A DNA stretch of 64,000 nt from the NCBI GenBank assembly GCA_000002445.1, contig CH464491.1, forward strand, positions 1,152,001 to 1,216,000, given 5' to 3'. Shown one piece after another: positions 1 to 64,000 of the stretch (position 1 is its first letter; each line of letters opens with the position of its first letter). The notes under the pieces were generated by a model. The model had not been told where the DNA came from. It saw only the letters and a program-made list of their open reading frames with translations, and did no database searches. The translations under genes were made by a program, and so were the position numbers. Origin of the DNA: Trypanosoma brucei. Taxonomy: Eukaryota.

Positions 1-287
1 GCCAAAGAAGAGCTATGATCAAGGCCTTTTTAAACTTTATCTCAAGTTGGCGCTACCTTCCACCTACAGCAAGACACTGCTTGTAAAATGTGGTGGCGGT
101 CGCACACACACACTATGATATCCATTGTTTTGTTGGCCGTGCCCCCATTACCCTGTCCGTGATCGATCTGGTTTTGTGTGCTATTCAGAGTTGCTTGCTA
201 ATATAGGTATTCATACATAGAAATTGCATATATATATATATTGTTGAAAAACTCCCTTTCGCGATAGGGAATCTAGTTGAGGAAACC

Positions 288-3200
288 ATGGTCAACCAAA
301 CAGCGGGCGAGGAGGCGCGTGTGTTTGTCAACAATCAGAACACACGCGTTGCTACCGTTACACTTCCGACGCTTACAAAGCGGTCGGGTGGACGAGCACT
401 CGATGGGGCAACCGATAATTCGGATAGCGATGGAAGTCGAGAAGATATGAGGGATCTAAATGGCTATCAAACTCTTAAGAATGCGGGAAAGACATTGTCG
501 TCGAAAGACGTACATCCGCGGTTGGAGGGTGTCTACCATCGGGTGATGCGACAATTACAATGGCGTGCAAATTACGGTAGTGTAGGAACCCCCCCGCTAG
601 GCATTCGCTTGGGTGTAGAGAGTGATAAGGACTCTAAGGTACCTGAGAGAACTTTTGAACAAGAGGAGTTAATGAACTCCAACATGTCACTTACCTCCAC
701 CTTGTTACCTGAAGCAACCCCAAGTTTGGTGAAGAAGCGGCCATCATCGCAGTCAGTAGGGAAAAACCTTATATTGTCCAGTCCAATGAAGGGTGACGAG
801 GGTGACGAGGGTGCCTTACTCGCACAGCAGCCCTGCCCAAAGACGTTGCGTCTCATCGTGGAGGAGGTCACAAATACTATTGTGGAGAAGTTAAAAATAG
901 CACAAATAGGTTCAATCAAATCATGTCTCTGCCAGGTTTTCGAGAGTCGTGCACTATTAGACCGGTTGTTGAAGGAGATACCGTCCTATTCGCAGTTCCA
1001 AGGTGATGGGGAACGATTACTGACCCCTATGAAACTTCAGGAACTCTATCAAGAGTTCCGTAAACAGCCAACCGTGTTGCCTAACGCATGTTACGTACGG
1101 GATCCAGTAAATGGGTCCGTACTTGCTTGCACAGGGGACATGTGTGCTGCGGCCAATGACCCTGAGGTACCACCTGTAGATGAGCAGCCAGTTCCTCAGC
1201 AACAAGAACAAGTGGCAGAACAACCGAAAACTCTTATGTCTTCCCAGTTTACACTTTGTCAACAGTCTGTTTCGCTCACAGGAACTTGGGTGGGTTCAGA
1301 AGCGAAGAAACCTCTTCAGATGAACTTCGCTGAAGCTGCCATTCCCGCAACTTATGGAAAAAGCAGCAGGATTCCGCAAAACGTTGAATCCCCTTCAAAA
1401 AACAAAGCCCCTGACATGAAGCTTAAGTTTGCACCCCGACCCGCAGCGATTGTGACGTCTGGAAGCATACAGCAGGACCTTAGCAGCGAGGTATCCACCG
1501 TAGGACGGGAGGGGGGTGACCTTACGAGGGAACACTCCGCTCCCACCTCTTCGTCAAGAAGCCACTGCACATCGAAACTTGACACGCAGTATGCTCCACT
1601 ATCTGGCGGTGGTAAACCAAAAGAGTTATCAGAAGTTGCGAAATGTCACCAGGAAACACGGTACGTATCTGTTGGGGTCGTCACAGATAGCAATAGCACA
1701 ACTACGGTGACATGCGAAAAGTATGACGAGCTTGTGAGATATGTAGAGAGTCTCCACGTTGATATTGAGGAGAAGAAGCGAGAAATAAAATTGCTAAAGG
1801 AGGAACTGAGTGAAGAACAACAGTACACCTCTCGCAAGAAGAAAGTGGTACAATACCTGCGCGAAACACTTTACAGGGAGTGCTCAGCCTTGCGTTCACA
1901 ACTTACCATAGTACAACAAAAACAAATACAATATCAGACTGCACTGAAGGATCAGCAGCGGTCCTTGACGGGGATGCAGGCGTCACCCATATATTTTCAG
2001 TCACCAGCGGGTGTGTGCGGCGGGGATCGAAAGCGGAACAATAGCTTCTCTCGGGGTGAGTTTTGGCGACCACCCTCCTCTGGGGTGTCAAGGCCGGGTG
2101 CATACGAGAGTTCTCGTGGGCTGAACAACAGCGCAAGTGATCTCACGCGTCGTCCGACCCCGGGTTCGGCACAAAGTCACAGGCGACATGGAACGCACAG
2201 CGATGAAAACGACGAAAATGCCTCAGTAGACGACCCGTCCACTGACATTGGAAGTAGTTACACAACTCGAAACATGAACGCCTACGATGGTCGCGGTGGT
2301 GGGCTGAACAGGTCTATGAGTATGACCCGTGACGTAATATCCATTGACTGCACAGCCGTTCAGAGTCTTCTCGACCTTGTCCTGCTGGCGGTGGAAAATG
2401 ATCAAGTACTTCCTGCTTCTGCATCAAAGGCAAGGAACGCGAACATGGAAATCATTGGGAAGGCAATGGTTACCGATCCGGAAACTTCTGAGAGAAGAGC
2501 ACGGAAGCATTTTGAGCTCGTGCAGCGGAAGATGAAGGAGAACTACGCGCGAAGTCGAGGGGAATTATTGGCTGCACTCAACACAAAGGAGAGGGAGATA
2601 ACGAAGATAAAAAATGCAACGGACAAGCAGTATTTGGAAAAGTTTCTGAGGGAACAAGTTGACGAACTGAGAAGTAGCTACCGCCGCATTCGCAGGGCCA
2701 CGGTTGAAAATTTGAGTGAACTATGGAATTCTGTGTATTTAATGATGGATGGTATCCTCAACAGGGCCACCGTTGTAGATGCCTCTCTACGGGACAATGA
2801 AAAGCTTTATACTTCCTTTACCGCTTTGCAAGATCTTGTCTCCGCTGGCACCAGCCTAATTGGTCCAATGCTCACCACTGAGTACGGTAGGGGTTATCAT
2901 CCATGGCCGCTGAAGTTGCGCAACACTAGCGAACCATTTCGCGTTATGCTTCGCGCGCGCTACGGTGAAACGCAACTACAGCCCATACATGAGGAAATGA
3001 GTGCGTTTAATGACCTCTATGTGAATGCGCATCAGTACGTCACGCGGAATCACGTGGTTCCGCAACTGAAGCGTCCGGCCGTTGGACCAACCTTACGGCA
3101 GCTCTGTGCACTACTGGTGTTGAACTCCGCGACAACAAATGAGGTATGGCAGCAAGTAAGCGAGAAGTATGGTCGTGAAAAGAATCTACAGCGCCATATT

Positions 3201-3722
3201 GCACTGCTTAACTTTTCACTCGTCTCTCTTATGTATCGCCAGCGTGTGCTGGCTGACCGATCCGCAGCTGCATTGCGGGAGGCGGGAATGGATATGAAGT
3301 TAATTGGTCTTCCTGTACAGCGTAGAGTCAACAGAATCGCAGAGGAGCTGCACAAAGTGATCGCCGAACGCTCAACGGTCAGACGGCAGCGAGTGGATAA
3401 TGCCCGTGACGTTTACCGCATATGGAAGGCAACCCAAATAAATATTTATGAAGGGTATGCCACTCCAGCGATGCCTCCGCGCCTCACTTTGGTTCGTTGC
3501 GACGCGCGAGGTGCAGCGGATTTAGGGCCATTCACTCCGCACTTGAGGGGGGAAAGCAATGCGGAACCCCATCTGCACATGACGACGGATTCGCGGAGAG
3601 CTATGCACGAATTGATCAACCGAGAGGGCGCGGATGACGTTTTGGGATCTGATGGAATCTCCCATGCCTCCACTAGTGCTATTTTATCCCCCACTGCCGC
3701 TGCTGCGGAGACTAACGAATAA
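288..3722 (+). CDS. hypothetical protein, 1144 aa, with a coiled-coil segment and no recognised catalytic domain
   Basis: It is an uninterrupted 3.4-kb ORF in the same orientation as its neighbours. Heptad-like E/K/L/Q-rich segments lie at about 1700-1980. Purine-poor context precedes the ATG at 288. I see no motif I can name. Confidence 0.55.
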   Translation: MVNQTAGEEARVFVNNQNTRVATVTLPTLTKRSGGRALDGATDNSDSDGSREDMRDLNGYQTLKNAGKTLSSKDVHPRLEGVYHRVMRQLQWRANYGSVGTPPLGIRLGVESDKDSKVPERTFEQEELMNSNMSLTSTLLPEATPSLVKKRPSSQSVGKNLILSSPMKGDEGDEGALLAQQPCPKTLRLIVEEVTNTIVEKLKIAQIGSIKSCLCQVFESRALLDRLLKEIPSYSQFQGDGERLLTPMKLQELYQEFRKQPTVLPNACYVRDPVNGSVLACTGDMCAAANDPEVPPVDEQPVPQQQEQVAEQPKTLMSSQFTLCQQSVSLTGTWVGSEAKKPLQMNFAEAAIPATYGKSSRIPQNVESPSKNKAPDMKLKFAPRPAAIVTSGSIQQDLSSEVSTVGREGGDLTREHSAPTSSSRSHCTSKLDTQYAPLSGGGKPKELSEVAKCHQETRYVSVGVVTDSNSTTTVTCEKYDELVRYVESLHVDIEEKKREIKLLKEELSEEQQYTSRKKKVVQYLRETLYRECSALRSQLTIVQQKQIQYQTALKDQQRSLTGMQASPIYFQSPAGVCGGDRKRNNSFSRGEFWRPPSSGVSRPGAYESSRGLNNSASDLTRRPTPGSAQSHRRHGTHSDENDENASVDDPSTDIGSSYTTRNMNAYDGRGGGLNRSMSMTRDVISIDCTAVQSLLDLVLLAVENDQVLPASASKARNANMEIIGKAMVTDPETSERRARKHFELVQRKMKENYARSRGELLAALNTKEREITKIKNATDKQYLEKFLREQVDELRSSYRRIRRATVENLSELWNSVYLMMDGILNRATVVDASLRDNEKLYTSFTALQDLVSAGTSLIGPMLTTEYGRGYHPWPLKLRNTSEPFRVMLRARYGETQLQPIHEEMSAFNDLYVNAHQYVTRNHVVPQLKRPAVGPTLRQLCALLVLNSATTNEVWQQVSEKYGREKNLQRHIALLNFSLVSLMYRQRVLADRSAAALREAGMDMKLIGLPVQRRVNRIAEELHKVIAERSTVRRQRVDNARDVYRIWKATQINIYEGYATPAMPPRLTLVRCDARGAADLGPFTPHLRGESNAEPHLHMTTDSRRAMHELINREGADDVLGSDGISHASTSAILSPTAAAAETNE

Positions 3723-3767
3723 GGGGGCCCAGAAAGTTTCTAGTTTCTTTTTAAGGTACTAAGGTCA

Positions 3768-3795
3768 CCCCCCCCCCCCCCACACACACACACAC
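3768..3795. repeat. C14 homopolymer followed by (CA)7, 46 nt downstream of the stop of gene 288-3722
   Basis: The sequence is cccccccccccccc acacacacacacac. Confidence 0.9.
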
Positions 3796-4254
3796 GCGCC
3801 CATGTTTACTGAACTCAGTATCCCAAAGATGAGACGAGTTTACCCTCCAAGTGCGGCTGTCAGTTAGCTGCATAAGTACAAGTATGCGTATGTGCACTTG
3901 TTTTCACCTGTGCTCACGTGTCAGCGTTGGCCACTGTAAATTAGCGGACGGGCCGCTCATGATTGTTTTTGCAACGAATGTATATCTATGGTCCGGTTTT
4001 TCCAGTGTATATCGTATGGGGGAGGTTCGGTACCTTTTCCTACATGCGTTGAATGTATTGCGTGCCACAGACGCACGTATGGAATCGTATCTTCCCCTTC
4101 TCCCGTGGAGTTGTGTAAATTTGGAGAGTGTGGGGCAAAACTTATATTCGTATGTGCGTTTGTGTTAAATCAAGATATAGATCCGCAACTGGGTAGTGGG
4201 TGGACGAAAAGTGGTTTGCCTTGTTAATCACTTTGCTGACTATTTTGGTTCTTC

Positions 4255-4300
4255 GCATTTCTTTCCCCCTCCTCCCTTATCTACTTTTTTTTTTCCATAC
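4255..4300 (+). promoter_or_regulatory. polypyrimidine tract (candidate splice-acceptor signal) upstream of the SDHAF3-like gene
   Basis: The sequence is ttcttcgcatttctttccccctcctcccttatctacttttttttttccataccgc. Confidence 0.4.
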
Positions 4301-4637
4301 CGCTAAATATCTCATATTTGTATAGCGTGGGCCGTTGCTTTACCGCGTTGGCACGTAAACAGCACAACAACTGTCAAAATACGTCGGGCAAATAAGAAGG
4401 AACGAAGTGAGCTGCGCTCCCAGCATTGAGTGAAAAGGAAGGCTTGCCACAGTTGTAGTGGCAAGTAGTAGGTATTCAACGAAATAGTTAAAAAAAATTA
4501 TGCGAGCGAGGCCCTCTTGGCATTTACGCCTCAACAAAAATCGTGATGATGTAACCACCTTTCGTGGTTTCCCCGCTACTGCCCGTAGCTGCTGCAGCAT
4601 CGGTAGCATCAGTGGGCTCCAGGCCCTACCCCATCCA

Positions 4638-4991
4638 ATGGAGTTGAGTTCTGTAGAATACCGCAGCGAAGGATGGACACATGCCATATGCCGCCTTTAC
4701 CGCACTTTGTATAAGTTGCATGCAAAGCAGTTGCATCCAATTCAGCGTGAGTTTGGTGATCGGTTCGTGCAGACGGAGTTTCAGCGTCACATAGACGCAA
4801 GCGAGAAGCATGCGCGTATCTTTTATCAATCATGGTATTCGTATGCCGTACAGCTTTTAGTAGGGCAAACCTCTCGGGATATGACGGCCGAAGAGCAACA
4901 ACAACTGACACCAGAACAAAAAGAGACCATGCGGAGGCTTCGTAGCCACGTACTGCAAGCAAAACAAAGCGAACCGGGGTTTCACTTGTAA
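4638..4991 (+). CDS. SDHAF3: LYR-motif protein, succinate dehydrogenase assembly factor 3 (ACN9/SDHAF3/LYRM10) homolog; the ORF track starts at 4500 but the internal Met at 4638 is the more plausible start
   Basis: The translation contains ICRLYRTLYKLHAKQLHPIQREFGDRFVQTEFQRH...ARIFYQSWYSYAVQLL. It matches the Complex1_LYR signature (L-Y-R ... K, downstream F). It also aligns with the SDHAF3 block LYKRVLQLHR..LGDQYVKDEFRRHK..AQRFLQEWEVYATALL. A polypyrimidine tract at 4255-4300 lies upstream. Confidence 0.7.
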   Translation: MELSSVEYRSEGWTHAICRLYRTLYKLHAKQLHPIQREFGDRFVQTEFQRHIDASEKHARIFYQSWYSYAVQLLVGQTSRDMTAEEQQQLTPEQKETMRRLRSHVLQAKQSEPGFHL

Positions 4992-5991
4992 AGGGATTTA
5001 TTCTGTGAGTCCTGAGATGTACACACGGTGCGACGTATTCGTATGGATAGTTTAGGCTTTGTCCGGCAAGTGGCGTCCTTTTTTTTTTTTTTTAATGCTT
5101 ATATTCTAGCAGGTGGTCCGATGCTTCCAGTAGTGTTAATCATATCGCCATCAGTTTAGAAAATCGTTATGTTGGTAATCATTGCATTTTTTTTTTTACG
5201 TTATTGTTGTTGTCACTGTATTACTACCTTATTTAGGCGTCTGCCTATTTACTTCTCTCGCTTCCTATTTTCACACATTCCCAGCGACAGAACTAACTAA
5301 ACAGAGGAGAGGTTGAATTTAAAAAGGGAAAGTAGAGGTGGTTCGGTGGGATCCACAATCCCTATAGCAGGTAAGGTGTGGGCACACGTAAGGGGTGAAG
5401 TGTAAAAATACACACGTGTATATATTACCAGAGGAAAGAAGCGAAAAGCAACAGTAACAGAGCAAAAAAAAAAAAGGAAACAACGAAATATAAAACTAAT
5501 TTTGAGTCGAACCAAAGGAACGGTGAGAAGAGAAAACGGAATCATCAGGAAAGTATCTTCCAACGCCAAATATTGCGGGTCCCAGAAAAGCAAGAGAACA
5601 CGCTTTGTTTCTCTATTGGCCTTATCCTTCGGTATTTCACTGAGGCGGCTCGCCAGTTCTTCGTGGATAGCAGAAAAAGTTCGGAGGGCAGTTTTAGGGG
5701 GGCACGCGAGCGAAGTTTCTCCCGAGGGCATTGTGTCACACAAACTGTCAGTGGGCAAGGGATCCACACGGGAACTGGTACGACCAACTGTGCTCATCCG
5801 TGTCATCGTTTCGTCTGTGGCAACACAAAAGGCAGAGGGTGGAAAACAAGTGTGTGAGCGAGTGGGGCAACAACAGAGTACAGGAAACTGTTGGAGCTAC
5901 CGAACATTATCTTGAGGTGTTGCGCGGTTGCCCATCAGGAGACACCTGCGTTGGTGCCTGTACAAAGGGCTGTGGAGCGCACGTTCGACCG

Positions 5992-6027
5992 ATATAACAT
6001 ATATAAATATATATATATATATATATA
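5992..6027. repeat. (TA)n microsatellite, 14 nt upstream of the preferred start codon of the 5928/6042 gene
   Basis: The sequence is atataacatatataaatatatatatatatatatata. Confidence 0.9.
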
Positions 6028-6041
6028 GGGAGCCGAAGGTT

Positions 6042-9000
6042 ATGCGCCGTGCCTCTGTAGCAGTCACCCCCTCCACGTCGTCAGTGTTGGGGGGTGGTGC
6101 TTCGACGACGGGTACAGTTGATCCCACCACTGGAACGTCAGGCGCTTCGTGTCAGTCTGTTCCCCGTCTCGCTCATCGAAGTGTTATGGATACTGAAGAC
6201 GGACTAACTTCGCCAAAGCCTAGACCTCAAGACATTGTAGTGACGAAAAGTAATCCGACGCTGCGTGCATCAGCAGTGCGACCTACACTAGCCGCTTCCT
6301 CCGGAGCTCACATTCGTCGGCGGCCCCCGTCCGTTCCAGATCGGGCCGTTTCCCCTCACTTTGCCACCCCGGTCTTGTCAACACTCTGGCGAGATATGGT
6401 CGAGCACCGCACAGACCCGTCACCGGCACCGCGCTGTTCTCGAAAGCGTCGCTCCACTACATCGGCGACGGCACCACTGGCCCGTATGCCGTCAGCAGTA
6501 CTACGGGGGAGTGGGGAGCAGTCTCGGGGGAAGGCAGTTGGGCAAATAATAGAGGAGGTGGGGAGGGCTCGGTCACTCCGGCGTGTAACAAACGACAGGA
6601 AGGGGGGATCGCTACTCAGCATGCATGCTACAAACACATTCAACGGACAACGACATCTCCTGTCCCCGGTAAAGGGTTCTCTCGGGACTGCACGGCCGCC
6701 TATTGTGCTTGATGCAAAACAAAACACTCGGTCTCGCTCAATGCGGATGAAGCTGCAGGAGGTGACGCCCAGCAACAATGATGAAATGCGTAAGGAGGTC
6801 GTAAGCTGCTACAGGAAATTGTGCGAAGAGGTTGGACAGTCACCACAAGAATCGTGGATTGCCGCTGTTTTGGGCGAAAAGACCGATATTACCTCTGATT
6901 CGAATGTGGGCTTACCAATCGGTGATAGATCAACAGCGAATGACAGTGTTTGCGCTAGTGCTAGCGCCAGTGGTAGAAACATTGACCTTTCTCTGAAGCG
7001 AATGCCAAGCGGCCCAGCTCTTAGCGCGAAATCACAATCATCTGTGGAGGGGCGACAGAAAAGCAAAGGCACTTCGAAGATTCAGGGATGTTCCACTGTG
7101 AAGGCACCATCGATAGCCTCCACAACAAAGTTTACCAATCTAGCTTCTGGAGCGAACGTTTTGCGGGATGAGTCACTGCGACGAATGATAGCATATTGTG
7201 ATCACCTCCGCCCTTATAGCAGCAAGATGGAACAGTTGAAACAGCGGCGACAGGATGTGAGGGAGTCATTGAACAGATTCCTTGAGGTGTGCAACAAGAA
7301 GCAGGATGGTTTGCACGAGGATAGAGCACTTGATTCAGAGCAAGCGGCTGACAACGATAGCTCGAAATCTTTAACCATCAGTGCCCTCCAGTCGCGAGCA
7401 GATTCGTTAACTAGCGGTCTTAAGGAGTTACAGCGGTGCAACGTGAGACTACTGTTATGCCTGTCTAACTTGTCCTGTGAGGTTAGGAGGCCTTTGGGTT
7501 CCATTTCTGGTGATGCAGGGCCCGCGTCTAACGATCAGCAGCAGGAGATAGTGAAGGCTTGCAGTGTGCCAGCTGTGCCCCAGATTCAAAGTGTCCCAAA
7601 GGCATCGGCATCCCTGACATCGATTAACCTGCCTACGGCGATCCCTGCCGCTTATCTACACTTCCTTCGCTCGCAGGAGCGTATCATAGTGCAAGAACTC
7701 TCGGAGTTGTGTAACCGTGTCCGTTCAGCCTTGGCAGAGGGGACAAACATTTCTACAGCGGATGAAGGACTGCTGGAGACCCCACTGTTCCTTCCTTCGA
7801 CGTGGTCCGCATCGACCAATAGTGCTCGTGCAGTCAAAGATCGGAAACTGAGCGAACAAAAACTTCAACCGAAAACAGGGGGGAACCTAAGTGCTGCGGC
7901 GCGCCGGGCGGTTCATGCGTCGTCAGCCCCCGCCAGCAAACCCCTCACTCGCTTCGCGAGTAGTACGAAAGGTAGTGAACATAACTACAGCACGAGTAGG
8001 TGCGCCGATAGTCACAGGACTGTTGATTCTAGCAGCACCACGCATGCATCGGACGTACATTTGCCGTTTGTGGGGGTTGCGTTTGCTGACTGGGCGAATA
8101 CTAGTGATGACGAGAAGGAGAGCAGCTTGAACAGTACTTATCCTCAGCGAAATGACAGCACTGCCCGCAGTCCTAGACTTGTGATTGGGGGAGGAAAGCG
8201 GCGTTTGTCATTTGATACCGCTACCGAAAAGCATATTCGTTCCACCACCTCGGCTAACGGCGCCTTAGCTAACAAATTCTGCCGAGCGAGGTCTTCTGCA
8301 GCGGTACTCATGGGGTCGAAGAAGGTAACTCCAAAACTCAATGCGAGAAATGCCTCTCCTACGAGGACGGCAAAGCGGTCGAAGACGAAGCATTCGAAAA
8401 AGAGCAGCACGCCGGCCGTCGAAGGTGCTATCACCGCGGCGCAGATAAAGCAAGCCGAAGCTACCTGGGAAACAATCCAAGGACTAGCGCTGCGCAACTC
8501 TACGAGTGGGAATTTGGGTAGCCCCACTCAATCATTCTCCATACAGTTGGCGATGGTCCCTTCAGCGGTGGATGAGGCACGTGATGGCAACGATATGTCC
8601 ATAATTGGAGAGAGGGGTAGTCCCGCCGAAGCTGCAGGTGATTTCAGAGCCACTGGACCATCAAATCAAGAAATTTTGAGCACAAGGAAGGAGCAACTGC
8701 CATTGCTGGGGAAAGAGTACAACACTCCCGTGTGCCAAGGTGTAGAAGTAACATCCGTGGATGAAAACCACCGGCGGGTTCATGCGGCGCAGGTAATTGA
8801 ACGCTTTCTGCTCCGTTGTGTGAGGCAGAGGGCCCAACACACCGACAAGCAGAAGAAAAAGGGGAAGGAAGAGACGATGGTGGAGGAAACTGAGGCGGCA
8901 ACCGCGAAACCATTCTCCGCTCCTGTGGGTAGTGTATTTTTGTGTGACTCAGAGGCATGTAATCAAATGGCGGCACGCATAGTTCATTGCTGGCGACGAT

Positions 9001-11063
9001 ATAAGTCACGATTGGAGATAAAGCAGCTGCAGAAGCAGAGGTGGGAAGATGAACATCAGCAGCAGCGGCTGCAACACAGAAATGTTATGGCTGCTCGTCT
9101 ACAGAGTTTCTTCATTGTCAACTTAGCCGTGCGCCGCCGGCGCCGGCTTCTTCAACAGAAGCAAGAGGAAGCGCCAAAGCCTGTTGTGGCGAACTCTAAT
9201 GAAAAGTCCACAAAACCGTCCACACCAAACACTAAAACGAATAAAGAGAATGGCGGGTCCCCGGTACCGACCATGCGAGAGAGGTTTGACCGAACACGAG
9301 AGAAGCGAAAGAGTTTGTTGCGCGACCATCACGATAGGACCGAACTAAGCACAACGAGCAGTAGCGCGTCAACGAAGTCGCACACGGGTGCCCCCATGAA
9401 ATCTCTTAAAACTCGAACTCAGTCGGCAACATCTCTTGTAAAAAATAAAAGCGGCACTAGGGCAACAGTAGTTCCACCGTTACACCTGAAGTCTTCTGGT
9501 TTATCGACGCACGCTGCAGACAATTACCACCCCGATACAGTAACACTCAAGGTCGGTATGCTACACCGACTTCTTCGTGCACCGAAGCCCCTTGTGTACG
9601 CACTGCGTGTCATGTGCAGCCGTTACGAGTCACGGCCTTATTCCGCTTACGATGTCCTTGCCTCGTGCGATTGGCGTACAGTAAAGGATGATGTTGAGGA
9701 GGCTGCGGAGCACAACGAGGAGAACAGGGGTAAAGATGGCAACGCGGAGGAAATGGCTGAAACCGCTTCCATTATTAGTGGGAACAGCAGCGTGCATGCG
9801 TTCGAGAACATGATGCCAACTTCCAAACCCAGGTCTAGCGATGACTTGTACCTCCAGATCAAGTCGTATCGAGCTATATATAACTCCTCTTCACTTAAGG
9901 TGAAGGGAAATGTGAAAGATGGGAATGGCACACCTTCCTCATTTCTGAATATGTTCTCTACACACCCACCATCAGTTCGCGTGGATAGTTTTGTTGATAC
10001 GAATGAATTACGGTTTTTAGAACCCATACCCAAGTCGTTGCCGCGACCCTTCGAACACTGGAGTATTGCGCTTTCCCTTCAGCAGCGCGTGTTCACCGCG
10101 GCGGCTATCTACGCATGGAAATTAATATTCAGTCACACACCACATGACGACTATAAGCAGCGGATGCTTGACACTAGGGAAGAGCAGGAGGCCCGTCTCG
10201 ATCGCGTCGAGCAGCGGAATCGCATGATACTCGCGTGTTATTGCGTCCGCTCGGAATCTGAGTGGCTTCGGGAGGCTTCGGCAGATCTCAACTTCGTTGG
10301 TCGCATATGGAATCCGAAGCGGTCGCTCGATCCCAATGACCCTGACTTCGAACGGCATTGCCTTGAGACGTATGAGTTTGTGGAGAATTTCCTCTATCAA
10401 TGCTTTCCCACACTATCAACCCTCGAGGATGTGCCGACATTCCTAATGGGGGCGGGAATTTACTTTATGATGCAAGCAACACTCACCAAGTTGGGGGCTG
10501 GAGAGGGAGCGGAGTCATTTGTGGACGTTGGCCGGTTGGACGAAAATACGTCTTCTTTGAACGCACAGCAACGTGAATGTTTATTTGTGTACGAGTTTCT
10601 CAACCTAATCGACACGCTTTCCTTCTGGCACAGTCAGTCAAAGGGGAAGAGTAATGACGCATCCCCAACGGGGAAGTCGAGCAGCAAACAACCGGGCACC
10701 GCGGCGGCTGGGTCAACACAAACAGAGACTAGTGATGATGATTTCATTTCATGGAGGGCACACCTTGAGCGTTCCGTGAACGCTATTTTAGGCGCGTCAT
10801 CCACTGGAGTTGGCACATCAGCCACGACTGATTCCCTTACAAATTTAGACGGTAATATAACGGATTCATCTGATTGTCCACCAATTCGGTTGGTAAAGTG
10901 TCCATCTTCCAATGTTGTAGCGGGTGAAAAAGTTAGCATGGAGCGCTTTTCATTGGCTTACCCGAGTGGTTTCCTTGTGGGTCTCAGTGAGCGTTTGATG
11001 CGGTGTTTAGTGGGAGTAAAACTTGATTTGGATGTGTGTGAGGATCTTGATGTGGCCATGTGA
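6042..11063 (+). CDS. large hypothetical protein (~1673 aa from ATG 6042; ORF open from 5928), S/T/A-rich low complexity with two IQ-like calmodulin-binding motifs
   Basis: It is a continuous 5.1-kb ORF. The ORF-track start at 5928 would translate a (TA)n microsatellite (YINIYIYIY), so I prefer the ATG at 6042, 14 nt after the repeat. IQ-like motifs (AARIVHCWRRYKSRL and MAARLQSFFIVNLAVRRRRR) lie at about 8970-9140. Confidence 0.6.
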   Translation: MRRASVAVTPSTSSVLGGGASTTGTVDPTTGTSGASCQSVPRLAHRSVMDTEDGLTSPKPRPQDIVVTKSNPTLRASAVRPTLAASSGAHIRRRPPSVPDRAVSPHFATPVLSTLWRDMVEHRTDPSPAPRCSRKRRSTTSATAPLARMPSAVLRGSGEQSRGKAVGQIIEEVGRARSLRRVTNDRKGGSLLSMHATNTFNGQRHLLSPVKGSLGTARPPIVLDAKQNTRSRSMRMKLQEVTPSNNDEMRKEVVSCYRKLCEEVGQSPQESWIAAVLGEKTDITSDSNVGLPIGDRSTANDSVCASASASGRNIDLSLKRMPSGPALSAKSQSSVEGRQKSKGTSKIQGCSTVKAPSIASTTKFTNLASGANVLRDESLRRMIAYCDHLRPYSSKMEQLKQRRQDVRESLNRFLEVCNKKQDGLHEDRALDSEQAADNDSSKSLTISALQSRADSLTSGLKELQRCNVRLLLCLSNLSCEVRRPLGSISGDAGPASNDQQQEIVKACSVPAVPQIQSVPKASASLTSINLPTAIPAAYLHFLRSQERIIVQELSELCNRVRSALAEGTNISTADEGLLETPLFLPSTWSASTNSARAVKDRKLSEQKLQPKTGGNLSAAARRAVHASSAPASKPLTRFASSTKGSEHNYSTSRCADSHRTVDSSSTTHASDVHLPFVGVAFADWANTSDDEKESSLNSTYPQRNDSTARSPRLVIGGGKRRLSFDTATEKHIRSTTSANGALANKFCRARSSAAVLMGSKKVTPKLNARNASPTRTAKRSKTKHSKKSSTPAVEGAITAAQIKQAEATWETIQGLALRNSTSGNLGSPTQSFSIQLAMVPSAVDEARDGNDMSIIGERGSPAEAAGDFRATGPSNQEILSTRKEQLPLLGKEYNTPVCQGVEVTSVDENHRRVHAAQVIERFLLRCVRQRAQHTDKQKKKGKEETMVEETEAATAKPFSAPVGSVFLCDSEACNQMAARIVHCWRRYKSRLEIKQLQKQRWEDEHQQQRLQHRNVMAARLQSFFIVNLAVRRRRRLLQQKQEEAPKPVVANSNEKSTKPSTPNTKTNKENGGSPVPTMRERFDRTREKRKSLLRDHHDRTELSTTSSSASTKSHTGAPMKSLKTRTQSATSLVKNKSGTRATVVPPLHLKSSGLSTHAADNYHPDTVTLKVGMLHRLLRAPKPLVYALRVMCSRYESRPYSAYDVLASCDWRTVKDDVEEAAEHNEENRGKDGNAEEMAETASIISGNSSVHAFENMMPTSKPRSSDDLYLQIKSYRAIYNSSSLKVKGNVKDGNGTPSSFLNMFSTHPPSVRVDSFVDTNELRFLEPIPKSLPRPFEHWSIALSLQQRVFTAAAIYAWKLIFSHTPHDDYKQRMLDTREEQEARLDRVEQRNRMILACYCVRSESEWLREASADLNFVGRIWNPKRSLDPNDPDFERHCLETYEFVENFLYQCFPTLSTLEDVPTFLMGAGIYFMMQATLTKLGAGEGAESFVDVGRLDENTSSLNAQQRECLFVYEFLNLIDTLSFWHSQSKGKSNDASPTGKSSSKQPGTAAAGSTQTETSDDDFISWRAHLERSVNAILGASSTGVGTSATTDSLTNLDGNITDSSDCPPIRLVKCPSSNVVAGEKVSMERFSLAYPSGFLVGLSERLMRCLVGVKLDLDVCEDLDVAM

Positions 11064-22379: not shown

Positions 22380-23212
22380 CCATACTGAAACATCATAATG
22401 AGACTTCATCTTCCCTCCCGCAACAACTTCCAGCAAGTGAGGTACATATACATAACATGTGTATATAGACGTATGTCCCCTAAAGGAAAAAAAAATGTGA
22501 TGCCTTTCAGAAGGCGCCGCGGCTATTTCTTTTTTCTCTTTATCTGGAGGCCAGCAGTGGTCTCCGTTATAGGTGAGTGGCACCTTCCCAATTGAACATT
22601 TATCCCGTAAAAAAAAAAAACAGTACTCTCACATACTGAAGTACATTCCAGTTCAGCGTATAAAGCTGTGGCACTACATGGCTTTCACTTTTAACGGAAA
22701 GCATTACTTACACTCTTATGTTTTGTTGGTTTTGGGTGTTGGAAAAAAACATGAACGTCGGGAAAGGATGATACATCGGTAATGGTTGTTAGTGTGAATG
22801 TGATTGTGTATTTCTCCCCACTTGTGCACTTGTTGCCACTACGGGGAGAAAATAATTTTGCTATGGGGGTATATAATACATACTTCGAACTAGTAAGTGG
22901 CGTGCGCTGCCCCTTGATTGATGCAGCTCTGTGAAGAGTGCTAACAGATACCTGACTTGACACTCCGTTTTGGGGTTCGGTATGTTGTACTTAAAGGTTT
23001 ACTGGAGGTTGGTGACTAAATAATTTATGCTTGGCTTCCTGTGTACGCACAGAAAGAACTAAACCTTTGTGGATGTGAATAATTGAAATGTTGGTGAAAT
23101 GCCACGTGCACTGTTCTGGAATGTAAATTATCGCGACGAGTGTGTTGAAGAAGTAACAGAGAAATTCTCTATCGTGATGATCTCCCTTCATTAGAGTTTT
23201 AGGTGAAAGAAA

Positions 23213-23887
23213 ATGCTGTCGGAAATGTTGTTGCTTTTGTGTATATTGTCTGTCGCATCGGTGCTCAGTTTTGAAGACATGGTAACGATGACAGTTTCGT
23301 GGCCTCACAACGCAAGTTGTAAGGGAATACAAGGTGACCCGCGTGTTTGTCGGGCCCTAGCGGTTCTTGTGAAAGACGCATTTTCGAGTCGCTGCAAAAC
23401 AGTTACAGGGGACGTACGCGCAACTACCGCCGAAGCGTCTTGTCACTTGCAGTTTAAAATTAATGAAGAAACTCCTCTTTATTACCTGTGTAATGGCGAT
23501 ACCGTGAGGGAGATTATGCAGAAGCAAGAGGACCTGCACCTACCTGCGCATACCAATGGAGAGCCCGACTGTAGCAAACTCCCTGCGCGTATTGAGCTCA
23601 GTTCCGACAAGGACAGCAAAAACGCTGCTACCGTGTCAGCACCAGCAAATACTGAGAAGGAATCCAAAGGGAAACCTGAAGAGAGTCCCGCGACCGAAAC
23701 ATCGGATAACGTGACCGAAAAAACTGTCCCAGAGAAGCCGACCATTAAGGGGCCACAGACTAAAAATGAAAAAACAGTGGATGTAAAGTCTACCGAGCCG
23801 CAGAGTAAACAAAACAGTGGATCCATGCGGTCCTTATTCGGTGACCGTTGTTTTTTTATTCCTCTTTTATACAGCATGTTACTTTGA
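23213..23887 (+). CDS. predicted surface protein with N-terminal signal peptide, Cys-containing head, S/T/P/K/E-rich stalk and C-terminal hydrophobic GPI-like signal (224 aa)
   Basis: The N-terminus MLSEMLLLLCILSVASVLS is a hydrophobic signal. Six Cys lie in the first 120 aa. A mucin-like TEKESKGKPEESPATETSDNVTEKTVPEKPT region follows. The protein ends ...NSGSMRSLFGDRCFFIPLLYSMLL, a small-residue omega region plus a hydrophobic tail. Confidence 0.5.
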   Translation: MLSEMLLLLCILSVASVLSFEDMVTMTVSWPHNASCKGIQGDPRVCRALAVLVKDAFSSRCKTVTGDVRATTAEASCHLQFKINEETPLYYLCNGDTVREIMQKQEDLHLPAHTNGEPDCSKLPARIELSSDKDSKNAATVSAPANTEKESKGKPEESPATETSDNVTEKTVPEKPTIKGPQTKNEKTVDVKSTEPQSKQNSGSMRSLFGDRCFFIPLLYSMLL

Positions 23888-24904
23888 ATGAACACTGGGC
23901 TCTAAAACCCATGACTCTTTGCTTTATTCCGAAGTCATACTTTATTAAGGCTTATACGCGATAACATCTTTTTGCTTGTACGTCCATTTACCCTCCTGTA
24001 ATACGCACGCACATATATCCCCTCATAATATTCGTAGAATCATGCAAACACAAACTGCTCATGAGATAACCGATACTATTTCCGTAGAGAGTATGTGTTG
24101 GTGTTGGCATAACTGTCTTGTCACATTGAGCGTATTTTGTGTGGAGTAATATTCGCTGACTGTTAAGAAGTTTAGGATAATAGGTTCCACTTCGTAGTGG
24201 CTTGCGTGTAGCGTGCATATCTTTGTGGAAAGGAAAACTAATCAATTGTTTGTTTGACACTTATTATAGTTTGTGGTAAACGAAAGCAGTGAATATTCCC
24301 ACTGCAAAGGGAGGGAATTCCTTATGTGTGTGAGTTTGAGGAAGCTTTTCCATCTCGTAGAGAGGTAATTCTCAACGAGCTAGGAAGTTGTCGAGTATGC
24401 GTAACCCAGGGCGAAGCAGTTTGGGGAGACCACATACGTGCGCACGTATCTGTACTTTCACGTATGTATATCCCATTTGTACCTATAGCATTCTATAAGC
24501 GTTTCTCGCCATTTAATTAAACAGTGTGCGCAGGCTACAACGACAACAAAAAAGGTTTCTGTTAAAATATATGGTGTCTCCACATTAAAACATGAGAAAA
24601 TGAGTTTACTTTCGGCTGGGGCTTCTCACATAGACACCGGGACTGCGTTTAACAGAGTTTTGTCGGGAACTCCTTGGGATGTAATTGGTAAAAGCTATAA
24701 CTCTATTTCGTTTTTTGTTGCATCGGTTCCCTATTTCCGGGACCCGGTTACACTTATCCAATATGTTGTTGGAATGTTAATGCTATATATTTGTGGTGTC
24801 AGGAAATGTTAATAATAGAACGTGCAGATTGTGCTACCTTTATAGTTCCTTTTCTGTGTATCTTCAAGAGGTGAATATATTGAGCAAAGTGGAAAGCAGG
24901 AAAA

Positions 24905-25975
24905 ATGTGTGGTATTAAATATTGCGTCGTTTTGTTTGCCTTGGTGCTCCGAACAAGTATCTCCGGGGAGGGAAAAATTGTCAATGAAGATGAATTTGGA
25001 GCCCTATGTGGTATGATAAATCTGGCTCAGGCTGGATTGAGGAAGATAAAGGAGGTCCGAGAAACCATTAAAGGTACGATAAGAATTGGATCAAGATGCC
25101 TCGAGCTTACTGGGGGTAGGGTATTGGACACGATTTGTGAGGGAGAAAATAGTAGAAACTGCGAAAATCGCAGAACGTTTTGGAAGAAAGCGGAAAGTTC
25201 ATCGAACAAAAAAATAGCCGGAGACGGTCTTCTAGATCGACAAACGGAGGAAATGATTAGGAAGATAGGAGGTGAAGCCGCAGACCTATATGAGGATGTC
25301 ACGAGGAAGCAATGGGTACCATTTGCAAATGCACTGGAAGAAAAAATCAACGAAGCCCTCTATGGTGTGCCTTGGAGACCAGAAGAGATTAAGGAAAACA
25401 CTACAGACAGAAAGCAACTATGTCAGCAGGAGATTTCACGGAACGCGGTGCATTACCCACCAGCGTCGTTGAGCAGGGATTTATTATGTGTCTGCGCGAT
25501 GGACCTGGAGTCAGTGAGGAAGCACAGACTTTGCTGCGAATTTTGCGGTTACGAAGATAATCGGGAGGTTTGGAAACCAAACAAGGATTCGTGGGAAAGA
25601 TGGAACTTTCTTCGAGCACACTGTGCATTTCTTGGAGAACCTAAGGAAGATTTCGAGAAACTTGCGAGCACGTTCAGGCGCCTGATAAATCAGCAACACA
25701 ACACGCCTATCGGGGTTATGTACATCTTGGGATACCAGAAGAGAAACAGCTTCTGGTCCCTTGGGCTCTCGTCAAGGGGACCTATGGGTCCGGGTGTGCA
25801 TTATGTTTTAATGGGAAAAGAGAAAACGACTGACGATATACCATGGTTGAAACTGTTGCGAGAGGTGACAATGGAGATGGGACAACCGGCTCAAGACAAT
25901 GTCCAAGAAGGTGAGTTCACAGAGGCCCTTGAGAAGTTGGAACAAGACCTCGAAAAATTGATTCAGACAAAGTGA
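24905..25975 (+). CDS. predicted secreted cysteine-rich protein (356 aa) with N-terminal signal peptide and no C-terminal anchor; possibly a VSG-related or ESAG-like surface-family member
   Basis: The N-terminus MCGIKYCVVLFALVLRTSISG is a signal peptide. Paired cysteines occur (CLELTGGRVLDTICEGENSRNC, CVCAMD, CCEFCGY). The hydrophilic C-terminus ends EKLIQTK. I could not confirm a family by eye. Confidence 0.45.
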   Translation: MCGIKYCVVLFALVLRTSISGEGKIVNEDEFGALCGMINLAQAGLRKIKEVRETIKGTIRIGSRCLELTGGRVLDTICEGENSRNCENRRTFWKKAESSSNKKIAGDGLLDRQTEEMIRKIGGEAADLYEDVTRKQWVPFANALEEKINEALYGVPWRPEEIKENTTDRKQLCQQEISRNAVHYPPASLSRDLLCVCAMDLESVRKHRLCCEFCGYEDNREVWKPNKDSWERWNFLRAHCAFLGEPKEDFEKLASTFRRLINQQHNTPIGVMYILGYQKRNSFWSLGLSSRGPMGPGVHYVLMGKEKTTDDIPWLKLLREVTMEMGQPAQDNVQEGEFTEALEKLEQDLEKLIQTK

Positions 25976-26613
25976 GTTGGAGGTGGTTAGGAATCCTCCT
26001 ACGTATATATCCATTCCAATCAACCGGAATTTGGCAGGGGAAAATAGGTAACGAATAAGAGCAGTAAAGTAACGTGAGGAAAATGGTTTCAGAAAAAATA
26101 TTTTTTTAAAGGTCATGTCGGAAAGGGGGGATATATTGCCATAGAGAGATATTCATCCAACATGGCGGGGTAAGTCTCCGCCAGTAAAATTACTGTGATA
26201 TTTCTTAATTAAAGCGCATTGGGAGTGTTTCAATAATATGCGGTTGAGTTACCAGATTCTATACTCATATCCATTGTGCCTTCGCTTCGTAGGAAGGAGT
26301 TAATCTTCGAGAAACAATTCGTATCCATGGATCCCATCATATGGGAGGATAACTATGGAGTCGTCTTTTTTCAAGGGCATCCTGCTGCCGCAGCAACAGC
26401 AGCAGGAGGGCGGTGGAAAGTACAACTTTACTTAGGGACGCCTCCACTGCATGAATACCAGCGGAGCAAATAGTATGACCAACCATACTAGCATGTATAC
26501 TGTTTCAATGTCAGAATAAAAGGGGCACTAGCTACGGTAAAGCTCATTTCCCCTCTTTGCTTTAACTCTACCCCCAAAGGCGTGCGTACGATGCGCATTT
26601 ATCGTTTTGTCTT

Positions 26614-27091
26614 CATCCAATATTATAATTTTATTATGTTTACATGATTTTCAATACTTTTTACTTGGTTGTGGAAGATGTGGAGGAGGATGTGCACCTA
26701 TCGTGGAAATTAAATGCTGTGTCGCTGAAAAGGCGTTCAACGTATCCATTTTCCCTGTCGGAACTACCTCCTCCTCCCGCTGTTGTAGCAGCGAACACCA
26801 AATACGTGTCTTGTTACATTGTTTGGGACGTGGTCCTGGTGTGTGGAATGCGCCAGTGGTGTTCACTCATCAACCAAAAGATTAGTGTCGTTGTCTGTAT
26901 CCATAGGAAGCAAGTGTGTTGCGGAAGTTCCGTTTTAAGGGATCCTTGAGTGGATGAAGGTGTGGAAGAAATGGAAAGTGCGCACTGTGTGGCTGTTTCG
27001 GTGGCGCCGGACATAATGCAGGTTAGTGTCCCTCCAAATCTTACACAGTGCTCATCAGAACCAGAAAATAAGGAGGTTTTCATTGCACCGT
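26614..27091. repeat. copy 2 of the 478-bp direct repeat (offset +7799 bp from copy 1)
   Basis: See copy 1. The flanks outside the 478 bp are unrelated. Confidence 0.9.
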
Positions 27092-28158
27092 GCGGTGTTG
27101 CATCTTCAATACCCGCTTCATATTGGGATACATTCAATAAGATACGTCGGGCCACCATTTTACACTTTGTGCTATAGCATACGTGTGTGCAACCAACTTC
27201 GTTGTTCAGTCGAATACGTGGACCCATATATCCCCTCGATAGAAAACACGCGAAGTAGTGTTTACGGCATTTAATGATTTCACTTGACCTAACTTCTTGT
27301 AGGATGGTATGCGCGTGTGGTCACGCTGCTGCTTTTCTTTCGTCTCGGAGGCGGTGTGGGAGTCAGGTGACAGGTTGTTGCGGTATACTAGCGTTGCGAT
27401 ATGCATGGTACTGGTTTTATCACAGTTGTGGTAGAGACGCTTTTCTTTGGCGCCGTGGTACGCAAAATAAAAAAGAAAAAAACATTAATATAACCTGATG
27501 CGAATGTCTCGGGAAGTTAAGGAACCGTGCGGAAGCGGCGGGGGTGTGGAGCCCAGACTCAAGGGTTGCGTGCACCTGGGCGATTTAACATTTTTTTTTT
27601 TACAAAACTGCTGATGGTCAAGGGAGATTGTAATTGCTGTTAACTCTATGGGAAGGGAGCCGACGGACCAGACGCTAAGTGGTAGGGGATCAATTCGTGA
27701 CATTGATTATGATATATGAACGCTTTACACAAAAGATGCAAAGGGTGTAATTATATCCCCCTTGGTTGGAAGTGCTTCATTCACTTGTATCCGCTCTCAG
27801 AAGCCGGTTACACCATCGGGGGTGTGTGCATACTGGGGCACATGCCTCCATTTTGTTCTGTTTGTTGCGACCACCGTCAGCGTAGTAATACATATCACAT
27901 CTTTTGTTTCTTCGCTGCTGTTGCCAAGAGGATATCGGAGGGAAAGTGTGCCACAGAGCACGCGAACTGCCTGCCGTATGTAGTTTTACGTGTGGCGGAA
28001 TGCTGGGAGAGAGGATACGATGCGCCGAAAAGGGAAAAGTACGCACACTGTGGTGCCCTGAAAGGCTTGAGAGAAGTGGCTGTTACTGTTTATTAGTGAG
28101 GCATCATGCTCTCTGTTGTTGTTCGCTTTGAGGATTTGCTTGCGTCCGCTCTCTGGTT

Positions 28159-29466
28159 TTGACGTTATTTTTTTTTTCTTACGATCAGGATGTCTGTAAC
28201 AGCAAGGGCAGCAAAGGAAGAGAAGTTTTAGCGATGCTAATGAACACCCCGCTAAAGAGGGTAGAAGACATACCACCACTTCTTCGTGAACGGCTTACGA
28301 AAGCAGAGGAGAGCGGGTGGAAAATTCTTGACCTCTCGGGTTGTAAAGAAACTTTGGATGTCACGGCGCTCACTGAGGTCGGCATGCTGGAACAACTATC
28401 CCTGGAGGGTTGCACAAACTTGAGAAGAGGGCTGCGGGAAATATGCAACGGGGAAAGAACGCGCAATCTGAGGACGCTGCACTTAAGCAACCTACCCATG
28501 CTTGATGACACATGCATTAAGATATTGGGGGGAACACACCTACGGCTCGAACTGTTCACCTGCGCACACTGTAAGAACGTAACGAACGTTAGGCCCCTAG
28601 CGGAAATCAAGGCCCTGAAGAGCCTTTCGCTCGGACACTGCGTGAATATCAAGCATGGTCTGAAGGAAATTTGCGGAGGTCTGACGAATATGAGGGCTCT
28701 CTGGATCAACCACATACCGGCTGTCGACGATGCGTGCATTGCGGAGCTCGGCGCAAAAGGCGACGGTTACGAAGGCCATCTGATTTGGTTAATTTGCGAT
28801 GGATGTCTTGGGATAACGGATGTTACGGCCATTTCGGAGATCAAGACATTAAAGAGACTTTCGCTGACGGGATGCGAGAACATAACGAAGGGGCTAGAGG
28901 AGATGTGCGCCAGTGAGAAACTGCAGGACCTGCAAGACCTATGGGTGAATAACGTGAAGGCGTTCAGTGATAAGTGCCTTTTGAATCTGGAGGAAAGTCA
29001 CAGGAAGGGCGGATGGAAACTGCAGGTGCTCAGCACCAAAGACTGCTGCAGCATAACAGACGTGTCACCCCTGGGGAAGCTGGTAACGTTGAGGGTGCTA
29101 TGCCTTGACGGGTGCGTGAACATTAAACAAGGTCTGGATCATGTCATACTGTCGCTGGTCGATTTGAGGGAAGCGTACTTGGGAGGCATTGGCATAACCG
29201 ATAGGCATATTGAGCTGCTTGGTCGCCACAAAAAAATTGAACGATTACACCTCCCTTTTTCAGGGAACATTACAGATATTACTCCCTTAACGAATGTCTG
29301 GACACTGGAGGCTTTGTGCTTGTGCGGGTGTCTAAAGGCTACAAGGGGATTTGAAAAGTTTTCTACACTCTTCAGACTCAAAAAGTTGTGTGTGTGTGGT
29401 GTTTACGTCGATGCGGACACAGTCATGGCCCTAAAGGGTAAAGGAGTGGCTGTGAAGCTGTGGTAG
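28159..29466 (+). CDS. leucine-rich repeat protein (LRRP), ESAG8-like CC-type LRR (435 aa from 28159; more likely start Met at 28234)
   Basis: The same repeat architecture recurs (LSLEGCTNLRRGLREI, LSLGHCVNIKHGLKEI, LSLTGCENITKGLEEM, LCLDGCVNIKQGLDHV, ITDVSPLGKL). The first 25 codons overlap the oligo-T/polypyrimidine tract at 28161-28190, so the downstream Met is favoured. Confidence 0.7.
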   Translation: MTLFFFSYDQDVCNSKGSKGREVLAMLMNTPLKRVEDIPPLLRERLTKAEESGWKILDLSGCKETLDVTALTEVGMLEQLSLEGCTNLRRGLREICNGERTRNLRTLHLSNLPMLDDTCIKILGGTHLRLELFTCAHCKNVTNVRPLAEIKALKSLSLGHCVNIKHGLKEICGGLTNMRALWINHIPAVDDACIAELGAKGDGYEGHLIWLICDGCLGITDVTAISEIKTLKRLSLTGCENITKGLEEMCASEKLQDLQDLWVNNVKAFSDKCLLNLEESHRKGGWKLQVLSTKDCCSITDVSPLGKLVTLRVLCLDGCVNIKQGLDHVILSLVDLREAYLGGIGITDRHIELLGRHKKIERLHLPFSGNITDITPLTNVWTLEALCLCGCLKATRGFEKFSTLFRLKKLCVCGVYVDADTVMALKGKGVAVKLW

Positions 29467-31243
29467 TGCAACGCTACGACTCACGACGTGCTGCCAAACA
29501 GGCGCAGCGCCATGTTCGCTGTGATTGTCGTCGCAATGGATGAAATTGGGAAGGTAAAAGAGCAACTGGTGATGACCATTTTAGCGCGGTTGTGCTTGGC
29601 AGTATTTCTCCCTATAAATCCCTTCTTTTTGATTTTAGAGCTAAAGGTAGTGGCGGTGGTATTCGCATATACTTCTGTGTAGTGGCATTCGGGTTGTATG
29701 TGTTTTCCGAAGACTTGCCACACATACATATATATATATATAGAAACAGTGGGGGTTGGAAACCACGTGTCGCAAGCGGGTGCGTCACTGACAACATATA
29801 ACACCTCATGAGGCGGCGAGCATTTGGCTTCGTCCGGGGGCTCAACATTCGGGTTAGAAACGGTATTACATGCAAGAAAATGTGGGTAGCCAAAGGAGGA
29901 AATACGCCGGCATGCTTTCTGTCCACGATGTCGTTTTTAAGCCCCGTGATCATGGCCTCTTCAGGTCCGGCAGCCTGATAAGGATAAGCTTTGGAAGGCT
30001 TCAGCTGTCGGTTTGCGGCCCGCGCACCACAATTCCCCCCCCGCCCGCCTCCATGGCAGGGGCTGTTTGAGCGAGTAAGCAGAGCGCTCTCAGCACCCCA
30101 ATCGCAAATGGCTGTGGGTTTCCTTTCGTTTCTCTGCCGCGCCCCGTACGTAGTGTCTGGTCAAGCTGTTTTCCAAAGGCACCGCTCTTAATGGCACCGA
30201 GTATGCGCGGCACTCCAGGAGTGTGTTCCACTTGATTCCTCCGTTACTGCGGTCGTATCATTGTAATAACGGCGCTACCAAAAAAACGACAGCGCCTGTT
30301 GTGCACTGTAAGGCCAACCGCGCCTACCATACGTCAAAGGTTTCGAAGTTGGGTTGCTTAGGCATGGTTTTGCTTTGTTCCGCATTTTCCTCACCCTTTC
30401 ATCACTCATTCCACCCGGGTTTCTCCCGACAATTCGCCTCAAGTTGAGCTTCGCTGCGCTGTGGTCCATTTGCTGCTAGACAAATGTTCCGCCCGCAAAC
30501 GACCATCCAACACTTGCCGGCGCGTGCCCATCTTTCTAAACGCGGGACGCCATACAACAACGTGGCGCCTTGCATCCATTCCGGCGGCTGGTGGTGGTCC
30601 GTATCCCTCCAGTCCCCTCAAGTGTACCAAATTTAAGTGCATTGGTTACAAGTCAGCGTTACTCAAGTTTCCAAGTGGTTGTCAAGGCCATTTCCCCCGC
30701 ACCCACGATGGATCAACCAGTTTCAGCCACTTATGGCTGCCAGTTGTGCGACTTAACTGCTCCGCACCCCTTCCCGCTTTGCGGCGGTGTGAGTGATGAC
30801 GGAAGCGCCACAACACATTTAGTGGAAGGCGGCCTCGCGCTCGCCACTGTCGATTGAGTTGCCGGCATGGTGGCGTTAGGGCGGAAATGGGCCCGGGACC
30901 GCCCCCTCCCTCATGCCCTTGGGCGTGAAGACCCCTAATGTATGATTTGCTAAAGGACGTAAAGGGAAGAGAAGGGAAGAATCACCTCTTCGCAGCATCG
31001 GATAAGTTGGTGAAATCCACTGGACGCAAGGCGCCACATACCGCCGGTGCTCCTGCGCATAATGGAAAAGTGAAAAAAAAGATACCCATTTCTGACCCTC
31101 CCTAGAGTGCACACGCTTTTCCCCCGGAAAGCGCTATGGTGAAGGAAACGCGATTAACCGGGCATCACTCCCAGCACCCAGAAAGCATGTGTTAATAATA
31201 TGTGGCTCTGTAAGGCCCATCTCCGCGCGCTTCCGCACTCGCT
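29467..31243. terminator. convergent strand-switch region between the + cluster (ends 29466) and the - cluster (begins 31244); putative RNA Pol II transcription termination zone
   Basis: Gene orientation flips here. The region is GC-rich and non-repetitive with only short ORFs (under 115 aa). I found no tRNA A/B boxes. Kinetoplastid convergent SSRs are established termination sites marked by base J/H3.V. Confidence 0.55.
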
Positions 31244-33121
31244 TCACCTCCTCTCCAGTTGCTTCCACATGGATGATCTTTCACCCGTTCGGCCGGTGGG
31301 GGCCTCGTGGCAAAAGCGCTGAGCGCGGTTCATCATGTCTTCGGCAGCGTCATCGGGGAGTGTTCCGAGGGCCCGCAGAGCCCCTTCCAGTTCTCCGGCA
31401 TAACCATCTGGCGGAACGTCAGGGACCGCTTGTGAGGAGTCATCCGGTCCCCCTTCACAGAACTCCTCCAAGCAAATGTCCAGAAGTTCGTTTGCATTGG
31501 CACCCTCGGATGTTGTGGTTACGGATGCAGTCTCGTTAAAAATGCCCGGCTCACCCTCTGGCCGAGGTAAGGACTGGTATTCTTGCTGAAGTTCAAGGAG
31601 AGTAGTGGGAAGTGTTCCATCAATTATTGCGGCAAGCTGCTCCGCGGTGCTTTGGTCAAGTGAAGTGAATTGCTGGACGGCCGCGCTGGCAACCAGGCCG
31701 GCAAGCCGAGTCAAACTCTCAGCCCCCCGCGTAAACCACGTGGAGGCGCGATCCATGGCGATACCACCTGCGAAAACAAGAGCCGTTCGGACGCCTTGGG
31801 CCCACGCACTTCCGGACACATGTGGATTGACGATCGCTCCTATAACCGTTTCATGAGCATAGATAACAAACCTTCGCAACTCAGCCGCTACATCGATATT
31901 AGGTCGACGTTCCTGTTCAAAAGCCCGCACTAGCTCCAGATTTTCCGCAACGAGACGAGCAAGCCTGTCAGCCTCCTGCTCAATGCGTCGCTGGCGCTCC
32001 TCCGGAGTAACGGGTCCAGCGTGCCGCCCCGCTGCAAGCCACTGTGTCGTCACTTCTGAAATGCGCGATTGGAAGTGGGCAAAGCTCTCCCAGTTCCCGA
32101 CGCAGATACCCAAGAAAGCAGTGGGATTTTCCCGTATCATCGACCGGATTAGAAGGTTACCGAGCCCGTGGGTCCCGAACTCACCATCGTTGGGTGGATT
32201 CCCCCTGGTTGTGGAGGCCAGTTGGCCAAGGAGGCTGAGGATCAAGCCATCGCTTACAATTTCGTCTTCGTCAGCTTCGGTTGTGTTGTTTTCGTTGCTG
32301 TGTGGTGCAGCGGCGTCCGCCGTTCGACCTGCGTTGTGTTCGGAAGAACGATGGTTCCCACTGATTTCGGATGTCGGCTCGACGTGTGTGCTTACACTCA
32401 ACGACGGAAGATAAATACGTCTCCCCAACCGTTCGAGACGATCCGGCAGCTCGTCAAGATCGTTCGTCGTCACGTGCAGATGAATATGGAGGGATGTCGG
32501 CTCTGGAGTGGAAGAGTTGCGGCCAATGAGAACACGAGTCGATTGGTGGTGTGTCTGCATATGTTGCTGTCCTGCCTGAGGTTCTTCCTGTGGCTGCTGG
32601 GATTGCTGAGTTTGATTTTGGGATTGAGTTCGAGTTTGTTGCGGAGTTTGGGTCCCTTCAAAACGACTAAAGGCCTGAACAGCTGCGGGAAGCATTGTCC
32701 GAGCAATTGACATCATTACGGGCACACCGTCGCGCGCGTTCCCAGTGGAAGCATTCCGTATATCCGGTATGATATTTGTTAAGAACTCAGTGAGACCTGT
32801 CGGGGACATGATGCTTGCGGTGATATCCATCCCCCCACTCACTCCACGTCGAGCATCACCACTGGTGTTATTATTTGCGGCCCCTGGCGAAACCACTACA
32901 TGGACAGTAGTGCCATCTTGCAGGAAGGAGCTTAAAGGGCGTGATCCATCGATAAGCTGGCCCATGTGGATGAGGCGTAGCTGCTCCGGCGGAGCCCCGA
33001 GTCGCTCTCCTATGCGGCGGCGCAGGCCCTCAACACCTTCTTCGACATCAACCTCTAAACCATTAATTGTGTGTTCGGGTCGTGCACCGGAGACGTTGAT
33101 GTGCATTATGCCCCCACACAC
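31244..33121 (-). CDS. ubiquitin-like (UBL) domain protein, BAG6/ubiquilin-like architecture, Q-rich middle (625 aa)
   Basis: The N-terminus MHINVSGARPEHTINGLEVDVEEGVEGLRRRIGERLGAPPEQLRLIHMGQLIDGSRPLSSFLQDGTTVHVVV has a beta-grasp ubiquitin-like pattern. A Q-rich low-complexity region follows. It is the first gene of the minus-strand cluster. Confidence 0.6.
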   Translation of the reverse strand: MCGGIMHINVSGARPEHTINGLEVDVEEGVEGLRRRIGERLGAPPEQLRLIHMGQLIDGSRPLSSFLQDGTTVHVVVSPGAANNNTSGDARRGVSGGMDITASIMSPTGLTEFLTNIIPDIRNASTGNARDGVPVMMSIARTMLPAAVQAFSRFEGTQTPQQTRTQSQNQTQQSQQPQEEPQAGQQHMQTHHQSTRVLIGRNSSTPEPTSLHIHLHVTTNDLDELPDRLERLGRRIYLPSLSVSTHVEPTSEISGNHRSSEHNAGRTADAAAPHSNENNTTEADEDEIVSDGLILSLLGQLASTTRGNPPNDGEFGTHGLGNLLIRSMIRENPTAFLGICVGNWESFAHFQSRISEVTTQWLAAGRHAGPVTPEERQRRIEQEADRLARLVAENLELVRAFEQERRPNIDVAAELRRFVIYAHETVIGAIVNPHVSGSAWAQGVRTALVFAGGIAMDRASTWFTRGAESLTRLAGLVASAAVQQFTSLDQSTAEQLAAIIDGTLPTTLLELQQEYQSLPRPEGEPGIFNETASVTTTSEGANANELLDICLEEFCEGGPDDSSQAVPDVPPDGYAGELEGALRALGTLPDDAAEDMMNRAQRFCHEAPTGRTGERSSMWKQLERR

Positions 33122-33449
33122 ACACTAGCTGCTATTTCCCTACTAACTTTACAGCGGATTCCTACTTTGAAATTCGATCACTATCGTACAACGAACGATA
33201 AGCATAAAAAATGAACTGACATGTGCGTATACGCGGTATTGTGTCACATCGTGTGGGGCAGAGAATAGAGAACAAAGTAAGTGGAGGAATTCAAAACGCG
33301 TATATATCACCGCTATAACAATAAGTGGAAAGAGGAGGAGTCCTCTGCGCACTGCCCACTAGGATCCGAGTCGTGGGCACTAGCAGCACGGGGCCACACA
33401 AATACGTGCATCATCCCGCATGGAGAAGCTGTGAACACGGCCCCATCGT

Positions 33450-34091
33450 TCAATCGAGGTCATATTCAAATTTAATCTTGGAAGCGCACTCCCGAACCGC
33501 TTCAATCTTGGACGCCACACACTCAGTCATCCAACCGCTTTCGCGCACCAAGTGTTCCGCATCACTGATCATCAGTTCACCAAGATTTAAATGCTGCATC
33601 ATAAGCAAGCTGCCATAATACGGAGCGTAGTTGATACGCCGTTCCCCCATCGTCAACCTTCTGACGATGTAACGTTTTTTCGCAGCATCCGAAAGCTGAA
33701 GAAACTCATGCAGTGGAGTCTCCTCGTCATCTGGCCAGTTGGGCAACCTGTCACACCTATCCTTTTCGTCTAGAGTCGCGTGTTCCTCAACCTCAGCATC
33801 GAGAGCAGCTTGGTATCTATCATGCATGCCAGGCTCATAGTGCACACGTCCAAAGAAGGCGTTCTCCCAACTCTTCGCCATGCGCCGGCGCTCCTCCACC
33901 GTGGCTTTTGATGCCTTCGGGGTCTCTCCAGAGTCACCGCTGCCACCACTATTTGCGCCACTCGTCTCATCCCCTCCGGCACCACGCCGATCCCCAGCGA
34001 AGGTTGAGTAAAAGGAAAATGACACTAATCCACGGTTACATCCGCAATATGCCCGCCCTCGTACCGGTGCCCTGCACGCAGTGGAAAGCAT
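33450..34091 (-). CDS. hypothetical protein (213 aa), basic N-terminus suggestive of organellar targeting
   Basis: The ORF is in the cluster orientation. The N-terminus MLSTACRAPVRGRAYCG is R-rich. I recognise no domain. Confidence 0.4.
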   Translation of the reverse strand: MLSTACRAPVRGRAYCGCNRGLVSFSFYSTFAGDRRGAGGDETSGANSGGSGDSGETPKASKATVEERRRMAKSWENAFFGRVHYEPGMHDRYQAALDAEVEEHATLDEKDRCDRLPNWPDDEETPLHEFLQLSDAAKKRYIVRRLTMGERRINYAPYYGSLLMMQHLNLGELMISDAEHLVRESGWMTECVASKIEAVRECASKIKFEYDLD

Positions 34092-34489
34092 ACCACCTCC
34101 ATTCCCCGCGCGGGTTCGAAAACAGAATTCAGCGAAACGAAAAAAAAAAGAAGAGTGAGGAAAATTTTATGAAGCCCCACCAGAAAATAATTGTACACTA
34201 GCAGAAGGAGGGGAATCTCCCTTCACCCGGCAGTAAGATGAAATATTTTCAGAGGCTCCGTTACTGAGAACAAGATCTCATGAAACAGGTCCGCACGGTT
34301 TTGCCAAAGGGTGTCCTGCTTGATCTCCCACAGAATGCGGGCCACACAGTAGCTAGGGAAGGCGTCTCGCCTCTTGTTTCCTGTGGCTTCGTCCGCAAGC
34401 AGCACCTCTTTTGCACGCCTCTATCGCAGACATAAACACGCGACAAGACGTGATATAAACTCACGATAAAAAATGATGTCACAAATTTC

Positions 34490-36415
34490 TCAAATCTCAC
34501 CCGTTTCACCATCGAGCGTCACCATGACAGCAGTTTCCTGCACATCATCCACCAAAACAACTCCTTCCGCCCCCTCACCAAACATACCGCGGTTTACCCT
34601 CAATCGAAGCGCACCACTCGCGTTATGAGAGAGCGCATCTACCTTCCGCGGGCACATATACAAGGCACCTCCGGCGCTAACGGGGCACCCTTGCCCTGCT
34701 GCTGCAAAGCACATCGCGCGGTCGGAGAGCCAAACGAATACTTTGGACTCACAATTGTCCGTTGTAATGAGTAACGGTTCGTCCTGCCCCACAGACGTAC
34801 TCGCGGTAGACCGACTTCCATCACCGCAGGACGCACTGCCACCCTGCGCCACCTTTCCCGTACCATCATCCCTCCCATGCCGAAGCGGCTGCATGTAATG
34901 GCGGCGCTGGAACTGCCAGTATTTCGAGTGTGGTGAAGGCGGCCAGTATAGTCCCACTGCATTCGCGCGGTGACATAAAACCGACAACACTCTCTGCTGA
35001 ACAACGTCAATCACAATAACAGTGCTGGGCCACAGCGGTAATATAACAGCTGCCAACTTCCCGGATGCACTGATTGCTGCCAGACCGGCAGCACCGAGCT
35101 CCTTGTCATCCCCAGCAGCTGCCCATCCGTCATACTTCCCTAGACACGCAACATCACTCGAGTTCCGCTTATCCCCTCCACTCAACTGTAAGAATTCCAC
35201 AAAAGACTTCTCCGGTGACGAAGGTTCTTCCATCACCGTTAGCTCCCCCATTTTAAAAGGAAGCACAACGTCAGAATCAAAAAAGATACGCCGTAATGCC
35301 ACTACCCGCTTCTTGGAAGCGATCACTGCACGGCATGCCCTTCCGAACACAATAAGAAGCACATTGCCACACTTCGAAGCAGTCACATTTCGCACACCCG
35401 TTGGCTCATAATGTAGCAAACGGGTGCCATCGTAAGTTGTAAGCGCAACGGAGCCTTGAGTGTAATCTACTAACGCGATACCTCCTTGAAGTGGAATGCA
35501 GTCCGAAACACAAGGTACAAATTTGGCAATTGAGAAGGCGTGAAGCCCCTCATGTGTCGTGGCCGACAGCACAACAAGCCACTCACTCCGCCTCTGAAAA
35601 CATTTAGAGTCGGCGTTAGTTTGTTCCATGGCCGCCTGTGACTGAAGAGCATCTTCGCTGGATGCCGAATGCACCGAATCCTTTTCCGCATGAACTGCCG
35701 AGAGTGGCGAGTGCAGTAGTTTCGGTGTTACATAGAACAGGAAGCGATGACACAAAGAGAACCGGATTAGGGCAGCCTCGCTGACAGGTTTGCCTGGCCA
35801 CAAACTACCGCCACTTCTATCATCACTTCCGACTTTTCTACCACCACTGCGAGAGCGGAGTGGCGACGCATTACGCTGTCCTTGTGACGGTACAGTCAGC
35901 CGCAGCCCTGCCAACTGGGCGGAGTACTTCACACCTCCCGGTAGTTGCATTAGCTGACTATCCAGGAGAGAAAACACATGCGCATGCAAAAGGCCAACCC
36001 AATATACTGCACGAGACGACGGGTGCCAATGCATAGCGCGGAGTCCCACCACCCCGGCATCCACGCGAGCTACGCAGATCTTTCCATACACACTCACAAT
36101 TTCTATAATTCCTCTTCGCGCCAGCAATAAGGCCACAAGCGTACTGTCAGGTGACCATTGAAGTTCGTGTATTTCATCGAGAGCTGTGTATTTTGATATG
36201 ACCGAATCGTTCCGACACGCGGGGGGCACGACATCACCGTTTGATACAGGGGGAACAACATCATTGGGCGTCGTGGCGGTTTCCCCCTTCAGCTGGCAGG
36301 TGCGGCGGACGTAGTCAATAAACACAACAACCAGACCCTTTTTGACTATTGCGTAAAGACTTCGATTGGGTGACAGTGCGCATAGTTTACCGTTGTCCAC
36401 AGCTAGCACGCGCAT
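34490..36415 (-). CDS. hypothetical protein (641 aa), possible beta-propeller/WD-like segments
   Basis: The long ORF is in the cluster orientation. Segments such as WSPDSTLVALLLARRGIIEIVSV and GSVALTTYDGTRLLHYEPTG resemble WD/beta-strand repeats, but no canonical WD dipeptides could be verified. Confidence 0.45.
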   Translation of the reverse strand: MRVLAVDNGKLCALSPNRSLYAIVKKGLVVVFIDYVRRTCQLKGETATTPNDVVPPVSNGDVVPPACRNDSVISKYTALDEIHELQWSPDSTLVALLLARRGIIEIVSVYGKICVARVDAGVVGLRAMHWHPSSRAVYWVGLLHAHVFSLLDSQLMQLPGGVKYSAQLAGLRLTVPSQGQRNASPLRSRSGGRKVGSDDRSGGSLWPGKPVSEAALIRFSLCHRFLFYVTPKLLHSPLSAVHAEKDSVHSASSEDALQSQAAMEQTNADSKCFQRRSEWLVVLSATTHEGLHAFSIAKFVPCVSDCIPLQGGIALVDYTQGSVALTTYDGTRLLHYEPTGVRNVTASKCGNVLLIVFGRACRAVIASKKRVVALRRIFFDSDVVLPFKMGELTVMEEPSSPEKSFVEFLQLSGGDKRNSSDVACLGKYDGWAAAGDDKELGAAGLAAISASGKLAAVILPLWPSTVIVIDVVQQRVLSVLCHRANAVGLYWPPSPHSKYWQFQRRHYMQPLRHGRDDGTGKVAQGGSASCGDGSRSTASTSVGQDEPLLITTDNCESKVFVWLSDRAMCFAAAGQGCPVSAGGALYMCPRKVDALSHNASGALRLRVNRGMFGEGAEGVVLVDDVQETAVMVTLDGETGEI

Positions 36416-37067
36416 GTCCCGGTCTAAACGCTAAAACAAACAAAGTGAAAAAAAAGAAGCAAAAATGAGGAGGAAAATGAAGCTTAAGCAAAGACTAACA
36501 GAAAACACGACGTGAAAAGAGCGACTTCCAAGAGGAAACAATAAGGGACTCGTGCATAACCATTTAGAAGCCACCCTCAGCACTGGTGCAACGTGCCAAA
36601 ACCGGCAATACCAGTGGGGGAAGGTACAGCGTCGACAGGGTCTGCGCATTCTGAGAGTGTGTGTGTGCCCCCTTCCCCTCGCATACACACACAATGACCT
36701 GGTTCCGCAACGGATTATAAATACCAACCGAGGAAGAGTGCACTCAGATGCTCCTCTCTTTTTTTAAAGAAAAAAAATCCTCTGGGAATAAACCCATGCA
36801 CCCATGTTTGCGTTGGTCCTCAAAGAGTCACAAAACCACCGGTGGATCAACGCTCCCGCCATTTATGCATCAGACCACACCTTACTAAACCCCCTTAGCT
36901 ACCGTTGACATCCTGATACTACAAGCCGGTTGAGCTTACCCTATATCCACACATGCGCGTAAACACACTTGTACATGCGTGTCACCCCGATCCGTAACCT
37001 CGTTGACAACGTGTTAACAATTCAGAAAACTCGAAGCCATCTGTCTCTGTCGGTTTGTCATCCGTCA

Positions 37068-40000
37068 TCAGTATCCACAAATAAGGGGTTCTCCACTGTT
37101 ATCTCCAGTTCCACCACACGGTAAAGGTACCAGGGGAGTGGCACAAGTCTCTACCACATCACCTGTTACGGTGGCAAACAGGGAAGCACACCCCGAGCCA
37201 TCGGAATCCCAAACTTCATGATATGTCACGCGGTGCTTAAGTAATGCGTTGCCTCCCATGAGGATCACCATCGCCTGAACCATGCACTGCATTTCAATCT
37301 CTGTTTGCTGGAAGAAGATCCCCAAATCAGTGGAGTTGTCGACCTCGTACGCCTCGCGAATGAAGTGTTGGGAGAGCCGCCCCACGTAACGTTTGATAGC
37401 CTGCCCCGCAACAAAATCTTGAGATGTAAATATCACAACAGGGTCTCCCGCCTCCAGTTCTCCCGGATCAGACGGAATTCGGCGCATTGGCTCATGAAGT
37501 AAATATCCACCACCCGCAACTTCCGACGAAATTGGTGTGGTCTCACACTGTTGGGCGTTAGACCTCGGTCGCCTATTTGTTTGGCTCCCCGTGGGTTTTA
37601 AGATATTTCCCACGAAAGCTGTGACTTTTGAGGCAAAGGTTCGTAGTTTGCGCCCTATGACGCCATGGCGCCTTCTGTTGTCACTGTAGAATTCAAACGC
37701 ATCGGAGGGCGCAGAAACTGGTGCGACGATCCTCTCGTTCCACCATTGAGCGGGATTTACTGCATCCACCTTGAAAACATACGGAAGCGTATAAGGTGCG
37801 TTGCTCATCGTAAAGACTCTCGGCTCAGCGTCCTGTGGCGCAGGCCCAGCCCCGCAGCTACTGCTTCCAAGTGGCGGAGAACGAAGTCCATCCACCATAT
37901 GTGTTTCTCCATGACTGTTCGAGCCGTGATCAACAGGTTTTGTGTCGGCGTCTAAATAACGCATGCATTCGCTGAAGGAGCGTTTCTCTAACTCCATCAA
38001 GCGGATTTGCTGCTCAGTCGTGCACGTCATGAGACATCCCTCCATTCGAAGATGTAGTTCTCCCGAATTCGGCTCGAAAAAGAAATCACACGCGTAACTT
38101 GTAACACAAAGTCTAGACAACGAAGAACGGCCACAGCGGCGTAGCGCCGCCCGGCACACTGTCTGGACATAGGAACGTTTGGCGTTAGCAACACATTCGC
38201 TAACAGTTGCTACCGCTGTGGCACCGTGATATGTCCGAGGAAGTGCGAAACGGGTGTTTAACACAACACGCTCCTGGGAACCGTACATATTTGCTGATTC
38301 CGGTACATACGGTATCGTAACCATCAAACTATCTTCAAACGATAGATCTCCGATCATTCCAAGCATCATCTCTGCCTCTTCTTCATCATCGATCTTGACA
38401 ATATAGTCTGTAGTTTTATCGGCTTTCCCAGCCCCACCAGGTTCGTGGTTGCTGCAAGACCCACCAAAAGATTCGTTGTCATCCCAATGGTCAGACATGA
38501 AATCATCCGCACAAACCTCAAAAGGATCGCAGGAAGAGTCTGAGCCACGTAGGTTGCTGTTAGCGAACCGGGCGCCAATGTTCATTGCGAGGCCACCCAG
38601 ACGATGATGCCGACTACGCCCAAGCTGCTCAGCTACAGCCTCGAGGCGAATTACAGACTCCTTGTTTCGTATTGCAGGGTCAAGCACCTCCACACGAGGG
38701 GGCGACGGCACGGGAAGACCCACAAGGCAGCAGCCCGTCCCCGTCAGCGTTCCAATAATGGTGTCGTGTGAAATGCTAAGGGTGATGCGAATACCAAAGA
38801 CGGCATTCAGTTTTTGGAACTTGAGATTGAAGAGAAGTTGTTTGTGCAAAGAATACTCAATGTACGGCAACGCTTGCGACACAGCAAGAGCGAGTCCAAC
38901 ACCACGAATTGCACTCTTTTCCTTCGTCACAACGGCCTGAACGAGCCGCGGTCGTTCTCTGTAAATGAGTTCCTGCGGCATCGCACATGATGTAAGAAGT
39001 ACTTCGGGTACCAACCTAGAGTGGCAGACATTGCACATAAATTGGTTTGCGTCCTCCTCTGTTGCATCCTTGTATCGCACCACTGGAGCGTATAGGTGGA
39101 GCAACGAGCACGCCTTTCTCGCGGCAAACCTTTTCCTCACTGATTGGTACAGAAGTTCCGGACCACAGCGAAGCGGGTGAAGTGTAAGATTAAGCATGAC
39201 AGCCGTGCCGAAAAGTGATAGCACCACCACGTCTTCGTGGTATAGCACCGCCTCCTCATAACCGATAACGACATTACAGTGAAAAGCACGAGCATTGGCC
39301 CTCAGCTCTTCCCGCAGTTCCATCCACCATGCATCGCGTTCTTGAGAAATGAGGTGTCTAGATTTCATCTTGGCTACGATCTTCACGGACATGGCACTGA
39401 TGTGACCACCGACGTGCTCTACGGTTCCGCAAGGCAGGTCCTTTACGGTCAATAAAAGGACGTTTGTTCGCATCCCCGTGGGTGCCGGTGGCAGCGACTC
39501 CATAGAAGGATTGTCTCCTCTCGTAGCGCCTGGTGAGTTGCTTTCATGTACGAAGGGTATGAGAGCGCTCGTCCCGTGAAAACTTGACGTCTGCTGCGCT
39601 GCAGTGGAGATGCCTAACCGTTGCTGTTGCGGTTGCTGCGCTGCTTGCACTGCTTCCTGTTCAAGACACCGGATATTCATGGCGACCACATTGTTACCAG
39701 CTAGGTCACCATGTCCAACAGCTGGTGGCATTTGTAGCGGTGTCGGCATGGAGCAATGCATAGCAACAGGCGAATCGCTCATGGGGGGAGTCAGCCTCTT
39801 CACTACCTGTATTTGTGCCGCTGGCACCGTATCTGCACCCCCTGGATCAACGAACTTCACTGCGGAGAGAACACATGGAGTGCCGTAGGCACGTACGATT
39901 ATACCGTTAGCCTCCATGTCAAACTCCTCTACGTAACCAAGTACTGCGTTGCACTGCATTTCCACCACCTTACGCGCCAACTGACGCCTAACTTTTCCAC

Positions 40001-40775
40001 TCAACTTGTACAGTTGAATGATGCGTGCTTCATTAGTGGATCGTGTGCTTCGCAGGTTCGTGAGTTTGGAATGCTCGGGGTCTGCCTTCACGATTAACTC
40101 CTCCACCATTGTAAGCATAGTCTCCACACGATACACGGAAGGGTCCAATCTCCACGCAGAAAAAATAAGAACTCCCTCATCCCCCATGGTGAAAGAGGGA
40201 TGTTGCGCCCGCGCTGCTCGCAGTGGTTCCAAATCGCTTGACATTTGCATAAAGGCGGCCGAAGGTACAGCTTGTGGCTGTTGACTGGTCTCCCCGCGAG
40301 TGTGGGGGCTCCTCGTGTTTTGTGGTGAAGGTAGTTTGCAGACGTACCGCTTAGGCAGACGCGGGGCTAGTGGATTCTCCGCTGTGTGAAACTTTATCTT
40401 TAGCGTAAGGCGAATCTCCCCCCGTATGCCTTCAGTGCTAGTGTCAAAGAGAGGGAACCAGCCACTCATGGAAGCATTGCTCTTCAGGACCATAGAATTG
40501 AGGTCCACAAAGGTGTGTCCCACGATGTCGTCGCGACTGAAAATGTCGTGGTCATAGACGCGCACTTCGAGCGGGTCCTCCTGCAAAACAAGCAGGTCCG
40601 GCGTGTCAAAGCGGAAAACTCTGTTCCATACGGGATGGCACGACATGCGGGAAATATCTGTAGTGTATTCAAGGTCATCGAGCTTCACCACAACGTAGGT
40701 ATCAGCGAGACCCGTTGTGCGGTCCATGACGGGGAGGTCACGCGCCTCATGTACGGTCACCGTCAGTGTTGCCAT
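37068..40775 (-). CDS. C2 domain-containing protein (1235 aa)
   Basis: The N-terminus MATLTVTVHEARDLPVMDRTTGLADTYVVVKLDDLEYTTDISRMSCHPVWNRVFRFD...LEVRVYDHDIFSRDDIVGHTFVDL has the classic C2 pattern: basic/hydrophobic strand, D-x-x-G-x-x-DPYV-like, WNE.F, V.D.D.....D.IG. Confidence 0.7.
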   Translation of the reverse strand: MATLTVTVHEARDLPVMDRTTGLADTYVVVKLDDLEYTTDISRMSCHPVWNRVFRFDTPDLLVLQEDPLEVRVYDHDIFSRDDIVGHTFVDLNSMVLKSNASMSGWFPLFDTSTEGIRGEIRLTLKIKFHTAENPLAPRLPKRYVCKLPSPQNTRSPHTRGETSQQPQAVPSAAFMQMSSDLEPLRAARAQHPSFTMGDEGVLIFSAWRLDPSVYRVETMLTMVEELIVKADPEHSKLTNLRSTRSTNEARIIQLYKLSGKVRRQLARKVVEMQCNAVLGYVEEFDMEANGIIVRAYGTPCVLSAVKFVDPGGADTVPAAQIQVVKRLTPPMSDSPVAMHCSMPTPLQMPPAVGHGDLAGNNVVAMNIRCLEQEAVQAAQQPQQQRLGISTAAQQTSSFHGTSALIPFVHESNSPGATRGDNPSMESLPPAPTGMRTNVLLLTVKDLPCGTVEHVGGHISAMSVKIVAKMKSRHLISQERDAWWMELREELRANARAFHCNVVIGYEEAVLYHEDVVVLSLFGTAVMLNLTLHPLRCGPELLYQSVRKRFAARKACSLLHLYAPVVRYKDATEEDANQFMCNVCHSRLVPEVLLTSCAMPQELIYRERPRLVQAVVTKEKSAIRGVGLALAVSQALPYIEYSLHKQLLFNLKFQKLNAVFGIRITLSISHDTIIGTLTGTGCCLVGLPVPSPPRVEVLDPAIRNKESVIRLEAVAEQLGRSRHHRLGGLAMNIGARFANSNLRGSDSSCDPFEVCADDFMSDHWDDNESFGGSCSNHEPGGAGKADKTTDYIVKIDDEEEAEMMLGMIGDLSFEDSLMVTIPYVPESANMYGSQERVVLNTRFALPRTYHGATAVATVSECVANAKRSYVQTVCRAALRRCGRSSLSRLCVTSYACDFFFEPNSGELHLRMEGCLMTCTTEQQIRLMELEKRSFSECMRYLDADTKPVDHGSNSHGETHMVDGLRSPPLGSSSCGAGPAPQDAEPRVFTMSNAPYTLPYVFKVDAVNPAQWWNERIVAPVSAPSDAFEFYSDNRRRHGVIGRKLRTFASKVTAFVGNILKPTGSQTNRRPRSNAQQCETTPISSEVAGGGYLLHEPMRRIPSDPGELEAGDPVVIFTSQDFVAGQAIKRYVGRLSQHFIREAYEVDNSTDLGIFFQQTEIEMQCMVQAMVILMGGNALLKHRVTYHEVWDSDGSGCASLFATVTGDVVETCATPLVPLPCGGTGDNSGEPLICGY

Positions 40776-41100
40776 GTACCGATTCGCAAAATAGCGAACA
40801 CTAATAATGTCACAATTGTTACAATACCTTTTTTGGGGGTGTTTATTTTTGTTTGCCTATCGTCGATACCGAAAAATATGCACGGCACTCTGTAAATTAT
40901 GACTTAATCCCCTTACCAGTAGTACCAACACCTTGAATATCGCAGGCAAGCGAAGATTATGCGCAGTTGATGTACTGGCACCAAACGTAGATAGGAAAAC
41001 GTACAAGACAAATTTTATGCATTCGCATAGTTTGCGCAAGAATAGAGAGTGAATTAACTTGAAATACAACACAAGGAATGGGCATCTTTTTTTTCTTCCT

Positions 41101-41112
41101 GGGGGGGGGGGG
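41101..41112. repeat. G12 homopolymer
   Basis: gggggggggggg. Confidence 0.9.
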
Positions 41113-41542
41113 TACGATTGAAGGAGACACGCGGCAACCAAATGATAGCTTAAACAAAATAAGGAAACGCAAAGGCGAAAGCATCTCCCCACAAAGAGAA
41201 AATGGCAATAATTATAATTAGGAAATCTCTGCACGCGGTCTCGAGGTAAAACGGTACTGGTAGACACTGAACTTGTGTTGCAGAGGAGATCCGATAATAC
41301 GCAAAGACGGCACGCCTCGGCACACACTGTAGAGTAACAAACGTAATACAGACAGCAAATGAAATAAAATTAAAAAGGGGGATGTTAAAGTGTAAAAACA
41401 CCAAGACTCCTGACATAATCAAGCGGCGGCAATGTAAAATAGAGATAACATCACGGTCATCTTCCTCTCCCCTCTTAAACCCGAAAAAAGCTAATGCCAC
41501 AAAAGTGGTTCTATTTCTCCCTACTTGGCCACACACGCGCCA

Positions 41543-41566
41543 ATATATATATATATATATATATAT
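41543..41566. repeat. (AT)12 microsatellite abutting the stop codon of the DUSP gene
   Basis: The sequence is atatatatatatatatatatatat, and the minus-strand CDS ends at 41566. Confidence 0.9.
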
Positions 41567-43095
41567 CAACTATTACGCTCTCCATAATTTAGTCGCTCCC
41601 GGGTTATTCGCATCCACATGGAACGCAACTCAGCGAGGAAGCATACCTGTGGATTCACAACGGGCCGTGCCCTCTGTAGACATTGCAGCAAACTCGAGAA
41701 GGAGAACACATGCATGTCACCATTGCCTGATTCGTCGCCAGAAGGAGCTGCATTGTTTGTAGGATCATCTGAATGTAGGGAACCTCTTTCACCTTCAACC
41801 ACCTGCTGCAAAGGTGTGCGAATCCGCCCCGCACATCTCCGTATGTAATACGCCATAATTATGCTCGGACTACGTGAAACGCCCTTTAAGCAATGTACCA
41901 ATACACCTGGGAGCACACAAAGGGTTGCTCGCAGAAAATCACTTGGTTCCAAATCGTTGCCTAGCAAAAGTACGAGTGGTTGAAAGCCGTCGCCGCGAGC
42001 AGGCCACGCAACATTGCTACTAATCTGTTCAGCTGCCTCAGTACAATCATCGTTGCGGGCAGCCGCAGTTTTGACAGCTCCTCTAGGTTCTTGCTTCTCT
42101 CTTGTTTTCTTCACCATCACTTCGGTGAGCCTGTGAAGTGCAACCAGCGCCTCCTTGGCAGCCGCGTCGTTGGGCTCAGAAACATTTTCTGATAGTTGGG
42201 ACCCGTTCGCGCCAACAGTGTTGGCAATATGAACGAGACACTGGAGAATAACCGTCGTCTCCATTACAACCGACGTCGCAGCATCGATAAGAAGATGCAT
42301 AAAATCCTCCACAACGTCAACAACGTCGGCTATCCGCGATGTGGCGTTATCTTCCATGGATATAGCAAAGTAATAGATCGGGACCGAAAGTACCGGAAGC
42401 TCCCCATCGAAAAAAAACTCCTCTTCCCTCAAGGGACTTGTCACAGTGTTGCAATCACTCCCGTTGTTGTCACCCTCAGAGCCGGCAACAGATTTTTCAG
42501 CCCTTTCAAGAGCGACTCGTCGACGCAGCAGCGAACTGATGCATACCAGTAAGCTGCGCAGGAATGTTCGCTCATATTCCTCCAATATTTCTCGAAGGTT
42601 GCGACCCCCACCCGCAGCCGTCAGGTTCCTATCAGAGTTGGGAACAAATGTGGGAAGTGACACGGGAACCACACGCAGCTTCAACTGTGCCAACGGCGTA
42701 TTCTCAAATAACATGCGGCTGTTACTCCTCTCGTCTACGAACACCGATTCCTTCGGCATCAACGGCGTACTTGAGGTGATGAGTACCCCGCGTATCCACC
42801 GATCCCTTGGTGATGCCACAGTTCCTGTTTGCTCTCCCCCTATGGAACATTCTACCGGACTCGCAGCCTCATGGAAAAGCAATCGCTCCGTCAAGTTACC
42901 ACTTTTTGCACCTGCAGCGCTGGTGAGGAAAACCCCTCCAGTCGAAGCTGTGGGGCAGTCGACCTCTTCCTTAAAGAAGGTGGAGTTCACAGCGTCAGAT
43001 ACATCGACAATACTGTCCCTGCGTTGCGACTCCAGCAACCCCTTAACAAGCTGCATCTGTTGCTCGTTCAGTTTACGATCATCGTCCCCCATCAT
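41566..43095 (-). CDS. dual-specificity protein phosphatase (DUSP) with long N-terminal extension (509 aa)
   Basis: The active-site signature VLVHCLKGVSRSPSIIMAYYIRR fits HCxxGxxRS followed by AYLM-like. The downstream RARPVVNPQVCFLAELRS matches the DUSP C-terminal R....PN.GF..QL motif. (AT)n abuts the stop. Confidence 0.7.
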   Translation of the reverse strand: MMGDDDRKLNEQQMQLVKGLLESQRRDSIVDVSDAVNSTFFKEEVDCPTASTGGVFLTSAAGAKSGNLTERLLFHEAASPVECSIGGEQTGTVASPRDRWIRGVLITSSTPLMPKESVFVDERSNSRMLFENTPLAQLKLRVVPVSLPTFVPNSDRNLTAAGGGRNLREILEEYERTFLRSLLVCISSLLRRRVALERAEKSVAGSEGDNNGSDCNTVTSPLREEEFFFDGELPVLSVPIYYFAISMEDNATSRIADVVDVVEDFMHLLIDAATSVVMETTVILQCLVHIANTVGANGSQLSENVSEPNDAAAKEALVALHRLTEVMVKKTREKQEPRGAVKTAAARNDDCTEAAEQISSNVAWPARGDGFQPLVLLLGNDLEPSDFLRATLCVLPGVLVHCLKGVSRSPSIIMAYYIRRCAGRIRTPLQQVVEGERGSLHSDDPTNNAAPSGDESGNGDMHVFSFSSLLQCLQRARPVVNPQVCFLAELRSMWMRITRERLNYGERNS

Positions 43096-46000
43096 GGACA
43101 GATTTTTTTATCTGTTTCCCTTATTGGAAGGGGTTTCTTATTATCCACAACTGGAAGGCGTTGCTGTTGGCGAAAAGGCTGTAGAAGCATAAGCACCCCA
43201 TGGCAGACGTCAGTAAACAAAAAAAAAAAAGAGACAATGGAAAAACGAATTAGAGGATCATTGCAACTGCAATGGTCGCCATGCAATGTGGAAAATGAAA
43301 TTATTGGAAGGCTCGTCATGTAACAAAGGAAACATTGACTGCGCCCTACACGCATATGCGCAAAAACAGAAGGAAAAGGGAACGTTCAAATTTGTTAACG
43401 GTAACATAGGTTCACAACAGTGGTTGAGACACGAGAACGTGATGAATTGACCCAATAACTCCGCATGACTCTTTGTAACTCCCCCTCACACTACTTGGAG
43501 CATCTTTTAATTACGCAGCGACTCATATATATATATATATTTCCCCCTCCTCCAAAACCCCTCAGCTTCCGGCACACGACCATCAGGTGGTAGTGAATTC
43601 AAATGCCAAAACTTTACAAACCCATATAGGACCCTTCACCAAACGGGAGAGTGGCAAAAATATTTCGGCGGTATCACGCAATACAAACACCTTGTAATTG
43701 TAATAAACCCATTTCCTCCTATCTTTGTTTTGTTTTTCACATATGTGACGACCTCCTCCCTACTTCCTCCTAGAAACTTTTTTTTAAAGGTGCTCATGAA
43801 TAAAAAGGCACAAAAAGAGGAGTAGAAGGATGTACGAACCACATTTGTGGAGAATTTTGCACAGCCAAGGGTAATGCGATAACCCTTTCATATTTTCAAT
43901 GTGATTTTGAATTGTAGAGAGTTTTTTTTTTTATTCAGGATTGTTATTTTGTTAAAAACGAGCGGCAGCAAAAGTCAAACAAAGAAAAAAAAAAGAGACA
44001 AAGAACACAAACACGAAGGAATAGCAGTGCGATCCATTCTATTCTAGGCGCACGCTTGGTCAATAGGTGGGGAACTTTAAAAACAAAACAAGAGATCAAA
44101 AGCAGCAACAAAAAAAAACCTCTCGGCTTCACTTGATAAAAAAGAGAAACAAATACATGATAAGAATGGAAATGAATTTAGCGAAGAAGCGAAATCCACA
44201 CGGAGAAGATGACGAAGTGTGACAGTTTGCGAATGTTACCTTCGCTCGGCCAACTGTATCGAACACAAAAATAAATACGCACATACACCATTTTCTCGTT
44301 CATCCATTCATATTCTATAGTGCGGCCGTGGAGGAAGCCGACAGCAACATCGATGACTGAAGCAAATAAACAATATTCCACACATTGGAAGTTTTTGTTT
44401 GGATGTTTTCATCAAAGTTAGCAATCGTGCACACAGCGTGAACAAAGAAAAACAAAACATCAATAACGAAAGCAAAAGAGAAAACAAACAAAGAACAGAA
44501 AATATTTTCAGTTTGCCCCTCTTTCCCATTACAAACACAAACACAAACACACACAAATATATATATGTATATATACAAGCACAGTTAAGTAATAAAACCA
44601 AAGGGAGAGTAACATAGGAGTAGAGAAGTAAAAGAACAGGAATGCGTGAGGTTGTGTAAGAGAGAAAGAAGAAGGGAATGGGATCAAACGTTGGGATATT
44701 TTCGGTGGTCCGCTTCCTTCCCCGAGCATCACTCCAACAAATCCAATACTAAGAAAAAGCCACTGGCTCAAAAATATACTCCTTGGCATTTCTTCTTGTG
44801 ATACAAATTTTGGAAATGAGACAAACGACAATAGGTTGCCGCGCCCTATGGCGTCACACCTCACCACAAAGAAACACATGTGTGAGGAGGAATTAGAGTA
44901 ATGTCACGGGAAACATACGAGTAAAGATAAGCAAAGATATCATTACACCTTAAGAAGACACTTAAGCTGTTAGAAATATGAGTGTCTTTCTCTCTCTCTC
45001 TCTGAAGAAGAACAAGGAAGTGAAGCCGCATTCCTTTTGTTGTTGTAGTTGTTTTCCATTCGTGTATCCATGTGTATGTTATGAATTTTTTTTTACACCC
45101 TTATACCGTTGCTTCTTTGAGTATTTTCCCCCACTTCTTACAACCTCACCTCACTACTTGCTCTTAACTGCCTTCATTATCTCCCTTTCCCTCTGAGGTG
45201 CCGCTGCTGTTGTTTGTCTTACCTCTGGCTCCCCAAGACACTCAAAACAAAGGTGAAAAGAAAGGAAAGGTGCTCAGTTCAAGTTAGAGGCCTCATGCAC
45301 ACATACAAAAAAAAACAAAATAAAAACACATTGCTTGCCATGTCACCACGCGGTACAGATGTCTTATCTTCCATATCTCATTCGTTGGAAATAATTTCCC
45401 AACTGTAAGTCACCTCACAATTTCCTTATTTGGTCATTTCCTTTACACCAGGTAGATGCGAGAAAAGGGAAAGTTGGCACGTATACACAACATTAGAGGG
45501 AGGGAAAGGCATACGTGCCCCCATCCCTTCTTCCCTTTTCCCTTTTTCCCTCCAAACCCCGAAAATAAGAAACGAAGTGTTACTACCGTCTATGTTGCTT
45601 GCGGTCATCACGCGAATGAACAGTAAGGACGCGTAACCGGGTTCGTGTGTGTGCGTGTTGTTGTTGATGTTTTTTTTTTTCATTTGTGACGTTTTCCTTC
45701 CCATACCCCCAGTACACCCCCAGGTAATAATAACGGTAATTATATATTTATTTATTTAAATATGTAAATAGACGTATGAAAATTCAGCTTTCTTCCCAGT
45801 CATTCCACTCAATTGCACATCCCCCCATCCCCCGTACACAAATCTCTCTATCCGGTAAGGAGAAAATGACGGGGAAATGTTAAGTGTTCGGAGAAGTGTA
45901 GAGAGAGTTCATTATCATTTTTTTAAAAAAAAAAGTAAAATAAAACAAAATAAAATAGATACAATTATGATTGTGTTGTGTTGCTGCTGCTGCTGCTACT

Positions 46001-46301
46001 ATCTCTATGATTGGCTGCGGAAACTCCTGACCCCAGCAAGTTAGGCGATGAGGTAGGAGTACGCGCTCACGTGGCTCAAAAACAAGAAAAAACGTCCCAG
46101 TCCCCATAATCCATGGTTTTTCTTCCGGTCCTGATTATAACACCCGATTGGTTCATGTTTTCATACGTATATACGTATGTAGATATGTATATATCATTTT
46201 GTGTGTGTGCTTTTTCCTTGTATATATATATATATTTATTTATTTATGTTTCAAGCGGATATTGCACGTTGGGTACACTCTATTAACCGTCTCATCCGAT
46301 T

Positions 46302-47825
46302 TCAGCCAGTGTGTGCATCATTGTCTTGGTGGCCTCGGCCTCGGCGCTCCATCCAAATACGGCAGCGAAACTTGGAGAACATCACCTGCAGAAGTGCTCG
46401 GAAGTCCACGCGATCATCGCTTTCGTACATAAATGTCAGCTTCTGCCGATCAAACTGGTAGGCGGCTCCAACCACGCGAATAGTGAGCCCGAGTTGTTCA
46501 CACACATGACGGCATTCCTCCACCGCCTCGTTCTCCCTCTCCACAAGCGGTCCCTTCCAGTCCTCTACCTCTTCATCCAGGGCGCACCGCAGCACTTGCG
46601 CTGGTGCGGAGTTCCCGCTTGGTTCCGAGATCAACTCCTTCACATTGATCACTTCACCGAGGTCAACGCCACGGTCTGCTTCGAAAATCACATATTTGCC
46701 TTTGCTTAACCGCAAGCAGCATATGGCAGTCACATCACGGTGGCCGTGACAGCGCAGAGTAACAAGAAACTTTCTATCCCCACACTCCCCATGCGACTCA
46801 TTGTCAGCATGGATCGAAGAGAAGTTGGAGACAAACTTGTCGCCGTCGTGAAAGATGCAGTTGTTATTGTTGTTGTCGCCTTTCTGCTTGTTCTTCCCTC
46901 TTGACTGCCTTCGCTCCCTTCTGCGCTTCCCTTGCTCCACCTCCTCCTTATTCAATAGCTGTTCCTCTGTGCCATCGGAGATCATTTGTGGTACGTTATC
47001 AACACCAGGGAAACCAACGGTGACGAGCACCTTTTTCTCCTTTCGCTTCACCTTGTCACCCACCCTTCGCTTACTCTCATGCACATGCTCTTCGTATGCC
47101 TGCTCCAGCTCTATTGCGAGAGAGGTGGGTTTATCGTCTATCGACACCTTCACTGATGGTAGCGCTGCTGCTGCAGCAGATAGGACGGCGTTTGACACTG
47201 CACCGATCGCGTTATCGGTGGTAATCCCAGTTGAAGCAACGAAGTTCATTGGAGCGCTGCGCAGGTATGTGCGAGTGCAAGTTTCATCGAGGAGAGCACT
47301 GCCTGGCGTTGCGTGTGTGATGTACCGGCACACTGTGGCTGGCGAAGCGGTCATACCCATCCCAGAAGAAGGTGTTGGAGCACCAACAGAAACTTGCCGG
47401 AGCATCTGCGGTTTGTCAACCTTTTCTGGGGTTTGCATGGATGCGGAAGAATTGTTATAATATGCGGCGCGATTCTGCCCCTCGGACTCCGGTGGTGCTC
47501 TTTTCGACAAGTATGCGTTGTCCACAGGGAAGGCGGTGCTGCTGTTGGCACTCCCTTGGGTGCCGAAAGGAATAAATGGACTCATCCCGCTGCTATCGGT
47601 AACCAAGTCCACAAACTGTTGGTGGCGTGGAACTCTGCTCGGCCCGTACACGGGTTGCAGGGGTCCTGCCAACTGGGCAAAGGTGATGGAAGAAAGAGCG
47701 TCCATGCATGATTGGTTCCCCTCATTAGCCGCCATGAAGAAGTTGATGGCACCTGGAGTGAGGCCATGTGGTGTGCTTGGAAGACTTGAAGGAGCGCTGA
47801 ACGATTCCCTACTCCCGCTCATCAT
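46302..47825 (-). CDS. PSP1 C-terminal domain protein (507 aa)
   Basis: The C-terminal region ...CGDRKFLVTLRCHGHRDVTAICCLRLSKGKYVIFEADRGVDLGEVINV...LTFMYESDDRVDFRALLQVMFSKF matches the PSP1 C-terminal conserved block (vIvEaDRG.DlG.V ... DfR.L). The N-terminal half is low-complexity. Confidence 0.65.
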   Translation of the reverse strand: MMSGSRESFSAPSSLPSTPHGLTPGAINFFMAANEGNQSCMDALSSITFAQLAGPLQPVYGPSRVPRHQQFVDLVTDSSGMSPFIPFGTQGSANSSTAFPVDNAYLSKRAPPESEGQNRAAYYNNSSASMQTPEKVDKPQMLRQVSVGAPTPSSGMGMTASPATVCRYITHATPGSALLDETCTRTYLRSAPMNFVASTGITTDNAIGAVSNAVLSAAAAALPSVKVSIDDKPTSLAIELEQAYEEHVHESKRRVGDKVKRKEKKVLVTVGFPGVDNVPQMISDGTEEQLLNKEEVEQGKRRRERRQSRGKNKQKGDNNNNNCIFHDGDKFVSNFSSIHADNESHGECGDRKFLVTLRCHGHRDVTAICCLRLSKGKYVIFEADRGVDLGEVINVKELISEPSGNSAPAQVLRCALDEEVEDWKGPLVERENEAVEECRHVCEQLGLTIRVVGAAYQFDRQKLTFMYESDDRVDFRALLQVMFSKFRCRIWMERRGRGHQDNDAHTG

Positions 47826-48873
47826 ATTAGCACTTAGTATGGTATCGTTCGTTTACAGATTTTTTTTTGCGTGTGTTCTCTTGAGCTCCTCGCGGCTTCA
47901 GGTATGTACCTTATCTTTTTTTAAAAAAAGGCTGATATTGAAGCCAAATGGTTGCCTTTTCCGGTTTGATTCTTTTTCTTTCTTGCAAGTGCAGCGACAG
48001 TATATACCTATGTATATATCCACCCACGTACAAGAAAAAAAAGAAGTCGCACCTCCGTGTTTTACTCCCTTTTCTTTAACGCCTTCCTGATGCAGTCCAA
48101 TTATTCCTCTCGTGTTGCTTGCCTGTGATTGTTCTGTTCCTCGTCCTTTTTTTACTGGATCGTATGTGCCTTTATTTCCTTTTAAACTGCAGGAGCTGCA
48201 GCAGTATTGAGAGAGTTCCAGTGAGGAGAGAGAAAAAAAGAAAAAGGCACGCAAAAAATAGAAAGGTACGAAAAACGTGTTGATCAACCTTAAAACACCA
48301 CACACCCCTCTGTGTTATTCCATCATGCACATCAATCGCAACCAGTGCCAGTTTTCGTAATGTTAAGAAGCAGTAGATCCACTCCTCAAAGTCATCTTTG
48401 GTACTATTAAGTTATTAACCGCACATTAGAATCATTACCCTCAATCGACACAATCCGGAGTTGCGGGGACGTAAATGGGGGTGGTAGTTTTGGTTGAGTG
48501 GCGAGTCCGTCCATACTATTTGGTTTACAGAAAAGTCTCAATATCAAAAACGTAAAAAGGGCTGTAAATTCTGGGTCCATTATGTTTTCATCACGCACTT
48601 ATCACATTTCCTATGCTGCTTTTCTTCCCACGTCGAGGGAGGTGTTAAAGCATCCTTGCAAGTTTAACTTTTGTGGCACTATAAACACACACAACTCCTA
48701 ATATAACATCTGTCCTCCTGCATGCAGCACCCAAATCCTCTTCCTCACTCCTTCATTGGGGTTTTCGGCTGAATTTTATCATCCCCACCACCACGGCGCC
48801 ATCTTCTTCCCGACAACCAACTCGTTTCCCACCTTACACTCAACATCGACTCCCACTATCCTTGAGTTCATCC

Positions 48874-48886
48874 CCCCCCCCCCCAT
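48874..48886. repeat. C13 homopolymer
   Basis: ccccccccccccc. Confidence 0.9.
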
Positions 48887-49026
48887 CAACGAACTCCGCA
48901 GCTACATGTCCCACAATACCTCGTTGGATTGATGCCTTGAGAGAGAGAAAACAAAAGAGGAATAACCGTAGGGAAGAGCTTTGACACCCTACGGATGCTT
49001 CGACACACTCCTACTGTCGCTTATTA

Positions 49027-50643
49027 CTATCCTTCATCCTCCTCGTTACCGCTGCGCTTCTCAGCTGGTGCGTTCGCATCACCCACCGTTGTTTTTGAAC
49101 CCTTTTCAAGTCTCACCTTCTTCCGTACTGGCTGCTCACTTTGAGTAAATTCAAGCGGTTCGGCGAGGACTAACGCAACATCATCCGGAATTGTGGCAGA
49201 CATAACCTCTTCAGGAACAGCCAGAGGCTCCAACGGCGGAAGTCCACACAATACAGTTGCCCTCTTGGCCGACACAGCAACTGTTGCAGAGAATCTTGCG
49301 GTTATATACCGATCCCCCTTCACACGCATCACGGGAAGTGGGTCTATTACACCTTGTTTTCGAAGAACAGCTACTGCCATCCGGGCTTTGAGGGGATTTT
49401 CCACATGTTTCAAACTGAAGGGGAAACACTGGTGCTTTTCCGTCATTTCCTTCAAAGTAGCTTGTACGGACTGCACGCGGAAATCAGTTTGGAGGTCAAC
49501 CTCTGTGCGACGGAATATAACGGTTTCCTCGTCCTCAGAAGGGCGGACTTTATATGAGTTATGGTCTGTGAAGGCCACGTCAACGGTCCAAACTTGGTTG
49601 GCACCGATTGTACAGTCAGCAACGTCCTGCTGCGGCGCCTCAGCGACCACGCGGCGCGTGATGATACAATCCATTCCGTCCGGAACCCAACGCTTGGTGC
49701 GGTTTGACAAGACGCCTTCAAGAGCCTGAACGCCGTAGTGGTTGCCTACGCGGTGGATAAAGTCGGTGATGTCAGCATTCAGATTTCCAGGCTGCAAAAG
49801 ATGAATCACCCCGTGAAGTGCTACACGCGCCGCTTCAATGGCGTTGCTCACCCCCTGGGTTATGGGGCGAGAACCAGATTTGCTGTTGGCTCTGGAAGAG
49901 GAACCGTCGTTGGTTGCGCCGGCATCACTCGTGTTCCCCTCGCTGCTAAGGTCAAACGGCACAATAATCGTGCGAGCCGCGGAAACGGGATAACCGTCGA
50001 TATGGCAGCCCATGTGGATCTTCACCACATCACCACCACGAAGTGTTGTCGCCTTCGATTCCTCAAGTGGCGCATGATTACAAAGCACGTGGTTAACAGA
50101 AATGTTAGTAGGGTATGAAAGCCCTCGAATGATACGGTTCCCATCTGCATCTTTCTTCTTGAACATCCCCAGCACCCGCTGAAGTAATTCCTGGTCGCCC
50201 AAGTCACACAACTGCTTGGTATTTGTACCAGGGACACAAGCAGCGATGACAAGCCCGATGACCTCATCCACAGCACGTCCACCTGACTTGTACTTGGTCA
50301 TAACGTCAGGCTTCACGATGGTTTCGGCCGCGGCTTCATCCGGTTCAATGTGATTCACGAGCTCCTTCTCCATCTCAACCAACCTTTGTCGTATTGTTGA
50401 GGCAGAGCGAGTCCGCGACTTACTGACCTTCCGCTCAGTACTGGTTACTCGCTTCTCCGCCTGTGTGTCCTTGTTGTCCCTCGGCATTGGGGTTTGGGGC
50501 CTGGGCTTCTTGTTTTCCACGGGCGTGACAGATGAGGATTTAACAGAGTGCAACTTCTGCTGAAGCGACATCGACCGGTTTCGCTTCATGCGAAGCGTGG
50601 GTCGTAGGCTCCTACTACGACTGTTACTGTACCCTCTTCCCAT
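49027..50643 (-). CDS. PA2G4: proliferation-associated protein 2G4 / ErbB3-binding protein 1 (PA2G4/EBP1) homolog, MetAP2-like pita-bread fold, with ~100-aa basic RS-rich N-terminal extension (538 aa)
   Basis: [22 protein letters not shown] aligns with human EBP1 [55 protein letters not shown] aligns with [54 protein letters not shown] aligns with [25 protein letters not shown]. Confidence 0.8.
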   Translation of the reverse strand: [538 protein letters not shown]

Positions 50644-51572
50644 TTCGACACAGTGATACTTTGTTTTGTCGATAACAGTGCGACAAGTGAGAACTACAAA
50701 CTGACGCGGCTAGCCGAGAAAGAGACCTACCAGCAATAAGCGACACACGCACCGTTAGCTACACAGTTCAGGGGCGGTGAAATAATTTTAAAAATGGAAA
50801 GGGGAAAAAGCGGATGGCCGGCAGAAAAGTAACATACACCGACGGTGCTTTTCCAGTACAATATGGAGCTCGCATCGTTACTGAGTGTCTCTTAGAGAAA
50901 CACAACGAACACACGGCAAATCGTTAAGAGTTTAAATGATAGCGAAAGGGGGGAAAGAATGTCCATAGATAGAAAAATTGATGGAACACTGTCCGCTACG
51001 ATCCAGGAAGTATATTTTCTACTAACAGCCCTAGCCCCGCATCACAAGTGGCACGTCCAACGTCCCCAGCATGAATGGCTAACGCCGTGGTCACCTCCAA
51101 GTAGCATCACGCAACGAACCTCATTCAAAATTTTCATCATCTCATCAACAGAAACTAAATACACCTCCTACTGCTTTTCGTTATTTTCCACCCTATATAC
51201 GGACAGCTGAAGCCACTGTACATCAGCACATCTAACAAAGATATACCATATGACCTCAATATATTTTTAAAAGCTCCACTGGCATTCGCAAACGCATGAA
51301 GATAAACAAACATCCATTCATATACGTATGCCTGTTTGTGAAACCGTTCCTACGCAAATGGATGCCCCACTCGTTTGATCGGTCTATTCCCCTCTTCCTC
51401 ACCTCATTTCCGGTGCCGTTCCTCCCAATTATGCAACGAACAGCACACACACGCGCAAAGCGGTGCCTATAAGCCTCACTCTCACGCCCACTATGAGACA
51501 TGTCAACAATCTGTCCCACAATATTGCCCTCATAAAGCGAAAGAATTGGGCCCTCCAAAATCATAATAAGCG

Positions 51573-60759: not shown

Positions 60760-63700
60760 TCACGAGCTACGTGCTGCACCCTTACGTTGCTCCCGGAGCA
60801 CCATAAGCTGTCCCATCATATCACTCACTTGCTGAACAGCGGAGAGTTGTTGCTGTGCCGCTGCACCTTTCGCTACTTGAATGAACTGCGCGGGTGGTGC
60901 GCTTGCTGCCGAGAGGGAACACAGATTAACGGCACTTAACAAAAGCGACCAAGCATTGCAACTGTCAATGGGGCTCACAAAATCAGCTTCGTCGAGCAAG
61001 TTTTCCTCCTCTTCATCGCACCCCGCGCCACCTTTACCATCCTTGCGGGCGGCAGCGGCTTCCATGAGAAGCGCCTGCAGGTGGCCCTCGTCTGCCATGC
61101 CATTAGCATCCAAATCGTCATCACTATCCTCACCATCGTCGTCCCACTCATCATCATCATCCTCATCCTCATCCTCAGCGTTGTCCACCAGATCGTCATC
61201 GAGGCCATCATTACTCCACTCATCTTCGCCATCATCACCAAGCTCAGGTTTCTTCGCTTCCTCCTCAGCCATCACGAGTTCAGCATGGCTAAAGTCCGTC
61301 AGCACACTGCTCTGGAGGACACCGCAAAGTACCTCGGCCACACAATCAGACATCTGTTGGTCTTTGGCGCACATTATTTGTGTGACGGAAGCAACCGTCA
61401 TAATGAAGAGACGACGATCGTAAGACCGCAGCATCGCTTGCAATTCCTTTCCCTGTACCAACTCTATGTAGTTCGCAAACAGTGGTACCAAGGCACCGGC
61501 AGAAGAGAGGGATCTAATGGCAAGATCCGGATCGGCGAGAATCGCAGAGAAGACGCTGTTCACGAAAAGTATTGTGAAGGTGCGTCGATGCATTTGCCTG
61601 CACTGTGGATCGTTCAAGACTCGAAGCGCCGTCTGTATCACATACTCAACAAGTCCTCTTGCTGCAGCAACCCGACTTTCACCTTCCTCTGGGTTCTTCT
61701 GTTTGAGTGACCAAAGATTTTGCAGCATGGAATCGTACATCTTGGGCACAGCAGCAAGCTCACTCAGACGCAAATCGCTTTCGTTGTTAAGCACAGTGTC
61801 GCACATTATACTGACGAGTTGCGCAGGAGTAGAATCGGCGACACCTGCTGCGAATGTCGGCACCTCGCAAAGTTCTTTCATGGGAAAACACAAGAATTCC
61901 CGTGGGGCAACACAAACAAAGTTGTCAAGTGGAGGCAGCATCTGGCTAAAGTAATCCACGGATCCTTGTGATACTAATTGATACAAGCACAACAAAAGTT
62001 TCCAAGTGCCAGTGGAAACAGCAGTGCTTTTAGATAGCACGGTGGTGAGAAGCATTAGCGTTGCATCCATGAAACCAAAACAACTACCACCTTCTTGCGC
62101 TAACACAGCAAAGAGCATCGGAGCTGTACGCTCCTGTATTTGCAAAAGTAAGTCATCAACAGGCTGGGAGCCAGGCGTGGAAACATTTGGTTGCGGGAGC
62201 GATCGAACGAGCGTCACGAGGGTATCGAGCACCTCGTCGGCGGCCATAATAGAATCAGAAACAGTGCTCTCACCAGCACCACCGAGCGTTTTGGACGATT
62301 TTTCACTATTGCAAGCATCAAGTGATTCCAAAACAGAGTCCGTATGTCCTTCTGAAAGGGCACGTCCCAACATTTGCTCAAAGTGTTGAGCGAGTACGTC
62401 CGTAAGCTGCAGAGCCCATTGCGACAGTGTTCTGCGGTAGTGCCGAATCGTTTTCCGAAGTGTGCGTACCACACCCTCATTGTCCATCATCCGCATAGCG
62501 CTGAAGTAGTTTTGAATAACCTCGCCGATAACGGGTGTTATCACTTCATGTGCAAATGGGTGGCATATAAGTGGTGCAAAACTTGAGCAAGCTTGGATGC
62601 GCACTGGCGGCTCGGCGTCCTGCAACAGTCGAAGTACCACATGAACAACTCGCTGGTACGCCTGAGAGCTACTCCATTTAATCTTGGGGGCCAGCACACT
62701 AAGTACAAGCGCACATCGTGCCCGGAGAATACCAGCGGGGTATGCCGCTGCGGGTATGATGTATTCGGTAATGAGCCACTCCACCCTCTCATTGGGAAAT
62801 CCGGCAACATCCAGCATACCACCGAACTGGTAAACAGCAAAAAAGCATGCGTCCACCACGCGAGATTCCTCCACAGCTCCACAAGCGGCCGCGGCCGAGT
62901 GGGTCGACAACTTCTCAAGAACAAAGTGCATAAAGTTTGTAAGAGCCAATGCGTCGTGGAACGGTCGCGAGGGTGTAGTGAGAGCCAAAATGAGACTACC
63001 AGACACGACTCGTGCACTGTACATATCTTCTTGAGGGTCAGTCTGCCGCCGAACGTACTCCACGGGGTTCGTTGACCAAAGCTCAGCATCTACAGAGGAA
63101 AATGCAAGCCGAGGAAACAGCAGCTGTGTGAGCAACTCTCCTGCGTTCGGAAACAATATTTGACGGTACACTGCACTGTGCTCGACAGCCAATGTAATTA
63201 TCTCAAGTGCCAAAATGTACGCCTTAGAAGTGACGATGCGCGGAGAGGCATGCCACCGAATAAATTCAAGTGCTTGTTGAACAAGCGGCAGCAGGATGTT
63301 TTCACAGAAGTACTTTGCAGAGCCCCTAGCGCGCGATTCGCACTTCTTAGGAAACATGAGTTCTTGAACCAACTGATAAGAAAGTCGGGTCACCCACTTG
63401 AGTAACTTCCATACAGCCGATTCGTCCGTAGTGGCGAGATCTACCTCGCCGTTCTCATCGTCTTCACAGCTACTGATACGATGACGGTAGAGTGGTAGCA
63501 GTGTTGAGTATGCTGCTTCCGACAATTGCACCACACAAACCCGGCAGAAATGTTCCATCTCAGGTCTTTCACAAAGAAAACGAGGCCACCGCGAGGCCGT
63601 GAGCTCGTGGAAACACTTAAGCACAATACGCAGGCAGTCGGTTAGCACCGTATGCAACGGCGATATTTCAAACGTAAGTGGCACTCCCGTCTGACACACC

Positions 63701-63972
63701 GCATGCGAATGTTGAAGCAACTCCTGTCCCCACGCAGAGCCCAACAGCTCCGCCAGAGACACCAGCGAAGGACCAATGCGGTCAACGAAATCGTCCACCG
63801 CCTCTGCGTCGACATTTATTGGATTATTGTAATACCTGCAGCAAGCAAGCAAAACGCCTAGTGCCGCCCTAAGCCTGGCGGCTGCTGTTTCATAAGGTGG
63901 TGTCGCAACAGCGCCCACATCGCTGTTAAGTACATTCACGCATTCATCGAGGATAGATGTTAACTGGGGCAT
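60760..63972 (-). CDS. importin-beta superfamily karyopherin, importin-7/8 (RanBP7/Nmd5)-like; the reading frame is still open at the window edge, so the N-terminus may be incomplete
   Basis: The motif ELWSTNPVEYVRRQTDPQED matches importin-7 EEWNEDPYEYIRMKFD. The protein is all alpha-helical HEAT-like. The C-terminal acidic block DDDEWDDDGEDSDDDLD is typical of IPO7/8. No in-frame stop lies between 63973 and 64000. Confidence 0.65.
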   Translation of the reverse strand: MPQLTSILDECVNVLNSDVGAVATPPYETAAARLRAALGVLLACCRYYNNPINVDAEAVDDFVDRIGPSLVSLAELLGSAWGQELLQHSHAVCQTGVPLTFEISPLHTVLTDCLRIVLKCFHELTASRWPRFLCERPEMEHFCRVCVVQLSEAAYSTLLPLYRHRISSCEDDENGEVDLATTDESAVWKLLKWVTRLSYQLVQELMFPKKCESRARGSAKYFCENILLPLVQQALEFIRWHASPRIVTSKAYILALEIITLAVEHSAVYRQILFPNAGELLTQLLFPRLAFSSVDAELWSTNPVEYVRRQTDPQEDMYSARVVSGSLILALTTPSRPFHDALALTNFMHFVLEKLSTHSAAAACGAVEESRVVDACFFAVYQFGGMLDVAGFPNERVEWLITEYIIPAAAYPAGILRARCALVLSVLAPKIKWSSSQAYQRVVHVVLRLLQDAEPPVRIQACSSFAPLICHPFAHEVITPVIGEVIQNYFSAMRMMDNEGVVRTLRKTIRHYRRTLSQWALQLTDVLAQHFEQMLGRALSEGHTDSVLESLDACNSEKSSKTLGGAGESTVSDSIMAADEVLDTLVTLVRSLPQPNVSTPGSQPVDDLLLQIQERTAPMLFAVLAQEGGSCFGFMDATLMLLTTVLSKSTAVSTGTWKLLLCLYQLVSQGSVDYFSQMLPPLDNFVCVAPREFLCFPMKELCEVPTFAAGVADSTPAQLVSIMCDTVLNNESDLRLSELAAVPKMYDSMLQNLWSLKQKNPEEGESRVAAARGLVEYVIQTALRVLNDPQCRQMHRRTFTILFVNSVFSAILADPDLAIRSLSSAGALVPLFANYIELVQGKELQAMLRSYDRRLFIMTVASVTQIMCAKDQQMSDCVAEVLCGVLQSSVLTDFSHAELVMAEEEAKKPELGDDGEDEWSNDGLDDDLVDNAEDEDEDDDDEWDDDGEDSDDDLDANGMADEGHLQALLMEAAAARKDGKGGAGCDEEEENLLDEADFVSPIDSCNAWSLLLSAVNLCSLSAASAPPAQFIQVAKGAAAQQQLSAVQQVSDMMGQLMVLREQRKGAARSS

Positions 63973-64000
63973 AAGTGTTGGCCAAGACGCCGGATAGTCA

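What the first reader, a model, noticed from the sequence alone, without database searches (positions are those of the whole stretch)
23213..25975. Two adjacent uncharacterised surface/secreted protein genes (one signal-peptide plus GPI-like tail, one Cys-rich secreted) inside the repeat-bracketed cassette
Both ORFs begin with strong hydrophobic signal peptides. The first ends in a small-residue omega region plus hydrophobic tail typical of GPI addition and has a mucin-like S/T/P/K/E stalk. The second has paired cysteines (CC.FCGY, C..C) and no anchor, reminiscent of the transferrin-receptor ESAG6/ESAG7 arrangement (GPI-anchored plus soluble partner). I cannot assign either to a named family from sequence alone. 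Next to an ESAG8-like gene, they could be an unannotated heterodimeric surface receptor pair.
Basis: partly seen in the sequence, partly recalled or inferred. Interest (0 to 1): 0.55.

Follow-up and report, generated by a model that had tools for sequence, protein, structure and literature searches.

The report
VSG-related gene plus orphan GPI-protein gene
The two ORFs are already-annotated Trypanosoma brucei chromosome 11 genes: a known "VSG-related" protein (VR27) that has no membrane anchor, and a lineage-specific, probably GPI-anchored protein of unknown function. They are always found next to each other, but nothing yet shows that they form a receptor.

Summary
The window is T. brucei TREU927 chromosome 11.

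**ORF2 (24905-25975)**
- It is Tb11.02.1566 / Tb927.11.4100, published as VSG-related gene VR27.
- It is a full-length b-type VSG N-terminal domain (Pfam PF13206, E=1.7e-69).
- It has a signal peptide but no VSG C-terminal domain and no GPI signal.

**ORF1 (23213-23887)**
- It is Tb11.02.1565, annotated "hypothetical, T. brucei-specific".
- Its layout is: signal peptide, a roughly 110-residue domain with six cysteines, a roughly 70-residue disordered K/E/S/T/P stalk, then a GPI-type tail.
- It has no Pfam hit, no relative outside Trypanozoon, and no significant fold match.

**The pair**
- Both mRNAs are higher in bloodstream forms, and VR27 protein has been detected by mass spectrometry.
- The two-gene unit recurs twice on chromosome 8 (VR13/VR14 with Tb927.8.7310/7330).
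- Strain comparisons show patchwise gene conversion between the chromosome 8 and chromosome 11 copies.
- ORF1 and ORF2 are not paralogs, so the ESAG6/7 analogy holds only for the GPI+/GPI- adjacency.
- A physical ORF1-VR27 complex remains untested. I put it at about 0.2.

The genes are already known; only the pairing idea is new.

The parts
23213..23887 (+). ORF1 = Tb11.02.1565 (probably Tb927.11.4090; I inferred that ID from neighbouring IDs). 224 aa. Layout: signal peptide (1-19/20), six-cysteine alpha/beta domain (about 21-130), disordered K/E/S/T/P stalk (about 131-200), GPI-type signal (omega N201/S202, tail CFFIPLLYSMLL).
24905..25975 (+). ORF2 = Tb11.02.1566 = Tb927.11.4100 = VSG-related VR27. 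356 aa. Signal peptide plus a b-type VSG N-terminal domain only; no C-terminal domain, no GPI signal.
23888..24904 (+). Intergenic region between the two genes, holding the ORF1 3'UTR and the ORF2 5'UTR with its pyrimidine tracts. Together with the ORF1 3' end and the first ~70 codons of ORF2, it forms the block shared between the chromosome 8 and chromosome 11 units.
   Evidence: The T. equiperdum OVI contig switches from the chr11 type to the chr8 VR type inside this block; similarity to the window ends at 25113. It is 4.3% diverged in IVM-t1, against 0.3-1.5% in the flanks. Pyrimidine tracts are visible at about 24700-24740.
21267..22379 (+). Upstream leucine-rich repeat protein gene (Tb11.02.1564, LRRP, ESAG8-like).
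   Evidence: Pfam LRR_4 E=1.3e-15. Annotated LRRP, 5.1-fold higher in bloodstream forms, and 2.8-fold derepressed in the H3.V knockout.
28234..29466 (+). Downstream LRRP gene (Tb11.02.1580), the last gene before the convergent strand-switch region. The listed ORF starts at a TTG at 28159; the ATG at 28234 gives the 410 aa called in strain IVM-t1.
   Evidence: Pfam LRR_4 E=1.3e-12. The L002 gene model is 410 aa. 2.2-fold higher in the H3.V knockout.
18815..19292 (+). Left copy of the 478-bp direct repeat that brackets the LRRP-ORF1-ORF2 segment.
   Evidence: 98.7% identical to 26614-27091. Both copies are also present in strain IVM-t1.
26614..27091 (+). Right copy of the 478-bp direct repeat.

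Best explanation
The region holds a two-gene, bloodstream-stage surface or secretory unit of T. brucei. It sits at the end of an RNA polymerase II polycistron, just before a convergent strand-switch region.

Shown:
- ORF2 is the known VSG-related protein VR27. It is a b-type VSG N-terminal domain with a signal peptide, and it has no C-terminal domain and no GPI signal.
- ORF1 is a Trypanozoon-restricted orphan. It has three paralogs in TREU927, and each one lies beside a VR gene of the same subclade.
- Both mRNAs are several-fold higher in bloodstream forms than in procyclic forms.
- VR27 protein is abundant in bloodstream forms and was modified by a reagent applied to live cells.
- ORF1 and the two flanking LRRP genes rise 2.2-2.8-fold when histone H3.V is deleted. 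In that study, such derepression was attributed to read-through at Pol II termination sites inside gene clusters.
- The chromosome 8 and chromosome 11 units exchange sequence by patchwise gene conversion.

Inferred:
- Both proteins enter the ER.
- ORF1 is cleaved at N201 or S202 and given a GPI anchor. It then presents a small disulfide-bonded head on a flexible stalk of about 70 residues, long enough to span much of the VSG coat.
- VR27 folds like a VSG N-terminal domain and is released without an anchor. It is therefore either soluble in the flagellar pocket or endosomal lumen, or held at the surface non-covalently.

I consider it most likely that these are two co-regulated but separately acting invariant surface or secretory proteins, adjacent because the segment was duplicated as a block. 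Direct tethering of VR27 by ORF1 is the minority reading, at about 0.2.
For: Identity:
- ORF1 is 100% identical to Tb11.02.1565. ORF2 is 98% identical to its cluster representative, Lister 427 VSG-1421, and the TREU927 VR protein EAN79375.1 is a member of the same cluster.
- PF13206 hit at 235 bits over the full profile. No a-type VSG or VSG C-terminal-domain hit in any of five VRs.
- VR27 naming and bloodstream-form over procyclic expression for Tb11.02.1564.1565 and .1566 and for the chromosome 8 paralogs.

Protein level: 322 PSMs, 28 peptides, 59.3% coverage, flagged fluoresceinated.

Regulation: H3.V-dependent repression of .1564.1565 and .1580.

Location: + strand ORFs run up to 29466 and - strand ORFs start at 31244. 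There are no tandem or 70-bp repeats.

Paired duplication:
- VR13/VR14 alternate with Tb927.8.7310/7330 (PMC4288722; adjacent accession numbers).
- The pair is present and collinear in T. b. equiperdum IVM-t1 and adjacent in T. equiperdum OVI.

Coding constraint: dN/dS is 0.37 and 0.63 for ORF1 and 0.33 for ORF2. The only indel in ORF1 is in frame.

Gene conversion: 6 of 8 changes in the IVM-t1 GPI tail are to the chromosome 8 paralog residues. Divergence is confined to patches.

Against paralogy within the pair: hhalign probability 0.1%.
Against: - No dedicated signal-peptide or GPI predictor could be run, and no experiment has located ORF1.
- ORF1 protein is absent from the 1683-protein Gadelha table. 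That could mean low abundance, heavy modification or few usable tryptic peptides, but it could also mean the protein is not made.
- VR27's signal in that dataset is as high in two unlabelled controls as in labelled samples. So surface enrichment of this particular VR is not demonstrated.
- An anchor-less protein that stays cell-associated at that abundance needs some explanation. The separately-acting model does not supply one.
- The ORF2 structure model is poor (mean pLDDT 51).
Confidence: 0.75

Rival explanations
1. A split-VSG-like heteromer. The anchor-less VR27 (a VSG N-terminal domain) is held on the membrane by ORF1. ORF1's head, stalk and GPI anchor would then stand in for the missing VSG C-terminal domain and anchor, giving an invariant, VSG-shaped surface complex or receptor.
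For: - GPI+/GPI- adjacency is seen in every copy of the unit: chromosome 11, twice on chromosome 8, and both equiperdum strains.
- The two are co-expressed in bloodstream forms.
- VR27 has no anchor yet is abundant in cell preparations and was labelled on live cells.
- Mature VR27 has an odd number of cysteines (11), so one may be free.
- Neither ORF1 nor VR27 has a T. b. gambiense DAL972 entry in the protein collection, while the chromosome 3 VR does. The chromosome 8 genes are all absent together from T. evansi.
Against: - The adjacency and the joint losses can each come from single segmental events, so they count as very few independent observations.
- The nearest anchor-less VR, on chromosome 3, has no ORF with a signal peptide and GPI tail within 10 kb.
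- In T. equiperdum OVI a chr11-type ORF1 sits next to a chr8-type VR that is only 46% identical to VR27. That argues against a tightly co-evolved interface, if the contig is not chimeric.
- ORF1 was not detected where VR27 gave 322 PSMs.
- No complex prediction could be run.
Confidence: 0.2
2. ORF1 is a transcribed but non-functional or untranslated ORF, carried along with the VR gene. Only VR27 would be a working gene.
For: - No protein-level detection in the dataset checked.
- No homologs outside Trypanozoon and no recognisable fold.
- Constraint is weak in the stalk (dN/dS 0.66).
Against: - The reading frame is intact in five sequences from three genomes, with an in-frame indel.
- Six invariant cysteines, a conserved signal peptide and a conserved GPI-type tail persist across paralogs that are only 52-55% identical.
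- dN/dS is 0.37-0.43 in the folded domain.
- AF2 gives a confident compact domain from only four sequences.
- The mRNA is stage-regulated.
Confidence: 0.05
3. VR27 serves as a silent donor of sequence for mosaic VSG formation, and is not a protein with its own function.
For: - It belongs to the VSG superfamily, and it is listed in the Lister 427 VSG catalogue as VSG-1421.
- The locus shows ectopic gene conversion.
Against: - It is chromosome-internal, with no tandem repeats of any period (so no 70-bp repeat array) and no C-terminal domain.
- It is conserved under purifying selection (dN/dS 0.33).
- The mRNA is abundant and the protein is detected at 59% coverage in cells expressing another VSG.
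- Its closest relatives are only other VRs.
Confidence: 0.03

Closest known systems
VSG-related (VR) genes of T. brucei (VR1-VR36; this one is VR27, closest to VR13/VR14 on chromosome 8)
   Same: ORF2 is a member. It has a b-type VSG N-terminal domain, lies chromosome-internal next to a strand-switch region with no tandem-repeat array of any kind upstream, and is expressed from a Pol II unit mainly in bloodstream forms.
   Different: Nothing differs for ORF2 itself. What the papers I read mention only in passing is that this VR subclade (VR27, VR13, VR14) always travels with an ORF1-type gene.
Canonical b-type VSGs (for example VSG3 6ELC, mVSG1954 8B3W)
   Same: Same N-terminal domain family (PF13206). 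The best structural matches of the model are these proteins.
   Different: ORF2 has no C-terminal domain and no GPI signal, is not telomeric or subtelomeric, and is invariant. Its sequence similarity to solved VSGs is weak (E=6e-4).
ESAG6/ESAG7 transferrin receptor
   Same: Tandem genes, one product with a GPI signal and one without, both with signal peptides and both expressed in bloodstream forms.
   Different: ESAG6 and ESAG7 are near-identical paralogs of the a-type VSG lineage, located in telomeric expression sites. ORF1 and ORF2 are unrelated to each other, ORF2 is b-type, and the locus is chromosome-internal.
Fam1 (Tb927.6.1310 array) of the cell-surface phylome
   Same: T. brucei-specific, b-type VSG-like, lacks the VSG C-terminal domain, lies at a strand-switch region, and is expressed in bloodstream forms.
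   Different: Fam1 proteins carry their own predicted GPI signal. VR27 does not; in this locus the GPI signal is on the neighbouring, unrelated ORF1.
Fam4-7 of the cell-surface phylome (T. brucei-specific GPI-anchored glycoproteins at strand-switch regions)
   Same: ORF1 fits the description exactly: signal peptide, predicted GPI, no similarity to known proteins, next to a strand-switch region, in tandem copies, and biased to bloodstream forms.
   Different: I could not verify membership. The family tables were not available in the text held.

Membership tests
b-type VSG N-terminal domain (Pfam PF13206, VSG_B) | Score above the Pfam gathering threshold over most of the profile | tested here: met
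   ORF2 scores 235.2 bits against a cut-off of 25, E=1.7e-69, covering profile positions 1-352 of 352. All five aligned VRs match.
VSG-related (VR) genes | Chromosome-internal position at a strand-switch region, not in a telomeric or subtelomeric array | tested here: met
   Housekeeping-type genes flank on both sides, and the strands converge between 29466 and 31244. The papers describe VRs in exactly these terms.
VSG-related (VR) genes | No 70-bp repeat array upstream | tested here: met
   Tandem Repeats Finder reports nothing in 17000-31500.
VSG-related (VR) genes | Listed as a VR in the published catalogue | tested here: met
   Tb11.02.1566 is listed as 'VSG-related VR27' (Jensen 2009 supplement; main text).
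Canonical VSG | VSG C-terminal domain followed by a GPI signal | tested here: not met
   ORF2 ends ...EKLEQDLEKLIQTK with no hydrophobic tail. No C-terminal-domain family was hit at E<=1.
ESAG6/ESAG7-type receptor pair | The two subunits are paralogs of each other | tested here: not met
   Profile-profile comparison of the ORF1 and ORF2 families gives probability 0.1%, E=0.54.
ESAG6/ESAG7-type receptor pair | a-type VSG-like fold | tested here: not met
ESAG6/ESAG7-type receptor pair | Tandem genes, one with and one without a GPI signal | tested here: met
   ORF1 has omega candidates, a spacer and a 12-residue tail. ORF2 has none of these.
ESAG6/ESAG7-type receptor pair | The two products form a heterodimer that binds a host ligand | not testable with these tools
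   No complex prediction or binding data were available.
GPI-anchored protein (ORF1) | N-terminal signal peptide | tested here: met
   Hydrophobic core with KD8 3.49 and (-3,-1) sites. Flagged 'signal peptide = 1, TMD = 0' in the Jensen 2009 table. SignalP itself was not run.
GPI-anchored protein (ORF1) | C-terminal omega site, polar spacer and hydrophobic tail | tested here: met
   NSG or SGS at 201-204, an 8-9 residue spacer and the tail CFFIPLLYSMLL. All five sequences keep this layout. This is my own rule-based check only.
GPI-anchored protein (ORF1) | Anchor demonstrated, or predicted by PredGPI or big-PI | not testable with these tools
   The predictors are not installed, and no experimental data were found.
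VSG C-terminal domain (as a possible identity for the ORF1 head) | Sequence or fold similarity to VSG C-terminal domains | tested here: not met

The most novel reading that the evidence does not exclude
VR27 and ORF1 form a 'split VSG'. An anchor-less b-type VSG N-terminal domain would be displayed on the bloodstream-form surface by a non-homologous, GPI-anchored stalk protein encoded immediately upstream. The unit would be inherited, duplicated and gene-converted as one cassette. This would explain how anchor-less VR proteins stay surface-associated, and it would define a new type of invariant heteromeric surface complex in T. brucei.
Probability: 0.18. Interest if true: 0.7.

Novelty: already known. 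Interest (0 to 1): 0.3.

Why it matters
VR proteins are invariant, VSG-like, and expressed in the mammalian stage, but their function is unknown. It is also unexplained how the members without an anchor remain at the cell surface.

This locus offers a specific, easily tested candidate: a conserved GPI-anchored neighbour. If that idea is wrong, the locus is simply a correctly annotated pair of lineage-specific surface-protein genes. Its main remaining interest would then be as a clear example of patchwise gene conversion between dispersed paralogous units.

Tried and rejected
**Looking for relatives of ORF1**
- Pfam at E<=10 on four family members gave nothing meaningful.
- A profile search of 1.84 billion representative proteins returned only the query's own cluster.

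**ORF1 head as a VSG C-terminal domain:** rejected.

**ORF1 and ORF2 as paralogs, ESAG6/7-style:** rejected by hhalign.

**Extending the VR27 family**
- A single-sequence search and a profile search both found only the same four clusters.
- A sequence search of the PDB gave only a marginal VSG hit.

**Structure and fold searches**
- The AF2 model of ORF2 was poor (pLDDT 51), so its fold search is only corroborative.
- The afdb50 fold library was unavailable.

**Fetching the chromosome 8 and chromosome 3 TREU927 loci by exact protein** failed. I used loci from T. equiperdum OVI, T. b. equiperdum IVM-t1 and T. b. gambiense instead.

**Cys65 as a partner-specific free cysteine:** dropped as evidence. 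VRs without an ORF1-type neighbour also have an odd cysteine count.

**Literature and family tables**
- Marcello & Barry 2007 is not held.
- The phylome family tables and a GPI-prediction supplement were not available.
- The 478-bp repeat was read but not identified.
Full report
**1. What is at the coordinates**

The ORF list shows 23213-23887 (+, 224 aa) and 24905-25975 (+, 356 aa), exactly as reported. Leucine-rich repeat ORFs lie on both sides, at 21267-22379 and 28159-29466. Large ORFs are on the + strand up to 29466 and on the - strand from 31244. The pair therefore sits at the end of a transcription unit, just before a convergent strand-switch region.

ORF1 is 100% identical to "hypothetical protein Tb11.02.1565" of Trypanosoma brucei brucei TREU927. 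ORF2 clusters with "VSG-related, putative" EAN79375.1 of the same strain, and is 98% identical to Lister 427 VSG-1421. The - strand neighbours fit chromosome 11: a ubiquitin-like protein, a dual-specificity phosphatase and a PSP1-domain protein.

**2.

- Both proteins start with a strongly hydrophobic segment followed by small-residue cleavage motifs.
- ORF1 ends in NSGSMRSLFGDR-CFFIPLLYSMLL. That gives small omega candidates, an 8-9 residue polar spacer and a 12-residue uncharged tail. The tail is too short for a membrane span, and all five family members keep the layout.
- ORF1 residues about 131-205 are rich in K, S, T, E and P, and AlphaFold2 predicts them as disordered.
- ORF2 has 11 cysteines in the mature part and a hydrophilic C-terminus.

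These checks are my own rules. SignalP and the GPI predictors were not available. An independent table does list both genes as "signal peptide 1, TMD 0".

**3. ORF2 is a known gene of a known family**

- It matches Pfam PF13206 (b-type VSG domain) at 235 bits against a cut-off of 25, over the whole profile.
- It matches no a-type VSG model and no VSG C-terminal-domain model.
- Jensen et al. 2009 list Tb11.02.1566 as VSG-related gene VR27. It is 8-fold higher in cultured bloodstream forms than in procyclic forms, and is classed BF>>PF.
- The same paper describes VR genes as lying at chromosome-internal strand-switch regions without 70-bp repeats. I found no tandem repeats anywhere in 17000-31500.
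- In the Gadelha et al. 2015 surface-labelling proteome, Tb927.11.4100 (= Tb427tmp.02.1566) has 322 PSMs, 28 peptides and 59.3% coverage, and carries the "fluoresceinated" flag.
- Its signal is equally high in two unlabelled controls. So that table shows abundance and exposure to the label, not clear enrichment, for this particular VR.

**4. ORF1 is a lineage-restricted orphan**

- It has no Pfam hit, even at E<=10.
- A profile search of 1.84 billion representative proteins returned only its own cluster.
- The word-indexed search found only two TREU927 paralogs (Tb927.8.7310 and Tb927.8.7330, 50-54% identical) and a T. equiperdum ortholog. A T. b. equiperdum IVM-t1 ortholog shares its cluster.
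- AlphaFold2 gives a compact alpha/beta domain for residues 21-130 (pLDDT 66-92) with six invariant cysteines.
- The mRNA is 4.8-fold higher in bloodstream forms. It is expressed in Lister 427 at an RPKM of about 16.
- The protein is not in the Gadelha table.
- Its description fits the "Fam4-7" T. brucei-specific GPI glycoproteins at strand-switch regions. I could not confirm that membership.

**5. The two genes travel together**

- On chromosome 8, TREU927 carries a tandem repeat of two VR genes (Tb927.8.7300 and 7320, = VR13 and VR14) and two hypothetical genes (7310 and 7330). These are the closest relatives of ORF2 and of ORF1 respectively, and their accession numbers alternate.
- T. b. 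equiperdum IVM-t1 has the same LRRP-ORF1-VR27-LRRP order, collinear over 20.7 kb at 98.2% identity.
- A T. equiperdum OVI contig has a chr11-type LRRP and ORF1, followed by a VR that is 99% identical to VR13/14 and only 46% identical to VR27. It then continues into genes that are not in this window. That contig is either a real recombinant or an assembly chimera.
- ORF1 and ORF2 are not related to each other (hhalign probability 0.1%).

**6. Evolution of the unit**

Paralogs are about 50% identical in the ORF1 head and about 47% in the VR body. They are nearly identical in the ORF1 stalk and tail and in the first 39 residues of the VR. Strain comparisons show that this pattern comes at least partly from gene conversion.

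| Strain compared with TREU927 | ORF1 head | ORF1 stalk and tail | Downstream intergenic | Flanking sequence |
|---|---|---|---|---|
| IVM-t1 | 1.5% | 8.6% | 4.3% | 0.3-1.8% |
| OVI | 8.3% | 3.6% | 0% over the first 348 bp, 1.3% over the last 372 bp | 0.2-0.75% |

- In IVM-t1, 6 of 8 changes in the GPI tail are to the chromosome 8 residues (SIPTIFGGR...TLL).
- dN/dS stays below 1: ORF1 0.37 and 0.63, ORF2 0.33. The only indel in ORF1 is in frame. Both are therefore coding sequences under constraint.

**7. Regulation**

In Lister 427, Tb427tmp.02.1564.1565 and .1580 rise 2.2-2.8-fold when histone H3.V is deleted. That study attributes such derepression to read-through at Pol II termination sites inside gene clusters.

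**8. How it most likely works**

Shown: the gene identities, the family of ORF2, bloodstream-stage mRNA for both genes, abundant VR27 protein, and the paired duplication with gene conversion.

Inferred:
- Both products enter the ER.
- ORF1 receives a GPI anchor at N201 or S202 and displays a small disulfide-bonded head on a flexible stalk of about 70 residues.
- VR27 is an anchor-less VSG-like domain. It is either soluble in the flagellar pocket or endocytic lumen, or bound non-covalently at the surface.

I think separate action is the more likely case. My reasons:
- The adjacency can be explained by one or two segmental duplications.
- The nearest anchor-less VR, on chromosome 3 (examined in T. 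b. gambiense), has no ORF with a signal peptide and GPI tail within 10 kb.
- ORF1 was not detected where VR27 was abundant.

The tethering ("split VSG") reading stays open at roughly 0.2. It is attractive because it would explain how an anchor-less VR remains cell-associated.

**9. Verdict**

- The surface or secretory nature and the GPI+/GPI- arrangement are right.
- "Unannotated" and "no named family" are wrong for ORF2.
- The ESAG6/7 comparison holds only as an analogy of arrangement.
- The heterodimer idea is untested.

Both genes are already in the reference annotation, and ORF2 is a named VR. The novelty class is therefore "already known", with modest interest resting on the testable pairing hypothesis.

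Noticed in passing
window 18815-19292 and 26614-27091: A 478-bp direct repeat (98.7% identical) brackets the LRRP-ORF1-ORF2 segment. Both copies are also present in T. b. equiperdum IVM-t1. The repeat contains no obvious gene, and I did not identify what it is.
   Followed up: partly
window 23609-24904 compared with L002 (T. b. equiperdum IVM-t1): The ORF1 stalk and tail and the downstream intergenic region are 4-9% diverged, in a locus that is otherwise 0.3-1.8% diverged. Six of eight amino-acid changes in the tail match the chromosome 8 paralogs. This is a conversion tract between chromosomes 8 and 11.
   Followed up: yes
L001 (T. equiperdum OVI, CZPT02000251.1) 1-14634: The contig joins a chr11-type LRRP and ORF1 (about 99.5% identical to the window outside the ORF1 coding sequence) to a VR13/14-type VR, and then to RCC1, EMP24 and ERGIC genes that are not in this window. 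It is either a real recombinant locus or an assembly chimera at the shared intergenic block.
   Followed up: partly
window 24236-24532: About 297 bp of the ORF1-ORF2 intergenic region has no counterpart in the T. equiperdum OVI contig.
   Followed up: no
window 21267-22379 and 28234-29466: Two diverged LRRP (ESAG8-like) genes flank the pair. In published data, both of them and ORF1 are derepressed 2.2-2.8-fold in an H3.V knockout. The chromosome 3 VR cluster also contains an LRRP gene.
   Followed up: partly
L003 (T. b. gambiense chr 3) 7822-9129: The 435-aa VR gene model next to the anchor-less 366-aa VR runs through a hydrophobic KILLLLLLNL stretch and on into low-complexity sequence. This may be a lost stop codon after a former GPI signal, or a gene-model error.
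   Followed up: no
window 24905-25975 (protein level): Mature VR27 has 11 cysteines, an odd number. Cys65 is shared only with VR13/14. The chromosome 3 relatives lack Cys65 but have another extra cysteine, so they also total 11.
   Followed up: partly
window 21383-22267 (- strand): A 294-aa ORF lies antisense inside the upstream LRRP gene. It is most likely a frame artefact of the repetitive LRR coding sequence.
   Followed up: no
window 288-3722 and 5928-11063: Two long + strand ORFs (1144 and 1711 aa) have no Pfam match at E<=0.001.
   Followed up: no
protein collection look-up: Neither ORF1 nor VR27 has a T. b. gambiense DAL972 member in its cluster, whereas the chromosome 3 VR does. The chromosome 11 pair may be missing from, or unannotated in, that subspecies.
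   Followed up: no
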